DNA from: SAR324 cluster bacterium
GTDB taxonomy: Bacteria > SAR324 > XYD2-FULL-50-16
Direction: 5' to 3'
Assembly (NCBI GenBank): GCA_028282885.1
Contig: JANQGX010000059.1
Coordinates: 64,906 to 128,905, forward strand
Length of the DNA: 64,000 nt
Shown here: positions 1 to 64,000 of the stretch, one piece after another
How positions within the stretch are numbered: position 1 is the stretch's first letter
Layout: each line of letters opens with the position of its first letter
Notes under the pieces: model-generated
Database searches by the model: none
What the model was told of the DNA's origin: nothing
The model's input: the letters and a program-made list of their open reading frames with translations, nothing else
Made by a program: the position numbers and the translations under genes

Positions 1-780
1 TTTCCCTGTTGTTTGCCGTTCCAGCCCGTCGTCGGATTCAACAATTTTGATAGAGACTTCGGCGCTGTCCTCCACAAAGATAAAAACATCCTTGATGGCA
101 TTGACCCCTTTATCTGTTGTCAGGAGAATATCCCAGGCAGAGTAACAACTTTCAGGATCTATTTCATCAAGCGCGGGGAGAGCCTTTGTATTACCGATGA
201 CAATGCAATCTCCCAGTTCCCTTAACTCATCAATCAGCAACAGGGGATTTGTTCCGAAAGCAAAGATATCGACAGCAGGTTTAAACTTAACACGAAAGGT
301 TTGGGATTCATTGGTGAGCTCTTCTTCCGGGATGAATTTCGGGTCCTCTCTCTCTTCTTCCCCCGGTGTTTTTTGTAGCATATTTAAAAAAGCATTCGAT
401 ATTCCCTCTCTTTTCCGGATTTCATCTACACTTTGTTCAGAGGAATCGAGCATTTTGCCGATTTGATCATGTGCGGCCAATGTCAGTGCGATTAAATCGT
501 CGGTTACGGGAAGAGAGCCATCCCTGACCTGGTCATAAACCGACTCGATATTATGAGTGAAGGATTCGATTTCAGTGAATCCAAACATACCACCCGAACC
601 TTTGATGGTATGGAGAGCCCGAAAGGCTGCTGCGACTAATTCCTGATCGCTGGGATTATTTTCCAGCTCCAGCATAATCTCTTCAAGCTCGTCCAGACGC
701 TCGGCCGCTTCTTCCCTAAAGGCGGCAACTCCACTCTCCTCAAGCTCCTCAGGAGTCAGTTTCGTGTTTTTTTCGTTCAT
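1..780 (-). CDS. cheA: Chemotaxis histidine kinase CheA, N-terminal part. The start codon is at 780 and the gene continues past the left window edge.
   Basis: Minus-strand translation from the ATG at 778-780 gives MNEKNTKLTPEELEE...AAFRALHTIKGSGGMFGF..., which carries the canonical CheA P1/HPt phospho-histidine motif (HTIKGxxGxxG). There is no stop before position 1, so the six-frame track, which requires a stop, does not list it. It sits downstream of cheY in the che operon. Confidence 0.82.
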   Translation of the reverse strand, partial: MNEKNTKLTPEELEESGVAAFREEAAERLDELEEIMLELENNPSDQELVAAAFRALHTIKGSGGMFGFTEIESFTHNIESVYDQVRDGSLPVTDDLIALTLAAHDQIGKMLDSSEQSVDEIRKREGISNAFLNMLQKTPGEEEREDPKFIPEEELTNESQTFRVKFKPAVDIFAFGTNPLLLIDELRELGDCIVIGNTKALPALDEIDPESCYSAWDILLTTDKGVNAIKDVFIFVEDSAEVSIKIVESDDGLERQTTGK

Positions 781-876
781 AAGGTTCCTGATGAAGGGAT
801 ATCATCTGACTTTTTTGACCGAATGTCCTTAGAGTGGAAAATAGAAATTCACCACCTTTGGTTTCTCGGGTGAACA

Positions 877-1257
877 TCATCCCAGCACTTTTTTTACAAC
901 ACCGATTAGCTGTTCCGGTTTGAAAGGTTTCACAATCCATCCCGTTGCACCGGCAGCCTTACCTTCCTGCTTCTTGTCTGATTGTGATTCGGTGGTCAGG
1001 AGGATAATCGGTATAAACTTGAAATCCGGATTGGATCGAACCTCCTTTATCAACTCGATTCCATTCATATTGGGCATATGAAGATCGGTCAGGACCATAT
1101 GCGCAGGAGTTTGTTGCAGTTTGGATAGTGCATCAACCCCGTCAACAGCTTCCACAACCTGATATCCTTCATTTTTAAGTGTAAAGGTGACCATCTGCCT
1201 GATACTGGCGGAGTCATCTACAGTTAAAATGATCTTTTCCATATCGACCGTAAGCAT
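877..1257 (-). CDS. cheY: Single-domain CheY-like response regulator
   Basis: 126 aa containing only a receiver domain (ILTVDDSASIRQMV...LTDLHMPNMNGIEL...KP). Located between cheB and cheA. The likely true start is the internal Met of MEKIILTVDD. Confidence 0.85.
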   Translation of the reverse strand: MLTVDMEKIILTVDDSASIRQMVTFTLKNEGYQVVEAVDGVDALSKLQQTPAHMVLTDLHMPNMNGIELIKEVRSNPDFKFIPIILLTTESQSDKKQEGKAAGATGWIVKPFKPEQLIGVVKKVLG

Positions 1258-1318
1258 TAAGTTTAAAAATCATCGTCATTCAAGTAACCGATAGCGTGAC
1301 TCGATTTTCGATGGTGGA

Positions 1319-2404
1319 TCACTTGCAGATCCTGATCACTTCTCCGGCAATCCTGTTTAAATCCAGAACCTGATCTGCAGCGCCCAGCTTGATGGCTTCA
1401 TTTGGCATCCCAAACACAACACAACTGTTTTCATCCTGGGCAATGGTTACAGCGCCGGATTCCTTCATTTCAAGCAAGCCTTTGGCTCCGTCATCCCCCA
1501 TCCCCGTCATGATTACGCCACAGGCATTTTTGCCCGCATAGCGCGAGGCAGAGCGAAACAACACATCGACAGAGGGACGATGGCGGCTGACGAGCGGACC
1601 ATTTTTTACTTCCACGTAATATCGAGCTCCGCTTCGTTTCAGGAGGGTGTGTTTATTGCCGGGAGCAATAAGGACTCTTCCCCTCACAACGGAATCGTTG
1701 TCGCGGGCTTCCATCACTGTTACCCTGCACATCCCGTTCAGCCGGTTGGCAAAGGCAGTTGTAAAGTTTTCAGGCATATGTTGGACAATGACAGTTCCCG
1801 GGGCATCCGAGGGAAGAGCTTCCAGAAAAACTCTCAGGGCCTCCGTGCCTCCTGTGGAAGCTCCGACAACAACGATCTTTTCGGTAGTCTGAACCATGGC
1901 CTTTGACGTTGATTTCGGTAAAACCGCATCGGCTGTCAGTTTTTTGGTTGGCCGTATTCCCTTTTCGGGCGTATTTCGTTTCTTCGGTTTTGTTTGGGCA
2001 GCAGCTTTGACAACATCACAGATAAGGATTTTCGATTCCTCAAGAAACTGTTTGGTACCCAGTTGTGGCTTATGAATGATATCGACTGCCCCTAATTGCA
2101 GGGCTTTTATGGCCGTTTCCGAACCTTTGTCCGCAAGACTTGAACAGATGACGACAGGAATCGGGTGTTGTGACATCAGTTTCTGCAAAAAGGTAATGCC
2201 GTCCATTCTGGGCATTTCCACATCAAGTGTTATGACATCCGGTTCCACGGAGTGCATTTTTTTTGCCGCAATATAGGGATCCGAAGCCGTACCGATAACG
2301 GAGATTTCCTGATCCGATGACAGGGTGCGTTCCAGGGCCTGCCTGACCACAGCCGAATCATCAACGATAAGCACCTTTATAGGATTCATTGGTTTGCTCT
2401 TCAA
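1319..2404 (-). CDS. cheB: Chemotaxis protein-glutamate methylesterase CheB (REC domain plus CheB methylesterase domain)
   Basis: An N-terminal receiver domain ([13 protein letters not shown]...[12 protein letters not shown]) is followed by the methylesterase domain ([13 protein letters not shown]...[10 protein letters not shown]...[10 protein letters not shown]). The annotated start is a TTG; an ATG (MNPIK) lies at 2389. Confidence 0.9.
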
Positions 2405-2418
2405 ACAAAATGTCCTGA

Positions 2419-3267
2419 CTAGACAGATTTTCTAAAAACGGTTGGAAATACCGGCTCTACCGGAAGACGCATTCCCTGGGTAGACTCTGAATGTCCCTGA
2501 AACAGGTATCCGCCCGGAACCAGACGACTGATTATTTTTCCAAGGATAGCTTCCTGGGTTTCCTTATTAAAATAAATAATGACATTTCTACAGAAAGCGA
2601 TATGGATGTTTTGCTCAATCCCAAAGTCCTTGTCCATCAGATTCAGTTTTCGAAAGGTAACCTTATCCCTGATTTCCGGTGCGATTTTAACGATCGGTTT
2701 TTTATAGTCCCTGCTTTTTAGCAGGTACTTCTTCCTTAAAGCCAGCGGGATCGGATCTATTTGGGAAGTGTGATACACAGCATTTTTGCCCATGGACAAG
2801 ACATTGTCCGAAATATCCGTGGCCAGGATAGAAAAGTTAAACCGGATTTTCGGATTCCTGGATGCAAATTCACTAATTACCATCGCCAGGGTGTAGGCCT
2901 CTTCACCTGAAGAGCATCCTGCACTCCATATTCTCAACTGCCTAATATTATTACCGCTCTGGTTCAGTAATGATGGCAGGATATTCTGTGAAAGACGGGA
3001 GAAATGGTCCGGTTCTCTGAAAAAATCGGTTTTGTTGGTTGTAACCTTGTTAATGAAATGAGGGATTTCTTCTTGTCTTCCCTCGGCACTGAAGAGATAG
3101 TCGCAATACTCCTTATAGTCATTGATCTTGAGTTGTCGGAGTCGCTTCATGAGCCGGGATTCAAGCATTGTTTTCTTGACGGCCGGCATCTTGATCCCGA
3201 ATTCAGATTCGATAAAAGAGCTGAGTCGGTTAAAATCCGATTTTTTCAGGGTCTGCAATCCGATCAT
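2419..3267 (-). CDS. cheR: Chemotaxis protein methyltransferase CheR
   Basis: CheR N-terminal helical domain and SAM-dependent methyltransferase core ([18 protein letters not shown]...ILATDIS...NVIIYF). The ORF runs to a GTG at 3294. The in-frame ATG at 3265-3267 overlaps the STAS gene TGA by 1 nt (TGATG), so the ATG was chosen. Confidence 0.88.
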
Positions 3268-3590
3268 CAGTCTGCCCCACCAAAACAGAGCCACTTTGTC
3301 CAGGACAGTCCGGCACTTTCAACTGCTTCTCTGAACAATTGCGGGCAGTCGCCTTTCAGGCTAAGCTGCTTGTCCAGTTTTTTTGCCGTCAGGTGAAGTG
3401 CAAAAAGGAGTTGGATGGAAGAGAGATCAAACAACTGTACTTCATCCAGGTCGAGTATACAGTCGTCTGCGGAACTCAGAAATCCGGACAGCACATCCTT
3501 TAACTTGCTGGCATCCTGAATCATCAGATTGCCACCCAGTTTCAGCTCTGCTCTCTGGTTTGTCTCATCGAACTTAATGTCAGTTTCCAT
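3267..3590 (-). CDS. STAS-domain protein (anti-sigma-factor-antagonist / SpoIIAA-like) embedded in the che operon
   Basis: 107 aa. The predicted fold pattern and the motif ...ILDLDEVQLFDLSSIQLLFALHL... resemble SpoIIAA/STAS proteins. Its stop overlaps the cheR start by 1 nt, indicating translational coupling. Confidence 0.55.
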   Translation of the reverse strand: METDIKFDETNQRAELKLGGNLMIQDASKLKDVLSGFLSSADDCILDLDEVQLFDLSSIQLLFALHLTAKKLDKQLSLKGDCPQLFREAVESAGLSWTKWLCFGGAD

Positions 3591-3660
3591 TTTTTGCCGT
3601 TGTCTGTTTCATGCTTTTTAATTGTCCGGATTACCGCCGAAAGGTTCAAGCTTTCCGGGG

Positions 3661-4152
3661 TCAACTGATTTCGGCGGCGTTCTGCAGTATTTCAAGCTCG
3701 TCTAATGTGAAGACTTTTTCGATCTCCAGAATGATAATGAACTCTTCATCGCGTTTGCCCATACCCCGGATCAGTTCGGTATTGAGTCGGGTTCCAATCT
3801 TAGGCGGAGGTTCAACATGCTCATCTTCGAGATCAATAACTTCCTGAACCGAATCTGCCAAAGCCCCAATCAGGGTATTCTCGCCATCCAGCTCCAGTTC
3901 AACGATAACTACACAGGTGTTGACCGTTTTTTGAGTCTCACCCATACCAAACTTCAGTTTCAGGTCAATAACCGGGACCACACTTCCACGGAGATTAATA
4001 ACGCCACGCATCATGTCGGGAGTCTGGGGCACTTTGGTGACCCTGTCAAATTCCAATACCTCCCTGACCTGATCGATGCCCAGGGCAAATACCTCACCTT
4101 CAAGTTTGAAGGTAAGATACTGACCTGCTTGCAGGGTTATAGTTTCATTCAT
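3661..4152 (-). CDS. cheW: Chemotaxis coupling protein CheW
   Basis: CheW-like domain (QYLTFKLEGEVFALGIDQVREVLEF...MRGVINLRGSVVPVIDLKLKFG). The start was chosen at MNETITLQ because a GAGGA Shine-Dalgarno sits 8 nt upstream; the longer ORF to 4185 would overlap the upstream MCP stop. Confidence 0.85.
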   Translation of the reverse strand: MNETITLQAGQYLTFKLEGEVFALGIDQVREVLEFDRVTKVPQTPDMMRGVINLRGSVVPVIDLKLKFGMGETQKTVNTCVVIVELELDGENTLIGALADSVQEVIDLEDEHVEPPPKIGTRLNTELIRGMGKRDEEFIIILEIEKVFTLDELEILQNAAEIS

Positions 4153-4165
4153 GATTATATCCTCA

Positions 4166-6252
4166 TTAATAACGTTCAAACTCACTGTCAGAGAGGTTCA
4201 TGCCGTCATCAAGGTTGATAGCTACCTTGGGATAAGCCTCTTCGGGTTTTTTTCTGCCATTTTCGAGTCGCGGAATATCAGCGACATTCTCTGGCTGTTT
4301 ATGTGAAATCTGACTGAATCCCTGGCGGGAAGAGACAGGCTTTGCTTTACTTACAGGGGGGGCATGTCTGGATGTGCCATTTACTTTGAAATAATCGATT
4401 GAACTCTGAAGTTGTTGAGCCTGGGCGGCCAATTCTTCAGAAGTTGATGCCATCTCTTCGGTAGCACTGGCATTTTGTTGAATCACAGAATCAAGCTGTT
4501 GGATAGCCTTATTGATTTGATCGACGCCGGCATTTTGTTCATTGCTGGCAGCGCTGATCTCCTGGACCAGTTCCGCTGTTTTCTGAATATCGGGTACCAG
4601 TTTCTCCAGCATCTGGCCTGCTCTTTCAGCAACTTCAACACTGTTGGATGATATCTGCGAGATTTCACCGGCTGCAGTTTGACTGCGTTCTGCCAGCTTA
4701 CGAACCTCCGCAGCCACCACTGCGAATCCCTTTCCATGTTCACCGGCCCGTGCTGCTTCAATTGCCGCATTCAGGGCCAGGAGATTGGTATTTCGTGCAA
4801 TTTCCTCAATGATGGATATCTTGGAAGCGATTTCGTTCATGGCACCTACAGCCCTATTAACGGCGGAACCGCTCTCCTTGGCATCCCTGGATGCCTGGAT
4901 GGCGATTTGCTCGGTCTGGCTTGCGTTATCCGCGTTCTGCTGAATGTTGGCGCTCATCTGCTCCATGGAGGAGGTGGTCTCTTCCACCGAAGCCGCCTGT
5001 TCGGTAGCTCCCTGGGACAACTGCTGGGCAGTCGAACTCAGTTGTTCGCTGCCAGCAGTGACATTATCCACTGCCAGCCTGATTTCCCCAACAATAGAGC
5101 TGAGCTTGGACACCATCTGGTTAAGTGCGTGTGCCAGTTCTCCCACCTCATCCTTCTGATCCAGATCCAGTTGATCGGTCAGATCCCCTTCGGACACCAC
5201 CTTTGCAAAACCAACGCCTTTGCCGATGGGACCGGTTATTGCCTTGGCAATAACGATAGCGATAATGATACCGATGACCAGTGCGACAACACAGATAATA
5301 ACAACAACCAGGCGGGTGTTGATTGCTTTGTCCAACATGAGGTCTTCTGAAATGACATTTTGACGGGTTGTATCAATCAGTCCGTCGAGCAGGTTTGCCA
5401 CTTTATCCAGGTTGGGCTGGGTTTCATTGGCAAAAACAGCCCTGGCCTTTTTAGCTCCCTCGAGATCGGATTGGGCTTTTGCCTGAAGCTGCTTGAGATA
5501 ACTTCTGGTCTCTATGAGTGTCTGTGTGGTCTCATTCCGATAGATTACAAAAGCTTCCTCGGTTTTTCCTGCTTTCAAGGCTTCGTCTATCCTGATGGCC
5601 GAATCATGGAGACGTTTGTGAGGCACTTTAATCTCCTCCAGGAGTCTGGCATACTCAGAATCCGAACTGGCCATTTGCCGTCCAACCTCTCCGAAAAGCA
5701 GTTTACCAAAAGCACATTGGGTATGATCCAGTTGAACACCGGTTTTTTCACTCTTACTCAAAATGGCATTCTGGATCTGCTCGGCCCAAGCCAGATGATC
5801 AGTTTCCCTGTTCGCCAGAATAGCGGGAAGCTGTTCGTTTGCCTGGCTAAACACTTCTTTGATTTCAATAGCAGATTCATGGAGTAGGCGATGGGGTTCT
5901 TCTATTGCTGTAAAAAGAGGTTTCAAGGCGGGTATCAGCGCCTCTGCCTTTTTTCTTCCCTCTCCGTAATACCATTTGCCGAATCCGCATTTGCGATAAT
6001 CGGTTTCAACGGTCAATTCAGTGTGTTGATCATCTGTCAGGAGTTTGTTCACTTCACCAGCCCATTTGAGGTGATCCACTTCTCTTTGCAGGAGGATACC
6101 AACCAGCTTGTTTCCTTCTGCGAGTTCCTGGGCATCTGAAACGATACCGTCAATCCCGTTCCAGGCCCAGCCCCCGACGAAAATCATTAAGACAAGAACA
6201 ATTCCGACACCGAGTAGTATCTTTCTTCCAAGTTTCAGGTTTTTCCAGCTCA
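4166..6252 (-). CDS. Methyl-accepting chemotaxis protein with two TM helices, a periplasmic sensor built from two tandem CZB-like (chemoreceptor zinc-binding) modules, HAMP and an MCP signalling domain
   Basis: TM1 is [19 protein letters not shown]; TM2 is [22 protein letters not shown]. Between them are two copies of the HxxW..(~26 aa)..CxFGxW/L..(~27 aa)..HxxxH motif: DHLKWA...CGFGKW...HRLLH and DHLAWA...CAFGKL...HKRLH. They are followed by HAMP and the MCP signalling domain ([37 protein letters not shown]). The start was set at MSWKNL, where an AGGAGA RBS is present; the ORF extends to 6340. Confidence 0.85.
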
Positions 6253-6764
6253 TTGTATCTCCTAATTGTTCTATTGATAGTATTGATTCTCCCCAAACCT
6301 GGATTTCCGGATTTGGGTTTGTGCATAGCTCAGGGGACAAACTACAACAAACGTGCCAGTGTAGTAATGAGTATGAAAAGCTATTAATAACAAAGTATTT
6401 GGAGATGATCCGATATCAAAGATGATAAATTTGGGTATTCATATCCTCGTTTACTTGATTGTTGTCTGAAAAAACTAGACAGCTTCTACTATAACCTCCG
6501 GCATCATATCAAACGTCCGGGGAACTTGAGCAATGCTGTAGAACTCCGGAATCTTTCTTATCCGGCCAACTCCCGGAGTGAAAACTGCCTTTTCCGGTAT
6601 TGAGTCCAGCTATTGATCTCATTGTTGAGATTCCGGGTTAATCGGAGCCGTTTCCATGAAATTATCAGACAGTTTTTTCAAAAGTCTGTCAGAAACAGAA
6701 TCCTTTAAAACAAATATCGGCGGAATCCTGTTTCTGTATTTTAGATTGTGGTTTATAGACCAAA

Positions 6765-9647
6765 CTAATAACGCTCAAATTCGGAATCTGAGAGATCAAC
6801 ATTATCGTCCAGGTTTACAGCAACCTTTGGGATGGATTCCATCTTCTTGTTGTGGCTGCTTTCCAGTTGCGGGATTTTTTCTGCGATCGAGGATTTGCCA
6901 TTGGCGGGGTGATTAAAACCTCCTCTAAGCAGTCCTGCATCGGTCCCTTTCAGATGAATTGCTTTATGTTGCTGATTCCCGTTAATCTTGAAAAAATCAA
7001 TAGTACTCTGAAGCTGTTGGGCCTGGGCTGCCAGTTCTTCAGCAGTTGATGCCATCTCCTCGGTAGCACTGGCATTTTGCTGAATAACGGAATCAAGCTG
7101 TTGGATAGCTTTGTTAATCTGGTCCACACCTGAATTCTGTTCATTGCTGGAAGCACTGATTTCCTGGACCAGTTCTGCAGTTTTCTGGATATCCGGAACC
7201 AATTTTTCCAGCATCTTTCCTGCTTTTTCTGCAACATCAACGCTATTGGCAGAAATATTGGAAATCTCTCCTGCCGCATTTTGGCTGCGTTCAGCCAGCC
7301 TTCTGACCTCCGCTGCAACAACCGCAAATCCTTTGCCGTGCTCGCCAGCCCGAGCCGCTTCAATTGCTGCGTTAAGAGCCAGAAGGTTGGTGTTCCGTGC
7401 AATTTCCTCAATAATTGAGATTTTTGTTGCAATTTCATTCATGGCTGAAACTGTCTTATTCACTGCATCACCACTTTCTTTTGCATCTTTTGCGGCCTGA
7501 ATGGCGATTTTTTCTGTTTGATTTGCGTTGTCGGCATTCTGCTGAATATTTGCGCTCATCTCTTCCATTGAAGAGGTAGTCTCTTCCACCGATGCCGCCT
7601 GTTCAGTAGCGCCTTGCGAGAGTTCTTCCGCTGTTGAGCTTAACTGCTGACTGCCCGAAGTGACATTATCTGCGGAGCTTCTGATAGTGCCGACAATATC
7701 CCCTAGTCGATGCATCATCTCTTTCAAAGCTGTCGAAAGCAAACCGATTTCGTCTTTCTGCCGAACATCGATATCTGCTGTGAGATCTCCATCGGAAACC
7801 AGTTGGGCGAGCCGAGTTCCTTTGCCCAGGGGTTTTGAAATGCTCAGGGCAATAAACATGGCAATGCCTCCCACAAGAATCGCAATGATCAGTCCCATCA
7901 CTAAAATGGATATCAGGAGAGCGTTAACAGGTTCCATGATTTCGGCTTCATCAATTTCTGCAAGAAGAGCCCAGGTTTGATCCCAAAGCTTTATTGGTGT
8001 ATAGGCCGATAAAACCGGATTCCCGTTGTAATCAGTTATGATCTCGGAAGAAGTCTCCCCCGACAATGCATTTATGGCGGCTTTTGTATCCACTCCATTG
8101 GCTTTGACTGTGCCCGCGAATGATGCTTTTACAGAGTGACCTGCGGGATCTAGAAAGGAGTCGGAACGCATCAGTTTGTCAGGACCCACAAGATAGGTTT
8201 CTCCTGTTCTGCCCATTCCTTCACGTTCCTGCATGATACTGTTTATGGCATCCAGGGGAAGTTGCAGTGCAATAATCAGCTCAACCCGGTTTTCAGAAAC
8301 AATCGGTTGAGCGATAAAAGCGCACGGTTCATTGTTGCTGGGTGCGTAGGGATGGAAATCAGCAAATCCAAATTTTCGTGTATTCAAGACCTGTTTGACC
8401 AGTTTGCCCAGGTTGGAGGAGGAATACCTTCCGTTCAGCATATTGGTTTGATAGTCCGACTCACGGGTCACCGTGTAAAACACAAATCCATCCGGGTTAA
8501 TCAGAAACAGATCGTAATAACCATACATCTCCTTGTATTTTGCATAAAATTCATTGCCATCGCTGTCAACCGGGCTAAAGGCTTCTGCAACATCAATTTC
8601 TGAAATCATGGCCCAACGAATGCCATCGCCGATTTCAACCGGGGCCCAGGCGGAGAGGACAGGGTTTCCGTTATAATCGATTATCACTTTCTGATCCTCA
8701 TTTCCGGCCAGAGCCGATCGTACCGCTTCGGTGTTAACAGCAGTGTTGTTCTTAAAAGAGGCAACAACGGAGTGACCTTCAGGATCCAGGTAGGAATCGG
8801 AACGCATCAGGCCGTCCTGTCCGACAAGATAGGATTCGCCAGTCTTTCCCATCCCGTGTCGAAGCAGCATGATATCATTGATCTTCTTTAAGGGAATCTG
8901 CAAGGCTGCAAAACCGATCAGCTTGCCTTCATCATCACGCATTTGGGCCATCATAAATGCAGAAGGAATCCCCCCTGATGGTTCATAAGGCATGAAATCA
9001 CCGATGGCAATGTCGTTTGGCCCCATGGACTGCGCTTTTTTAAAGGCAGAACCAAGGCTGCTTCTAACGAGGCTGCTATCAGGAATGGTCACCCCTAGGT
9101 CTGATTCCTTACCCACGGTGTAAACAATATCTCCGTCATGGTGAATCAGGAAAAGATCGTACCAGCCGAACTCTGTCTTTATGTTGTTCAAACGTTGGTC
9201 GTATTTTTTCAGTAACACATTCCAGCGGGAACCCCCGACTCTATCTCCGTCATCTTCAAAAGCTCGGTCGAACTCCACAAGCGCCTGCATGCTATAGGGA
9301 TCATCACGAAAAGACCTTAGTTGAGATTTCAAGGTGGAGATATAATTATTAATATGCGAGTTTTTCAGCTCCTGAATAGCTTCCAGCTTGAGAAATGCCT
9401 CTTTTCTCAGGGTTCCAACCGTTTCAACCAGAACCCCCATGTCTCCTTCCCGTTCAGCAAAGTACTTCTCTACCTGGGCTTTTTTTATCCCCCTCACCGA
9501 CTCCAACTGACCGAAAGACTTATCCAGCAGTGCGTTGCTGGCAAGACGACCACTCCAGAATCCGACGATGATAAGGGGAATAATACCGACCATTAGAAAC
9601 AGGCTGATTAGTTTAGGTTTCATTTTGATATCATTGAGTTTCACCAT
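6765..9647 (-). CDS. Methyl-accepting chemotaxis protein with a large (~530 aa) periplasmic sensor built from duplicated Cache-like modules, HAMP and an MCP signalling domain
   Basis: N-terminal TM ([19 protein letters not shown]). Two internally similar about 260-aa periplasmic modules ([17 protein letters not shown]... and [17 protein letters not shown]...). A second TM ([25 protein letters not shown]), then HAMP, then a signalling domain about 85% nucleotide-identical to that of the neighbouring MCP. A GGGAGG RBS lies 5 nt before the start. Confidence 0.85.
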
Positions 9648-9882
9648 TTGACCTCCCGGGACTACAGATTGATAAAGAGCGTGATTTAAAGAAATTAATC
9701 AGTTCAGGATTTAACCAATCTCCTGAGACTCAAGATATTTGCCCGTTTATGGGCAAGAGATAAATGTTAATAAACTTAGTCAACTTATAGATTCAAAAAA
9801 GTTCATAATCCGGTGAACGTGAAAAAATAAGGGATATGAACGGGTTTTTGCATAAGGGACCCGGTTTGAAATCCGAAGCAAT

Positions 9883-11916
9883 TTAGAAAAATTCTATGTT
9901 ATCGCCCAGATCTTCATCGGCAGCTTCGTTGTCCGGCATAGGCTCCGTATCATCGAAGAGCTCGATGGTTCCTGTGTCGTTTTCATCAAGGGATTGGTTC
10001 GTACTGGACGAAGAGGTGTCAAGCGAAGCCCTGTGAATATCACGTTCGGCTTGCATGGTGTACTTGTTTTTTAACTCCTGCAGGGCAGGATCTATCAAAT
10101 CAATTCCCTGTTCTGATTGAGGCAGGTGTTCCTTAAACTGCTGACAGATGTTTTCCAAACCTTTCATGACATGATCCAACCCTTCGTTGATGGCCCTGCT
10201 GAATTGCAGTTTGTCCACCAGGTCTGAGAAGTCCGCCTTCAACCTTCGGGTTGCGGCCGAGCAGTTGGAGGCATTTTCATCTGTTTGCAGAAGCGTGAGG
10301 ATCGAGGTTCCAATCCGGTCAAAGCTTTCATCCACAGTTTGCATGGACTCTCTTAAATTCAACAGTAGATCGCCTGTGATCTTGTTTGAGTCACTGCTTA
10401 TGGAACTTATAATATCCAGCCTGTCCGAGATCTGGTGTTGTACGGATTGAGAAATAGTGTTTATTTCTGTTGACAACACGGCAAGCGGTTTTCCGAGACG
10501 ACCAATCGCTGAGGCTTTTATCATTGAATTGAGAGCCAACAGCCGTAGATTTAATTCATTGGATTCGATTAAGGAGCTGACCCTGGTGATGCCGCTGACA
10601 TGTTTACTGAGAAGGTCCGTCGAGTTCATCAGTTCATAATTGACTTTTTTATAGTCGCCAAGATGGGAATAAAATTCTTTCAGCAGTTCATCGAGTTTGC
10701 CGATATCCTGTTCAAGCGACATCATGGTTGGAATGATTTGGTCGGCTGTGTCCGATTGTTTTTGCATCAGGTTTAGAATCCTGGTAAAGGATTGGGAGAG
10801 ATTACCGGACACTTCTATGTTTTCATTTTTGAGATTCTGCAGTTGGGCCATTTGCAGATTTAAAACTGCTGTTGCCCAGGCTCTCAGTTTTGACAGGTCT
10901 TTTTCAGTTCCGGTTGCAAATCCTGAGAGATCTGATTGGACCTCTGAAAGATTGTGGCTGATGTGTTCCAGTCTCTGTCGGTAATTGTCATGAAACTGGA
11001 GATAGGTTACAATCTCACCGATCGCCGAGGAGATGGAATTGATAAATCCGCCCATCTGCTGACAGGTGTTAATACTACGCTCTACCTTGCCCGAAATTAC
11101 AGACATCTGTTCCTGGATTTTTCCTTGTTCCTGAACAAGCGAAAGCTGGTTACTTCTGTTTTTGTTTTCAATGCGTGAGAGAATTTTTTGAATCAAATCA
11201 ACGGTTTCTGTCGATGCATTTTTGATCTCCCCGGCATTCCCGGTAATCAGTTCCTCCAGTGTTGTCAAATCGTCCGCAACCGTGTTGAATTCCAGACAAC
11301 CAGCGTTCTCGGTTTCAATCCGGATCATTACCCGCACCATACGCAAGGCTCTGTAAGTTCTGTCCAGAGACTCATTTAGCTCTGTGATTGCTCCAATATT
11401 AGCCTCCATTTTACCTAAAGCGACGGACAGATCGGAGAGAGCGTTTTCAGCCTGATCCGCCTTGGAGAATCCGTCATTCAACGCCTTCCGGATTGATTTT
11501 AGATCAGCTGCTTTGCCGGTGTTCAGAGTGGTGATAACTTTATCAGCCAGGGCTGCATTCTGGTTGTTTATAGTGTTGATATGATTTAACCGTTCTCCCA
11601 GGTAAAGAAACTCCTTTTCAGTTGATTTTGACAGATTATCCAGCTTTGATGCCATATCGGCCAACCCGGAGTTCCAGCTATTAATCGGCAACATGGCAGG
11701 CAAAGACCGCTGTGGATCTGATTTCGGAGGAAGTGATTCGAGTTCCGGAAGTTCAGATTTCTGCAGAATGGAGTTTCGCGTGAAAACCTGATTGTTCTTT
11801 TCCGTGAGCCTGTTTCCCAACCGTGATCTTAAGAATCCGAAAAGCTTTGCAAACCAACCGGGATAAGCGGTAGTTATGATGGTTTTATCTTTCAGTACCA
11901 TATTTGTAGTCTGCAT
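9883..11916 (-). CDS. Soluble, highly divergent MCP-like coiled-coil protein with two hairpin-tip-like segments
   Basis: 677 aa with no TM helix and mostly predicted coiled coil. Residues around 190-230 (ALRMVRVMIRIETENAGCLEFNTVADDLTTLEELITGNAGEIK) and around 455-490 (LRLLALNSMIKASAIGRLGKPLAVLSTEINTISQS) both align to the MCP tip consensus [34 protein letters not shown]. It is the first gene of the che operon and has an acidic C-terminal tail ending ...DNIEFF. Confidence 0.5.
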   Translation of the reverse strand: MQTTNMVLKDKTIITTAYPGWFAKLFGFLRSRLGNRLTEKNNQVFTRNSILQKSELPELESLPPKSDPQRSLPAMLPINSWNSGLADMASKLDNLSKSTEKEFLYLGERLNHINTINNQNAALADKVITTLNTGKAADLKSIRKALNDGFSKADQAENALSDLSVALGKMEANIGAITELNESLDRTYRALRMVRVMIRIETENAGCLEFNTVADDLTTLEELITGNAGEIKNASTETVDLIQKILSRIENKNRSNQLSLVQEQGKIQEQMSVISGKVERSINTCQQMGGFINSISSAIGEIVTYLQFHDNYRQRLEHISHNLSEVQSDLSGFATGTEKDLSKLRAWATAVLNLQMAQLQNLKNENIEVSGNLSQSFTRILNLMQKQSDTADQIIPTMMSLEQDIGKLDELLKEFYSHLGDYKKVNYELMNSTDLLSKHVSGITRVSSLIESNELNLRLLALNSMIKASAIGRLGKPLAVLSTEINTISQSVQHQISDRLDIISSISSDSNKITGDLLLNLRESMQTVDESFDRIGTSILTLLQTDENASNCSAATRRLKADFSDLVDKLQFSRAINEGLDHVMKGLENICQQFKEHLPQSEQGIDLIDPALQELKNKYTMQAERDIHRASLDTSSSSTNQSLDENDTGTIELFDDTEPMPDNEAADEDLGDNIEFF

Positions 11917-11963
11917 TTTCTGACCCTGAGCCTAAAGGAGTTTTCCTGAACACGTTTGCCGGG

Positions 11964-12356
11964 CTACCTCAGAGCTTGGCAATCGATGGTTTGAAAATTG
12001 ATCATCTTGAACAAAACAGCCCTTAGATTGGTGTAGTCACTTTCAATTGAATCCAAGTATCTCGGGTATAAGAGATGAGCAACTTCAAGAGTCTCCTCTG
12101 AATCATCCGGAAGCAATAAAACCAGCTTTGAGTTTTTCAAGAGATCCTGAATGGACAGCAGATCGAAAAGATCTTTCTTCTTGGCGGCAGCAATAACGCA
12201 AATGGAACGTCCGGCCATAGCGCGTCTCAGCGTAACAGATAGTTCTTTTAATGAGTTACACAATTTACTGCGCTCTGCAGGGATCGATGAAATCACGGTT
12301 TCTTTAAATCGAGGAAGCTTTTCCCGGATTCCGGACAGGTAGAAAATGACATCCAT
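11964..12356 (-). CDS. Hypothetical protein (130 aa), no recognisable domain
   Basis: ORF sitting between the sigma-54 regulator and the che operon on the same strand. No motif recognised. Confidence 0.35.
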   Translation of the reverse strand: MDVIFYLSGIREKLPRFKETVISSIPAERSKLCNSLKELSVTLRRAMAGRSICVIAAAKKKDLFDLLSIQDLLKNSKLVLLLPDDSEETLEVAHLLYPRYLDSIESDYTNLRAVLFKMINFQTIDCQALR

Positions 12357-12643
12357 TTTTATTTGTGTTTAATCTGCTGACAGCTAATGAATGCTGTCCC
12401 GGCATTGGTTTCTACTTGCATATCCCTATTCTGTGGTAGACATTGACGGAAATGTTCATTCTTCAACTTATATGCCAGCCCCGAGAAGTGACGAAAAAAC
12501 CAATAATAACAATTTAAAACGAAACTTTTCGGATCAGACACAAAAACAAAAGGGGTGGTATATGGAGGAAGTGTCTAAAAAAAGGAGACACAGTCCAATA
12601 AAAATAGACAATCGGAAGTTGTCTGCCAGGAGGTTTTTAAACG

Positions 12644-14083
12644 CTATCTGATTGCGATGCTTAAGTGGTGCTTCTTCAGGAGCTGATAAAGTCGGGCCCT
12701 TGAGATCCCGGAAATTCGGCAGGCTTCCCGAACGTTATTCCCGGATAAGGTTATCAGCTCTTTCAGATAGTTTATCTCGGCATTGTCAATGACTTTGGTT
12801 TTAAACTCTTTCAGGTTGGGAAAGGGCTGCTGTCGGTCGATTCTTGCAGGATGAGATATCGTTGAATCAGCCGCTTTCTTGCGCGAGATTTCGGTGCTTT
12901 GCAGTCGGATATGAAGTGGCAGATGTTTCACAAACAGTGTTTTTTCACCCTGAATCTGTCCGAGGGTTGTTTCAAGGGTGTTGATCAGCTCCCGTACGTT
13001 ACCTGGCCAGTGATAGCTTTTCAGGGCTTCCAGAAACTCCGGGGTTATCCTTTTGGGTTCGGTTTGCAATCGTTCACAGATTTTTGAGATATAGTAGGTT
13101 GTCAGCTCATTAATATCTTCCAAACGTTTTCTGAGAGGGGGGAGATGAATTTGGTGAGTTTGCAGTCGAAAGAGCAGATCTTCTCTGAATGCCCCGTTTT
13201 TGACCTCTTCAGCAAGGTTGCGGTTAGTGGCGGAAATCAACCGGAAGTCGCTGCTCACTTCCCGACTTCCCCCGACAGGACGGAATTTTCTCTCCTGCAG
13301 AGCCCTCAGAAAAGTCTTTTGAATATTCAATGGCAGCTCTCCAATCTCATCCAGAAAGAGCGTACCGCCATCAGCCTGTTTCATCAGACCGGTATGATTT
13401 TCGGTGGCACCTGTGAAAGCTCCTTTGATATGACCGAACAGGACGCTCCCCACCAGGTTTTCCGGTAGCGAGGCACAGTCAACCACTACCATGTTTTTAT
13501 CCGATCGCTCGCTGTTCTTGTGTATCGCCAGGGCGAAAACTTCCTTGCCTGTACCGGTTTCACCGGAGATTAGAACATTGGTATTGCTGTTGGCTGCTTT
13601 GGCGACCTGCTTCAGCGCCTGTCTTATCTCGCGTCCCTCCCCTATTACACCTTCCCTGTCCAGAATCAGCAGGGGATTAAGTTCTTTCTTTTCCTTTTGA
13701 TATTGCAGAACTCTTGTCAGGGTAAGAGACAGTTTTGATATGGCGGGGGGTTTTTCAATATAGTCCCAAGCCCCGTTTTTCAGGGCAAGTTCTGCACCTG
13801 TTTCATCCCCATCGCCTGTTACGATGATAACCTCAGGCTGGTAGGACAGTTTACATATTTCCGGAAGAGCGGACAAACCGTCTCCGTCGGGAAGCATTAC
13901 ATCCAGCAAAACAATGTCATAGACATTTTCCTGCAGGTTTTTCATTCCGGCACCAAGGGACAGCTCAAATCTGGCATAATAGCCCATTTTCAGGAGATGT
14001 CTGAGCATGACATCGCAAAACATTTCGTCGTCATCGACAACCAGTATTCTGGATTGTGGTGTTGATTTAGCCTTCATATGCAA
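12644..14083 (-). CDS. Sigma-54-dependent response regulator (NtrC family: REC, AAA+ sigma-54 activator and Fis-type HTH domains)
   Basis: Receiver domain (ILVVDDDEMF...LLDVMLPDGDG). Walker A (ISGETGTGKEVFALAIH). GAFTGA sigma-54 contact motif (FGHIKGAFTGA). C-terminal HTH (NNVREACRISGISRARLYQLLKK). Confidence 0.9.
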   Translation of the reverse strand: MHMKAKSTPQSRILVVDDDEMFCDVMLRHLLKMGYYARFELSLGAGMKNLQENVYDIVLLDVMLPDGDGLSALPEICKLSYQPEVIIVTGDGDETGAELALKNGAWDYIEKPPAISKLSLTLTRVLQYQKEKKELNPLLILDREGVIGEGREIRQALKQVAKAANSNTNVLISGETGTGKEVFALAIHKNSERSDKNMVVVDCASLPENLVGSVLFGHIKGAFTGATENHTGLMKQADGGTLFLDEIGELPLNIQKTFLRALQERKFRPVGGSREVSSDFRLISATNRNLAEEVKNGAFREDLLFRLQTHQIHLPPLRKRLEDINELTTYYISKICERLQTEPKRITPEFLEALKSYHWPGNVRELINTLETTLGQIQGEKTLFVKHLPLHIRLQSTEISRKKAADSTISHPARIDRQQPFPNLKEFKTKVIDNAEINYLKELITLSGNNVREACRISGISRARLYQLLKKHHLSIAIR

Positions 14084-14108
14084 TAATGGTTTAAAAGAAT
14101 GCTGATGA

Positions 14109-15683
14109 TCAGGGAGTATTGGTTTGACCCGGTGTCTTCAATTCCGACTGAGTATCGATGGTCAGGATTTGCCTGATTTTTTCATCCAGTTGATCCACCA
14201 TGAACGGTTTCATGACGATGTCTCTGATTCCGATCTTCTCCGCTTGCTCTTCTGCCAGTAGTTCATCATAGCCCGTACAAATGATGACGGGAATATCGGG
14301 TCGGATTTCCAGTATTTTCCTGGCCAGCACATCACCGGTATAACCGTTCATGTTCATGTCGCTAATCACAATATCAAACTGTGTCGGATCCTGCTTGAAA
14401 CAGGCGAAAGCGCCAACACTATCGGCTTTGGCCGTAACCTGATATCCCATCGTCTCCATTGAGCGAATCATGAACTCAATGATCTGTTCATCGTCATCTA
14501 CAAAGAGAATTCTTGCTCCCGGCCCCGCATTCCGGTTCGTAACCGTGGGGGCAGGTGGCTCCTGCTTTCTCTCGAAAAGAGGAAGGATCACGGTGAAACA
14601 GGCTCCTTCTCCCTGTTTGCTTTCCACATCAACAGCTCCTTTCAAATCTTCAACAATGCCATAAACGACCGGCAGACCCAGTCCGGTTCCCTTTTTCATG
14701 GATTTGGTTGTAAAATAGGGCTCAAATATCCTCTCTCTGATTTCAGGGGGCATACCGATACCGTCATCTCTGACAATGATCTTCAGGAACTTGGATGAGG
14801 GGCCCTGCGGCATGTTCAAAGGATCGATATCGTTCTGATCGGTGTTTTCAAGCAAGATCTCCAGTTTTCCTCCCTTTTCCTGCATGGCCTCTGCCGCATT
14901 GGTGCAGAGATTCATCAGTATCTGGTGAACGTTCACGGGATCCGCCATCAGGATATCGGACTGATTTTTCAGCGAGAGGCGGATTTCAATATTGGCCGGT
15001 AAGGTTTTTTTCAGCAGCTTGGTAATCTCTTTGACAATGGGATTAACGCTGATTTGCGCCAGTTCCGGCTTTCGGCGGCGACTGAAAGTCAAGATCTGCT
15101 TGACAAGAAAGCTGGCCCTTTTGGCAGCCTTGATAATCTGCCGGACACTGTAAGCTCCTGGCGCATCATCCTTTAATTCATGCCGAACGGCAAATTCCGC
15201 GTTTCCCAGAATAGAGGAAAGTATATTGTTAAAATCATGAGCGATTCCTCCGGCCAAAGTGGCAACAGCTTCGGTTTTCTGGGCATGGCGGAGTTGTGAT
15301 TCCAGTTCTTTTTCCCTTGAGATATCCTTGATATGAGAGATAAAGAACTGGGGTGTGTTTTCTGAATTCCGATTAAGAAAGACCCCCACGGAAGTCCAGA
15401 AGTGATCACCATTTTTCCGCAGAAACCGCTTGCTGAAGCTGATATTTTCAAGATTCCCTTCGAGAAGCCGATTCAGATTGTTTTGAGTTGTTTCCAGGTC
15501 ATCCGGATGTGTCAGGTTGAAGCAGGTCTTCATTTGAAGTTCCTTTTCACTGAACTCCAGAATTTTACACATGTAGGGATTAGCGGAAATTATCTTGCCG
15601 CTAAGGTCCATCATGTAGATGCCTATGGATAGATTGTTAAAGACTGAGCGATAGAAATCGTTGCTGTCTGTAAAGGAGTTCAT
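14109..15683 (-). CDS. Hybrid sensor histidine kinase (PAS, HisKA, HATPase_c and C-terminal receiver domains), cytoplasmic
   Basis: PAS domain (NPYMCKILEFSEKEL...), H-box (IAHDFNNILSSILGNAEFA), G-boxes (GTGLGLPVVYGIVE) and a receiver domain (ARILFVDDDEQIIEF...VISDMNMNG). It ends 26 nt before the start of the downstream NtrC-like regulator. Confidence 0.85.
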   Translation of the reverse strand: MNSFTDSNDFYRSVFNNLSIGIYMMDLSGKIISANPYMCKILEFSEKELQMKTCFNLTHPDDLETTQNNLNRLLEGNLENISFSKRFLRKNGDHFWTSVGVFLNRNSENTPQFFISHIKDISREKELESQLRHAQKTEAVATLAGGIAHDFNNILSSILGNAEFAVRHELKDDAPGAYSVRQIIKAAKRASFLVKQILTFSRRRKPELAQISVNPIVKEITKLLKKTLPANIEIRLSLKNQSDILMADPVNVHQILMNLCTNAAEAMQEKGGKLEILLENTDQNDIDPLNMPQGPSSKFLKIIVRDDGIGMPPEIRERIFEPYFTTKSMKKGTGLGLPVVYGIVEDLKGAVDVESKQGEGACFTVILPLFERKQEPPAPTVTNRNAGPGARILFVDDDEQIIEFMIRSMETMGYQVTAKADSVGAFACFKQDPTQFDIVISDMNMNGYTGDVLARKILEIRPDIPVIICTGYDELLAEEQAEKIGIRDIVMKPFMVDQLDEKIRQILTIDTQSELKTPGQTNTP

Positions 15684-15998
15684 ACGAAATTCCTGAAAAA
15701 GGTCCAGGTTGGAAATATTTTAAAAACCAAATGGATAGTTTAGTAGACGATACTTCCGACACTATCCGCGATCATCTAATCGCGGATTTTATCGCATCTT
15801 AACACAGTTTTTAGTCAAAAACCAGTATCTGTTATCATGATAGTACGGATTATGGTCATCGAACCGATGTCATCCTTACATTTACAGATTCAAACATTTT
15901 GAAGAAAGTTCTATTGAGGTGTTGTCAGGCAGCTTACGGGAGTTGTGAATTTCTGGAGGTGATTCCAAATCTCCCCGGGTTTGGGTGTGATTCCGTAT

Positions 15999-17483
15999 CT
16001 ACTCGTTCACGAAGGCAGGTTCTTTAATTTGAAACCTTATCTTGAAGTGCGTCCCTTTGGATCTGATCAATTCCAGGCTTCCGTTCAGTTGGGTTTCGAC
16101 CAAGGCCTCAACCAGGTTCAGGCCTAATGTATCCGAGGTATTCAGGTCCACATGCGGAGCAATTCCGACACCATTGTCGGATACGGCACCAACCAGGTGC
16201 TGTCCGGATCTCTTCAAGCTCACGGAAACCGTACCGTTTTTTTCCCCGGGAAAGGCATATTTTAAAGCATTTGAAACCAGTTCATTGATTACCAGCCCTA
16301 ATGGCATTGCCTGTTCAATAGCCAGTACCAGGGATTCTGTATCGATGGAAAAGGTGACTCTCGGTGAAACGGTCGCGTATGTCTGAAGCAAAGGAGTGAC
16401 AATTCGGGAGACATATGTTTTCAGGTTTATCCCCGTAAGGCTTTCTGATTGATAAAGTGTTTCGTGGATGGCTGATAAAGCGTGGATCCTGAGCTGGCTT
16501 TCTTTCAGGGTTTCCCTGATAGCCAAGTTTTCTGTCCTGTTGGCCTGGAGGTTGATCAGACTTGAAATCACCTGCATATTGTTTTTTACGCGGTGATGAA
16601 TTTCCTTAAGGAGAATCTCCTTTTCGTGAAGAGAGTTTTTGATCTGCTCCTCCTTTTTTTTAGATTCGGAAATGTCTCTGGAGATTTTAATGATACCGGT
16701 CAGTTTTTCCTTACGATCCGTTAGGGGAATTCCTACACTTTCCCAATAGCTTTTCCCGACTCCCCTGAATTCAGATTGGTAGACCACCGCAGTTTCTTTT
16801 TTTTGGGTTTCCAGGGCTTTCAAACAGGGACATTCTTCGCAGGCTGAGTCCCTTAAGGTGAAAGCTTCGTAACAGTATTGCCCGACAGCCTTGTGGTTCA
16901 GGTTCAGGGCTGTTTGATTTGCCCAGAGGATTTTAAGATCCGGATCGAGATGAAGAATATGATCCGGGTTGTTGTCTAAGATATTTTTTAATTGTTCCTG
17001 ACTCTCCCGTAGTGCACTGGTCTTATCCCATAAAATCTGCATAAGGTCCTCTTTTTCCTGACGCAACTCGTCCCCAGCGTTTTTTATACGAAGCAATGCC
17101 CTAAGCTGGGCACCGAGTTCAGAAGCGTTCAACGGCTTAACCATCACAACATCCGCCCCCGAGTTCAAACCTCTGATTTTGTGTTCTATAGCGGTTGTTG
17201 ATGGCAATAGTATGACAAGGGGAGTATTGGCGGTGTATTCCATCGCCCTCAGTTTTTTACAGGCTTCAAAACTGTTTTTACCATTTCGCTTGACATCCAG
17301 CAGAATAGCATGTGGGGGTAGCGTTTCAATCTTTAACTTATCTTCATCCGGAGCTTCCACATAGTTTATCTCGCATTCAGGGAAGGCTTCACTCACCATG
17401 GCGGATAGGTCAATCGGATTTTTCTTTCGATCGCCTATTACTAAAATTCTTGTTTTTTTTGATTCTTTTTGATTGTTCACCAT
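15999..17483 (-). CDS. Signal-transduction histidine kinase with an N-terminal receiver domain, a PAS domain and a HisKA_2-type kinase core
   Basis: N-terminal REC-like domain (TRILVIGDRKK...ILLDVKRNG). PAS domain. H-box of the HisKA_2/HWE class (HHRVKNNMQVISSLINLQ). C-terminal ATPase (NELVSNALKYAF...DNGVGI). Confidence 0.8.
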   Translation of the reverse strand: MVNNQKESKKTRILVIGDRKKNPIDLSAMVSEAFPECEINYVEAPDEDKLKIETLPPHAILLDVKRNGKNSFEACKKLRAMEYTANTPLVILLPSTTAIEHKIRGLNSGADVVMVKPLNASELGAQLRALLRIKNAGDELRQEKEDLMQILWDKTSALRESQEQLKNILDNNPDHILHLDPDLKILWANQTALNLNHKAVGQYCYEAFTLRDSACEECPCLKALETQKKETAVVYQSEFRGVGKSYWESVGIPLTDRKEKLTGIIKISRDISESKKKEEQIKNSLHEKEILLKEIHHRVKNNMQVISSLINLQANRTENLAIRETLKESQLRIHALSAIHETLYQSESLTGINLKTYVSRIVTPLLQTYATVSPRVTFSIDTESLVLAIEQAMPLGLVINELVSNALKYAFPGEKNGTVSVSLKRSGQHLVGAVSDNGVGIAPHVDLNTSDTLGLNLVEALVETQLNGSLELIRSKGTHFKIRFQIKEPAFVNE

Positions 17484-17849
17484 GATGTGATTTTATCCTT
17501 TTAGCTACGGTGGAATCGATATCCGAAGCGAATACGCGGTCGAAATATTATGAAATTCCACGATTCTCACCCATATCATGTTCTAAGAAGTTGTAATTCA
17601 TCTCTCCATCGAATTGATCGTCTGCAACAAACGTACAAGATTGTCTGAAATCAAACAGAAAAAACTCTATCAATTTGATATCATTATCTTAACCTCGATT
17701 TTGATTCTCAACCGTTTATTTGATCCACAATTCGTGATATTTTTTTATGCTCAGTTACAGCTTCCGCTCCTTTGGGAGTTGACCAACAGGGATTGCAAGC
17801 GGATATTGAGCGACACTGTTAATGTGTGTTTTAGAGAAAGGATTATAAC

Positions 17850-18509
17850 ATGGGAGAAGATCTTTTACAGGACACTTATAATGGGGAAAGTCTTAGACTT
17901 TATTGTGACAAGCTTGCGAAAAGGGATAAAAGGATAAAAGGAATTCTTGGTGAGATTGGGTATCCACCATTCTGGCATCGCGATCCCGGTTTTAAAAGTC
18001 TTGTAATGATTATCCTCGAGCAGCAGGTTTCATTGGCATCGGCATTCTCGACCTATCAAAAACTGGAGACTCTCCTCAAAGAGATATCCCCGGGAAGAGT
18101 ATTGGGAATGAGTGATGCTCAGTTCAAGAGTTGTGGGTTCAGTCGTCAAAAGATGTCTTATGTCAGGGGATTGGCGGAGGAACTTGAAGCGGGCAGGTTG
18201 GATCTGGATACACTCAATAATCTTGATATCACTTCCCTCCGCAAGGAACTGCTTAACATAAAGGGAATCGGTAACTGGACAGTCGATGTTTACCTTTTAA
18301 GTTGTCTACACAAGCTGGACGTTTTCCCCATTGGAGATCTCGCTTTGATAAAATCCATGATTCAGGCAGGATTCATCAAGGATTCAGATTCGAAAGAAAG
18401 TATACAGCGCCGTGTGATGCGCTACAAACCCTATCGTTCCATTTTTACCATCATTCTCTGGTTCCGCTATATCAAGGTTAACAATATTAAGATTCAGTTT
18501 GATTTGTGA
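17850..18509 (+). CDS. HhH-GPD superfamily DNA glycosylase (AlkA / DNA-3-methyladenine glycosylase II-like)
   Basis: Helix-hairpin-helix plus Gly/Pro-rich loop with a catalytic Asp (LLNIKGIGNWTVDVYLLSCL...FPIGDLAL) and the upstream AlkA-like helical region. AAGGA RBS 8 nt upstream. Confidence 0.72.
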   Translation: MGEDLLQDTYNGESLRLYCDKLAKRDKRIKGILGEIGYPPFWHRDPGFKSLVMIILEQQVSLASAFSTYQKLETLLKEISPGRVLGMSDAQFKSCGFSRQKMSYVRGLAEELEAGRLDLDTLNNLDITSLRKELLNIKGIGNWTVDVYLLSCLHKLDVFPIGDLALIKSMIQAGFIKDSDSKESIQRRVMRYKPYRSIFTIILWFRYIKVNNIKIQFDL

Positions 18510-18561
18510 GAGAGTTCGAGATGGTTTTTCAGAAAAACACAATCGGCAGGGAATGACATAA

Positions 18562-18858
18562 ACCTATAAACTTGAAATTGAGCCGTTTCACAGGAATGGC
18601 GGCACTTTCTGGCTGGAAATCATGGCCAAGCTTGCCGAAGAGGATGGCATATTAAAGATTATTGGTGTGGTCCGCAATATTAACAAAATGAAAGTTTCGG
18701 AATTGGAACGTGAAAAACTGATTACCAAACTACGGAAAGCTTTGATGGAAAAAGAGAAGCTTCTGAAGGTGAATAACGGGGTACCCGGAATTAAAGATTG
18801 GAATATATCGGAAAAGGTGTTGCTCAATCGGAATAGAAGGTCATGGTTGGCGCGCTGA
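18562..18858 (+). pseudogene. Remnant of a PAS-domain sensor gene (C-terminal end of a PAS fold plus a coiled-coil linker); no start codon or N-terminal part
   Basis: The open frame from the stop at 18559-18561 reads TYKLEIEPFHRNGGTFWLEIMAKLAEEDGILKIIGVVRNINKMKVSELEREKL..., which has the typical terminal PAS strands (R.DG..FW.E....EDG...IGV.RDIT) and a coiled coil. There is no upstream coding sequence, and the stretch is overlapped by an antisense ORF. Confidence 0.4.
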
Positions 18859-19495
18859 GGCGAATGCCTGAGTTGTATGTGACCGTATCCTTGACGTTTA
18901 CCACAAAGACAAGAGCGGAGCCGTTTTGAACATCGATTTCGCTGGTAAGAATAAAATCTCCTGTTGTGCCCGTTTCAGCCTTTCCAAAGAGGTAGACAGC
19001 TTTTGTCGCTTCGGAAGAGTTGCTGTTACCACTGACTTCAACAGCCGCTTCACCCTTCACATCTCTATATGCCCCCACCAGATTGATGGTCGAGCCTATA
19101 GTGACCCTGCAGTATTTGTAAAGACCGGGAGCAACATCGTTTTCGGAATTAAAATCCCTGATTTCAGTTGAGGCAAGATTCTGGGTTACACCATCATCGT
19201 TTTCCCAAAGAGTGAATTTATCCTCTTCGCTATTACCGATTTCAACCTTGTAGAAGACGACGTTATATTCGGAGACAAGAATATCAATGATTTCAACGTC
19301 AGCGGACTGACTGCCCAGACGTGAAGTACCGGTGTCGGAGTCGGTGTAGTAGGTCGCCCTGGTTTTGAAGTTCACAGATGCCTGATCCGAATCGGTGGTG
19401 ACTTCCGAATCAGATTCTTTACAACCCGGCAATGAGAGAATCAAGACGATGAATAGGCATGTCGCTGCCAAAATGAAAAATGAAACCTTCTTCAT
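18824..19495 (-). CDS. Hypothetical lipoprotein (signal peptide plus lipobox LSLPGC)
   Basis: MKKVSFFILAATCLFIVLILSLPGCKESD..., followed by a mature domain rich in acidic and Thr residues. No known catalytic motif. Confidence 0.55.
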   Translation of the reverse strand: MKKVSFFILAATCLFIVLILSLPGCKESDSEVTTDSDQASVNFKTRATYYTDSDTGTSRLGSQSADVEIIDILVSEYNVVFYKVEIGNSEEDKFTLWENDDGVTQNLASTEIRDFNSENDVAPGLYKYCRVTIGSTINLVGAYRDVKGEAAVEVSGNSNSSEATKAVYLFGKAETGTTGDFILTSEIDVQNGSALVFVVNVKDTVTYNSGIRLSAPTMTFYSD

Positions 19496-19749
19496 TGATA
19501 TTCTATGCGATTAAGTTAATTTCTTCTAATATCCCACAATTCTTGTCCCCACTTTTTCACAGGTAAATCAGTTTGGCAAGTGATTCGAAAAGGGTCTAAA
19601 AACCGACGCCATCGATGTTTGAACAATAAAGTGGGTAACTTTGACTTCCAATAACGCAAACTGATGGGTTATGATGCAAACCAATGATATTGAACTCCAA
19701 TTTCTGTCAGCTTGACCTTTGACCAGGCAAGCTAATTGCTGCTTGAAAC

Positions 19750-20889
19750 ATGTCGATGAATCGTCCGGAATTATCCGTCATCAAATTGATTGTTAAGATT
19801 TTCGTAATCTGTTTGATTCTTTGTGCCTGCGACCAGAATGATTCGGGGGTGAACACCGATACGGAGCTTCGCATATTCTCCATGGTCCCGGATGATGGTG
19901 ATTCCGACATAGCTGCCAGCGGGGTGCTGCAGGTAACTTTCAACCAGTCCGTCAACCTGTCAACTGTTTCGAGTATCCGGGAAAACGGAACCTGTTCCGG
20001 GTCTGTTCAACTGTCTTCCGATAACTTTCAAAGTTGTATCGGACTTGACTATGCGGGTTTGACCGACAACGGTAACACCATCAGGGTTCCCTATCTGGTG
20101 GAATCGGATTCCCAATACAAGATCAGAATCAGTACCGGTATCAGGGCTGAAGAAGGGGGGAGCCTTGCTGAAGATTACTCAACCGAAACCGGTTTCACAA
20201 AAGCAGACAGCAACACCTGTGACCAAATCCCGCGGGAGCGCCTGATGGTTGCCGTCGTTTTCGGTCAGTCCAATTCGACCGATTCATCACCGGGAAGAAA
20301 AACTCTGAATCGTAATGTCTATATGATGGATTCGAACGGCCTTTGTTCCTATGCCTCGGATCCTATGTTATATAAACCGGTATTGGATCTGGGGTGTGTA
20401 TGGAGCAGACTGGGACCGAAAATCGTTTCGGCGGGACTGTATGACAATGTGCTTTTTATCTCTGTTGGTGTTGGGGGGACCTCCGTTTCGCTATGGGTTC
20501 CCGGAGCGCTGTATCATGATCGAATTACCGAGGCAATGGATCTGTTAGGTAATGCCGGCTTTTCCACTACCCATTTTCTCTGGCACCAGGGAGAATCTGA
20601 TCGATATTCCACCGCCGATGAATATAAAACAAACTTCAATTTGATGCTGGGGAGTATCAGAAGTCGACAACCGACAACACCTGTTTACGTATCCATCGCC
20701 AGCAGATGTGGAGGTGATCCCATTACACAAATCCAGCAGGCGCAAATGGATCTGGTGGATATTGAAAACTATGTTTTCCAAGGACCGAATACTGATACCC
20801 TGGGATTTTCTTACAGATATGACGGCTGCCATTTTCATGAAGGTGGATTGGAAGCACACGCTGATCTATGGATGGAGGTGCTGCAGTAA
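19750..20889 (+). CDS. Lipoprotein with an N-terminal Ig-like domain and a C-terminal SASA/SGNH-type carbohydrate O-acetylesterase domain
   Basis: Lipobox (LILCACDQ). GQSN motif (VVFGQSNSTD). WHQGESD block. DGCHFH catalytic Asp/His block. All are characteristic of the sialate-O-acetylesterase (SASA / DUF303) branch of SGNH hydrolases. Confidence 0.62.
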   Translation: MSMNRPELSVIKLIVKIFVICLILCACDQNDSGVNTDTELRIFSMVPDDGDSDIAASGVLQVTFNQSVNLSTVSSIRENGTCSGSVQLSSDNFQSCIGLDYAGLTDNGNTIRVPYLVESDSQYKIRISTGIRAEEGGSLAEDYSTETGFTKADSNTCDQIPRERLMVAVVFGQSNSTDSSPGRKTLNRNVYMMDSNGLCSYASDPMLYKPVLDLGCVWSRLGPKIVSAGLYDNVLFISVGVGGTSVSLWVPGALYHDRITEAMDLLGNAGFSTTHFLWHQGESDRYSTADEYKTNFNLMLGSIRSRQPTTPVYVSIASRCGGDPITQIQQAQMDLVDIENYVFQGPNTDTLGFSYRYDGCHFHEGGLEAHADLWMEVLQ

Positions 20890-21041
20890 AAAACGGAAAA
20901 TCAAACGGGTGAAAAATTGCAGTCATTCAACCACTTGTATCCATGCAAAAGGATGGTAGGTGACGATTTTTTAGTGTGAACAAAGGTACAATCCGACAAA
21001 ACCTATTTTAAGCTAGATCGCTTTTGGCAGGAAGAAAGATT

Positions 21042-22397
21042 ATGAGTAGATATCACCATGATTCTGACGGAGTCACCCTTTTTAGTCTGAAATACGTCGC
21101 CCGGCGGAAGAGCCGTGTGAATCTCTTTGGATTTCTGGTTGCTCTGTTGATGATATTTCCGGCATCCGAAATCGCCTTTGCAGATAACGGAGAATCCGTG
21201 AAAGCCATAGTCTTTTACAAACAGGACTGTCCCGATTGTAAGGCTCTGACACATGATATTCTGCCGGTTTTTAAAAAAAGGTATGGAGACGCTCTGAATA
21301 TCCTGACCGTGAACAATGGCGACCCGCGAGGAGGTGGACTCTATCTGTCAACCCTGCTTGCGATGAACTTATCCCTGACCGAGTCCCTTCCATTTGTGAT
21401 CGTCGGTGATGTTGTTCTAAAAGGTTCTGAGTCCGTTACCAGGGAGTTTCCCGCATTGGTTGAAGAGAGAATTCTCCAGAAGAAGACCGGGTGGCCGGAT
21501 ATTCCCGGGCTGGATAAAGTTTTGAAAGCGATTACCCAAATGAATCAAGAGGATCAGGCCTCCTGGTGGATCGCCGGAGAGGTTAACGAAATCCAGTATC
21601 TTTTGGCAGGTTTTGCCTACAGATATAACCATGATCCCCTTGCCAACCGTTATGCGGTTGTCGTGTTGTGCTGCCTGATCGTCGGTCTCGTGATCTCACT
21701 TTATCTCTTTTTTCGGAAGGAGAAGCGCCAACCCTGTATTTACCGTGCCGGTGTTTTAACCCTGCAATTGGTAGGTGTTTATGTGGCCTGGCAACTGGCC
21801 GAAATCAGCAACATTCTCTCCTCGCACAAGTCACTTTTGGGATCCTTTGAGGATCTGCTGGCGATTACTGTTTTTACAGGAATGCTGATATCTCTTCTGT
21901 TTTCCTTGTGGTCATTCCGGGGATCGAACAAGACACGAATTGCCATTTGGCAGATTCGAATTATTCCCCTTCTCTCCCTCATAGTTTTGACCGCAGCCGG
22001 ATACCTGCTGTATTCGGAGTTGAGTGGAGCGGAAGCCCAATGTGGTGCTGTCGGAGATTGCAACGCAGTGCAGCAGAGCCCGTACGCTAAGTTGTTTGGA
22101 TGGATTTCTGTTGCGGGATTCGGAATCATGGGTATCTTGCTTGTAACTTTGTTCTGGCTGCTTTACCAGTTCGGCCCTGCAAACAGGCAGTCCCTGTTCG
22201 GCCTGGGAATGTGGGGCGGTCTCTTGATCGGCGTGCTTTTTTTCACCTACCTTACCTTCTTGGAACCTTTCGTTATCGGTGCTACCTGCTTTTGGTGCCT
22301 TTCAGCAGCCATTGCCATGGTACTGGAATTTTACATTCTGACTCCCCTGGCAGGACAATCGTGGCATAAATTGAGAGAGCTTTATCGTCGTGCTTAG
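21042..22397 (+). CDS. Membrane thiol-disulfide oxidoreductase: N-terminal thioredoxin-like domain (CPDC) fused to a VKOR-family (vitamin K epoxide reductase-like) 5-TM domain
   Basis: Trx-like CxxC (FYKQDCPDCKAL). A VKOR loop Cys pair (AQCGAVGDCNAV). An in-membrane CxxC (ATCFWCLSAA), with multiple TM helices. The start was chosen at MSRYHH, which has a GGAAG RBS upstream. Confidence 0.6.
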   Translation: MSRYHHDSDGVTLFSLKYVARRKSRVNLFGFLVALLMIFPASEIAFADNGESVKAIVFYKQDCPDCKALTHDILPVFKKRYGDALNILTVNNGDPRGGGLYLSTLLAMNLSLTESLPFVIVGDVVLKGSESVTREFPALVEERILQKKTGWPDIPGLDKVLKAITQMNQEDQASWWIAGEVNEIQYLLAGFAYRYNHDPLANRYAVVVLCCLIVGLVISLYLFFRKEKRQPCIYRAGVLTLQLVGVYVAWQLAEISNILSSHKSLLGSFEDLLAITVFTGMLISLLFSLWSFRGSNKTRIAIWQIRIIPLLSLIVLTAAGYLLYSELSGAEAQCGAVGDCNAVQQSPYAKLFGWISVAGFGIMGILLVTLFWLLYQFGPANRQSLFGLGMWGGLLIGVLFFTYLTFLEPFVIGATCFWCLSAAIAMVLEFYILTPLAGQSWHKLRELYRRA

Positions 22398-22807
22398 ATA
22401 ATCGGCTTCAGATCTACCCCTTACCCCTTTTTTAGGCCTGGATTGAGTATTTCACCGATTACCGGAATGACCGCTAATCAATTTTGAGAATTAAGGATCA
22501 TCCAAAGATCGGCCAACTGGAGCCTCAACAATACAATCCTGTTTCAATTGACATGCAGTGAGGTTTGCCGCTATACATCGAAAACCCTTCAATCCCGAAG
22601 GTAATGTTACGGAATGATTTATTAGATGATGACAAAAATCGTCACCCCCATGAGTTTAAATGTCGACCTAATAGGTCATTTTGGTCATACTACTCTCTAA
22701 ACCTCGCCAGCACTAATTCGATGCTTCCAGGGAACGACCTCTTTTTCAACAGACAGTAAATCGCAAACTGATTTAAGACATCCGGTCAAATTCTCAAGCG
22801 AGTAAAC

Positions 22808-24703
22808 ATGCAGAATACTCTCAACTGGCACAATAACCGGCTTTCACGACTGCTTCTTGGTTATATTATCCTCTGTAGTTCCTTTTTTACACTGATCGGT
22901 ACAGCGGTCCAGCTTTACAGTGATTACAGATCCGATATCAAATCCATAGAGGGCGGCATCAGGCACATAGAAAAGGGATACCTGAAAACAATCTCCAGTA
23001 GTTTGTGGGCTTTGGATTCGGGGCAGATGAAAAACAGTCTTGAAGGAGCGTCCTATTTACCTGATATCCAGTATCTGGAAGTTCGAGAGCACAGAAACGG
23101 GGTGGAAAAGATTTTTGCCAGTTGGGGGGAGAGGATAGACCAACAACTGATAAAAAAAGATCTGCCCCTCTATTACGGAAATTCCGACAAGAAAATCGGA
23201 TCCCTGCTGGTAATTGCCAGTACGGACAAAGTGATGCAGAGGCTGAGAGCAAAATTGCTGCTGATTCTCCTAACCCAGGGGATCAAGACCTTTCTTGTTT
23301 CGCTCTGTATTTTGTTCATCTTCCATCGCTTGATTATGAAGCATCTAATCTCCATCACCGGTTATTTCAGCGCTTTTGATCTGAATAATCTGGATGCTCC
23401 TCTTGCCATCAAAAGGCGAATGTCCCGCCCCAGACAACCGGATCTGTTTGAATCCCTGGTCAATTCTATCAACCGCATGCGTGTGAGATTGAAGGAGAAT
23501 CTCAGTGCCAGAATTGACAACCAGTTAGAGTTGAACCGACTAAAGAATCAATTAAAGAATATTGTGGATTCCATGCCGGCCATTCTCATCGGCATCGATA
23601 ACAATGGTAAAGTAACCCACTGGAATCGTAGCGCCGAGGATGAAACAGGCAAACGTCCGGACGAAGTTGAGGGGAAACTCTTAATTGATGTCTTTCCTCC
23701 CCTGGGAGAGCGAACGGACTTTCTCAAAAAAGTTCTGGAACACTCCTATTCGGGGCGCAGTTATAGAATCAACAGGCAGGTTGAAGATAAAACAGTATTC
23801 TGGGATGTTATGGCATATCCTCTTGCAACAAACGGTGAGCAGGGTGTTGTGGTAAGAATCGAAGACATTACCGAGAAGGTAAGAATAGATCAGCTCATGA
23901 TTCAGACCGAGAAAATGGTTTCTGTCGGCGGAATTGCAGCGGGAATTGCCCATGAGATTAATAATCCTCTTTCTGTTGTCATCACCGGAATTCAGAACTC
24001 AATGAGAAGAATCAGACCGACCTGGAAGAAAAACCGCGAAGTGGCAGAGTCGATCAATGTGGATCTGGATGGCGTCAACGAGTATTTGGAGAAACGAGAG
24101 ATTTTTAAATACTTGAAGGGAGTGGAAGAGTCGGGGAAACGAGCTGCGAAAATCGTGTCCAATATGCTGAGTTTTAGTCGCAGATCCAGTACTCAATTCG
24201 CGCCGGTGGATCTGGAAAGTTTGGTGAACAACACAATCGAACTGGCCGTTAACGATTACGATCTGACTAAAAAATACGACTTCAAACACATCAAGCTGGT
24301 TAAAAACCTGGGGCCGGACCGGATAGAGTTCATGGGATCGGAAACCGAAATTGAACAGGTGTTATTGAACCTCTTGAAAAACTCGGCAGAAGCGATTTAC
24401 GAAGATGAGAAAAAAGATCAACCCCAAATCGGGATCTATGCCAAATCCGACGGCAGGAGAGTGCGCATTGAAATCGAAGATAACGGCCCCGGTATCGATA
24501 AATCAAAGCTCAAACGGATCTTTGAACCGTTTTACACGACTAAACCGGTAGGAAAAGGCACAGGATTGGGGCTTTCCGTTTCTTACCTGATTATTACCAA
24601 GAACCACAAGGGCAGCATGGAAGTGGAATCGGAGAAGGGGAGAGGAACCAAATTCATCATTCATCTCCCGTTGAATGTTGAGAAAGCTGCAATTCAAGGC
24701 TGA
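22808..24703 (+). CDS. Membrane sensor histidine kinase (periplasmic sensor, PAS, HisKA, HATPase_c)
   Basis: Two TM helices bracket an about 140-aa periplasmic domain. PAS domain (MPAILIGIDNNGKVTHWNRSAE...). H-box (GIAHEINNPLSVV). ATPase boxes (DNGPGID, GTGLGLSVSY). Confidence 0.85.
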   Translation: MQNTLNWHNNRLSRLLLGYIILCSSFFTLIGTAVQLYSDYRSDIKSIEGGIRHIEKGYLKTISSSLWALDSGQMKNSLEGASYLPDIQYLEVREHRNGVEKIFASWGERIDQQLIKKDLPLYYGNSDKKIGSLLVIASTDKVMQRLRAKLLLILLTQGIKTFLVSLCILFIFHRLIMKHLISITGYFSAFDLNNLDAPLAIKRRMSRPRQPDLFESLVNSINRMRVRLKENLSARIDNQLELNRLKNQLKNIVDSMPAILIGIDNNGKVTHWNRSAEDETGKRPDEVEGKLLIDVFPPLGERTDFLKKVLEHSYSGRSYRINRQVEDKTVFWDVMAYPLATNGEQGVVVRIEDITEKVRIDQLMIQTEKMVSVGGIAAGIAHEINNPLSVVITGIQNSMRRIRPTWKKNREVAESINVDLDGVNEYLEKREIFKYLKGVEESGKRAAKIVSNMLSFSRRSSTQFAPVDLESLVNNTIELAVNDYDLTKKYDFKHIKLVKNLGPDRIEFMGSETEIEQVLLNLLKNSAEAIYEDEKKDQPQIGIYAKSDGRRVRIEIEDNGPGIDKSKLKRIFEPFYTTKPVGKGTGLGLSVSYLIITKNHKGSMEVESEKGRGTKFIIHLPLNVEKAAIQG

Positions 24704-24706
24704 ATC

Positions 24707-25624
24707 TTACTCGGCGTAATCCATGTGAACAACCAGGGGGCTGGTTTTCCCTTCAATGATGACCTGTTGGTAGAGATCCTTCCATTGTTTGGAGAGAATA
24801 TTCCATCGCGCTGCGAAACCTACTATCTTGTCAAGAATGTCTCTTCTCCCGACCAGTTGATTAATGCGATTAATGGCGATTTGCCCTGCTTCGGTCTTGC
24901 TGCAGCTAATGCCGATATACAGGTATTTCTGATCTTCCTTTATATTATAAAAAACAAACTCATTGGGAATCCCCAAAACACTTTCACTGATAATGGGTAA
25001 CATGGGCCAGTTGATGGTGTAATCGATGCGGTTGTTCAGAATCATGCGAAGGTCCGATTGGAGCAACCCGCTTTCCTCCCAATAGATATTTTCGTTATCC
25101 GCATATTTTTTTGTCAGCCGCCGGATACCCGGCGCATAAGCAAAGACTTTTGCCAGGCCTATGCGCAGATCCTGGTTTTGCAGCAGACTCTCCAGCGACA
25201 CCACAGTGCCGGGTGGACCAAATTTGTGAGCATCCCGGCTGTGAGCAATTACTCCCATGGGAAACCAAATTAGAATGGGATTGGAAAACAGGCGGTATTT
25301 CGGGAAGGTCCTCCAGCCAAAATAGCAATTATTTCCGTGTTTTGCTTCAACGTTAAATCTCTTATGGTTCAGCCAGAGAACCTGGATTTCAAAATCTGTT
25401 AAGATCTCTTTGCGAAAAAGATCGAGAATCAATTCATTGATACCTTCCCCTTTGTATTGTCCCTCGGCAATATTAATCGGGATCTGATTGAACTTTAGCC
25501 AGTCCAGTTGTGTCCTGGCAGACAGGTTCAGGGTAACCAAAATTGGTAAAAGAGAAATGACCAGCTTTAAGAGGAAAGAGGTCCCTGTTGATCGGTTTAA
25601 ACAAACCACGGTTTTTGCCTTCAT
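24707..25624 (-). CDS. Secreted/periplasmic solute-binding-protein-family-3-like protein of unknown function
   Basis: N-terminal signal/TM segment (LLKLVISLLPILVTLNLSA). Size and pattern consistent with a type-II periplasmic binding fold. Convergent with, and 3 nt from, the neighbouring kinase. No transporter genes nearby. Confidence 0.35.
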   Translation of the reverse strand: MKAKTVVCLNRSTGTSFLLKLVISLLPILVTLNLSARTQLDWLKFNQIPINIAEGQYKGEGINELILDLFRKEILTDFEIQVLWLNHKRFNVEAKHGNNCYFGWRTFPKYRLFSNPILIWFPMGVIAHSRDAHKFGPPGTVVSLESLLQNQDLRIGLAKVFAYAPGIRRLTKKYADNENIYWEESGLLQSDLRMILNNRIDYTINWPMLPIISESVLGIPNEFVFYNIKEDQKYLYIGISCSKTEAGQIAINRINQLVGRRDILDKIVGFAARWNILSKQWKDLYQQVIIEGKTSPLVVHMDYAE

Positions 25625-25784
25625 ATTGGCTATACATATTCAAGGGGCGCGTTCCGGATTGTCCGGGTGAAAGATTAACTACTCTATCCCGGATAAGTTG
25701 TCCTGATATGCTATCTCAGAATGAGTTTTTTTTGAAGAAGAGATTGATCCGGATAACGGATCTGTGGATTGAAAGCGGCTTTAG

Positions 25785-27044
25785 TCAGTTCGTTCCTTGA
25801 CGGGGGGAGTAGACGTCGTTTTTATTCCAGGTACCTGAGCCTCCCAGCAGATAAGCTTTGCCTTCAACAGTACTGCAGGTTGTATTGTAACGTTCGGCGG
25901 GCAACTGTTTTCCCTGACTCCAACTATTTGTATTCGGATCATATACCTCAACCGATGTTAACGCTCCTTTGCCTCCGAAAACATAGATCCTGCCGTCAAT
26001 AACGCAACCCGAGTGCGAATAGCGAGGAGTTGGCAGCGGTGCTTTGCGTGTCCATTTATTCCTTAATGGATCATACGCTTCAACCGAATCGAGGACTTTT
26101 TTACCGTAGCGACCTCCAATAAGGTAGATCCTCCTGTTGATAACATGACTTGAATGAGAAGTCCGCTTGGTCGGCATTGTGGTTCCTTTCCGCCAGGTAT
26201 CTGTTTTTGTATCATAAATCTCTATGCTGTCAGCTGCCTGACGGCCTCCGAACACGAATATCTCTTTTTTGACAACACTGGCGGAATGGTCATATCGCCT
26301 GGTGGGTATGGGACTCCCTAATATCGAACTGTCACTTTTGGGATCGTATATCTCGATTGGTCCAATGCCTCCTTCATGGTCGTGGTTGTGTCCGGCGATA
26401 ATGTATACTTTTTTTGATACAACCGAACTTGAATGATGGTCCCTGGCGTATTTGAGCAGGGATCGTCTTTCCCAGCGATTCCTGTCCGGATGATATACCT
26501 CCACCGAGTTGATGTAATGTTTGCGCCATCCTCCTATAACATATATTTTATCCTTAACGGTGTTGCTTGAGGCATTGATCTTGGAAACGAGCATAGGGGC
26601 TTTTTCCTCCCAGGAACCTTCAATGAGGGTCTCGTCTGTCGTTAACTTCTTTCGTTGCGGATCCTTGATGACAATGACCTTCTCTGTAAATCCGTCTTCA
26701 GTTAGAAAAAATCGGATCTTTTTCGTCGGGATCCCTTCTTTCTGTGTAAATACCGAGTAGGTTCCCGCAGGACGGGAGTGATACCTGTCTCCCTTGAATC
26801 CTTTGCGATGGGAATAAACACGCCCGTAACCAAAAGCATCAGTTCGAAGTTTTTCCTCTTTACGGGTATTCAGATCGATCAGGGATAGGGTGGCGTTTTC
26901 CACCGCTTCCTTATGGTACATCACCTTTATCGAGAAGGTTCCGTGTTGTTTGAGGGCGGTGTCTTCCGGCAGAACAACAGCCGTTCCAACGGCAGCCATG
27001 GTGGCAAACACGGCAATACCGTATTGCTGTATTTTCTTGTTCAT
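25785..27044 (-). CDS. Secreted Kelch-repeat beta-propeller protein with an N-terminal transthyretin/carboxypeptidase-regulatory-like beta-sandwich
   Basis: Signal peptide (GIAVFATMAAVGTAVV). About six Kelch-type repeats (IYVIGGW, VYIIAGH, IFVFGGR, IYLIGGR, IYVFGGK, AYLLGGS, each followed by ...VE.YDP..N.W). Its ATG overlaps the TGA of the upstream gene (ATGA). Confidence 0.75.
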   Translation of the reverse strand: MNKKIQQYGIAVFATMAAVGTAVVLPEDTALKQHGTFSIKVMYHKEAVENATLSLIDLNTRKEEKLRTDAFGYGRVYSHRKGFKGDRYHSRPAGTYSVFTQKEGIPTKKIRFFLTEDGFTEKVIVIKDPQRKKLTTDETLIEGSWEEKAPMLVSKINASSNTVKDKIYVIGGWRKHYINSVEVYHPDRNRWERRSLLKYARDHHSSSVVSKKVYIIAGHNHDHEGGIGPIEIYDPKSDSSILGSPIPTRRYDHSASVVKKEIFVFGGRQAADSIEIYDTKTDTWRKGTTMPTKRTSHSSHVINRRIYLIGGRYGKKVLDSVEAYDPLRNKWTRKAPLPTPRYSHSGCVIDGRIYVFGGKGALTSVEVYDPNTNSWSQGKQLPAERYNTTCSTVEGKAYLLGGSGTWNKNDVYSPRQGTN

Positions 27045-30000
27045 TCGATCTTCGGTAGTTTCGATTGAAGGGGTTCCGGTAATTCCCTGTTTTCATTTTG
27101 CTGCAGTTGTATCGCCTGGCGACGGACAGCCGGTCGGATTTTGGCCTTGTCCAGGTGTTTCCAGATACTGAGCCAAGCCAGTTGGCGGACGTCATATTTC
27201 GCCCGGTATTCAATCGATGACCAGCCCACCAGATACACTGCTGAAGTATCTGTAATTTCAAAGAAATAAACCCAACAGGCCGGATCCTTCAGAATATGCT
27301 CATCGACCTCTGACACCGCTTTTAACAATACCGCTTTTACCTTTTCGGGATCGTGTTCGGGGTCGATATAGACTGAAATCCAGTCATTGTACATTTCACT
27401 GGGCAGACTGAAATTATGGATAAAGGATTCGGCCACGGTTGAATTGGGAATGGCAAAGATACAACCCAGTTTGTCCTCGAATCTGGTCGTTCTCCAGTTG
27501 ATATCTATGACCCGTCCTTCAGAATAGCTGCCGACTTTTACCCAGTCTCCTACATGGTAAGGGCGCTCAAGATTCAAAGCGATTCCGGAAAAAATATTCG
27601 CGATATTTAACTGGATGGCGAGACCGATGATCATCATCAGGATTCCGGAAGTCGCGATCAGCCCGGTTATTTTGAAGTCAAAGACAAAGGCGATGATACC
27701 AAAACTGGTCAACAGATAGATCAGGAAAGCCGTAAAACCCCTAATCAACCCCGGGACTTTTCTGTCAGAACGATACTCAATCGTATCAAAAATATTCTTC
27801 TGTATAACATCGTTCAGCATCTTGGCCGGAATCACCCACCACAGAACATCAAAAAATTTGGTGATAGAATCCAGGGTTGTTTCAGACACAGTGCCCAAAA
27901 GTGACTGGATCAAAGTCGTTTCCACCAAAATCAGAAGCAGAAAGGAGAGCAGGATACGGACAAAGCCCCCCATCCTGACCAGGCGCCTTTCCATTTCAAT
28001 CCGCTTTTTCTTGGTAATTCGGATAAACTGTTGCCTGCTGTCATCGTTATCCTCCAGCCAGTAAGAAAAACCCGTCTTTCGTTTCTTTTTGGTCGGCGTA
28101 GCCGGATACATCCGGAAGGCTATTTCTCCGGCTAGCTCCCCTTTAAGCCAGAAGAAAGCAGACAGCAGAAAAAGGGTGATCAGGGTCAGGTATCCCGAAA
28201 GCGGTTCGGGAATCAGAAGCCTGGGGCTGAATCGTATCTTGCTGACCTGAATCTTTGCGGTAAACCTTGAATGTTCAATGGTTTTGTCAATGTGGTCAAT
28301 ATACTTGATGTTTCCCCAAGTTCTTTTCCTTGAGATATCATGATAATACGAAGCGTCAGTGATATTCCAGCCGTGCAGAGAGTTCAGGATAGGGCCTGCC
28401 TCTTTGCCCTCCGGCCATACTTTGCCAAGCATTCCCAACTCATCCTTGATAAATTGCAGCTCTCTTCTTGTCTTATTCTTATGGCGAAAGGCAACCCCAA
28501 GCACATGGGCCCTGTACACATCGCTTGGGATAAAATCCGCTCGGAAGGTTCCTTCAACCTGGTAACGTCGGTAAACGGACTGATCGATGATTTCTTCAGC
28601 AACCGGTGGTTTCAGCTTTATCGGTTTCAACGAATTCAGAAACTCCAGAGCAGTAATATCAATGTCCCCCTGATTATACCTGAACCAGAGATAAAAATTG
28701 GCCTTAAAAGTAAGATTTTCTTCGTCCAGGCTGCTGAGTTCGATGATTTCGATTCCGGAATGCACCACACTGGTTTTATAAAAATACTCTTTCCCGACTT
28801 TGATAATCCTGCCCTCATCCAGGTCTTCCTCCAACGTACCGATCTCTTTTATATCTTTTATGATTTGAAACTGGTGAGGGGCGGGAATCAGTTGGGTTCC
28901 TTTATATATCCCCATAGCGATCGGTTTGAAAGAATTTCCTTTTTCATCAAAAAAGTTTAGACCGGTCATCCCCAGTAGTGAGTCCTTAACATTGGACAAT
29001 CCGGATATATACTCCCTTAACTTGTTGCGATCTGACTTAATAGATTCCCGGTTACCTTTCAGTTCATACTGCCGGATTCCCTCGGAGATGATCATTGCCG
29101 CATCATGGGCGTAAGCCGTATCCCATTTGGGATCAACCTCAAACCGTTTGCTGAAGCTCCTCTTGAATCGTTGGGCATTTTCATTGGCAAGTTCGTACGA
29201 AAAGGCAGACACTGCATATAACCCATCGGTATAATACCCGGGATGCATTTTTTCCTTGGGCAGGTCCTGAAACCAGAGGGTCAGATTAGTCTGGGAAAAG
29301 CCAACCGGCGTAATCACGGGATTGGGAATTTGCTCATCTTTAAGATGTTGTATTATCTGAACACTCTCATACGGATGGGTCAGCAGGATCAATGGTAGAC
29401 TGGTATCATTGGTTTTTTTGATCTCTTTGATCATCGTTATGGCGTTCTCGGTCCGGGCTTCGGATTGCACCTCCCACCGGTGTTTGATCGGTACATCCAG
29501 GGTGCGAAGGGTTTTCTGAAATTCAATGACCATCTCCTGACTGGACGAGTCCGAGCCGGCAACCAACATCACCGCTTTCGGTTCAAAGACATTGTTGATG
29601 TAATGAGCAATGAACCGTGATTGCAGGTTTAAACTGAAAACCGTCCTAAAAAGCCATTTATTATCTTCGACAGTTTCCTGCCCCATGGCGGAAGGCGTGA
29701 TGATTGGTATCCCGGCTTCCTTGTATATCTCTCCTGCTGCAAGTGTACAGGTATCACTCTGGTGTCCGATGACTGCTATCGCCCTCCCCTCTTCCACAAT
29801 TTTAGACGCGATTTTTACAGCGGTCACCGGGTCATTGTGGTCATCGTACACATCCAGTCTCAGTTCATTGCTGTGAATTCCTCCCTGCTGGTTAAGATTC
29901 CGGATATATAGCCGAGTCGCATTCACGTAGCTATCCTGCTTCTCGTCAGGTCCGATGACAGCTATATGTAGCGCTGATCTGTCTGCCGAATAGAAGTGCT

Positions 30001-30076
30001 TGATCCAGAATAGTGGCTGAATCAGGATAATCAGGGTGATGACGATTTTTACAGGTATACTTTTATAGTTAATCAT
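27041..30076 (-). CDS. Fusion protein: periplasmic type-1 (LivK/Peripla_BP_6-like) ligand-binding domain, a domain of unknown function, and a C-terminal MscS-family mechanosensitive channel domain
   Basis: Signal/TM at the N-terminus. A LivK-like PBP (ALHIAVIGPDEKQD...AIAVIGHQSDTC...GIPIITPSA). TM helices at about residues 640-800. The MscS pore helix and beta-domain (IIGLAIQLNIANIFSGIALNLERPYHVGDWVKVGSYSEGRVIDINWRTTRFE). ATGA overlaps on both sides. Confidence 0.75.
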   Translation of the reverse strand: MINYKSIPVKIVITLIILIQPLFWIKHFYSADRSALHIAVIGPDEKQDSYVNATRLYIRNLNQQGGIHSNELRLDVYDDHNDPVTAVKIASKIVEEGRAIAVIGHQSDTCTLAAGEIYKEAGIPIITPSAMGQETVEDNKWLFRTVFSLNLQSRFIAHYINNVFEPKAVMLVAGSDSSSQEMVIEFQKTLRTLDVPIKHRWEVQSEARTENAITMIKEIKKTNDTSLPLILLTHPYESVQIIQHLKDEQIPNPVITPVGFSQTNLTLWFQDLPKEKMHPGYYTDGLYAVSAFSYELANENAQRFKRSFSKRFEVDPKWDTAYAHDAAMIISEGIRQYELKGNRESIKSDRNKLREYISGLSNVKDSLLGMTGLNFFDEKGNSFKPIAMGIYKGTQLIPAPHQFQIIKDIKEIGTLEEDLDEGRIIKVGKEYFYKTSVVHSGIEIIELSSLDEENLTFKANFYLWFRYNQGDIDITALEFLNSLKPIKLKPPVAEEIIDQSVYRRYQVEGTFRADFIPSDVYRAHVLGVAFRHKNKTRRELQFIKDELGMLGKVWPEGKEAGPILNSLHGWNITDASYYHDISRKRTWGNIKYIDHIDKTIEHSRFTAKIQVSKIRFSPRLLIPEPLSGYLTLITLFLLSAFFWLKGELAGEIAFRMYPATPTKKKRKTGFSYWLEDNDDSRQQFIRITKKKRIEMERRLVRMGGFVRILLSFLLLILVETTLIQSLLGTVSETTLDSITKFFDVLWWVIPAKMLNDVIQKNIFDTIEYRSDRKVPGLIRGFTAFLIYLLTSFGIIAFVFDFKITGLIATSGILMMIIGLAIQLNIANIFSGIALNLERPYHVGDWVKVGSYSEGRVIDINWRTTRFEDKLGCIFAIPNSTVAESFIHNFSLPSEMYNDWISVYIDPEHDPEKVKAVLLKAVSEVDEHILKDPACWVYFFEITDTSAVYLVGWSSIEYRAKYDVRQLAWLSIWKHLDKAKIRPAVRRQAIQLQQNENRELPEPLQSKLPKIE

Positions 30077-30831
30077 GGTTTACCGGTTTCTTGTTGCTTT
30101 TCTTTCATCAGTTTTTTTAGCTCTTTTTTGACAGATTTTTCCACTTCAACAAACCGCATTCCAAATCCCTTCGGAATATCTGTTTTTTGCCCTTTGTTGA
30201 CCCAGATAATCCTTGCTTCGATTTCAACCGTATGATTCTCTTCCAGGGTTAACTGCAATCTGAAAGGTTCATTCTGCTGTACGGTCTCCTCACTGATCAG
30301 GTAAAGTCCGCTTTTTGACAGATCGTGGGTGAACCCTTCAATCGTTTGGCGACTGTTTTCAATCACTGCTTTCAAGGCGGTTTTAACCCGGGGATCGTGT
30401 TTCCACCATTGCAGTCTGGGATGGAAAAAGGGTGCTCGCAGCTCCCTTGATAGCAGTGAACCGACAATAACGAGGCTGGATGTTATAAAAATTGTGTACT
30501 CCCAGGTAGTGAATGCGGTTTCAGCTCCAGTGAAAACCGAAATGCTCACCGATATTATCACCGCGCCAAAATACGCCAGGGACAGTATCCAACCGATCAG
30601 GTGAGATACAAATATCGCAATGGCGATAAAGGGAGAAACAAGGACGAATAACGTGTTTTGAATATCAAAGAGCCAGCTCCAATGAGTAAGACTTAAGTAT
30701 CTATAATCATTAACCGTAAAGCTGTAAGCAATAAACAGTACCGGAGAGAAAGCGTGAATTAACGCCAAAAGGTTTATTGTGAAGGGTTTGCTGGTAACTC
30801 CTTTTAACGCTGCTTGTTTGTTCATAGCCAT
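30073..30831 (-). CDS. 4-TM membrane protein with a C-terminal PilZ-like (candidate c-di-GMP-binding) domain
   Basis: Four hydrophobic helices in the N-terminal 130 aa. The cytoplasmic C-terminal domain has an R-rich segment (SRELRAPFFHPRLQ) and the DxSxxG motif (HDLSKSGLYL) typical of PilZ. Its stop overlaps the start of the PBP-MscS gene. Confidence 0.45.
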   Translation of the reverse strand: MAMNKQAALKGVTSKPFTINLLALIHAFSPVLFIAYSFTVNDYRYLSLTHWSWLFDIQNTLFVLVSPFIAIAIFVSHLIGWILSLAYFGAVIISVSISVFTGAETAFTTWEYTIFITSSLVIVGSLLSRELRAPFFHPRLQWWKHDPRVKTALKAVIENSRQTIEGFTHDLSKSGLYLISEETVQQNEPFRLQLTLEENHTVEIEARIIWVNKGQKTDIPKGFGMRFVEVEKSVKKELKKLMKEKQQETGKP

Positions 30832-30981
30832 TTTAATTGTATAGATTCATTGATATTTTAGGAGTGTAGCCTGGTTGATGATACGGAATGTTTATGATTA
30901 TTAAGGATTTACAGTTAATTACCCCCTGTTAATTATATCAAACTTCATTTGAAGGTCGGTCTTGCTATTGCAATTCGTTAT

Positions 30982-31464
30982 TTAGTCCGTTTTTTTAAAG
31001 TTGAACTTATACAAAACGTACGCGTTTCGACCGGTCAGTGGGGGAGGAGGGAATCGCCAGGTTTTAATTTTGGATATCAGGCATGCCTCAAGGACGGGAT
31101 GATTGATCTGGGAATTGACAATTTCCGGTGAAAGGGCTTTCCCATCCGCATCCACCTGCCAGTCGATCGAAATCACACCGTCGGTTGTCTGTGGTGGCGG
31201 AGTTACTTCAAGAAAGCGCTTGTAGCAGCCGTTCATCTCCTTCCATTTTTTAGCAATGGTGTTGCGGACTTCGTTTTTAATGTACGGCGACACGTCTGAT
31301 TTTCTATTGTTTCCGTTTTCCATTTGGCGGGGTGTCGTTTGATAGACAACCGCGGTTTGCGACTCGCGAAAAACGATCACGGCCAGAAGGACAATCACCG
31401 TTGCCAACAGGGCGACAATCAAAATCGTTTTAACTCTTTCTTGCGGATGTTGGTTTTTGTTCAT
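30982..31464 (-). CDS. Membrane-anchored hypothetical protein (single N-terminal TM, Pro-rich linker, C-terminal TonB-C/AgmX-like domain?)
   Basis: TM (ILIVALLATVIVLLAVIVF), a PPPQ segment and a C-terminal about 70-aa domain. The resemblance to the TonB-C fold is weak. Confidence 0.3.
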   Translation of the reverse strand: MNKNQHPQERVKTILIVALLATVIVLLAVIVFRESQTAVVYQTTPRQMENGNNRKSDVSPYIKNEVRNTIAKKWKEMNGCYKRFLEVTPPPQTTDGVISIDWQVDADGKALSPEIVNSQINHPVLEACLISKIKTWRFPPPPLTGRNAYVLYKFNFKKTD

Positions 31465-31685
31465 TTTAGACTCCGAAATTCAAACTTATCGGTTCTGCAA
31501 AAACCGATTGGATTACATGAAAAATATGCATGAGTTTTATATTATAGAAACTATTAGCAAATCTGCAGCTTGCTGCCGTTTTGGAAAATCGGGGAGCATA
31601 AGCTTATTGCGTCGAATTGCGAGACTTGCGGCAAATTCCTGATTTTCCGGGTTCGAACCCGAATCACAGGATGTTGAAAAACTAT

Positions 31686-33752
31686 CTAAAATAACAGGCG
31701 GAAGGCTTCGCAATGCCGAAACGTTTTTCTGAAAAGTTCCTTGTCGAGATTGACGGATGTTTGTTTCGAGACTTCAAGTAAATTAATAGCCAGCTTGTTG
31801 TCGCAAAAGGGGTACTGCACTGCCATTTGCGAGGTTATGTTCACCGCATCTTGCATCAATTCCAGCTTATCTTGTGGGCCTGTGGTGCCCGTGTTGATCC
31901 ACTTGGTCCGGTTCACCAGAAACTGTCGATGGATTTCCAGTTGTTTGGCAAGATACAACCCGGAGGTCTGCTCGACAACTCTTCTGAACAGACCGTCGGC
32001 TTTTTCATAGTTTTTTCGGATCACATTTTCGATCTGGGCACTGATCAGCACGGCTTCCCGGTGGTGCTCCAGTGCCGGGTGATGCCGACTGGCCTCAAAA
32101 AGCAGTTTGCTTATCTTACCGATAACCGCATCCCGATGAAAAGACCACTGCTTTCGGTAGACTCCCTGTTCATACCTGTCCAGAATCAGCAGGGAATCTT
32201 CCACCAATCCGGGATGAATGCTCGGCTTCGCCACCGTTTCTTCAACGACTTCGTAATACAAGCCGAGCGATCGGTAATGGAGTGGGAATCGGGCGGTTTC
32301 ATTGTTGAAGTACCTGAGTTTCTCTGTTGTAAACACACGTCTTCCCTCTTGAAACCGGGCAGTAATAAAATTGAGGATGGGGAGTCGTCTGTCTTTGAAA
32401 GCCGGATGCTTTTTCGAGCTGAACGGTTTCACCGGGACCAATACACCGACCTGGGACGTTACCAGGATGTCCGGCCGGATCTTTTCGACAAAATGCACAT
32501 ACGCCACCGGTCCGTGATCTGTATCGTCGTTGAGCAGCAGAACCGAGTTTCGCGGTAAATGATTGAGCAGCAATCCGGCATAATCTGCTGCAAAGGTATC
32601 CTGTCGAAGATTGTTTGCTTGAAAACTGTCAACCAAGGACCAACCGACAACTGTCACACCGACCAGGAGCGTAAGGAAATGCAAACCCGGCCTGACATTC
32701 CCTGCCAGATCCCTCAGCAAGGTCAGGCCGAAACCCAAATACACTGCACAAACAGATAGTGGAATCAGCAATGTGAATCGGTAGAAATCCCGCGTCAGGT
32801 CCGTGAATTCAGCTCGCCAGAACACAAGTAAAAAAACGGAACTGGACAAGACACCCAACGTCAGTCCGACAGCAATTGTTTTGGGTTTATGAAACCAAGT
32901 AGCGATAAATCCAAGGATGATAATCGGGAACGCAAGCGGTGAAAACTCGCTGATCAGATTTTCGACAAAAAAGGTTATGAATTTCAGACTGTGACCAATC
33001 GAAGCGGTTTTTAATACGTCGATTCCCGCATAGTTTTGGCGGGAGAGATAAGCCCACAAATCCGAAACATTGTTAATGGGGTTGAGAAAGAGGAACTGGC
33101 TGTGAAAATGAGCGGTAACCAGATGAAAATAGGGAAGCAACCCAAGAAAAAGACAACAAAGGACAAGCCAACTATCCCTCAATATCTCCTTTATTCTACC
33201 TGCGAGTAATATCGGAAAAGCGCCTGAAGCCAGTACGAGCAGTGGAAAATGATTGGACAGACCCAATCCGTATACGAAGGAAAACACGACCAGACACTGC
33301 CTGGTATAGTTTTCCCTGAGCTTTAATGCCAACACTAATAGCGCCAGAAACAAGCAGGCATTGAGCATGTAGACTTCGGCGACGATCGCCTGATGCCCGA
33401 AAGATGCGGATACTCCCAGCGCCAAAGCGGATATGCAGGCGATTTTTTTATCCCCGGTCAGACTACCGACAATCGAATGTACCAAAAGACAGGCAAGAAT
33501 CGCTAAAATCGAATTCAGCAGGTGGATTTTGAATGCGACGGTTCCGAACGGCAAAAAAGTAAAACATTTGGCCAGGAGTGTGTACAACGGATAGCCGGTT
33601 GGTTGGGGAATCCCGAAAAAATAGGAGGTCACCAGGAAGATGCCGGAATCTTCCATGGTGACGGTGTTCGACGAAGAATATAAATATAACGGCAATAATA
33701 AGCAGAACATCGGCAACGCCGGTCTTCCGCATATCCGGTCAATGATTCTCAA
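31686..33752 (-). CDS. DUF2723 / TMEM260-family GT-C-fold integral membrane glycosyltransferase-like protein (protein O-mannosyltransferase-like) with a C-terminal soluble domain
   Basis: About 11 TM helices in the first about 400 aa. The conserved N-terminal block MEDSGIFLVTSYFFGIPQPTGYPLYTLL matches the DSG...GIxHPPGYPLY signature of DUF2723/TMEM260. The C-terminal about 280 aa are soluble. Confidence 0.6.
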   Translation of the reverse strand: MRIIDRICGRPALPMFCLLLPLYLYSSSNTVTMEDSGIFLVTSYFFGIPQPTGYPLYTLLAKCFTFLPFGTVAFKIHLLNSILAILACLLVHSIVGSLTGDKKIACISALALGVSASFGHQAIVAEVYMLNACLFLALLVLALKLRENYTRQCLVVFSFVYGLGLSNHFPLLVLASGAFPILLAGRIKEILRDSWLVLCCLFLGLLPYFHLVTAHFHSQFLFLNPINNVSDLWAYLSRQNYAGIDVLKTASIGHSLKFITFFVENLISEFSPLAFPIIILGFIATWFHKPKTIAVGLTLGVLSSSVFLLVFWRAEFTDLTRDFYRFTLLIPLSVCAVYLGFGLTLLRDLAGNVRPGLHFLTLLVGVTVVGWSLVDSFQANNLRQDTFAADYAGLLLNHLPRNSVLLLNDDTDHGPVAYVHFVEKIRPDILVTSQVGVLVPVKPFSSKKHPAFKDRRLPILNFITARFQEGRRVFTTEKLRYFNNETARFPLHYRSLGLYYEVVEETVAKPSIHPGLVEDSLLILDRYEQGVYRKQWSFHRDAVIGKISKLLFEASRHHPALEHHREAVLISAQIENVIRKNYEKADGLFRRVVEQTSGLYLAKQLEIHRQFLVNRTKWINTGTTGPQDKLELMQDAVNITSQMAVQYPFCDNKLAINLLEVSKQTSVNLDKELFRKTFRHCEAFRLLF

Positions 33753-33892
33753 TACTGTCCTTTCGTATAATCAGTCTTGTTCCGATCGGCAGGATCGGGA
33801 TACAGTCTGCTCCCCTGTTCAGCGATATTAAATGGTTGGCGTCAATTCTGCAGTCGACAGGCTTCGGAATTGAGGTCGAACTTTGTTGTCGG

Positions 33893-36800
33893 CTATTGAT
33901 AGACGTACACCGCCCCGGAACTGGAACTGTTGTTGTCGCTGCTGGCGGTGGTGCCATTGGTGATAGTGGCTTGGTCGCTGTCTTCAAAATCTGCTCCCAC
34001 CGCTAGGGTTCCATTAGATAGGAACACGGTTGTTCCAAATTTGTCGGTAGCCTCGCTGTTGGCGGCCTTTATATAGGACTGCTGACTCCAGACAGTACCG
34101 TTGCGAGCATAGACGTACACCGCCCCGGAACTGGGACTGTTGTTGTCGCTACTGGCGGTTGTACCGCCGGTGATAGTGGTTTGGCTGCTGTCTTCATTTG
34201 GTGCTCCTACGACCAGAGTGTCGCCGGATAGGGATACGGCATTTCCGAAACGGTCGCCAGCGTTGTTGTTGGAAGCCTTAATATATGCTTGTTGGCTCCA
34301 AGAGGTACCGCTACGGGTATAGACATATACCGCTCCGGAATCCGCGCTGCTGTCGTTGCTGCTGGCAGCAGTGCCGTTGGTAACTATAGTCTGGTTGCTG
34401 TCTTCCAAGTAAGCTCCCACGGCCAGAGTGTCTCCGGACAGGGAAACGGCATTCCCGTAATAGTCATTGGTGCTGCTGTTAGCGGCCTTGATATAGGCTT
34501 GCTGGCTCCAGTTGGTCCCGCTGCGAGTATAGACATACACTGCCCCGGAGTTGGAATTGCCGTCGTCGCTGCTTGCGGTGGTACCGTTGGTGATCGTAGT
34601 CTGGTTACTGTCTTCTTGATCGACTCCTACGGCCAGAGTATCGCCGGAGAGGGAAACGACCTTTCCGAATTCGTCATAGGCGTCGTTATTGGCGGCCTTG
34701 ATATAGGCCTGCTGGCTCCAGTCTGTTCCGCTGCGGGAATAGACGTATATTGCCCCGGCACTCGTATTGCTGTTGTTGCTGTCGGCGGTGGTGCCGTTGG
34801 TAATCGTTGTCTGGTTGCTGTCTTCCTCATGAGCTCCTACGGCCAGGGTGTCGCCGGATAGCGAAACAGCTCTACCGAAATAGTCATTGGTCTCGTTGTT
34901 GGCGGCTTTGATGTAGGCCTGCTGGCTCCAGTCTGTTCCGCTGCGGGAATAGACGTACACCGCCCCGGATTGCAGATTGCCGTCGTTGCTGCTTGCGGTG
35001 GTGCCGTTGGTGATTGTAGTCTGGTTGCTGCTTTCGCACCAGGCTCCCACAGCCAGGGTGTCGCCGGATAAGGAAACCGCGTGTCCGAAACGGTCGTTGT
35101 TGTCGTTATTGACGGCCTTGATGTAGGCCTGCTGGCTCCAGTCGGTTCCGCTGCGGGAATAGACGTACACCGCCCCGGATTGCGGATTGCTGTTGTTGCT
35201 GCTTGCGGCGGTGCCGTTGGTAATCGTAGTCTGGTTGCTGGCTTCTCTCTCAACTCCCACGGCCAGGGTATCACCGGATAAGGAAAGGGCCTGTCCAAAC
35301 TGGTCCCAGTCTTCACTGTTGGCGGCCTTGATAAAGGCCTGTTGGCTCAGACTGGCGGTGACGGTGACGGTGACGGTATAATTCTGGGTCGAGCTGTCCC
35401 CAGCCGTAACGATATAGGTAACGGCACTGCTGAAGTCGTTGGCGGTGGAACCGCTGGTCTGGTTGGTCCCACCCACTGCAATCGAAGATCCGGTGGTTGT
35501 GAAGGTGGCCACCAGGGCAGTGACGTCCGTTCCGGAAGGAACCGTGGCCGAAATATTGGTGCCGGAGACGGTGGCGGTCACATCCGAAGAGAGGGCACTG
35601 TTGTCGGCAGCGAGGAAAGAGAAGGCCGTGATCTCCTTGGCAGATGACGAAGCCGTGATAACGGTGACGGTATAATTCTGGGTCGAGTTGTCCGCAGCCG
35701 TGACAGTATAGGTAACGGCGCTGCTGAAGTTGTTGGCGGTGGAACCGCTGGTCTGGTCGGTCCCACCCACAGCAACCGAAGATCCGGTGGTTGTGAAGGT
35801 GGCCACCAGGGCAGTGACGTTCGTTCCGGAAGGAACCGTGGCCGAAATATCGGTGCCGGAGACGGTGGCGGTTACATCCGAAGAGAGGGCGCTGTTGTCG
35901 GCAGCGAGAAAGGAAAAAGCCGTGATCTCTTTGTCGGATACCGAGGCCGTGGAAACGGTGACGGTATAATCTTGGATCGAGCCGTCCGCAGCCGTGACGG
36001 TGTAGGTAACGGCACTACTGAAGTCGTTGGCTGTGGAGCCGCTGGTCTGGTCGGTACCATCCACCGCAACCGAAGATCCGGTGGTGCTAAAGATGGCCAC
36101 CAAGTCGGTGACGTCAGTTCCGAAAGGAACCGTGGCTGATATGTCGGTGCCGGAGACGGTGGCGTTTACATCCGAAGAGAGGGCGCTGTTGTCGGCAGCG
36201 AGAAAGGAAAAAGCCGTGATCTCTTTGGCGGATACCGAGGCCGTGGAAACGGTGACGGTATAATCCCGTGTTGTGTTGTCCGCGGCAGTGACAGTATAGG
36301 TAACGGTGCTGCTGAAGTCGTTGGCTGTGGAACCGCTGGTCTGGTCGGTACCGTCCACCGCAACCGAAGATCCAGTGGTGCTAAAGGTGGCCACCAGGGC
36401 GGTGACGTCTGTTTCGAAAGGAACCGTGGCTGATATGTCGGTGCCGGAGATGGTGGCTGTTACATCCGAAGAGAGGGTGCTGTTGTCGGCAGCGAGAAAG
36501 GAAAAAGCCGTGATCTTTTTGGCGGATACCGAGGCCGTGGAAACGGTGACGGTATAGTCCTGTGTTGTATTGTCCTCAGACGTAACGGTATAGATAACGG
36601 CGCTGCTGAAGTCGTTGGCGGTGGAACCGCTAGTCTGGTCGGTACCGTCCACCGCAACCGAAGATCCGGTGGTGCTAAAGGTGGCCACCAGGGCGGTGAC
36701 GTCTGTTTCGAAAGGAACTGTGGCTGATATGGCGGTGCCGGAGATGGTGGCGGTTACATCCGATGAAAGGGTGCTATTGTCGGCAGCGAGAAAAGAAAAG

Positions 36801-36925
36801 GTCATAATCTTTTTGTCGTCTGAGTCTGAAGAACTGCCGCTATCCTGGCAGGCGACAGTAAACACCAGAGCCAAGATGGCCGGAAGTAAGCGTCGTATTA
36901 ACCAAAACTTTAGAGAATGGTTCAT
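33893..36925 (-). CDS. Lipoprotein: five near-identical 98-aa Ig-like tandem repeats followed by a seven-bladed FG-GAP (integrin-alpha-like) beta-propeller
   Basis: Lipobox (LALVFTVACQD). Five repeats of ITAFSFLAADNS.LSSDVTATISGT.ISATVP..TDVTALVATF.TTGSSVAVDGTDQTSGSTANDFSSAVTYTVTA.D..TQDYTVTV. Seven repeats of QQAYIKAANS...FG.AVSLSGDTLAVGA..EDSNQTTITNGT.ASS....SGAVYVY.RSGT.WS, which is the FG-GAP consensus. Confidence 0.8.
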   Translation of the reverse strand: MNHSLKFWLIRRLLPAILALVFTVACQDSGSSSDSDDKKIMTFSFLAADNSTLSSDVTATISGTAISATVPFETDVTALVATFSTTGSSVAVDGTDQTSGSTANDFSSAVIYTVTSEDNTTQDYTVTVSTASVSAKKITAFSFLAADNSTLSSDVTATISGTDISATVPFETDVTALVATFSTTGSSVAVDGTDQTSGSTANDFSSTVTYTVTAADNTTRDYTVTVSTASVSAKEITAFSFLAADNSALSSDVNATVSGTDISATVPFGTDVTDLVAIFSTTGSSVAVDGTDQTSGSTANDFSSAVTYTVTAADGSIQDYTVTVSTASVSDKEITAFSFLAADNSALSSDVTATVSGTDISATVPSGTNVTALVATFTTTGSSVAVGGTDQTSGSTANNFSSAVTYTVTAADNSTQNYTVTVITASSSAKEITAFSFLAADNSALSSDVTATVSGTNISATVPSGTDVTALVATFTTTGSSIAVGGTNQTSGSTANDFSSAVTYIVTAGDSSTQNYTVTVTVTASLSQQAFIKAANSEDWDQFGQALSLSGDTLAVGVEREASNQTTITNGTAASSNNSNPQSGAVYVYSRSGTDWSQQAYIKAVNNDNNDRFGHAVSLSGDTLAVGAWCESSNQTTITNGTTASSNDGNLQSGAVYVYSRSGTDWSQQAYIKAANNETNDYFGRAVSLSGDTLAVGAHEEDSNQTTITNGTTADSNNSNTSAGAIYVYSRSGTDWSQQAYIKAANNDAYDEFGKVVSLSGDTLAVGVDQEDSNQTTITNGTTASSDDGNSNSGAVYVYTRSGTNWSQQAYIKAANSSTNDYYGNAVSLSGDTLAVGAYLEDSNQTIVTNGTAASSNDSSADSGAVYVYTRSGTSWSQQAYIKASNNNAGDRFGNAVSLSGDTLVVGAPNEDSSQTTITGGTTASSDNNSPSSGAVYVYARNGTVWSQQSYIKAANSEATDKFGTTVFLSNGTLAVGADFEDSDQATITNGTTASSDNNSSSSGAVYVYQ
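35340..36840. repeat. Five tandem copies of an about 294-nt unit (intragenic), high nucleotide identity
   Basis: Directly visible as re-occurring strings (e.g. gtgacggtgacggtataat..., ccggtggt(g/t)gt(g/a)aaggtggccaccagggc(a/g)gtgacgtc). The shadow-ORF products in the six-frame track are also near-identical. Confidence 0.85.
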
Positions 36926-36948
36926 GGTTGCTCCGTATTCGTTTTACA

Positions 36949-36964
36949 GGCAATTCAAGGGCCT
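36949..36964 (-). promoter_or_regulatory. Candidate sigma-54 (-24/-12) promoter for the FG-GAP gene/operon
   Basis: The minus strand reads AGGCCCTTGAATTGCC, i.e. GG-N10-GC with a TTGC -12 element (consensus TGGCAC-N5-TTGCW). It lies 26 nt upstream of the ATG at 36925 with a GGAG RBS between. Two sigma-54 activators are encoded in the window. Confidence 0.25.
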
Positions 36965-37338
36965 GCGTTTATGAGAATTTGGCTGGGCATGTTGAGACTT
37001 CGATTATAAGGAGAGAATAGTTTGAATTCTGTCCACCCAAATGCCATCGACTGTTATACGCTGTCGAATTTAAAATGTTTGGCAATATGATACAAAATGA
37101 GAGCGGGAAAACAATTATTAAAAACGAACCAAAACCCGGTGTTCGCAAATCGCATTCAATAGTCCCGTTACTGAGTCGCAATTAGCCCCTTGGTTTTTTT
37201 AATTAGTTCGTTTTTGGTGTATCTTTATTTTTGACGAGATTTCAAACCCTTGTTATCATGCGTTAGCAGAGGCGGGAGGACACTTAATAGATAAATATTA
37301 TTTCGGAACAAGTAATTAACAGCTAAGTTTTTGTTTTA

Positions 37339-39417
37339 ATGTATAAAATAAAAATAGTATGGGTAGTATTGATGCTGGTCAGTGTCACAACGCTGATGTC
37401 TCAGAGTTTTATCCGGCAAAAGGTGCTTGTAGGTCCCCAAAAAGGGGTGATGGATCTGCGTGGCTGGCAGTTTGACAAGGATGGAATGGTCAAACTCAAC
37501 GGAGAATGGGAGTTTTATTGGAAATCATTATATACTCCGACGGATTTTGAAAGGTTTGATCTAACGGACAAGCAGTATGTCCAGGTACCCGGTTATTGGA
37601 ATCGAATGAGTCACAGGGAAGAGATTCTTACCGGTTTCGGATATGCTACCTACCGTCTCACTTTGCTTGTAGATGATCAACCTCAGGAGATGGCTCTAAG
37701 AACCATGGCACAGGTAACATCCAGCAAACTCTGGATCAATGGTGAATTGAAATCTGTTAACGGGGATGTCGCAAATCGTGTTGAAGAAGCGAAACCTTTT
37801 TATCGTCCGCGGGTCGATCATTTTGTCCCAAAAGGAGAAAGGATTGAAATTGTTCTTCAAGTCAGTAATTTCTTTCATCACAAGGGAGGGGTTTGGGGCA
37901 ATATTCAATTGGGGACAAAAGAGCAAATCGATAGAACCGTTCGAACCAAAAGCATAATCGATTTCGTTCTCATTGGGGTTGTCCTGGCAACTGCGATTTA
38001 TCATTTTGGATTGTTTTTCCTGCGTCGCAAAGAATTGTCCTACCTCTATTTCGGCTTCATCTGCCTTATCATTGTGTTGAGAGTCCTGACAACCGGCAAC
38101 CACGAAATTTCAAATTTATTCCCGGAAATCGATTGGTTCCTGCACATCCGTGTTCAGTATTTGGTGTTTCATGTTGGATTGCCTCTATTGGGACTGTTCA
38201 TTTATGAGTTGTTTCCGGACGAATTTCATATCGGTGTTGTAAAAAGTCTCGTCTTGGTTTGCAGTATATTTACCATTGTTGGATTACTGACACCACCAGT
38301 GTTTTTTACGCAAATGATAACCTGGTTTCAAGTGTTGATCGTTCTGTTTTGCCTTTATGTTGTCGTTGTCATGTCGAAAGTAGTGCGGAGGCGAAGAGAA
38401 GGAGCCCGGTTGATTGCTTTTGGATTTTTTTTCTTTTTTTTAACCTGGGTAAACGATATTTTTTACGAACAGGGAGTGATTTGGACATTGAATCTTATTC
38501 CTCTCGGCTATCTAGTCTCCGTATTTTGTCAGTCATTTATGTTGGCAACCCGGTTTTCAAATGCTCTCCAAACGGTTGAAATTCAGGCAAATGAACTGAA
38601 AGCGATCTCGGAAAATCTAGAACGAAAGGTAGAACTTCGCACCGAGGAGTTGAGACAAAAAAACGAAACCATTCAGAAACGTGCAAATGATAGAAAGAAA
38701 TTCATTCATGTTCTATGTCATGATTTAAGTAATCCAATTGGGGGGGCGCGTTCTTTTTTAGAATTGATGAGCGATCCTGACTCTGAGGCTGAGATCTCTG
38801 ATCATAAGAAGGAGTTGGAGAAGATGATGGATCAATGTTTGTCATCGGCAATAGAAATCATCGATCAAACCCGGGAATCGATGGTTTTGGAAGACTACAA
38901 GGCAAGCATGAACATCGAGCGGATTCATTTAAACGAAACAATACGGGAAGCCCTCATCCATCTGGATCATATTGTCAGGCAAAAAGATATATCCATTCAG
39001 GTTGATATTCCCGAATACTTTGTGATTGAGGTCGATCGAATATGTTTTATGAACTCCATATTCAACAATATCATTACAAACGCCATTAAATTCTCATCCA
39101 GAGGAGGTATTATCCGAATCAAATCAGACCATTCTGATTCCGAGATCAGGTTGATCATACAGGACTTCGGTATTGGTATGCCCTCAGAAATTGCTTCCAC
39201 ACTGTTTACCCCCCAGGAAGGAACAAGTCGTCGTGGCACTGAAGGTGAAACCGGAACCGGATTTGGAATGCCCCTGGTGAAACATTTTGTCGAAGTGTTT
39301 GGGGGGACGATTGATGTTGAGTCGTTCGAAGGCTCGGAAAAATCCAATTCTCATGGAACGACCATTTTTATCTCTTTTCCCTTTTCTCCCCCTAGTTTAA
39401 GCTCTCAGCAGTCGTGA
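37339..39417 (+). CDS. 7TMR-DISM sensor histidine kinase (7TMR-DISMED2 extracellular domain, 7TMR-DISM_7TM, HisKA, HATPase_c)
   Basis: Signal peptide. DISMED2 signature (LNGEWEFYWKSLYTPTDF). Seven TM helices between about residues 210-400, including GFFFFFLTWV. H-box (HVLCHDLSNPIGGA) and ATPase boxes (QDFGIGMP, GTGFGMPLV). Confidence 0.85.
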   Translation: MYKIKIVWVVLMLVSVTTLMSQSFIRQKVLVGPQKGVMDLRGWQFDKDGMVKLNGEWEFYWKSLYTPTDFERFDLTDKQYVQVPGYWNRMSHREEILTGFGYATYRLTLLVDDQPQEMALRTMAQVTSSKLWINGELKSVNGDVANRVEEAKPFYRPRVDHFVPKGERIEIVLQVSNFFHHKGGVWGNIQLGTKEQIDRTVRTKSIIDFVLIGVVLATAIYHFGLFFLRRKELSYLYFGFICLIIVLRVLTTGNHEISNLFPEIDWFLHIRVQYLVFHVGLPLLGLFIYELFPDEFHIGVVKSLVLVCSIFTIVGLLTPPVFFTQMITWFQVLIVLFCLYVVVVMSKVVRRRREGARLIAFGFFFFFLTWVNDIFYEQGVIWTLNLIPLGYLVSVFCQSFMLATRFSNALQTVEIQANELKAISENLERKVELRTEELRQKNETIQKRANDRKKFIHVLCHDLSNPIGGARSFLELMSDPDSEAEISDHKKELEKMMDQCLSSAIEIIDQTRESMVLEDYKASMNIERIHLNETIREALIHLDHIVRQKDISIQVDIPEYFVIEVDRICFMNSIFNNIITNAIKFSSRGGIIRIKSDHSDSEIRLIIQDFGIGMPSEIASTLFTPQEGTSRRGTEGETGTGFGMPLVKHFVEVFGGTIDVESFEGSEKSNSHGTTIFISFPFSPPSLSSQQS

Positions 39418-40063
39418 TGCCGTTGAATATGGCGTATTTTGTGAGGTCAGCGATACTATTGGTTCCCAGCTTTTTCATGATGCGGCGACGGTTTTTTTCA
39501 ATCGTGCGGGGAGTAAGGGAAAGGTTTTCTGCTATTTCTTGAATGGAATAGCCATCTGATAACAACTTGAGTACCTCGATTTCCCTTTGGCTAAAATCCG
39601 TTTCTAAACCGGTTGGATCGTGCAAAATGCTATATAAGATTTCCGCCATTGTTGACTCTTTTAAGCTTGGACTTAATACAATTTCAGCCGATGAAACAGC
39701 TTTTTCCAAACCTGCCAGAATTACGGCGACTCTGTCGGTCTTGAGAAAGTAACCCTGAGCTCCCGCCTGCAACGTCTTGATAATTTGTGGCTTTGAATTG
39801 GCGCTGCTTAATGCCAGTATTTTTATGTGTGGATATTTGGTCTTAATTTGTTGTGTGGTTATGATTCCATTTTGATCTGGCAAGCTAATGTCCATAACGA
39901 CCACTTCGACCTGCACGCGATCCAGGAAATCCAAGGCTTCAGTCCCTTTAGTGACATGACCGATCAACTCGAAAACGGCTTGATGTTTGTCCAGAGCCAT
40001 CCGGAACAGGTCTCCGATTACGTGGTGATCATCTACCAACAAGAGTTTCTTTCTTTTTTTCAT
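39392..40063 (-). CDS. NarL/LuxR-family response regulator (REC plus LuxR-type HTH)
   Basis: Receiver domain (KLLLVDDHHVIGD...VVMDISLPDQNG). LuxR HTH (REIEVLKLLSDGYSIQEIAENLSLTPRTIEKNRRRIMKKLG). Its 3' end overlaps the convergent kinase gene by 26 nt. Confidence 0.9.
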   Translation of the reverse strand: MKKRKKLLLVDDHHVIGDLFRMALDKHQAVFELIGHVTKGTEALDFLDRVQVEVVVMDISLPDQNGIITTQQIKTKYPHIKILALSSANSKPQIIKTLQAGAQGYFLKTDRVAVILAGLEKAVSSAEIVLSPSLKESTMAEILYSILHDPTGLETDFSQREIEVLKLLSDGYSIQEIAENLSLTPRTIEKNRRRIMKKLGTNSIADLTKYAIFNGITTAESLN

Positions 40064-40289
40064 GTGTTAATGGGAAGAAACGCAAAATGTCGCGGAGCGG
40101 TTGATGTTAATGAAAAGAAAACATCGCCAACATATCAAACTTAATTAACAAAGCCAATATCTACCGGCTTGGATATGGATCTGCAGATCCTGTCAAACCT
40201 ATAAACGAGTTCGCCGGGCTACCGCAGAAGACAATCTCATTACTTGGTACATGAACGGGCTGAAATAAGAAAAATGCCAGTCCATCACC

Positions 40290-40963
40290 TCAGTTTGGGT
40301 CGGAGTTTAATCTTGGCAATGGGATGAGATGGTATGAATGGATCATGAGAATCCGGATTTTTGAAGCCGGCAAGATGTTTTCGCTTATTGTGAAATTTGC
40401 GTTCGAAATACTGTGAAAACGCAGGTCGGTTTTGGTTTTCAGGTATTCCGGCATGATTTCAAAGGTTCGTGTCAGGGAAGCTTTGTCCTTGACGAAATAG
40501 GCGGAGCAATCATAATTGGTGAACATCTATTTATGGGGATTGAAGACAAAACTGTCCGCATTTTCAATGCCATTAATCATCCACCTGTACTCGGGTAAAA
40601 CCAGGGCTGTACCTGAAAAAGCGGCATCGATATGCAGCCAGATTCCGAATTCCTTACATATCCTGGGAATCTCTTCCAGGGGATCGACAGCGGTTGTGCT
40701 TGTCGACCCAAGAGTGGCGATAACGCAGACTGGCTTCATTTGCCTGGACAGATCTTTCAGTATCGCTGATTCGAGTTGTTGGAGATCCATTCGCAACTCT
40801 TCATCAACTCACTTTGCTCCGGGGCAGAATCGGGCAGTTTGGCATAGACCTCTTGCGGAGTCACCTTGGACTTAACCGGATACTCTTCAATCTTTTCGAA
40901 ACAGTCTGCCATCCAGTCGACAATTTCGTGTGCTGATTTTCTAAATTCTTTATTGTCAATCAT
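40290..40963 (-). pseudogene. Degraded PLP-dependent group-II decarboxylase gene (aromatic-L-amino-acid / tyrosine decarboxylase-like). Three fragments with frameshifts and a large internal deletion.
   Basis: Fragment 40757-40963 (MIDNKEFRKSAHEIVDWMADCFEKIEEYPV...) matches the DDC N-terminus. Fragment 40527-40796 (...VCVIATLGSTSTTAVDPLEEIPRICKEFGIWLHIDAAFSGTALVLPEYRWMINGIENADSFVFNPHK) contains the PLP-lysine NPHK motif. Fragment 40290-40526 (NYDCSAYFVKD...PEYLK) matches the segment after NPHKW. About 160 codons are missing between fragments 1 and 2. Confidence 0.68.
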
Positions 40964-41076
40964 CTTTTGTTTTTTCTGTCATGGAAACCGGACCGTTCAC
41001 TTCTTTAAGGCGTTCAATCTCTTATTGTATTGTTATGGAGAAAACCTGTTTAAGAAGTCCGGAAGAGGAAACACAA

Positions 41077-42942
41077 TCACAGTGAATCCGACTCCAAGTC
41101 ATCAAGAGCAGTTTTGTCGGGTTTTCCGGTTTTGGGGTTCCATTTCATTTCCTTGAAAAAACTATTCTTTATGGCCGCATAATCGAGAACCTGACCTTTA
41201 CCGGGTCCAACCTTGAGAGCCTTCTCAAATCTTCCAGGCAGCTTGAAGGTGTCAGGCTTTATTCCTTCCCTTGCGTTAAAAGCCTGGCGGATATTTAAAA
41301 TTCTTCTTCCTGTATTCAACCCCTCTTCCCAGTCGATATCCCAGCCTGTTATCGGTGCAAGCAGTTCCAGTATCGGGATGACCATCTGGATAGCAAACAA
41401 TCCGCACAATCCCCCTGAACTCAACAATTGAAAATAGGCTGATCCGGCAACATACATGGGGCCTTTTTTATCATAATCCGCATAAACATCCAACAGAGGA
41501 GATCTAAGCAGCGGGTGATTTCCTATGTCTGCACCGTTCTCTAAAAGATCTGCCCCCTGGGGTCCTATGTGATGTCCCGGTTCAGGGTCACAGAGGTAAA
41601 TGGCACTGCGAGCCGGAGAAAGCCTGGGATCATGAAACGATAATCTGTGACCTCCCACGTGCATGGCAAATGCTTCGGATCCTCCACCGATTTTCTCGGA
41701 AGCTTTTTTCACTCCCTGTGCCAACAACTTTCCGATTCCTTCCTGCCTGGCTATCATTTCTATCAACTTGACGACAGTATCACCGTCCCCCCATTTCAAT
41801 TCAAGGCCATCGGTATCTCCGGTATCAATCAGACCGTTTTCAAAACACTCAAAGGCAAATGCAACCGCGCCCCCTGCTGCAATCGTATCAAGACCGTAAC
41901 GATTACAGATTTCGTTAGCCTTGATGACAGATTCCACGTTGTCGTTCAGGCATATTGTACCCATGCCGGCAAGGGTTTCGTATTCAGGCCGATGAATCTC
42001 TTCTTTGGTCTTGAATCGCCCTTCGGTAAGATCTATTAATGCACCACAGCGAATTGTACAGTTGTGGCAACCATATTTTTTTAGCTTATAGACATCCATC
42101 TTTGCTGAATTGAGATTTTCGCTGGTCGGCATGGCATCTGTTCCGGCTGTTGACCAGTTTTTAACGGGGCAATCGCCGATTGAAACCAGAAAACTGGTTC
42201 CGCCACCGGTTCCATCTTTGGAGAGTCCTTTATGGAAATTACTTTCCCTGATATCCTTGGCAAAGCCTTTCACTACCTCATTCAGTTTTTTCCGATCAGC
42301 TACCTCAAGCTTTCTTCTGCTTGTACTACCGACTACCACTGCCTTGAGAAGTTTTGAGCCCATAACTGCTCCGACTCCTCCCCGTGCGGCGATTCTTCCT
42401 TTTTCATTGACAATTCCCGATATCAGGGACAACTTTTCGCCGGACGGTCCGATGCAGGCTACCCTGCAGGTGCGGTTACCTGTTTCTTCCTGAATCAAAT
42501 CGTCGGTGTCACTGGTATCCTTACCCCAGAGATGAGTTGCACTACGAAAGGAGACTTCATCATCGAAAATCGTGACATAAACCGGTTCACTGGAAATCCC
42601 TGAAAAAAATACGGCGTCATATCCACACTTTTTTAATTCCGGTCCCCAGAATCCCCCGGAGTTGGCATCAGCACAACCGCCTGTAACAGGAGATTTTGTA
42701 ACGACCGTGTATCGCCCCCCTCCTGGAACACCGGTACCGGTTAACGGACCGGTCACAAATCCGAGCAGGTTTTCCGGGCCAAAAGTATCGACATGAGGAG
42801 AAATCTGATCATATAAAACCTTAGTTCCCAGACCCGCTCCACCCAGGTATTTTCGATAAAACCGTTCTTCCGGTTTTATCTCTTCAGTTGTCCTGTTTGC
42901 CAGATCTACAAACAGAATCTTTCCAGCGTACCCATAATTCAT
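41077..42942 (-). CDS. aor: Aldehyde:ferredoxin oxidoreductase (tungsten/molybdopterin AOR family)
   Basis: AOR N-terminal domain (MNYGYAGKILFVDLANRT...YLGGAGLGTKVLYDQ...GPLTGTGVPGGGRYTVVTKSPVTGG). [4Fe-4S] Cys ligands (CHNCTIRCG). The length, 621 aa, is typical. Confidence 0.9.
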   Translation of the reverse strand: MNYGYAGKILFVDLANRTTEEIKPEERFYRKYLGGAGLGTKVLYDQISPHVDTFGPENLLGFVTGPLTGTGVPGGGRYTVVTKSPVTGGCADANSGGFWGPELKKCGYDAVFFSGISSEPVYVTIFDDEVSFRSATHLWGKDTSDTDDLIQEETGNRTCRVACIGPSGEKLSLISGIVNEKGRIAARGGVGAVMGSKLLKAVVVGSTSRRKLEVADRKKLNEVVKGFAKDIRESNFHKGLSKDGTGGGTSFLVSIGDCPVKNWSTAGTDAMPTSENLNSAKMDVYKLKKYGCHNCTIRCGALIDLTEGRFKTKEEIHRPEYETLAGMGTICLNDNVESVIKANEICNRYGLDTIAAGGAVAFAFECFENGLIDTGDTDGLELKWGDGDTVVKLIEMIARQEGIGKLLAQGVKKASEKIGGGSEAFAMHVGGHRLSFHDPRLSPARSAIYLCDPEPGHHIGPQGADLLENGADIGNHPLLRSPLLDVYADYDKKGPMYVAGSAYFQLLSSGGLCGLFAIQMVIPILELLAPITGWDIDWEEGLNTGRRILNIRQAFNAREGIKPDTFKLPGRFEKALKVGPGKGQVLDYAAIKNSFFKEMKWNPKTGKPDKTALDDLESDSL

Positions 42943-43065
42943 GACCTATTCCTTTTTATTATTGAATATACCCCGGTCAGACTACATTTAGTCGACGTCA
43001 TCTCCCTTCCTTGCTCATTGGAAATGAATCTGAACCCGGCTTTTCCATGGGGAAAGCTGGGTTAA

Positions 43066-43099
43066 AAAACTTATTGTCTGATGTCTGATAATAAGTTTT
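43066..43099. promoter_or_regulatory. Perfect 10-bp inverted repeat (AAAACTTATT / AATAAGTTTT) flanking a tandem 7-bp direct repeat (GTCTGAT GTCTGAT). A candidate operator upstream of aor.
   Basis: Read directly: aaaacttatt-gtctgatgtctgat-aataagtttt. It lies 124-157 nt upstream of the aor start, in the phoR-aor intergenic region. Confidence 0.3.
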
Positions 43100-43199
43100 A
43101 TAAACATCCAACCTGAATGTCAATTTTTTAATAATGGAGGATGGTAAATAATGCGGATATCCTTTTAGAGGAGAGGTGCGGCCCTCTCCTGCAAAGCGG

Positions 43200-44978
43200 T
43201 TATGCGTTAGGCAGGTGAATAGAAAAGGTGCTTCCTTTTCCCTGGACAGTATGGACAGAGACTCTTCCGGAATGAAGCTGGGCGATGTGCTTGACAATAG
43301 CCAATCCCAGGCCGGTTCCTCCCAATTCCCGGCTTCGTGCCTTGTCTGCCCGGTAAAACCGTTCGAACAGTCTTGGCAGGTGTTTTTTATGAATACCGGG
43401 ACCCTGATCATGGATGCTGATGAACATTTCCGCATGATCGGTACCTACCTCAATTCGAACCTGGCTGCTTTCGTTGCTGTATTTCACAGCGTTGTCTAAT
43501 AGATTAACGATAGCCTGCTCCAAAAGGGTTCTGTCAATTTTTACTTTGAGTTCTGCATCACAATCGAGTTCTAATGAAATATTTTTTTCATCTGCTTTGG
43601 ATTGCAGCAATTGGATAGCAGTTTCAATAACGTTTCGGATCTCCTTCTGCTCAAGCCTGGTTTCTATTTTTTCGTCCAGTTTTTCGATACGGGCCAGGGA
43701 AAGAAGGTCTTCAATTATCGCATTAAGACGATCAACATGTCGACTGATGATTTTCATGAACCTCAGGGATTCATCCGGATTTTCCGTGAGAGATCCGTTA
43801 ATCAGGGTTTCCACAAAACCCTTGATGGTGGTGAGCGGTGTTTTCAGCTCGTGAGAAACATTGGCCACAAAATCTTTCCTGATATCTTCCAGAAGTCGGA
43901 GCCTGGTGACATCGTTTAAAACCAGCAAGGCTCCGATGTTCAGGTTATCCGCATTGAACAGGGGAAGACTCTTCAGGTTCAAAACACGGTCGCTGTCATG
44001 ATGTACGGTAATATCCTGTTCCAACGGAGCTTTTTTGGAAAGCGTCACCGCGACCTGTTTTTGCAGTTCAGAATTGCGGATCATCTCCTGGATGCTTTGA
44101 TGCTTCAGATTGACGGAGTCTATCGCCAGCATTTCCATGGCGGCCTGGTTGATACTGAGGATACGTTCCTGCGTGTCAACTGCTATCACACCCTCGATCA
44201 TACTGGAGAGAACAGCTTCATATTCGTTTCTTTGGTTAACGATGGTCTTGATCCTGTTTTCCAACTGAGAGGCCATGTCGTTCATGGACTCTGCCAAGCT
44301 GGCCAGCTCCAGGGTATCCGGAATGGGCAGGTAATAGTTCAGGTCACCCCTGGCATAGTGCTCGGCTCCGATTCTCATTTCCTCTACGGGTCTGGTAATG
44401 CGTCGTGAGAGAATCAGGGCCAGGATGGAAGCCAGGAGAGCTGTCAGAATCCCCCAAAAGAGGCGCTCCTTGAGAATGGCGTTAAGTTCGTCTTCAATGG
44501 AAGTAATGGGCACCGAAGTCCTGATGACAGCATCTATGTTGTCACCGGATTTAACAGGGATAGCAACATACATCATATTCTGGGAAAGGGTCCCGCTGTA
44601 ACGAATGGAGGAGCCGACGCCGCCTTTCAAAGCTTCGGATATTTCAGGTCTGTTTTTATGATTGTCCATGAAATCGGGATTCTCATCGGAATCTCCCACC
44701 ACTTTACCGTCAGGCAAAATGACGGTGATACGCGTAACCACCGCTTTTCCCAGGCTGTTACAAAGCTCTTTGATTGCCTTGGGATCAAGCGGCGATAACA
44801 AGGCTGAAACCTTGTCCTCGATTAGAAAAGCCTGTGTTTTCAGGTCTTTTTCCGATTGATTCAGGAAGAACTTTCGAATGGAGTTCGAAGTATATCCCGT
44901 GACTGAGATCAGTGAGACAACGATGATCAGAAGAAAGGAAGGATAGATACGCCAGATCAGTTTTCTATTTTTTGTCAT
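43200..44978 (-). CDS. phoR: Phosphate regulon sensor histidine kinase PhoR-like (two TM helices with periplasmic loop, HAMP, PAS, HisKA, HATPase_c)
   Basis: TM1 and TM2 bracket an about 150-aa loop. PAS domain. H-box (VSHELKTPLTTIKGF). ATPase boxes ([16 protein letters not shown]). It is the last gene of the pst-phoU-phoB-phoR block and overlaps phoB by 14 nt. Confidence 0.8.
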   Translation of the reverse strand: MTKNRKLIWRIYPSFLLIIVVSLISVTGYTSNSIRKFFLNQSEKDLKTQAFLIEDKVSALLSPLDPKAIKELCNSLGKAVVTRITVILPDGKVVGDSDENPDFMDNHKNRPEISEALKGGVGSSIRYSGTLSQNMMYVAIPVKSGDNIDAVIRTSVPITSIEDELNAILKERLFWGILTALLASILALILSRRITRPVEEMRIGAEHYARGDLNYYLPIPDTLELASLAESMNDMASQLENRIKTIVNQRNEYEAVLSSMIEGVIAVDTQERILSINQAAMEMLAIDSVNLKHQSIQEMIRNSELQKQVAVTLSKKAPLEQDITVHHDSDRVLNLKSLPLFNADNLNIGALLVLNDVTRLRLLEDIRKDFVANVSHELKTPLTTIKGFVETLINGSLTENPDESLRFMKIISRHVDRLNAIIEDLLSLARIEKLDEKIETRLEQKEIRNVIETAIQLLQSKADEKNISLELDCDAELKVKIDRTLLEQAIVNLLDNAVKYSNESSQVRIEVGTDHAEMFISIHDQGPGIHKKHLPRLFERFYRADKARSRELGGTGLGLAIVKHIAQLHSGRVSVHTVQGKGSTFSIHLPNA

Positions 44979-45669
44979 GATCTTCTTCTACTAAACGATA
45001 ACCCACACCACGCACGGTCTGGATGAGTTTTCCATAGGAGCCGAGTTTTTTTCGGAGACCGACGATCTGCACATCAACACTTCGGTCGGTGACATAGTAG
45101 TCCGTTCCCCTGACCGCATCGACGATTTGAGACCGGGTTGCCACCCATCCCGGTTTTTTAGCCAGGTGATAAAGAACCTGGAATTCGGTATAGGTCAGGG
45201 CGATTAACTTTCCATCAACGGAAACTTCCCGTCTGCCGGGATGAATCACCATCTTATGTATGTCGATGATTTCTTCCGCTTCTGTCGGGGCAATGCCCTT
45301 TCTGCGCAGCATGGCCTTTACACGTGCCAGCAGGATTCTCGGAGAGAAGGGTTTGGTAATATAGTCATCGGCACCCAGTTCAAGGCCGGTGACTATATCG
45401 GCCTCTTCACCCTTGGCGGTGAGCATAATAATGGGAATATTGGAGGTGGCCTGATTGTTTTTGATAATCCTGGTGATTTCCAGCCCGTCAATACCTGGCA
45501 ACATGAGGTCAAGAACCATCAGATCGAATTTTATCGAATCAATTTTTTTGAGAACCTCCTCGCCCGTAGTCACGGAAATCGTTTTGTATCCTTCCCGGGT
45601 CAGGTTGTATCTCAGCAGTTCCAGAATGTCTTCTTCATCGTCGACGAGAAGAATCGTCTCGTGGCTCAT
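44965..45669 (-). CDS. phoB: OmpR/PhoB-family response regulator
   Basis: REC domain (ILLVDDEEDILELL...LDLMLPGIDG) plus a winged-helix Trans_reg_C domain (LTYTEFQVLYHLAKKPGWVATRSQIV...VDVQIVGLRKKL). It starts 3 nt after the phoU stop. Confidence 0.85.
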   Translation of the reverse strand: MSHETILLVDDEEDILELLRYNLTREGYKTISVTTGEEVLKKIDSIKFDLMVLDLMLPGIDGLEITRIIKNNQATSNIPIIMLTAKGEEADIVTGLELGADDYITKPFSPRILLARVKAMLRRKGIAPTEAEEIIDIHKMVIHPGRREVSVDGKLIALTYTEFQVLYHLAKKPGWVATRSQIVDAVRGTDYYVTDRSVDVQIVGLRKKLGSYGKLIQTVRGVGYRLVEEDHDKK

Positions 45670-45671
45670 AA

Positions 45672-46343
45672 TTATTTTTTAACGTTGTTTGGTTTCCTGT
45701 GCCGGACAATCTCTCCATCGATGAGATGGATGACTTCTTCGGCAATGTTGGTGGTATGGTCTGCCAACCGTTCCAGATGCCTGGAGATCAGAAACAGGTT
45801 CAGCAGAAAACCCAGGCAGTGACGATTCTCATGCATCGCCTCTTTGAACTCATCATAAGCCTGGTTTTGAAACCGGTCGACTTCGTCATCCATGGTCAGA
45901 ACTTCGTATGCAAGCTCGCTATCCAGGTTGATCAGGGAATCCAGACTTTTTGATAGCATTTCCTGCGCTTTCTGTGCCATTTCCGAATAGTCGAAAGAGA
46001 AATCACACCGGTTTTGTTTACTGATGACGACCACCCTTTCAGCGATATTGACCGCCTGATCGCCAATTCTTTCCAAATCGTTGTTGATTTTGATGACAGC
46101 AATCAGAAATCTGAGGTCGACTGCAACCGGTTGGTGAAGTGCCATAATTTTAAGGCATTCCTCCTCGATCTCCACCTCTTTACTGTCAATCTCCAGGTCC
46201 TTTTCGATGATTTCCAGGGCAAGATCCGAATCGATATCCTCAATGGCTTTTACCGCCATGTTAACCCGCTCTTCAACGATAGCGCTGAGCGAAAGAATCA
46301 TTTTCTTGATTTTGTCCAGTTCGTTATGAAAATGCTTGGTCAT
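45672..46343 (-). CDS. phoU: Phosphate transport system regulator PhoU
   Basis: Duplicated PhoU helical domains (two ...NNDLERIGDQAVNIAE... / ...ISRHLERLADHTTNIAE... blocks), 223 aa. Confidence 0.9.
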   Translation of the reverse strand: MTKHFHNELDKIKKMILSLSAIVEERVNMAVKAIEDIDSDLALEIIEKDLEIDSKEVEIEEECLKIMALHQPVAVDLRFLIAVIKINNDLERIGDQAVNIAERVVVISKQNRCDFSFDYSEMAQKAQEMLSKSLDSLINLDSELAYEVLTMDDEVDRFQNQAYDEFKEAMHENRHCLGFLLNLFLISRHLERLADHTTNIAEEVIHLIDGEIVRHRKPNNVKK

Positions 46344-46590
46344 TTTAATTCCCTTTTGTGAGAGAAGAATAACATAGATCCCGCCGGGGATATATGATTC
46401 AAAAACCTGAGGTGCGAGACACTCGGCATCGAACCACAGGAGGTTTTCAGGGATCTAATTGGCGATAAAGTCGGATGCGGAGCGTTGTGTACCCTGTTTT
46501 GTATGGCGAATCTCCTGGTGGTTGCATTTTGGAGACATTAAGTAAGACTTACCTCCGATTTCCCTGAGTTCAATCGGTTTCTTTCAGAGA

Positions 46591-47412
46591 CTAGCCGAAT
46601 CTTCCGGTAACGTAATCCTGTGTCTTCTGGCTACCCGGTTTGGTGAAAACGGTTTGGGTTTTACCGTATTCGATGATTTTTCCCAGGTACATGAAGGCGG
46701 TATTGTCCGAAACCCTTGCTGCCTGCTGCATGTTGTGAGTCACAATCACGATGGTGAATTTCCCCCGCAACTCGTTGATCAGATCCTCAATCTTGATAGT
46801 GGCCAAGGGATCCAGTGCCGAACAGGGTTCATCCATCAAAAGAACATCAGGTTCAGCGGCAATAGCCCTGGCAATACAAAGACGCTGTTGCTGGCCTCCG
46901 GAAAGACCAAGGGCATTTTCCTTAAGCCGGTCCTTGACCTCATCCCAAAGCGCAGCGCCTTTGAGTGTTCTTTCCACTGTTTCTGCCAATACATTCTTGT
47001 CCCTGACGCCGTCAACCTTAAGCGGATAGGTCACGTTTTCCGCGATTGACATGGGAAAAGGATTGGGTTTTTGAAAAACCATACCCATCCGTTTGCGAAG
47101 ACTGATAACATCTATATTTTTATCAAAAATATTCTGACTATTCAAACAGATCCGACCACCGGTGCGCAATCCTTCAATCAGGTCGTTCATCCGATTCAGG
47201 GAACGTAGCAGGGTCGACTTCCCGCAACCTGAGGGGCCAATCAGGGCCGTAACCAGCCCTTTCTGGATATCGATTCTGTTATTGAAAAGCGCTTGTTTAT
47301 CACCATACCAGAGCGAGAAATCATCAATTTCGATAACGGTGCCTTCAGGACCTTCCTGAAAGTGATAGACGGTCTCTTCAGTCTCGTTATTTAATTCAAC
47401 TAGTTGGTCCAT
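46591..47412 (-). CDS. pstB: Phosphate ABC transporter ATP-binding protein PstB
   Basis: Walker A (GPSGCGKST), ABC signature (LSGGQQQRL), Walker B ([11 protein letters not shown]), and the PstB-specific N-terminus ([11 protein letters not shown]). Confidence 0.92.
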
Positions 47413-47427
47413 ATTATGTCATCTCTT

Positions 47428-49143
47428 TTAAAAATGGCCTGCTGAAAATCTTCGGTTCAGCCGATTACGGATATGGATGGAAACGGCATTCATCACTGCC
47501 ACCAAGGTAATCAGCAACAGTGTGGTGACAAAAACCATGGGCTTGCCGGCTTCAGCATTGCGTGATTGGAATCCGACATCGAAAATATGAAATCCCAGGT
47601 GCATGAAACTCCGTTCCAGATGCACGAAGGGGAAGTAGCCGTCAAAGGGTAGTTCCGGGGCCATTTTGACAACACCAACCAACATCAGGGGGGCAACTTC
47701 TCCCGCTCCCCTGGCCATTGCCAGAATCAATCCCGTCAAAATTCCGGGTAAGGCTTTGGGAATCACAATGTTTTTGATGGTCTGCCATTTAGAGGCGCCA
47801 CAGGCAAGTGATCCTTCCCTGAGGGACTGCGGCACTGCCGCCAGAGCCTCTTCAGTGGCGACGATTACTACCGGGACTGTCAAGAGAGCCAGCGTCAACG
47901 AGGCCCAGAGCAAACCGCCTGTTCCGAAGGTCGGGTTAGGCAGTTTTTCCGGATAGAACAGTGTATCGATTGAACCACCGATGGTGTAAGCAAAAAAGCC
48001 AAGTCCAAATACGCCATACACGATTGATGGGACACCGGCCAGATTGTTGACACTGATCCTTACAACCGAGACCAGATGACCCTGTTTTGCGTATTCTCTC
48101 AGGTACAAAGCCGCCACTACGCCAAATGGAGCTACAGCCATGACCAGAAGCAGGGTCATGGTCAGGGTTCCGAAAATGGCCGGCATAACACCACCTTCGG
48201 TATTGGCTTCCCTGGGTTCGGCGGTAAGGAATTCCAACCATCTGGAGAAGTAAACACCCAGCTTATCCAGCAGGGATAACTGATTAGCAGCATAGAAACG
48301 TACAATTTCAGAAAGCAGCAGGGTTTTTTTCTGTCCGCCGATCTCCTTGAGGGTGAGTTTGAACTGACTGTTTTCCTGCTTCAGGTTTTCAGCTTCATCC
48401 TGCAGTTTTTTGTATTTTGCCATCAAGGTTTCGGTCTTTTCCTGGTAGGCTTGTTTGGCCTCCCGATAAGGATCAGAATCGACGCCTTCTGCCAGCTCAA
48501 CTCTTTTTAGCTCAAGTCTTTCTTCTTCAAGAGAATGGTTGATATCGCTGATTTTTTTCTTCTCAATAACACCGATCTTTTGTCGACGTTCCACAGCCTT
48601 TTCATGCTCACTTTCCAATCGATCCGCCAGATTCTCGGGGCGGATGTCCGTCCGTCCTCCCAATTCGACTTTTTCGATAAAACCGATGAATGGTCCCCAC
48701 TCTACCCGTTCAAAATAGTAGATGTTTTCAGGGTTTGTTCTTTCCCTGATATTAAACTCGTCAACCCACTTAAAATCTTCGTTATACAGGTCGTAATTTC
48801 CGGTCTTGAAAAGTGTTCTTTCGGCAACTCCTTTGTTCCGGCGGATTTTTTCTTTCCACTCCGTATTCACGGTTTTCAGAATATCGTCCGAAGGTCTGTA
48901 TGACTCTGATCGGCGAATTTCACCTGCGATCATACTCCCGTCATTGAGAATGATCTGTTCGATTCCCCCGGGATAAAAAGTAATGATTCCGTTCCAGACA
49001 ACCAGTATCAAAAAGGCGATGATCATCAGAACACCCAGGGCCAGTGTTCCTCCCATGGTCCAGAGAGCAGGTTCTCCCCTGGCAGCCATGCTGGTGTTTT
49101 TGAAAGATTCGCCGGATTTAACCGGCTTTTTCAAGAGGTTCAT
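47428..49143 (-). CDS. pstA: Phosphate ABC transporter permease PstA, long form with an about 290-aa N-terminal extension (one TM plus a coiled-coil/periplasmic domain)
   Basis: The C-terminal about 280 aa form a BPD_transp_1 permease with an EAA-like loop (...AMARGAGEVAPL...). The N-terminal extension has one TM (LALGVLMIIAFLILVVW) and a charged coiled coil. Confidence 0.82.
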   Translation of the reverse strand: MNLLKKPVKSGESFKNTSMAARGEPALWTMGGTLALGVLMIIAFLILVVWNGIITFYPGGIEQIILNDGSMIAGEIRRSESYRPSDDILKTVNTEWKEKIRRNKGVAERTLFKTGNYDLYNEDFKWVDEFNIRERTNPENIYYFERVEWGPFIGFIEKVELGGRTDIRPENLADRLESEHEKAVERRQKIGVIEKKKISDINHSLEEERLELKRVELAEGVDSDPYREAKQAYQEKTETLMAKYKKLQDEAENLKQENSQFKLTLKEIGGQKKTLLLSEIVRFYAANQLSLLDKLGVYFSRWLEFLTAEPREANTEGGVMPAIFGTLTMTLLLVMAVAPFGVVAALYLREYAKQGHLVSVVRISVNNLAGVPSIVYGVFGLGFFAYTIGGSIDTLFYPEKLPNPTFGTGGLLWASLTLALLTVPVVIVATEEALAAVPQSLREGSLACGASKWQTIKNIVIPKALPGILTGLILAMARGAGEVAPLMLVGVVKMAPELPFDGYFPFVHLERSFMHLGFHIFDVGFQSRNAEAGKPMVFVTTLLLITLVAVMNAVSIHIRNRLNRRFSAGHF

Positions 49144-49153
49144 ATTTCAACTC

Positions 49154-51778
49154 TTAAAGCTGCATTGTCTTTTTACGGAAGCGAAGCCTGACGATTTCAG
49201 CAACCGTGTTAATGATAAAGGTCATTGCGAAGAGAACCAGTCCCGACAGGAATAAAACCCTGTAAAGCGTTCCGTCTTTTACGGCTTCCGGAAGCTCAAC
49301 CGCGATGGTTGCAGAAAGAGCACGCAAACCGTTGAAGATGTTCCAGTCCATCAAGGGAGTGTTACCTGCTGCCATTACAACAATCATGGTTTCGCCGACA
49401 GCTCTCCCCATTCCTACCATAATTGCTGAGAATACCCCGCTCACTGCAGCCGGCAGAATCACATAAATTGCCGTCTGCCATTGTGTAGCACCGCAACCCA
49501 GGCTGGCAGCCCTGAGATGATCCGGAACCGCATGGAGAGCATCTTCGGCGATGGTATAGATAATCGGGATAACCGCAAATCCCATGGCGAATCCAACCAC
49601 CAGGGTGTTTCGCTGCACATAAGTGTCAATAACACCACCCCGGGCATCAATACCAAAAAATGAAAACAGCACCGCCAGCTCATAGGCAAAAAATATGGAC
49701 AGTCCGGCAATAACCAACCAGTAAAGGGCATCAAATCCATATATATAGAGACGGGGTGAATCGGGTGAAGGCTTACTGAGATAATTCTTGAACAACCAGC
49801 CCACCAGTGTTGCGACAGCCATAAAGACAATGGGTAGCAGAACCAGGAATATAAAGGGCTCGGCGGTTCCGAAATCGCGATTCAGCCAGGCTTTGAAATT
49901 GCCTTCAAACAACAGGTCTTCCAGCCAGGGGCCGATCAAACGGGTGACAACCAGGGCAATCATTACAACAACGAACATCAGTCCCAGTTTTTGGGCGTTT
50001 TGCCACCTGATCATCAGATGTTGAGGAAGCAACTGCCAAAGGAAGGATCCGATCAGGAGTGCCAGTGGAATGGCCACAAATGCGGCCAAAACAGCCGTTA
50101 TCCAAGTTTCAACGATCGGTGCCAGAACCAGGGCCGCTACAAAACCCAGAACAACGGAAGGGAGTGACGCCATCATTTCCATTGCCGGTTTAATAGTATT
50201 CCGGAACCGGTAATCGACAAACTCTGAAGTGTAGATGGCCCCCAATATGGCAATGGGTACTGCAAAGAGCAGGGAATACAAAGCAGCCTTGATGGAACCA
50301 AAGATAAGCGGTATCAGGGATAGTTTTTGCTCGTAATCATCGGTTGCTGCAGAAGATTGCCAGGTATAGGTTGGCTCTTCATACCCTTCGTACCAGACTT
50401 TTTTGAAGAGGGTGAAAAAGGTCGTTTCAGGGTGAGGTACGGAAAACTCGGTAAATCGGATCAGCCCGTCTTCATATATGGTCAACAAACCGTCAAATCT
50501 GGGCGAGAGAACAATCTCCGCCAGCTTTTTATCTTCCCTGGCCTTGAACTCCAGAAGTCTCTTTTGGCTGGTAGCATGGATGACAGAGGCGCTTCCGTCT
50601 TCGTACCGGACCGCAAAACTTTTTCCCCGGGTAGAGGGGGTGAAGTCTGATACCACTGCATCGGGAATTCCGTAACTTCTTGACTTGACCAGCGCTTTAC
50701 CATCGGCGGTTCCTCTCTTTTTATCATTGATAACGAAAAAGATATCAAGGGCAGCATTTGACCCCGAAACGACAATGGACTGGCTTCCATTGAGAAAACC
50801 CAGGCTGGTCATTTTCGTTCCCGGTGCTAACAGCGGGGATACTTCTGCCAGGATCGGAGCCGCAAAATCGCTTGTTTCATAACGGTAGGCCCTGCCATCT
50901 TCGGTAACAATCAACACCATATCGGCGCGATCCGTCATTAATACGGAGTGAATTCTGCTTTTGTTTTCCAATGTGGGGAGTTCCGAGTTTTGAATAGTTT
51001 GTTTTTTCTGTCCTGTCAGGAGATTGAACTTTGTTTTGATTCGATTCAGTTTGGCTTTGCCGCTTTTATCCACAGTTACGAACGCCTTGGTTTTACGCTC
51101 GGCCTCACCGCTGACTCGGTAGTCGATAGCGATAATGGATTCATCGCTCTCACTGACCTTAATGGGCTGGTCAACGGACAGGTTTAGCGAAATTTTTCTG
51201 AATTGTCCGTCCGGGATCTTGGTATAAATCACATTCCCGGCCCTGGAATCAACATCGTCCAGGGTGATAATGTTTTCGGGCACCTGGTCGGAGGTAAGGA
51301 TTTCATAAGGGAAAGTGATTTCAGCCAATTGCACGGTTCCGTCTTCAAATCCAAAGGCAAAGTGTTGTCGGTCAATAGTAGCCGAAAAGGATTTTATCGC
51401 GCTGCTGACCAGATCCATTTTATATTGTTCGATCAAAGTACCTGTTCGTGTGTGAAACAGGTACAGGGAACCATCGTCCAGAATCAGGTAAGAGATGGTT
51501 TTGTATTCATCCATACCGGCACTGATAATGCCTCCTTCAGGAAGTTCCTGCTGGTATTCTGACGAAGAAGTTATTTCACCGGCTTGAAAGAGGGGCAGGG
51601 TCTCTTTTACCAGGTAGATCAGGATGCCCAGTACGGCAATAATCACCAGGATTCCCCCAATAGTAATGACCCGGTCGGCAATGCGATCAATAATGATAAC
51701 CGACTTTCTCACTTTTTGTTCGGTTTTCCGCACAGTAGCCTGACCGCTGGATGGCGTATTATCGGAGATGTGATTCAT
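49154..51778 (-). CDS. pstC: Phosphate ABC transporter permease PstC, long form with an about 560-aa N-terminal periplasmic extension
   Basis: The C-terminal about 310 aa are a PstC-type permease (...GFVAALVLAPIV...MVGMGRAVGETMIVVMAAGN...). The N-terminal region is one TM plus a large extracytoplasmic domain. Confidence 0.82.
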   Translation of the reverse strand: MNHISDNTPSSGQATVRKTEQKVRKSVIIIDRIADRVITIGGILVIIAVLGILIYLVKETLPLFQAGEITSSSEYQQELPEGGIISAGMDEYKTISYLILDDGSLYLFHTRTGTLIEQYKMDLVSSAIKSFSATIDRQHFAFGFEDGTVQLAEITFPYEILTSDQVPENIITLDDVDSRAGNVIYTKIPDGQFRKISLNLSVDQPIKVSESDESIIAIDYRVSGEAERKTKAFVTVDKSGKAKLNRIKTKFNLLTGQKKQTIQNSELPTLENKSRIHSVLMTDRADMVLIVTEDGRAYRYETSDFAAPILAEVSPLLAPGTKMTSLGFLNGSQSIVVSGSNAALDIFFVINDKKRGTADGKALVKSRSYGIPDAVVSDFTPSTRGKSFAVRYEDGSASVIHATSQKRLLEFKAREDKKLAEIVLSPRFDGLLTIYEDGLIRFTEFSVPHPETTFFTLFKKVWYEGYEEPTYTWQSSAATDDYEQKLSLIPLIFGSIKAALYSLLFAVPIAILGAIYTSEFVDYRFRNTIKPAMEMMASLPSVVLGFVAALVLAPIVETWITAVLAAFVAIPLALLIGSFLWQLLPQHLMIRWQNAQKLGLMFVVVMIALVVTRLIGPWLEDLLFEGNFKAWLNRDFGTAEPFIFLVLLPIVFMAVATLVGWLFKNYLSKPSPDSPRLYIYGFDALYWLVIAGLSIFFAYELAVLFSFFGIDARGGVIDTYVQRNTLVVGFAMGFAVIPIIYTIAEDALHAVPDHLRAASLGCGATQWQTAIYVILPAAVSGVFSAIMVGMGRAVGETMIVVMAAGNTPLMDWNIFNGLRALSATIAVELPEAVKDGTLYRVLFLSGLVLFAMTFIINTVAEIVRLRFRKKTMQL

Positions 51779-51957
51779 TGATTTCTTGGGCTTGATAGTT
51801 GAGTCGGGAGAGTCGGTTCGTATTGAAACGGACCGCGTTGATCAATTGTTTCTTATAAGAAAGGTAGACTGCACCGATCTTGAGATCAAAACAGGGAAAA
51901 ATATGGGGGGCTGATTCCCACGGGAGCCCCCATATTTTATACGAGGTGTTTTGAAAC

Positions 51958-52941
51958 CTATCGGATATCCAGGGCACTCTTATCTTGGTTAGCCAACATG
52001 TTGGAAACAGGATAAAAACCGTCCTTGATAACGATTCTCTGACCTTGCTTGGAAAGCACGAACTTGACGAACTCAGATCTCAGAGGCTCCAGGTTCACGT
52101 TTGGATTCTTGTTTAAATATACATAGAGGAATCGAGCCAGGGGATAATCACCACTATAAGCGTTGTCAGCATTGGCGTCATAAGCCATTTCACCAGCGTC
52201 TACTGAAAGAGGAACGGTTCTGACATCAGCAGTTTTGTAGCCAACTCCGGAGTACCCAATGGCATATTTATCTGTTGCTACACCTTGAACGACCGCTGAT
52301 GATCCGGGCTGTTCCTTAACAGTGTCTTTATAGTCACCTTTGAAGAGAGCGACTTTCTTGAAATATCCGTAGGTACCGGAAGCTGAGTTACGACCGTACA
52401 GAGAGATCGGCTTGTTGGCCCATTCGCCGGTCAATCCGATATCACCCCAAGTTTTGATATTCTTGGCGTATCCACCTTTTCTGTTTTTTGAGAAGATAGC
52501 ATCCAGTTGTTTCAGGGTAAGGTTTTTGATGGGGTTGTCCTTGTGAACAAAAACCGCCAGAGCGTCAACAGCTACACGAACCTTGGCAGGCTTGTAACCG
52601 AACTTCTTTTCAAAAGCGTCAACTTCCTTGGACTTCATTTGCCTGGACATGGGGCCAAACTGGGATGTGCTTTGAATCAGAGACGGGGGAGCTGTTGATG
52701 ATCCTTTTCCTTCAATCTCAACTTTAACACTGGGGTATAGAGCCCTAAAGCCTTCAAACCAGAAAGTCATCAGGTTGTTCAGGGTATCGGAACCGATTGA
52801 CTTCACACTTCCGGAAACACCACTTGTTTTTTTGTAAACCGGAAGAGCCGAGTCAACTTCCAGGGCCATACTTTGAGTTACAGCAAGAAAACCGGAAACC
52901 AAAAGCATCAGGATAATCTTAGTAAATCGACCTGCTTTCAT
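51958..52941 (-). CDS. pstS: Phosphate-binding protein PstS
   Basis: Signal peptide (IILMLLVSGFLAVTQSMA) plus a PBP fold with a PstS-like Ser/Thr-rich binding loop (GKGSSTAPP...SRQMK). The start was set at MKAGRF, where a GGAGG RBS sits 9 nt upstream; the ORF extends to 53010. Confidence 0.85.
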   Translation of the reverse strand: MKAGRFTKIILMLLVSGFLAVTQSMALEVDSALPVYKKTSGVSGSVKSIGSDTLNNLMTFWFEGFRALYPSVKVEIEGKGSSTAPPSLIQSTSQFGPMSRQMKSKEVDAFEKKFGYKPAKVRVAVDALAVFVHKDNPIKNLTLKQLDAIFSKNRKGGYAKNIKTWGDIGLTGEWANKPISLYGRNSASGTYGYFKKVALFKGDYKDTVKEQPGSSAVVQGVATDKYAIGYSGVGYKTADVRTVPLSVDAGEMAYDANADNAYSGDYPLARFLYVYLNKNPNVNLEPLRSEFVKFVLSKQGQRIVIKDGFYPVSNMLANQDKSALDIR

Positions 52942-53167
52942 TTTAAAAACCTCCAAAAATTTATTCCTGTTGGACCTGGATCCTGATACCAATTTAGTTC
53001 CCTTTTGCATTTTAAGGGATAAGGATACCTGAACCAGGTTAAAACGATGAAAGAAAATGAGATCTCATTTTCAGTTTGGATTATTAGCATTCTGTTAGGA
53101 GCGGGTTAAGTCTTGATTAACCTTAAATCCGACACCATGTACTACAAATCTGATTATTAATGCTGTT

Positions 53168-53250
53168 TGTTAGTTTGTCGTTAATCGTATGTTAATATTC
53201 CACTAACCTTCTGCTAGGAAATTGTGTGAATTATGTTAGATTTTTGTTAG
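53168..53250 (-). promoter_or_regulatory. Phased array of TGTTAG/TGTTAA-type hexamers (minus strand CTAACA/TTAACA) at exact 11-bp periodicity: a candidate PhoB (Pho box) operator upstream of pstS
   Basis: Hexamers start at 53168, 53179, 53190, 53212 (tgctag), 53223 (tgtgtg), 53234 and 53245. All are in one 11-bp register. They lie 220-310 nt upstream of the pstS ATG, on the same strand orientation as the pst operon. Confidence 0.5.
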
Positions 53251-53639
53251 TTTACTAATTTTTAATAACAAACCCAAAAATGACGAGGGATTACAAGCCG
53301 GTAACCGCTGATATGTTTAATCGGCCTGAATAATATCACTAAATGGTGCTTTAACACGGTTCCTGGTTTACTTCCGAAGGGCATCTGAAAACGCTCTCGC
53401 TTTCCGGCTTTTAGGATTTCCACAAGTGGTGAAGCAGAGTCACTACTGTTTGATATAATACTGAAGGCATTTACTTTTTCGGGATTGGCGAAAACACTCC
53501 GGCCATCACTTTTACAGTTGTGTGGGCATGAACCCGGGAAGTTCTCCCATTACGCGGATGCCTGCATTCTGATGATAAAATGTGAGGTTGTCCGGCGCGC
53601 GAGACCCCGTTTGCGAACGGGAAGATAACACGTAAGGGC

Positions 53640-53675
53640 AAAAAAAGCGGATGTTATAGGCATCCGCTTTTTTTA
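53640..53675. terminator. Bidirectional rho-independent terminator (8-bp GC-rich stem, 7-nt loop, A7 on one side and T8 on the other)
   Basis: aaaaaaa-GCGGATG-ttatagg-CATCCGC-ttttttt. It lies 55 nt downstream of the stop of the triple-repeat lipoprotein gene (minus strand) and insulates it from the pst promoter region. Confidence 0.65.
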
Positions 53676-53730
53676 GAAGGGGGGATAATCGGCCTGGTAG
53701 TAAGCCGGGAGAGGAGAGACTTGTCGGCGT

Positions 53731-54552
53731 CTAACCCTGTTCGTAACGTTGCTTCAATGTTTCAGCAAGGTCTTTGTTCTTTTTGTCAACTTCAAAGATC
53801 ACTGTTTCACCATTGGGGCCTGCTCCCAGAACGGTTCTGGTGTATGGCAGGTGTCCGGTTTTGGCGAAAGACTTGTTTGTTTTGGTGTTACCGATCACGT
53901 AGATTCTGTTTCTGAGCTTCCAGACAAAATAGCTGTCTCCGTCGGCCTGCAGCAGAACCGGTGTTCCTTCATAGCGTTCCTTCAGTTGCTCGGCGAATTC
54001 CGGCTTCTTTTTGTTGACCTCAAAGATGACCGTTTCACCAAAGGGACCGGCGCCCAGAACTGTTTTGGTGTAGGGGAGATGATGCAGGGTTTTGAAAGAC
54101 TCGTTTGTTTTCGGATTTCCGATAACGTAGATTCTTCCCTTGTATTTCCACACATTATAATTATTCCCTTTTGATTCGATCAGAAAGGGATTGTTTTCAA
54201 AACGCTGCTTCAAACCTTCAGCGAATTCCGGCTTCTTCTTGTTGACTTCAAAGATTACCGTTTCACCATTGGGGCCTGCTCCAAGGATCGTCCGGGTATA
54301 AGGGAGATGATGCTGGGTTTCAAAGTCGGCACTGGTTTTGGGATTACCGATGACGAAGATCCTGTTGTCATATTTCCAGACAAAATAGTTATTGTCCTGG
54401 GAATCCAGTAGTACCGGTTTTTTCTCAACCTGGGCAGCCACAGGCTGGGCTGCGTCTGGCGTTTTGCTGGGGGCGCTGGCCTGCTTTGCACTATTGGAAC
54501 ATCCAAACAGCATGATCGCTGCAAGGGTGTAAACAGTCATTCTAAACTTCAT
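53731..54552 (-). CDS. Lipoprotein with three tandem about 75-aa repeats of unknown function
   Basis: Signal peptide plus lipobox (AAIMLFGCSN). Three copies of NNY.VWKY..RI(F/Y)VIGN.KT...F...HHLPYT.T.LGAGP.GETVIFEV.KKKPEFAE.LK.R(F/Y)E. Confidence 0.6.
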   Translation of the reverse strand: MKFRMTVYTLAAIMLFGCSNSAKQASAPSKTPDAAQPVAAQVEKKPVLLDSQDNNYFVWKYDNRIFVIGNPKTSADFETQHHLPYTRTILGAGPNGETVIFEVNKKKPEFAEGLKQRFENNPFLIESKGNNYNVWKYKGRIYVIGNPKTNESFKTLHHLPYTKTVLGAGPFGETVIFEVNKKKPEFAEQLKERYEGTPVLLQADGDSYFVWKLRNRIYVIGNTKTNKSFAKTGHLPYTRTVLGAGPNGETVIFEVDKKNKDLAETLKQRYEQG

Positions 54553-55326
54553 AGTAACTCCTGATCATTTTTTGGAATTGAAGGGTTCAAGAACAGTCAG
54601 GCGGGCAATGGGCTACCATCGCCGGGTCATCTGCAGAACGCCTGTCTTAAGTATTAAGTACAGTCTTAAATTAAAAGCGATTTATTAGAAAATTATTAAT
54701 GTGTTGTTAGAAGAGTGTTCAAGCGGGGTGGCGAAGAGCTCTAACATAACCCTAATAATCCTTGCTGAATTAAAGAGAATGAAAGGGTGTATCAATTGGC
54801 TTGAAAGCCATTAAAATGCAGTGCCTTGCATGGGATATAACTCCTGGGTCATGATCAGATCCATTCAACTAAAAGTGCTGGGTTCATCTGTCCGAATTAT
54901 TGTTTGGTAAATTTTCGCGTATAGAAATGATCATCAATGCTGACAAGGTTTTCTGGAAAGAATATAAGTCTTTCAACTAATTCTAATTCATCCGGGGATC
55001 TCTTTTCTACGGGACTGCCAAATGAAGTGCCAGACTTATTAAAAGCAAACTCTGGAGAATCTGATCAAACCCCAGTATTGTTTTTCCGTGTTCCTGTCCA
55101 AACAGCTTGACACACAAAAGCCAAGTTCATATCATTTCATCATCAAATCCACAGAACTGGTTCGCTCTGTATGTCCCGATATTGTGGCTGCAGTCCCTAG
55201 TCGCCTTCCCAATATCTTCGTCCTTGGCGACCCTCCCCCTAATTTTTTCTGACTTGATTTCAGGAAGCGTATCGCTATCAAACAAATTGATCCATAAAGC
55301 AGTCCTTCGGAAACCACGGGTTATCT

Positions 55327-58300
55327 ATGAGAAATATGTTTTTGCTTCTTTGTATTTTCTGTTTATTTCACGTTGTACAGCCTGCGCTAAGTGCCCAGCG
55401 ATTTGAAGCAGCATTTCGATATTTAACGGTTGATGACGGACTTCCCACGAATACAGTTCTGGATATTGCCCAAGGCAAAAAAGGTTTCATGTGGTTCGCA
55501 ACCCATGCTGGCTTGGTCCGATACGATGGCCGATTGTTCAAGGTGTATCGTCATGACCCGGAAAATGTGAATAGCCCGAGTCACAACATAATCAACACAC
55601 TTGCCATAGATATGGATGGGAATATCTGGTTGGGAACCGGAAATGGTTTGAATATGCTTAACCCTGTGACAGAGACATTCCATCGGATCCCTTTTGTGGA
55701 TGTCAATGAAAATGAAAACGATGATCCTTCAATCGTGGATCTACTTGCGGATCAATCCGGCATCATCTGGCTCTTGACTGAAACAGGTCAGTTATGTCGG
55801 TACGATCCCCAAAAAAGACGCTTTTCCAAACGTCCATCCCAGTTGGTTAGCCAAAAAGGATTACTGACAAGAGGATTGCCAAGGAGCTTATATGAAGACA
55901 GTGAAGGTGATCTTTGGATTGCATCAGAGCAGGGGATGATCAGATTCAACAAGCGATCTGATCAAGTTTCATATGTCCTGAATACCAACAAACCTTCAAC
56001 TGTTCGGCCAGTTCCATTTACTATGATTGTTGAAGATAAGCAGGGTCGATTCTGGGGTTTGGGTGTTGACGCTATCAAACAATTTAACAAGCAATCCGGA
56101 GGCTTCGTTAAATCGGTCAAATTGAAAGACGAAAGCCATTTCAATCGTTTTATGTCATCAGTATCCAAGCTGGATGACCTCTATTGGTATATTTATCCGC
56201 CAAAGGGACTGATCGTTTTGAATCCGGAAACCTTTCAGCGGTATATTTTTAAAGTGGATATTCAAAACGAAAAAGCCCTGAAGGAAAAAGAAATAACCAA
56301 AGCTTATTACCAATCATCAAGTGGAATTGTTTGGGTTGCAACGTGGAATGGAGGACTTGCCCTGCTGGATCTTAAGAAAAAACCTTTTTATATGCATCGA
56401 AGGAGGCCCGATCAAAAAAACAGTCTAAGCAGCAGTAAAATCTCAGCATTTGCAGAAGCCCCAGGCACGAATCTTTGGGTTGGAACAAAGGGTGGCGGGT
56501 TGAATTATCTGGATCGCGCGCAAGGGAAATTTTCACACATACGCCTCAATACAGACAAAAATAGTGGTATGCCGGATGATGATATCACAGCTTTGCTGCT
56601 TGATTCGAAAAACGTTCTTTGGATTTGCACCCGGGTCGGTGGTCTTTGGGAGCTCGAGCCGAACTCCAACAGTATTCGCCATCACCCGATTCTTGAAGAT
56701 AAGGGTATTCAAAAACATTTGCCTGGCATCAAATATCATAAGAAAAGCCCGAAAAAAGAAAGGCATTTGTCAATACCACCACCCCACTATTCAAAGTTTT
56801 CCAGTCTATTAGAGGGCGAGCAAGGGATTTTATGGATTGGTGGCTGGACCGGTTTGGTTGCATATACACCTCTGCAGCGCCATTTTCAACTTTATGAACC
56901 CAAGATCACAGGAAACCATTGGGTCAGCACCCGAATTCTTGATGATGGTGAGGGTAAGCTCTGGTTTGGACTCTACCTGAATGGTCTTGCCAGCTTTGAT
57001 ATGAGTACACTTCAGTTCAAGCACTACTTCCATAAAACAGGAGAGCCCAATTCACTATCGAGTAACACGGTATTTGGAGTGGAAAAAGGAGATGACGGAC
57101 TGTTATGGATCGCGACAGATAAAGGTCTTCAGTCTTTCGACACTACCGCCAATGTGTTTTCAACCTATAACAAAAGCCAGGGACTTACCAACCTCACAAT
57201 AAGATCGATTATTAAAGATAAAGAAGGGAACCTTTGGTTAGGCACAAATTCAGCTCTCAGCAAATTCAACCCATTTGACAGACAGTTTATCAATTTTGAC
57301 CGCTCTGATGGACTCCATGGAAATGCTTTCAATGAAAATGCCGTCTTCAAAAGCCAGGATGGCGAATTATATTTTGGGGGTCAAACCGGTTTTAGCTATT
57401 TTTATCCAAGCGAGATCCATAAAAGCAATGATGAGCCAACCATTGTTATTACCAGTCTTACTCAGGCTGGAGAGCCGATACAGCAAAATATCACACCGAT
57501 ATATACTGATGAGATAACATTGACCTGGCCCAACAATTTTTTCGAATTTGAATTTGCTGCCTTGAATTTTCGGAACAGCTCCAGGAATCAATATGCCTAT
57601 CACCTGGAAGGACTGGATAAGACATGGTTTTACACGAAAAACAGTGGCCAGGGGAAATATGTTAACCTTCCCGGTGGTGATTACACTTTGAAGCTGAAAG
57701 CGAATAACAGCAACGGTATTTGGAGCCGCCGACCGATTTCCCTTAAAGTGCATGTGGTACCGCCCTTTTGGCAAACATGGAAATTCCGGCTTCTAATTCT
57801 GGCAGCAATAATAATAATCCTATCTGTCGTTTTTTATCTGAAGTATTATCAGTTTAAAGTAAAGCAGTTAAAGGCAACTGCTCAGGCTCAGTCGGAAAAG
57901 AACGAGGCTTTAAATAAAGCTAGGACGAACGCCGAGATTGCCAATAAAGCAAAAAGCGATTTCCTTGCCAATATGAGCCATGAAATTCGAACCCCAATGA
58001 ACTCAATTCTGGGATTTGCAGATCTGCTTTATGGTCAAATTGAAGATGTAAGGCACCGAAGCTATCTGGAGGCCATTCGTTCCGGTGGAAATGTATTGTT
58101 GACACTGATTAATGATATCCTCGATCTATCCAAAATTGAAGCGCGACAGACAGATATTTATTACCAGCCTTTAAGTCTAAAAAAAGTTTTTGACGAATTA
58201 GCAAACGTATTCTCCCTGAAACTATCTCAAAAGAACTTGAGGTTCACTTTTGAAATATCTGATCATCTCCCAGATATTCTCTTGTTGGATGGAGCTCGAT

Positions 58301-59424
58301 TCAGGCAGGTTTTGTTGAACCTGATAGGGAATGCAATAAAGTTCACAGAAGAGGGAGGTATCAATCTTGTTGCCAAGGAATCAGCAATTTATCAAGACCG
58401 TAAAACGGTCGACCTTATGATATCAGTTGAAGATTCAGGTGTTGGTATTGCCAAGGAAGAGCAGAAAAAGATCTTTGATGCTTTTTATCAACAGGATGGT
58501 CAGAATGAGAAGAGATATGGTGGGACGGGGTTGGGACTGGCGATATCTAAACGGCTTGTTGAATTGATGAAGGGTACCATCAGCGTGGAAAGTGAACGCG
58601 GGAAAGGGACTGCATTTCGAATTAATCTTAAGGAAGTGAAGATCCATGATGCGCCTGAAACCTGTTCCTCTAATATCACAAAAAAAATAACCGAAAAGGA
58701 TTGGACCTTTAAGCAATCGTCCCTTCTGATTGTGGACGATAATGAGCCCAATCGCAGCTACATCAAAGCGTGTTTTGCCGGTATTGAGCAGATAACAGTC
58801 ATTGAAGCAAATGATGGACATGAAGCGCTTAGCAAAGCGCGTAAGAACACCCCCGATCTAATCCTGATGGATATCAAGCTGCCGGGGATGAGTGGTACGG
58901 AAACACTTCAGCTTATGAAGCAGGATGATATTTTGAGCAAAATCCCTGTCATAGCTTACACGGCTTCCTATTTCGATGAGGATCTGAAACATATAAAACA
59001 AAGTGGCTTTTCTGATGTATTGAAAAAACCGGTCGTCAGCGATGCCTTGTTGTTGATGGTCAAAAAATATGTTGGATTGAGCCCTGCTCAAACCGATGTT
59101 CCGGATTTGGCTACAATTGATGAAACAGGGGACATTTCATCCGATCAGAAACACAAGATTACTGAAGTTGTTTCTATACTTGAGCAAGATTTCACGCCAC
59201 TCTGGCGCAGGCTTGAAAAAAAACAGAAGGTTGAAACCGTAAAAGAGATGGCAGGTCGACTTGTCGAAATTGGAAAACAAAATGACTGTGTTATGGTGAG
59301 CCAATATGGTGAGTTGCTCTCAAACTACATTGACAGTTTTGATGTGGCAAATATGAGAAGCCATCTTAAAGCATTTCCGGATCTGCTGGAAACATTAAAG
59401 AGGCGTTTAAATCCACACGAGTAG
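55327..59424 (+). CDS. Hybrid sensor kinase of the two-component-regulator-propeller type (signal peptide, Reg_prop beta-propellers, Y_Y_Y domain, TM, HisKA, HATPase_c, REC, and a degenerate HPt-like C-terminal helical domain)
   Basis: Repeated propeller blades ([45 protein letters not shown]...). Y_Y_Y domain ([45 protein letters not shown]). One TM ([17 protein letters not shown]). H-box ([15 protein letters not shown]). Receiver domain ([11 protein letters not shown]...[12 protein letters not shown]). Confidence 0.85.
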
Positions 59425-59531
59425 AATGAAGGGTGGTGACTCAAAATCCGCAATCGTTCTGATTACGATATTTCAGGCAAAGTGAGGCAGGAATTCCAGG
59501 GTTAAAAACAAGTTCCCCGGCACCGCTGGAT

Positions 59532-61277
59532 TCAATCAATGCCGTGCTTTTCCATATATCTATAAAGGGTGTTTCTGCCAATTCCCAATGCTTTGGCAGT
59601 CTTGGCTTTATTCCATCGGTTTGCTTCCAGGGTTTGAATCAGCACTTCTTTCTTCAGTTTTGAAGCGTATAGAAAAGGAGATTCGGTGCTTTTGTTCTGA
59701 TATTCTGCGATCTCTTTGGGAATATGCTCCAATGAAATATATGTTCCTGAGCACAAAATACAGGCATGCTCAACAGCATTCCGCAATTCTCGAATATTAC
59801 CTGGCCATGGATAGGTCAGAAAGCGATGCATCGTCTGATCTAAAAATCCTTCGATCGGTTTGTTCACAGACTTGTTGAAGGTGTCGAAGAAATGCTGACA
59901 TAGCAAAGGAATATCTTCAGTTCTTTTTCTTAGCGGTGGTAGTTCGACCAGCATTCCCTTGAGGCGATAATAAAGATCTTCACGAAACGCTTTTTTCTCT
60001 ATTTTTTCCCTGAGATCGACATTTGTTGCTGCCACAACCCGAACATTGACGCGATTCGTTTTTGATTCACCAATTCGTTCAAACTCTTTCTGTTCAAGGA
60101 CCCTAAGAAGTTTCACCTGCATTTGGGGAGAAATATCTCCGATCTCGTCAAGAAATATCGTGCCTTGATCAGCCGCCTGAAACCGACCGATTCGATTCTC
60201 TATCGCACCGGTGAATGCACCTTTAACATGGCCGAACAGCTCGCTCTCAAGGAGACTTTCGGATAAAGCAGCACAATTAACCTTTATTAGCGGACCTTTG
60301 GACCGACTACTCCCGTAATGTAGGGCTTCAGCAATGAGTTCCTTTCCGGTTCCGCTTTCGCCGAAAATTAGAACGGACGTTTCAACATCAGCTATTTGCT
60401 CCAGTAATGCATAAATCTTCTGCATGGATTCGCTTTTTCCGATGATATTTCGAAATCCCTGGCGTTCCTGGAGTTTTGCTTCAAGCTCAGTTAATCGTGT
60501 AATATCATTTACGATCAGTAGAGTTCCCTGAAAATCCAGGCTCGGACCCGCCAAGGGGATCGTGCTTAAACTGATGGTTCTTTTCCTCTTTTTCGAATCC
60601 GCACGAAAAACCATGCGATTCGTCACCGGCGCTCCTGATTCAAATGTGTCTTTGATTACCCGATGGCAAACATCATCCTTGTCTTTGAAAACTTTCTGAA
60701 GCGTTTCAACCGAATCTGTTGGCTTGTCACAAATTGGATTGGGTATTCGGTTGACACTGAGAAGATTGAAATCTTTATCAACAGCAATCAGCGTTTCCGG
60801 AATACCTTGTATAATTGCATTCATCAGCAAGTTCGAGTGTTCTTTTTCTGCCACCGCCTCACTTAATGAATGACGGGTTTCAGCCAATTGCAAGTGATTC
60901 CGAATCCTTACTTTCACTTCCTCCGCATGAAAAGGTTTGGTCACATAATCATTGCCTCCGACTTCGAATCCTCGGATTTTATCTTCCAGCTCCTTTAATG
61001 CACTTAGGAATATGATGGGGATCTCCTTCAAGTGATCAATTTCCCGGATTTTTTTGCAGACTTCATATCCATTCATATCCGGCATATTCACATCCAGTAG
61101 AATCAGATCAAAAGAACTGGAACAGACCCAATCCATTGCTTCCTCACCATCCATGGCAAATTCGACCGTAAATCCTTCGTTTTTCAGAATGCTGCCAAGC
61201 AACTGGATATTGTTGGGTTCATCATCGACGATAAGAATGGAATTAAACGCGCTTTCTTTATAATCCACATCGTTCAT
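59532..61277 (-). CDS. Sigma-54-dependent response regulator (REC, PAS, AAA+ sigma-54 activator, HTH)
   Basis: Receiver domain (ILIVDDEPNNIQ...ILLDVNMPDMNG). PAS domain. Walker A (IFGESGTGKELIAEALH). GAFTGA motif (FGHVKGAFTGA). C-terminal Fis-type HTH. The start was chosen at MNDVDY (AAGGA RBS 9 nt upstream); the ORF extends to 61553. Confidence 0.85.
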   Translation of the reverse strand: MNDVDYKESAFNSILIVDDEPNNIQLLGSILKNEGFTVEFAMDGEEAMDWVCSSSFDLILLDVNMPDMNGYEVCKKIREIDHLKEIPIIFLSALKELEDKIRGFEVGGNDYVTKPFHAEEVKVRIRNHLQLAETRHSLSEAVAEKEHSNLLMNAIIQGIPETLIAVDKDFNLLSVNRIPNPICDKPTDSVETLQKVFKDKDDVCHRVIKDTFESGAPVTNRMVFRADSKKRKRTISLSTIPLAGPSLDFQGTLLIVNDITRLTELEAKLQERQGFRNIIGKSESMQKIYALLEQIADVETSVLIFGESGTGKELIAEALHYGSSRSKGPLIKVNCAALSESLLESELFGHVKGAFTGAIENRIGRFQAADQGTIFLDEIGDISPQMQVKLLRVLEQKEFERIGESKTNRVNVRVVAATNVDLREKIEKKAFREDLYYRLKGMLVELPPLRKRTEDIPLLCQHFFDTFNKSVNKPIEGFLDQTMHRFLTYPWPGNIRELRNAVEHACILCSGTYISLEHIPKEIAEYQNKSTESPFLYASKLKKEVLIQTLEANRWNKAKTAKALGIGRNTLYRYMEKHGID

Positions 61278-61549
61278 TTCATTTTTCGAATCCTTAGGTG
61301 GGAAATAAGTGCTGAGATGGCAGGGGGTCACATCAGATTCCCTACCCCTTAACAGGAATCCTGACCTATGATCCGAACTTCCAGGTCCAGGAATCCCATG
61401 TAGTTTATTTGAGGTTACCTGTTTTGATCTGACTGGGCAATTGAGAAAAAAACGTAAGACGGAGTTCATGAAGAGATGTGCAAATAGGTTTATCTTCTTA
61501 TTCGGATGGTAGGAAATCAGGCAGGTCCTGAAAGCCTGCCTGAAGATAA

Positions 61550-64000
61550 TCACCTGAAGATGTAAACTGCGCCGTTGTTGCTTCCATCGTCATTGGCTTC
61601 AGACAGGTCACTTCCATGGATGATATCGGTGCTGTTACTGTCTTCTCCGCTTGCTGAGATAGCAATCGTATCTGCATCCAGAGCAACTGATACACTGAAA
61701 TCATCCAGATTTCCGTTGTTTGGCGACTTGAGATAGGCTGTATGAGACCAGGTGGATCCATTTCTGCTGAACAGGTAGGCGGCACCATTCATATTACCAT
61801 CATTGTTTGTATCAGAAACATCACTGCCGTAAATGATCGAACTTGTCGATCCGTCCTCACTGGCTGCTCTGACCAGAAGCCGATCTTCATCTAAAGAAAG
61901 AGACCTGTTGCTGAAATAATCTGAACTTGAATTATTTGGAGCTTTTAAATATGCTTCATGGCTCCAGGTCGAATCAGATCGGGTAAATATGTAAACAGCA
62001 CCACTATTACTGCTGGTCCCGGCACTGTCGGCATCCGAAAGATCGCTGCCGTGGATAATGCTGCTATATGCGCTGTCCTCACCCATCGACCCAACAGCGA
62101 CCGTGTCACTATCAATAGCAAGAGCACTGCCGAAATAATCCTGGTCTGAGTTATTCGGTGCTTTCAAATAGGCTTCATGGGACCAGGTTGAACCGCTTCG
62201 TGTAAAAACATAAACAGCACCATTATCCGCTCCGCCCATGGAAGCCGCAGACAGGTTGCTTCCGTGAATAATAGTTGATGAATCACCATTTTCATTAGGT
62301 GAGGAGGCGACAATGGTATCCCCTGAAATAGCCACTTGTGTTCCAAAACAGCCTTGTGCGTCATTCGGTGCTTTCAGGTAAGCTTCATGACTCCAGGTTG
62401 AACCGGTCCTCGTAAAGACGTATGCTGCACCGATTTGGTCTCCATCATTATTTGTAGCTGACAAATCACTACCATGAATAATTGATGTTGTTTCACTCAT
62501 TTCATCTGGTGCCCCCACCACAATCGTGTCCCCGGAAATGGCAACCGAAGAACCAAACAGATGCTCTTCATTACCGTTTGGAGCTTTCAGGTAAGCTTCC
62601 AGGGACCACGTTGATCCACTTCGTGTAAAGACATATGCCGCACCATTTAATGTTCCTAAATCATTTGCATCCGACAGATCACTGCCGTGGATGATCGAAG
62701 TCGTGTTGCTCTCCTCATACCTTGCTCCCACCACAATGGTGTCACCTTCAATATCAAGGGCATAGCCAAACTGGTCACCGGTTGATGTATTCGGCGCTTT
62801 CAGGTATGCCTCTAAAGCCCAGGTAGATCCAGTTCTGCGGTAAACATGGACAGCCCCGCTTTCTACTCCATCATCATTTGTTGTCGAAAGATCACTTCCA
62901 TGAATAATCTCGGTGGTTGAGGAAGCTTCCTTATATACCCCTACAGCAAGCGTATCTCCTGATAAAGCAACACGATATCCAAATTGATCTTCATCTGATG
63001 TATTTGGGGCTTTCAAGTATGCTCTGTGACTCATTGAAATCTGTGTCGCTGTGACAATGTAGTCCGTTGATTCACCATCAGCAGCAGTGACGGTGTAGAT
63101 AACAGCTCCGGAAAAATCATTTGCTGATATTCCGCTGATCTGGGTTGAACCATCGACTGTAACAGATTCCCCGGTAGTGGAAAATGTAGCGATCAAACTG
63201 CTATCTTCAACAAGATAGGACAGATCAACTGAGATTGTTCCGTTTTCCTCATCAATGACACCCTCTAAATCTACGCTCACCCCGTCATTGTCTGTTGCGT
63301 TGAAACTGAAGTCTGTGATTGCCTTAGCCGTATTCGCCGCCCAGGAGACTGATACAGTATAGTCCTGTGTTGTGTTATCTGCAGCAGTGACAGTGTAGGT
63401 TACTGCATCACTAAAGTTGTTTTCTGTCGTTCCGCTGGTTTGGACGGTGCCTGAAACTGTCACGGTTTCACCGGTTGTTGTGAAATCAGCGATTAAACTG
63501 GTGAGGTCCGTTCCATACGGCACAGTTAGTGTTATATTGGTTCCACTGATCGTTGCAGCAGCATCACTGGAAAGCGCTGAATTGCTGTCAGCGGTAAAAC
63601 TGAAAGCGATTATCTCCTTATCAGAAGAATAGCTGACAACAGTTCCCGTAAGATCAGGTTCTCCGTCCCCATCGGTATCAATACCGCTGATATTGCCATC
63701 ATCGTCTTTTGTGATTGTCAGTACTGTACCGGAACCATTCTCTGAAGTATTCAATTCTGCTCTGCCTGTGGTTTCGTCAAGAATCCTCAAATAGAAATCA
63801 ACCTCATTGTCTTCAGTTACATCCACAGCATAGGTGGTGCTGGCAGATGTCGATGTACTGACATTTCTGTTTGAAGTTGTACTATCGGATTGCAGAAAAA
63901 CGAATTCCAGAGAATCTGTATCATTGTCCAGATCAACTCCATCCATACTATTATCCCCATCCTGGTCCACCAATGTGCCATTCACCGTGCCCCCGTCATA
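61550..64000 (-). CDS. Paralogous FG-GAP beta-propeller protein with Ig-like repeats; C-terminal part only, the N-terminus lies beyond the right window edge
   Basis: Two Ig-like repeats of the same family as in 33893-36925 (IIAFSFTADSNSALSSDAAATISGTNITLTVPYGTDLTSLIADFTTTGETVTV...). At least seven repeats of YLKAPN....FG..VAISGDTIVVGA..E.S.TSIIHGSDLS..N..G...GAAYVFTR.GSTWS.EA (FG-GAP). Stop at 61550. Confidence 0.75.
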   Translation of the reverse strand, partial: YDGGTVNGTLVDQDGDNSMDGVDLDNDTDSLEFVFLQSDSTTSNRNVSTSTSASTTYAVDVTEDNEVDFYLRILDETTGRAELNTSENGSGTVLTITKDDDGNISGIDTDGDGEPDLTGTVVSYSSDKEIIAFSFTADSNSALSSDAAATISGTNITLTVPYGTDLTSLIADFTTTGETVTVSGTVQTSGTTENNFSDAVTYTVTAADNTTQDYTVSVSWAANTAKAITDFSFNATDNDGVSVDLEGVIDEENGTISVDLSYLVEDSSLIATFSTTGESVTVDGSTQISGISANDFSGAVIYTVTAADGESTDYIVTATQISMSHRAYLKAPNTSDEDQFGYRVALSGDTLAVGVYKEASSTTEIIHGSDLSTTNDDGVESGAVHVYRRTGSTWALEAYLKAPNTSTGDQFGYALDIEGDTIVVGARYEESNTTSIIHGSDLSDANDLGTLNGAAYVFTRSGSTWSLEAYLKAPNGNEEHLFGSSVAISGDTIVVGAPDEMSETTSIIHGSDLSATNNDGDQIGAAYVFTRTGSTWSHEAYLKAPNDAQGCFGTQVAISGDTIVASSPNENGDSSTIIHGSNLSAASMGGADNGAVYVFTRSGSTWSHEAYLKAPNNSDQDYFGSALAIDSDTVAVGSMGEDSAYSSIIHGSDLSDADSAGTSSNSGAVYIFTRSDSTWSHEAYLKAPNNSSSDYFSNRSLSLDEDRLLVRAASEDGSTSSIIYGSDVSDTNNDGNMNGAAYLFSRNGSTWSHTAYLKSPNNGNLDDFSVSVALDADTIAISASGEDSNSTDIIHGSDLSEANDDGSNNGAVYIFR

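Follow-up and report, generated by a model that had tools for sequence, protein, structure and literature searches.

A gene for a membrane-bound glycosyltransferase lies directly downstream of a gene for a Ser/Thr-rich lipoprotein in the 64-kb window (the whole stretch of DNA analyzed here), and the question raised by this locus is whether the lipoprotein is the acceptor of the enzyme. Both open reading frames were found on the minus strand exactly where a first-pass annotation had placed them (Table 1). With a probability of roughly 0.4, we propose a three-gene envelope module in which the GT-C glycosyltransferase would O-glycosylate the propeller lipoprotein. Within the spacer between the two genes an AAGGA sequence sits 5 nt ahead of the TTG start of the GT-C gene. 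As both genes are on the same strand, only 140 bp apart, and no terminator-like or promoter-like (consensus) site was found on the minus strand of the spacer, their co-transcription is plausible.

Table 1. Features of the locus, with positions counted in the window
Feature	Position	Strand	Evidence
Small TonB_C-like protein, 160 aa, third conserved member of the proposed module	30982..31464	-	PF03544 + NF033768
GT-C gene, TMEM260/DUF2723 family, 688 aa	31686..33752	-	ORF + PF11028 + AF2 model
Intergenic spacer, 140 bp, lipoprotein gene to GT-C	33753..33892	-	
FG-GAP_2 lipoprotein gene, 1010 aa, candidate acceptor	33893..36925	-	ORF + PF14312, 7 repeats
Seven-bladed integrin-alpha-like FG-GAP_2 beta-propeller, aa 528-1010	33896..35344	-	TRF + AF2 + Foldseek
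Five tandem 98-aa Ser/Thr-rich Ig-like (DUF5018-related) repeats, aa 38-527	35345..36814	-	TRF + PF22243 + 3hbz match
Signal peptide with lipobox (MNHSLKFWLIRRLLPAILALVFTVA|C26)	36848..36925	-	Read from sequence
Second FG-GAP_2 paralogue, outside the module, running past the window end	61550..64000	-	

The assignment of the enzyme to the DUF2723/TMEM260-like GT-C glycosyltransferases, which the first-pass annotation had made and wished to see confirmed with PF11028, was borne out. Residues 35-176 matched the PF11028 (TMEM260-like) profile with 63.6 bits (cutoff 24.2), and a phmmer search against PDB sequences aligned residues 12-434 with residues 29-465 of human TMEM260 (9rql_A, E=3.3e-25). 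With a profile of the enzyme's own clade the match to human TMEM260 reached E=4.4e-53, the alignment running through the catalytic D441; past residue ~434 neither phmmer nor the clade profile detected any similarity to TMEM260 by sequence. The AF2 model (pLDDT 92, pTM 0.92) is composed of a transmembrane core (~1-400), a Rossmann-like domain (~400-505, strands 404-503) and an all-helical domain (~514-687). Its Foldseek matches were all GT-C enzymes (STT3, ArnT, PglB, AftA and ALG9/12), with E=2e-5 for ArnT at the fold level. A PMT/GT39 identity was considered and rejected, PMT_2 (PF13231) scoring 23.7 bits and hence below its cutoff of 26.1.

The roles of D52, H67, R264, Y267 and the catalytic base D441 in TMEM260 are described in a preprint (10.64898/2026.03.17.711096), according to which D52A is inactive and H67 of the sugar-recognition motif is essential, its mutation abolishing activity. 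The equivalent key residues of the window enzyme are D35 (D52), Q50 (H67), R238 (R264), Y241 (Y267) and D410 (D441). The signature DSG...GIPxPTGYPLYTLL noticed earlier is present, as D35-S-G and G47-I-P-Q-P-T-G-Y-P, and D35 is the conserved Asp of the first extracytoplasmic loop (T-M-E-D-S-G) that was to be located; this position is Asp in 42 of 43 aligned family members. Within the 10-member clade D35, R238 and D410 are invariant and Y241 is found in 8 of 10, the Arg/Tyr pair of the TMEM260 donor-loading loop being kept in the window enzyme. Whether aligned by phmmer or by profile, D410 falls into the D441 column; across the wider 43-sequence alignment only 18 sequences have Asp in this column, a low count that is probably in part alignment noise. 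At the position of H67, His occurs in 39 of the 43 family members, and Gln was observed only in the window enzyme (GIPQPTGYP), P0002, P0004 and P0005. Apart from H67, the residues on which human TMEM260 depends are thus kept, and the enzyme is a genuine TMEM260-family GT-C.

The upstream gene proved to encode an FG-GAP lipoprotein with five 98-aa Ser/Thr-rich repeats, as had been described. Its lipobox (...LVFTVAC26), read from the sequence by pattern, fits the PROSITE-type pattern and precedes an acidic linker rich in Ser (QDSGSSSDSDDKK). All partner proteins at the other loci carry lipoboxes as well and are likewise predicted lipoproteins. TRF reported the five repeats with a period of 294 bp (4.9 copies, 90% matches) and the propeller repeats as 210 bp x 6.9. 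Ser and Thr together make up 38% of the repeats and 26% of the propeller, compared to 12.8 +/- 1.9% in the 22 other ORFs of the window. The Ig-like nature of the repeats is weakly verified: they matched PF22243 (DUF5018-rel) with a summed score of 35.4 bits (cutoff 28.1) and the N-terminal domain of PDB 3hbz with E=0.0024, but no single stretch passed the cutoff and the beta-strands of the AF2 model of the repeat were of low confidence (pLDDT 50-60).

The propeller matched PF14312 (FG-GAP_2) with 216.9 bits over 7 repeats, its AF2 blades have a pLDDT of about 90-97, and its model matched the integrin alpha propellers (alpha4, alphaV, alpha5) with E=1e-15 in Foldseek. In each blade, strands 2 and 3 are joined by a loop of the form E-x-S-N-Q-T-T-I-T-N-G-T-T-A-S-S. 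This Thr-rich loop (SNQTTITNGTTAS) is conserved in all linked partners, every linked propeller having it in a 20-aa form, SNQTTITNGTTAS(S/A)DNS, here called type B; the common loop of the FG-GAP_2 family has 17 aa (SNATGVNGNQADNSA). The second paralogue in the window provides an internal contrast to the module lipoprotein. Its part within the window comprises 2 DUF5018-like repeats and 7 blades with a third type of loop (S-x-T-T-x-I-I-H-G-S-D-L-S), and neither a GT-C nor a small-protein gene was found next to it. Among the linked partners the N-terminal domains vary: He_PIG was found in L004 (L004-6) and DUF5018/PKD in L007, while in L169 and L172 there is no N-terminal domain and the propeller comes directly after the lipobox or a short linker. 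As judged from these architectures, what the partners have in common is the propeller and the Thr-rich loop that it carries, not the Ig-like repeats, which had been put forward as the defining target.

A third conserved component had been missed in the first-pass annotation. It is a small protein consisting of a transmembrane helix, a short linker and a domain; it is N-terminally membrane-anchored and passes PF03544 (25.6 bits, cutoff 24.6) and NF033768 (64.1 bits, cutoff 40). As a GltG or GltJ equivalog it was rejected (48.5 versus 650 and 15.8 versus 450). Its orthologues adjoin a GT-C and/or a type-B FG-GAP_2 gene at L001, L004-6, L007, L008/L170, L012, L169, L172 and L173 and also on the P0002 and P0003 contigs, and the small gene was adjacent in 7 of the 8 type-B loci examined. 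Its spacing to the GT-C gene is a 4-bp gap in L004 and an overlap in L012. The small protein is the most constant neighbor of both the GT-C and the propeller lipoprotein.

The neighborhood association expected between DUF2723 enzymes and such lipoproteins was observed only within the enzyme's own clade. Of the 10 informative clade members, 5 have an FG-GAP_2 lipoprotein gene directly upstream of the GT-C gene and in the same orientation, namely the window, P0002 (62% enzyme identity), P0004/L007 (58%), L008/L170 (36%) and P0007/L004-6 (30%), which span three deep branches (58-62%, 36% and 30% identity). In contrast, no FG-GAP_2 gene was found in the flanks of about 155 other DUF2723 loci (about 2 Mb). 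For at least 5 of 10 the binomial probability is 6e-5 at an assumed background of 5%, a rough statistic in which the lineages counted as independent share ancestry. The association is therefore one of a narrow clade and not of DUF2723 in general. The gene order differs between the branches (FG-GAP, GT-C, small versus FG-GAP, small, GT-C), which argues against frozen synteny, and in 8 lineages the gene for an orthologous type-B FG-GAP_2 lipoprotein has the GT-C gene, the small-protein gene or both as neighbors. In half of the clade (L003/L009, L010, L012, L024 and L088) no FG-GAP_2 gene was found in the GT-C flanks, which covered up to 10 kb and less on some contigs (4.2 kb upstream in L012, 1.7 kb in L088). 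Three type-B FG-GAP_2 and small-protein pairs (L169, L172 and L173) have no GT-C within 10 kb, from which it follows that the tightest pair is that of propeller and small protein and not that of propeller and enzyme; next to the type-B gene of L171 neither a GT-C nor a small-protein gene was found.

Outside the clade the commonest same-strand neighbors of DUF2723 genes are GT2 genes (14 of 123 neighbor ORFs). The one that was inspected closely carries a fused GtrA/DPMS transmembrane domain, which is the signature of polyprenyl-phosphate-sugar synthases, and such neighbors of other family members lend indirect support to a donor of the polyprenyl-phosphate-sugar type. No polyprenyl-phosphate-sugar synthase or GT2 partner gene is encoded within the 64-kb window.

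In the mechanism that we propose, the lipoprotein would be exported unfolded via Sec and would pass the GT-C active site at the interface of membrane and periplasm. There D35 would act in the first loop, R238 and Y241 in the donor-loading loop, and D410, in the Rossmann-like domain, would serve as general base. The donor would be a polyprenyl-phosphate monosaccharide, with a hexose (mannose, for example) as the most likely sugar, and would be supplied by a GT2 enzyme whose gene lies elsewhere; the sugar would be transferred to Ser/Thr of the extended chain ahead of folding, as by TMEM260 in the ER. The likeliest acceptor sites would, purely by inference, be the Thr-rich loops repeated along the propeller; the Ig-like repeats with their Ser/Thr could receive sugar too but would not be what defines the partnership. 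The small TonB_C-like protein, presumably anchored in the inner membrane and exposed to the periplasm, may hold an extended lipoprotein strand as an adaptor or anchor, or may belong to the enzyme as a co-subunit. A more specific form, which we hold to be rather unlikely, would be a sequon-directed, domain-specific bacterial O-glycosylation in which the GT-C and its small adaptor add one sugar per blade loop (SNQTTITNGTTAS) at the Sec exit.

It is conceivable, if somewhat unlikely, that the GT-C acts on another acceptor, be it a lipid, an envelope glycan or the small TonB_C-like protein, and that the propeller is not its substrate but a lectin, adhesin or structural partner which binds or uses the product, the genes serving one envelope structure. 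Such a division of labor would fit the observation that propeller and small protein form a more constant pair than propeller and GT-C, and that L012 has GT-C and small protein without a propeller. Many of the best fold matches have lipids or glycans as acceptors (ArnT, AftA, ALG9/12), some integrin-like FG-GAP propellers are lectins, e.g. the Psathyrella velutina lectin, and the change from H67 to Gln could mean a different donor or acceptor. However, the closest characterized sequence relative is a protein O-mannosyltransferase whose protein-directed catalytic base D441 is kept as the clade-invariant D410, the partner is an exported protein of extreme Ser/Thr content, and no glycan-assembly genes were found near the locus. 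We consider it unlikely that the genes have no functional relationship, which would make the GT-C a general or unrelated envelope glycosyltransferase and the arrangement inherited synteny in an FG-GAP_2-rich lineage. FG-GAP_2 genes are indeed frequent: the 64-kb window has two, L004-6 at least 5 in tandem, and the database over 2800 homologues; moreover, the neighbor is missing in 5 of 10 clade members, and the three closest positives (58-62% identity) may merely share ancestry. Nevertheless, the linkage holds down to 30% enzyme identity through rearranged gene order, with an unchanging loop subtype and small protein and with the FG-GAP_2 gene always upstream on the same strand, while the flanks of other DUF2723 genes, about 2 Mb, contain no FG-GAP_2 gene and the clade flanks, roughly 190 kb in all, only one extra copy.

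Highly unlikely, in our view, is the original proposal of an O-mannosyltransferase specific for the five Ig-like repeats, in parallel to TMEM260 and the IPT domains of plexin/MET. The 38% Ser/Thr of the repeats, their weak Pfam and PDB matches to Ig-like domains and the recurrence of DUF5018-like repeats among partners (window, L007 and L173) would be in line with it, as would the substantial sequon variation that TMEM260 tolerates (10.64898/2026.09.21.753134). But the parallel to TMEM260 and plexin is not supported: the repeats are of the DUF5018 type with no TIG/IPT (PF01833) match, a regex search of the lipoprotein found neither the sequon P-x5-P-x3-G-P-x2-[GA]-G-G-x2-[TS] nor its core [GA]GG-x-x-[TS], and there are 9 prolines in the 1010 residues. 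Moreover, linked partners have He_PIG (L004-6) or no Ig-like domain (L169, L172) in place of these repeats, and the unlinked paralogue carries DUF5018-like repeats too.

As the trio of GT-C, propeller lipoprotein and small protein recurs in distant bacteria, it offers a testable first candidate substrate for the uncharacterized bacterial branch of the TMEM260 family. If sequon-directed loop glycosylation were true, bacterial DUF2723 enzymes would have their first assigned substrate in the propeller, and the O-mannosylation of particular domains in metazoan receptors would have a counterpart in evolution, and perhaps a forerunner, in the bacterial system.

Compared to known systems, the enzyme is closest to human TMEM260, the protein O-mannosyltransferase for IPT domains (PDB 9RQL/9RQM/9RQN). 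The two share PF11028 and can be aligned over the whole transmembrane core into the luminal/periplasmic domain; judged from the AF2 model of the window enzyme, they probably also share the domain order (GT-C core, Rossmann-like domain, helical domain), and the candidate acceptor is likewise an exported protein of repeated beta-domains. They differ in that the identity is only about 20-25%, Q50 stands where TMEM260 has H67, and neither an IPT domain nor the TMEM260 sequon is present in the candidate substrate. The donor, moreover, has to be a polyprenyl-phosphate sugar of bacterial type, and nothing in TMEM260 biology corresponds to the TonB_C-like partner; the acceptor-binding TPR 'fingers' of TMEM260 with their Asn ladder have no match by sequence after ~434. 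The GtrA/GtrB/GtrC and ArnC/ArnT systems, which pair a GT-C with a GT2 partner, resemble the present one in the ArnT fold and in the GT2 neighbors of DUF2723 family-wide. They modify lipid A or O-antigen and not proteins, and in place of a GT2 partner, missing from the window, the clade has the lipoprotein and the TonB_C-like neighbor. Actinobacterial Pmt (GT39, e.g. Mycobacterium tuberculosis Rv1002c) carries out Sec-coupled O-mannosylation of secreted proteins and lipoproteins. The proposed module would share with it a GT-C enzyme, polyprenyl-phosphate-mannose and Thr/Ser-rich stretches of unfolded exported, often lipidated proteins as acceptors, but the enzyme is of a different family, with PMT_2 below the cutoff, and has no MIR domain; no genetic linkage of Pmt to a dedicated substrate is known. 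The small protein is like the C-terminal domains of TonB and of Myxococcus AgmX-PglI (GltG/GltJ) in passing PF03544 and NF033768, and unlike these proteins it is only 160 aa long, lacks a proline-rich spacer and has neither ExbBD nor gliding-motor genes in its vicinity. Finally, the lipoprotein shares the seven-bladed propeller and the FG-GAP repeats with integrin alpha-subunits and bacterial FG-GAP_2 proteins. It differs from integrin alpha as a bacterial lipoprotein with no beta-subunit, and from the common FG-GAP_2 proteins by a loop between strands 2 and 3 that is of the 20-aa, Thr-rich type B instead of the 17-aa SNATGVNGNQADNSA.

The first-pass annotation had described the glycosyltransferase of this locus (GT-C in the following) as DUF2723/TMEM260-like, and our searches bear this out: it matches Pfam PF11028 ('TMEM260-like') with 63.6 bits against a cutoff of 24.2, with PMT_2 scoring slightly under its cutoff, and human TMEM260 (9rql) is its sole real match among all PDB sequences (E=3.3e-25, residues 12-434), a value that improves to E=4.4e-53 with a profile of its close DUF2723 relatives (the clade). 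In the AlphaFold2 model built with 43 homologues (pLDDT 92, pTM 0.92), a membrane core of several helices is followed by a beta/alpha domain, whose strands fall between residues 404 and 503, and by a C-terminal domain that is entirely helical; the Foldseek matches of the model are GT-C enzymes throughout (STT3, PglB, ArnT, AftA, ALG9/12 and Pmt4). The public gene call (P0001) comprises 656 aa and begins at Met33 (MEDSG...), by which transmembrane helix 1 is lost; homologues, a predicted helix at residues 12-26 (pLDDT above 90) and the ribosome-binding site support the upstream TTG start. According to a cryo-EM preprint from 2026 (10.64898/2026.03.17.711096), TMEM260 holds D52 and H67 in its sugar-recognition motif, R264 and Y267 in a donor-loading loop and R355 in TMH10, uses D441 of its Rossmann-like domain as catalytic base and binds the acceptor by an Asn ladder of its TPR domain; mutation of H67 abolishes activity. 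We transferred these residues using a phmmer-type TMEM260 alignment and a clade-profile alignment (43 family and 10 clade members). The conserved Asp to which the first-pass annotation had drawn attention is D35, the counterpart of D52, and is D in 42 of the 43 family members. R238 and D410 (R264 and D441 in TMEM260) are invariant across the clade and Y241 (Y267) is kept in 8 of 10, with an ambiguous equivalent for R355. At the position of H67, which is H in 39/43, GT-C carries Q50, and Q was observed only in the window, P0002, P0004 and P0005, an exception that is notable given the effect of the H67 mutation. Judged by its sequence, GT-C is a bona fide member of the TMEM260/DUF2723 family with one essential-residue difference (H67Q). 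The similarity to TMEM260 ends near residue 434, so that the acceptor-binding domains lie beyond sequence comparison.

Coordinates of the features discussed, in the window and in the fetched loci (L numbers)
Sequence	Feature	Positions	Strand	Remarks
window	Kelch beta-propeller protein	25785-27044	-	overlaps MscS-fusion gene
window	periplasmic-binding-domain/MscS-channel fusion	27041-30076	-	overlaps PilZ gene
window	membrane PilZ protein	30073-30831	-	
window	small protein	30982-31464	-	160 aa; downstream of GT-C; N-terminal TM helix and TonB_C-like domain
window	GT-C	31686-33752	-	ORF, 688 aa; TTG start, AAGGA five bases upstream
window	part of GT-C lost in P0001	33657-33752	-	
window	propeller lipoprotein	33893-36925	-	ORF, 1010 aa; signal peptide with lipobox FTVA-C26
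window	blade loops with N-x-T motifs	33896-35344	-	N-Q-T and N-G-T
window	G+C-rich stretch	34001-36000		G+C 0.57 vs about 0.45 elsewhere in the window; strong positive GC skew
window	sigma-54 response regulator	59532-61553		
window	second FG-GAP_2 paralogue	61550 to beyond 64000	-	lipoprotein-type; runs off window end; two DUF5018-like repeats, seven blades
L010 ('Leptospiria' MAG)	1148-aa protein	6522-9965		precedes and overlaps clade GT-C
L088	PEGA-domain protein	3-1430	-	upstream of P0005, in place of FG-GAP_2 gene; divergently transcribed
L170 (Leptospiraceae MAG)	GT-C in two overlapping ORFs	11754-13818		235 and 454 aa
L173 (also L174, L175)	in-frame TAG at usual Gln codon	8520-8560		DST*DYVVTV; between DUF5018-like and FG-GAP_2 parts

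A gap of 140 bp, in which no terminator- or promoter-like sites were found on the coding strand, separates GT-C from the propeller lipoprotein gene, and co-transcription of the two is plausible. The proposed architecture of the latter, a lipoprotein with five Ser/Thr-rich repeats and an integrin-alpha-like FG-GAP propeller, was confirmed by the lipobox, by five 98-aa repeats (TRF: 294 bp x 4.9 copies, 90% matches), by seven 70-aa FG-GAP_2 repeats (TRF: 210 bp x 6.9; PF14312, 216.9 bits) and by integrin alpha propellers matching the propeller model at E=1e-15 (Foldseek); Ser and Thr make up 38% of the 98-aa repeats and 26% of the propeller, compared to an average of 12.8% (sd 1.9) in 22 other window ORFs. 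What is least certain in the original observation is the 'Ig-like' character of these repeats: their DUF5018-related Pfam scores add up to 35.4 vs 28.1, the N-terminal beta-domain of PDB 3hbz is matched weakly (E=0.0024), and the AF2 prediction is of low confidence. The elevated G+C content over this gene may reflect its Ala/Gly/Ser/Thr-rich repeats or a foreign origin.

For better evaluation of the gene linkage we searched the flanks of DUF2723 genes with an HMM made from the blades in the window and taken through one iteration. An FG-GAP_2 gene was observed upstream in 5 of the 10 informative clade members, window included; they come from three deep branches, in which the enzyme has 58-62%, 36% and 30% identity. 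Taking 5% as an assumed background gives a binomial tail of 6e-5, and taking roughly 1%, the value to which the flanks point, gives about 1e-8; both figures are rough as the lineages are related. About 155 DUF2723 loci outside the clade (about 2 Mb; one genome per species plus metagenomes) gave no FG-GAP_2 ORFs. The association predicted by the first-pass annotation therefore exists as a property of one clade, and on these loci a family-wide link of DUF2723 with lipoproteins of the FG-GAP or Ig-repeat kind was rejected. In a metagenome scan for further clade members the best GT-C among the matches listed had 35% identity, and the best among GTDB representatives, which do not include the window's species, had 36%. 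The 1148-aa protein next to the clade GT-C of L010, with N-terminal TM segments, a long Lys/Glu-rich coiled-coil region and no Pfam match, may be an alternative partner there.

Genes next to clade GT-Cs, with identity to the GT-C of the window
Protein or locus	GT-C identity	Neighbourhood
P0002	62%	FG-GAP_2 gene immediately upstream
P0003	59%	uninformative; contig stops 160 bp upstream
P0004 / L007	58%	upstream 1669-aa lipoprotein, DUF5018 + PKD + two FG-GAP_2 propellers
P0005 / L088	48%	no FG-GAP_2 in 1.7 kb upstream; space taken by divergent PEGA-domain gene
P0006 / L003 = L009	36%	flanks without FG-GAP_2
L008 (Leptospiraceae UBA2033)	36%	upstream FG-GAP_2 fragment, contig edge
L010	32%	flanks without FG-GAP_2
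P0007 / L004-6 (Leptospiraceae)	30%	upstream at least 5 tandem He_PIG + FG-GAP_2 lipoproteins
L024	30%	flanks without FG-GAP_2
L012	29%	flanks without FG-GAP_2; no propeller in the 4.2 kb of upstream sequence covered

The small protein scores 25.6 vs 24.6 for PF03544 and 64.1 vs 40 for NCBIfam NF033768 (AgmX/PglI C-terminal domain); a word-based search gave nine homologues, and the motifs SPY..EV.NTI, CYN, DW.i..DG and FPPPP are common to its orthologues. An orthologue lies downstream of GT-C at P0002, P0003 (P0211) and L007; in L004-6, L008 and L012 it is directly upstream and abuts or overlaps the start of GT-C. L012 thereby combines GT-C and the small protein with no propeller in its 4.2 kb of upstream sequence. 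Reverse look-ups started from propellers with the same blade loop (type-B, see below), L173-175 being reached from the small-protein homologue P0209. The order FG-GAP_2, small protein, GT-C was found in L170 (lineage of L008); L169 and L172 have FG-GAP_2 followed by the small protein and, over 10 kb, no GT-C; L173-175 have DUF5018/FG-GAP_2 followed by the small protein, without GT-C; and L171 has a type-B FG-GAP_2 gene with neither. The propeller lipoprotein and the small protein are paired in eight lineages, with GT-C added in five, so that by the look-ups on both sides no other unit of the module is as constant as this pair. The split GT-C of L170 is either a frameshift (pseudogene) or an assembly error. 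The TAG in the partner gene is a genuine nonsense mutation or a site of read-through, since each of the three contigs obtained for the L173 protein, from three ENA assembly samples, has it. Downstream of the module in the window, the PilZ, MscS-fusion and Kelch genes form a tightly packed same-strand run (25785-30831), which is kept in the near-identical contig L001 and is not found beside P0002.

Comparing the linked lipoproteins, we observed lipidation signals, the propeller and a near-invariant loop of 20 residues (type-B), which lies between strands 2 and 3 in every blade, in common (E-[DSA]-S-N-Q-T-T-I-T-N-G-T-T-A-S-[SA]-D-N-S; for example VGAHEEDSNQTTITNGTTADSNNS). The usual loop in the wider FG-GAP_2 family, which has more than 2800 matches at E<1e-10 in many phyla, has 17 residues (S-N-A-T-G-V-N-G-N-Q-A-D-N-S-A). 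The Ig-like repeats are not shared: those of the window, L007 and L173 lipoproteins are DUF5018-like, those of L004-6 are He_PIG, and the L169 and L172 lipoproteins are without them, their propeller beginning after the lipobox or after a short Ser/Thr linker. The second FG-GAP_2 paralogue of the window has a third type of loop (SxTTxIIHGSDLS) and neither GT-C nor small protein adjoining; a candidate second GT-C beside it was rejected, the gene being a response regulator. The full bacterial N-glycosylation sequon D-S-N-Q-T is present in three blade loops (aa 702, 772 and 842). No PglB/STT3-type enzyme was found in the window, and N-linked glycosylation by such an enzyme, prompted by D-S-N-Q-T and N-G-T, is not favoured because the adjoining enzyme is TMEM260-like and not STT3-like.

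We propose, with a probability of about 0.4, a three-gene envelope module in which GT-C would O-glycosylate the exported propeller lipoprotein. The family membership of GT-C, its conserved catalytic residues, the architecture, the recurrent and rearranged linkage and the common loop are shown; the enzyme-substrate relation, the sugar, the sites and the adaptor role are what we infer: GT-C would act while the lipoprotein chain is still extended, the donor would be a polyprenyl-phosphate monosaccharide whose synthesis is encoded elsewhere in the genome, and the Thr-rich blade loops would be the likeliest acceptor sites, with the Ser/Thr-rich repeats or linker as possible extra ones. The typical ligand of a TonB_C domain is an extended strand of its partner, and the small protein may be an adaptor or co-subunit. 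No donor-synthesis gene (GT2/DPMS-like) was found among about 40 window ORFs scanned. Around non-clade DUF2723 genes (L008-L168), GT2 is the commonest same-strand neighbour (14 of 123 neighbour ORFs; YfhO-type GT-Cs 6, TMEM260-like paralogues 4, TPR proteins 4), and the one GT2 viewed in detail is fused to a GtrA/DPMS membrane domain, the classic partner of enzymes using polyprenyl-phosphate sugars.

That GT-C modifies some other acceptor, with the propeller as a lectin or structural partner, is rather unlikely. We also consider it unlikely that the adjacency is inherited or chance synteny, the linkage being recurrent and rearranged. The parallel drawn in the first-pass annotation to TMEM260 acting on IPT domains is highly improbable. 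The 98-aa repeats are indeed Ser/Thr-rich; no TIG/IPT domain was detected in the lipoprotein (Pfam), the TMEM260 acceptor sequon is absent from it, with only nine prolines there, and Ig-like repeats vary or are missing among the partners. The IPT identity of the repeats and the sequon were rejected on the lack of either match.

The protein O-mannosyltransferase activity of TMEM260 was demonstrated only recently, and loss-of-function variants of TMEM260 cause human disease; a 2023 TMEM260 paper mentions merely 'distant homologs in bacteria'. The literature searched gave no substrate, function or role for bacterial DUF2723 and no glycosylated FG-GAP lipoproteins, and no earlier description is apparent of the trio, of the loop subtype or of the TonB_C-like partner. 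With its conserved trio, repeated candidate loop and mutable catalytic residues, the locus is a testable candidate enzyme-substrate-adaptor set, and an uncharacterised bacterial enzyme family gains a directly testable hypothesis of glycosylation; the organisms carrying the module are uncultured. If true, domain-specific O-glycosylation of repeated beta-domains would be older than eukaryotes, bacteria would have an extra protein-glycosylation route besides the Pgl/PglL/Pmt systems, and a widespread integrin-like surface lipoprotein subtype of Leptospiraceae-related and other environmental bacteria would be explained. Should the proposal be refuted, the module remains as an uncharacterised pair of propeller lipoprotein and TonB_C-like protein. 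Among known systems, GT-C resembles TMEM260 both in family and in its predicted mode of action. Its predicted mode of action also resembles that of actinobacterial Pmt, which glycosylates Sec-exported lipoproteins; GT-C itself lies outside GT39.

Follow-up and report, generated by a model that had tools for sequence, protein, structure and literature searches.

Extended arrays of 11-bp direct repeats upstream of pstS as a probable Pho-box cluster with two predicted promoters

Introduction

Upstream of the pstS gene in the window (the whole 64 000 nt stretch of DNA analysed here), a hexamer recurs along one strand at intervals of 11 bp. The question raised by this locus is whether the array is a control element of the Pho regulon and, if so, which promoter or promoters it serves. 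PHO boxes are pairs of 11-nt direct-repeat units that are bound head-to-tail (PMC4415409), and an initial annotation of this DNA had proposed a probable Pho box cluster. In our study, region 52700–53760 of the window was read on both strands and compared with the loci of PstS relatives from species-representative genomes (mostly Desulfobacterota MAGs, 60–78 % identity) and from metagenomes.

Results

The array stands in front of an operon of the following genes, identified by Pfam and NCBIfam matches unless otherwise given:

51958–52941, minus strand: pstS, 327 aa, with a signal peptide, first gene of the operon
49154–51778, minus strand: pstC, 874 aa
47428–49143, minus strand: pstA, 571 aa
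46591–47412, minus strand: pstB
45672–46343, minus strand: phoU
44965–45669, minus strand: OmpR/PhoB-family response regulator, presumed binder of the array (NCBIfam, operon context)
43200–44978, minus strand: PhoR/PnpS-like PAS-HisKA sensor histidine kinase (best NCBIfam matches PnpS and PhoR, below cut-off)

The regulator and kinase genes follow pstSCAB-phoU, so that phoB-like and phoR-like genes do close the operon, as had been noted previously, and the regulator is the sole OmpR-family one in the operon. Its best NCBIfam match was PhoB (TIGR02154), with a score of 238.7 bits that is below the equivalog cut-off of 296.2. The pstS ATG is at 52941, with a ribosome-binding site (GGAGG) at 52954–52950. 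PstC carries an N-terminal extension of ~600 aa, with weak beta-propeller Pfam matches, ahead of its permease domain, and this long form of the protein (872–874 aa) is common to the window and to two related loci, L166 and L161.

The following elements were recognized in the region upstream of pstS:

53168–53250, minus strand: distal array of eight 11-bp units (direct reading and shuffle tests; orthologous seven-unit array in L166)
53153–53158, minus strand: candidate −10 element AATAAT of a predicted promoter, P1 (promoter scan and the N9 plus nAnnnT rule from relatives)
53082–53120, minus strand: proximal array of four 11-bp units
53067–53072, minus strand: candidate −10 element GAAAAT of a predicted promoter, P2 (9 nt after CTAATA, N9 rule)
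53053–53072, no strand assigned: perfect 20-nt palindrome that overlaps both the −10 element and the predicted start of P2

Read on the plus strand, the distal array consists of TGTTAG (53168), CGTTAA (53179), TGTTAA (53190), a degenerate CACTAA (53201), TGCTAG (53212), a weak TGTGTG (53223), TGTTAG (53234) and TGTTAG (53245), all in one 11-bp register. The initial annotation had counted seven hexamers in a single phase; the register itself was correct, but the slot at 53201 had been skipped, there being eight units in all, and the hexamer at 53179 is CGTTAA and not TGTTAA. On the minus strand, units 1–4 read CTAACA (53250–53245), CTAACA (53239–53234), CACACA (53228–53223) and CTAGCA (53217–53212), and units 5–8 read TTAGTG (53206–53201), TTAACA (53195–53190), TTAACG (53184–53179) and CTAACA (53173–53168), which bears out the CTAACA/TTAACA previously reported for the pst-coding strand. 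Six of the eight units are within one mismatch of YTAACA, CACACA and TTAGTG being the two poor matches, and the eight together are the equivalent of four Pho boxes. The array lies 227–309 nt upstream of the pstS ATG, in agreement with the earlier figure of 220–310 nt.

Shuffling indicated that this degree of phasing is exceptional for the composition of the DNA. When the whole window was dinucleotide-shuffled 300 times, the highest number of units in phase was 2–4, and 5 or 6 were never obtained; 2000 shuffles confined to the intergenic region gave a count of 4 once and nothing higher. The strict dimer YTAACNNNNNNYTAAC (YTAACN-N5-YTAAC) was matched four times in 64 kb across both strands, against an expectation of 0.25; all four matches are on the minus strand between 53094 and 53250, and a count of four was reached in none of 100 shuffles. 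Tandem Repeats Finder found no array here, even at a score of 30. The spacers of the distal array are unrelated and the hexamer cores alone repeat, which argues for an array of binding sites rather than a duplicated satellite; whole units that are alike, spacers included, as in a tandem-repeat satellite or iterons, were not seen. The layout is instead that of Pho boxes, with head-to-tail 11-bp units of 6–7 conserved and 4–5 variable bases, present here as 8 + 4 units.

The further four units, absent from the earlier account, form the proximal array: TTAATC (53120–53115), TTAACC (53109–53104), CTAACA (53098–53093) and CTAATA (53087–53082). It is 2 bp out of register with the distal array and 47 bp separate the two, indicating that the distal array is not a simple continuation of the proximal one. 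Each array is followed at a fixed distance by a predicted −10 element. AATAAT lies exactly 9 nt after the last distal hexamer (TTAACG-N5-CTAACA-N9-AATAAT) and matches TATAAT in five of six positions, the chance of its occurrence at exactly N9 being estimated at ~1 % from the regional base composition. The predicted start of P1 would then be near 53146, giving a leader of ~205 nt, in keeping with the long leader or upstream start that had been inferred earlier; the last two distal units, TTAACG and CTAACA, fall at about −38 to −22 of this predicted start. For P2, GAAAAT follows CTAATA at N9 (the same hexamer is found at N9 in L022, L026 and L030), and the predicted start is near 53060, with a leader of ~119 nt. 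The four proximal units were computed to lie at −60 to −22 of that start, and they probably form the main Pho promoter. TAATAAT, at 53086–53080, was considered as the P2 −10 element and dropped because of the N9 rule and the L166 orthologue, with CTAATA being the fourth unit and GAAAAT the −10.

The palindrome GAAAATGAGA/TCTCATTTTC (GAAAATGAGATCTCATTTTC) may serve a second, dimeric regulator as its operator or form a hairpin at the 5′ end of the mRNA, and it is not conserved in L166. The 217-nt pstS leader folded no better than its shuffles (z = −0.71). Rfam matched no family at the gathering threshold over the whole window, and in E-value mode over 52900–53760 it returned only sub-threshold, terminator-like matches on the plus strand. 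Searches of the pstS 5′ region thus yielded neither an Rfam match nor a fold that beat shuffles, either of which would have pointed to a known structured RNA.

Related loci gave comparative evidence on the function of the repeats. Many relatives carry (C/T)TAACA-N5-(C/T)TAACA, often in 2–4 units, 60–105 nt upstream of pstS. Across 80 genome loci, YTAACN-N5-YTAACN occurred 29 times in the 23.7 kb of sense strand within 300 nt upstream of pstS and six times in the remaining 1.28 Mb, an enrichment of ~260-fold. A dimer was present upstream of pstS in 54 of 160 loci, representing 51 distinct sequences, and the last hexamer was followed by nAnnnT at a distance of exactly 9 nt in 40 of these 51 distinct upstream regions (78 %), other offsets reaching no more than 20 %. 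This fixed distance to the −10 element suggests that the repeats stand where a sigma-70-type promoter has its −35 region, the layout that defines Pho boxes (PMC4415409); in the window, AATAAT, GAAAAT and TAATTT (the last upstream of a lipoprotein gene, below) all stand at N9. The window array is the longest among 169 related loci, with six of its eight units matching (five being reached only by L166, L084 and L005), and the 8 + 4-unit layout is likewise the longest. The metagenome scan revealed no PstS relative above 79 % identity, and an exact-sequence look-up of PstS with either start codon returned no record.

The closest syntenic relative, L166, was reached through a homologue of the lipoprotein and has the same lipoprotein–pstS–pstC synteny, with a PstS that is 83 % identical. 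Its intergenic DNA is otherwise unalignable to the window, and both pstS arrays are kept. The distal array of L166 has seven units in phase (CTAACA, CTAACA, CTCATA, CTAACA, CTAGTC, TTAACC and TTAACA), which match the window pattern unit by unit, with the degenerate units 3 and 5 included, and it lies ~400 nt upstream of the proximal array, TTAACC, CTCATC, CTAACA and CTAACA followed by N9 and AAGAAT. A four-unit array followed by N9 and TACATT is also found upstream of the L166 lipoprotein gene. No nAnnnT is present at N9 after the distal clusters of L166, L084 and L085, and hence what is conserved in the distal array may be a function other than that of a promoter.

The initial annotation had named recurrence at other phosphate-starvation genes as a check on its proposal, and such recurrence was found in our scan of related loci. 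Outside the regions upstream of pstS, only eight strict dimers were present in 160 loci. Two of the eight precede OmpR/PhoB-family regulator genes adjoining pstS (L062 and L153; 57 and 48 % identical, respectively, to the window regulator) and one precedes a gene for a phosphate-selective porin (Porin_O_P), a recurrence at regulator and porin genes such as an autoregulated Pho regulon would be expected to show. A PWM for which the dimers of the relatives were the sole source recovered the pstS sites of the window and, in addition, an array in front of the neighbouring lipoprotein gene:

54668–54721, minus strand: array of four phased units followed by N9 and TAATTT, upstream of the lipoprotein gene (PWM and orthologues)
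53731–54552, minus strand: lipoprotein of 273 aa with lipobox LFGC, upstream of the pstS control region
53640–53674, no strand assigned: bidirectional terminator-like hairpin (14-bp perfect stem, A7/T7 flanks) between the lipoprotein gene and the pstS control region, which it separates

Two further PWM matches were dismissed as fortuitous, both being non-canonical and within an ORF: one at 6051 and one at 19807, the latter lacking nAnnnT at N9.

The units of the lipoprotein array are TGAACA (54721–54716), CTAACA (54710–54705), TTAATA (54699–54694) and CTAATA (54688–54683), with TAATTT at 54673–54668. Orthologues in L163, L166, L167 and L168 have 3–4 phased units followed by N9 and nAnnnT; in L163, L167 and L168 the gene is away from the pst genes, yet three phased units are retained. 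The orthologue in L169 has no such phased array, so that arrays were present in five of six contexts, the window included. A promoter with Pho-type boxes both here and in four of five orthologous contexts makes the lipoprotein a candidate phosphate-starvation protein, and on these grounds it is put forward as a candidate new member of the Pho regulon with an undescribed fold. The protein consists of three repeats of ~85 aa, YxVWKxxGRIYVIGxxxTxxxFxxxxHLPYTxTxLGAGPxGETVVFEV, and has no family match in Pfam or NCBIfam. Its 164 homologues are mostly unnamed or hypothetical, the few organism-labelled ones being from Desulfobacterota-type MAGs. Its AlphaFold model is confident (pLDDT 89.6), and Foldseek searches of this model against the PDB gave no match (best E value 0.02, TM ≤0.2). 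Against the first 80 loci, no useful match was obtained with the intergenic region (blastn) or with the lipoprotein (tblastn).

Several minor observations were made in the surrounding DNA. The box dimer CTAACAtaaccCTAATA occupies 54741–54757 on the plus strand, in a back-to-back arrangement with the lipoprotein promoter, and points to a hybrid histidine kinase gene (55327–59424; Reg_prop, Y_Y_Y) that is ~570 nt away; it is followed at N9 by GAATTA, with no T at position 6, and so is not canonical. The ~380 nt from the lipoprotein terminator to the distal array (53260–53640) contain no ORF longer than 56 aa and no Rfam match, and are unconserved in relatives; the fold of 53256–53700 was no better than shuffles (z = −0.90). 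An exact 11-mer, TAATCGGCCTG, is present at both 53318 and 53686, for which the probability of chance occurrence is ~7 %.

Discussion

Our study suggests that the repeats upstream of pstS are likely to be a cluster of Pho boxes to which the regulator encoded at 44965–45669 binds, serving two tandem Pho promoters. The earlier proposal of a probable Pho box cluster thereby gains the support of strong comparative evidence, namely the ~260-fold enrichment of the dimer, the N9 spacing in 40 of 51 upstream regions and the recurrence within a putative regulon. Under this explanation, PhoR would phosphorylate PhoB upon phosphate limitation, and the phosphorylated PhoB-like regulator would bind the head-to-tail 11-bp units with their (C/T)TAACA core, with PhoB dimers occupying pairs of units. 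The promoter-proximal dimer (about −38 to −22) would replace the −35 element and recruit sigma-70 RNA polymerase, leading to induction of pstSCAB-phoU-phoBR, autoregulation included. The distal array would most likely constitute the second, upstream Pho promoter P1, with its six further units acting as extension sites of lower affinity at which PhoB is loaded cooperatively, and the lipoprotein gene would be co-regulated through its own four-unit array. The architecture of the sequence, its statistical significance, and its conservation and spacing among relatives were observed directly; PhoB binding, the start sites and induction are predicted from what is established for PhoB/PhoP-type regulators (PMC4415409; PMC2691820).

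The least certain element of this explanation is the role of the distal array. The array may bind PhoB and yet drive no promoter, being instead an auxiliary platform for P2, with all pstS transcripts starting near 53060; it would act by raising the local concentration of PhoB~P or its cooperativity, through oligomerization along the DNA or looping, or by setting the threshold of induction. We consider this somewhat unlikely, although it accounts well for L166, in which the distal array lies ~400 nt upstream of the proximal one and, as in L084 and L085, has no nAnnnT at N9, and for the conservation of the array while its distance to pstS varies; the PhoP operators of Streptomyces also have extension units beyond the core. 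It accounts less well for the strength of the last distal units in the window (TTAACG and CTAACA), for an AATAAT at exactly the expected spacing, with its ~1 % probability by chance, and for the 2 bp by which the array is out of phase with the proximal one across 47 bp. A broader form of the idea is more doubtful still: that the array of 7–8 units is a conserved, promoter-independent PhoB-loading platform, enhancer-like or titrating, placed from ~50 to ~400 bp from pstS, which together with the lipoprotein defines a Desulfobacterales-specific Pho extension. It is very improbable that the distal promoter makes a separate short, phosphate-regulated sRNA or leader RNA ending at the AU-rich hairpin 53072–53053 and its U-rich tract, leaving pstS to be transcribed from P2 only. 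A perfect 10 + 10 palindrome followed by TTTCATCGTTTT is indeed found ~75–95 nt downstream of the predicted P1 start, but the stem has just two G–C pairs and fails the terminator scan, the leader neither folds better than shuffles (z = −0.71) nor matches Rfam, and the segment is unconserved in L166 and contains no plausible small ORF with a ribosome-binding site.

The identity of the binding protein and the reality of the array may also be questioned. The window regulator scores under the PhoB equivalog threshold and the boxes of OmpR-family proteins can look alike, so another direct-repeat regulator, of that family or unrelated to it, could be the one that binds, the link to phosphate then being incidental. 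Little credence can be given to this, as the motif accompanies pstS in dozens of lineages that are far apart, also precedes pstS-linked regulator genes and the phosphate-selective porin gene, and lies in front of an operon whose only OmpR-family regulator is the PhoB-like one. Short A/T-rich hexamers are frequent in AT-rich DNA such as this region, and yet a chance pattern is scarcely credible given that six of eight units were reached in 0 of 300 whole-window and 0 of 2000 intergenic shuffles, that strict dimers numbered 4 against 0.25 expected, and that the array is conserved in L166. The reading as a Pho-box cluster with two tandem promoters is therefore the one we prefer, and the distal array is almost certainly, from its sequence and distribution, an unusually long example of an ordinary and well-known control element.

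Comparison with known systems revealed likenesses in architecture and differences in detail. Read directly, E. coli pstS has four in-phase 11-bp units, CTGTCAT, CTGTCAT, CTTACAT and CTGTCAC, followed by 10 nt and TATTTT. As in the window, these are direct repeats on the coding strand that stand in for the −35 element with a set spacing to the −10, and their number is the same as in the proximal array. However, the window core is CTAACA and that of E. coli CTGTCA (AA versus GT at positions 3–4), the distance from hexamer to −10 is 9 nt compared to 11 nt in E. coli if TATTTT is the E. coli −10, and the window, unlike E. coli pstS, has 8 + 4 units in two separate arrays. The recognition helix also differs, being VTDRSVDVQIVGLRKKL (QIVGLRK) in the window and VEDRTVDVHIRRLRKAL (HIRRLRK) in E. 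coli, with R200 replaced by V and R201 by G. In the crystal structure of PhoB with DNA, R201 reportedly contacts the G of TGTCA, and its replacement by G would fit the loss of this base from the window box.

The PhoP boxes of Bacillus subtilis are TT(A/T/C)ACA repeats with a spacer of ~5 bp, and in activated promoters four such repeats span about −60 to −20. Their hexamer is almost the same as that of the window (TTAACA occurs in the array), and the 11-bp period is the same and the promoter positions are similar, although Bacillus belongs to another phylum and its PhoP to another regulator lineage, and the window prefers C at position 1 (CTAACA). Our literature search for Pho boxes with a TTAACA or CTAACA core found nothing usable. 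In D. vulgaris, a member of the Desulfobacterota that was placed in the same broad group, DAP-chip of PhoB (DVU1083) identified a 6-bp direct repeat, (c/t)GT(n)AC, with a 4-bp spacer upstream of pstSCA (PMC3333781). As in the window, a 6-bp direct repeat thus precedes pstSCA; the complement of that box, GT(n)AC(a/g), is one position from (C/T)TAACA, and GTAACA variants are found in relatives L008, L011 and L088. The DVU1083 box differs in its 4-bp spacer and first base, and only dimers are described for it, whereas the window has extended arrays. The PhoP operators of Streptomyces coelicolor are also built from 11-nt direct repeat units, class III comprising core plus extension units, in which conserved core units lie near the promoter and weaker in-phase extension units bind further monomers (PMC2691820). 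The strong units 7–8 and 1–2 and weak units 3 and 5 of the distal array follow the same logic, but the Streptomyces unit, GTTCACC, is unrelated in sequence and its glnII operator has five units compared to eight in a row in the window.

Two variants were noted among the relatives. In the GC-rich loci L092 and L093, TCTTCAC-N5-TGTCAC is present upstream of pstS, nearer to the TGTCA box of the E. coli type. With lineage and GC content, the core thus seems to change by degrees, from TGTCA by way of GTAACA to CTAACA/TTAACA. In L001, L003 and L082/L083/L148 (Desulfobacteraceae and Desulfatirhabdiaceae), the pstS leaders are ~165 nt long and share a segment, …cctgacatgtc…caggc…gacgatc…ggaaaacg…, that is missing in the window and could be a clade-specific leader element.

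These results leave the current understanding of Pho regulation unchanged. They provide a usable Pho-box model, (C/T)TAACA-N5-(C/T)TAACA-N9-nAnnnT, for poorly studied and mostly uncultured relatives of sulfate reducers, with which phosphate-starvation regulons can be predicted straight from genomes and which has already flagged one uncharacterized lipoprotein family as likely to act in phosphate starvation. The 8 + 4 layout lends itself naturally to studying how a two-component response is tuned by additional sites of low affinity. Two Logan contigs, L161 and L162, from runs SRR20820739 and SRR20820733, are identical to the window over 1817 nt, a stretch that spans the lipoprotein gene and the pstS control region, which indicates that the source organism is present in those public runs.
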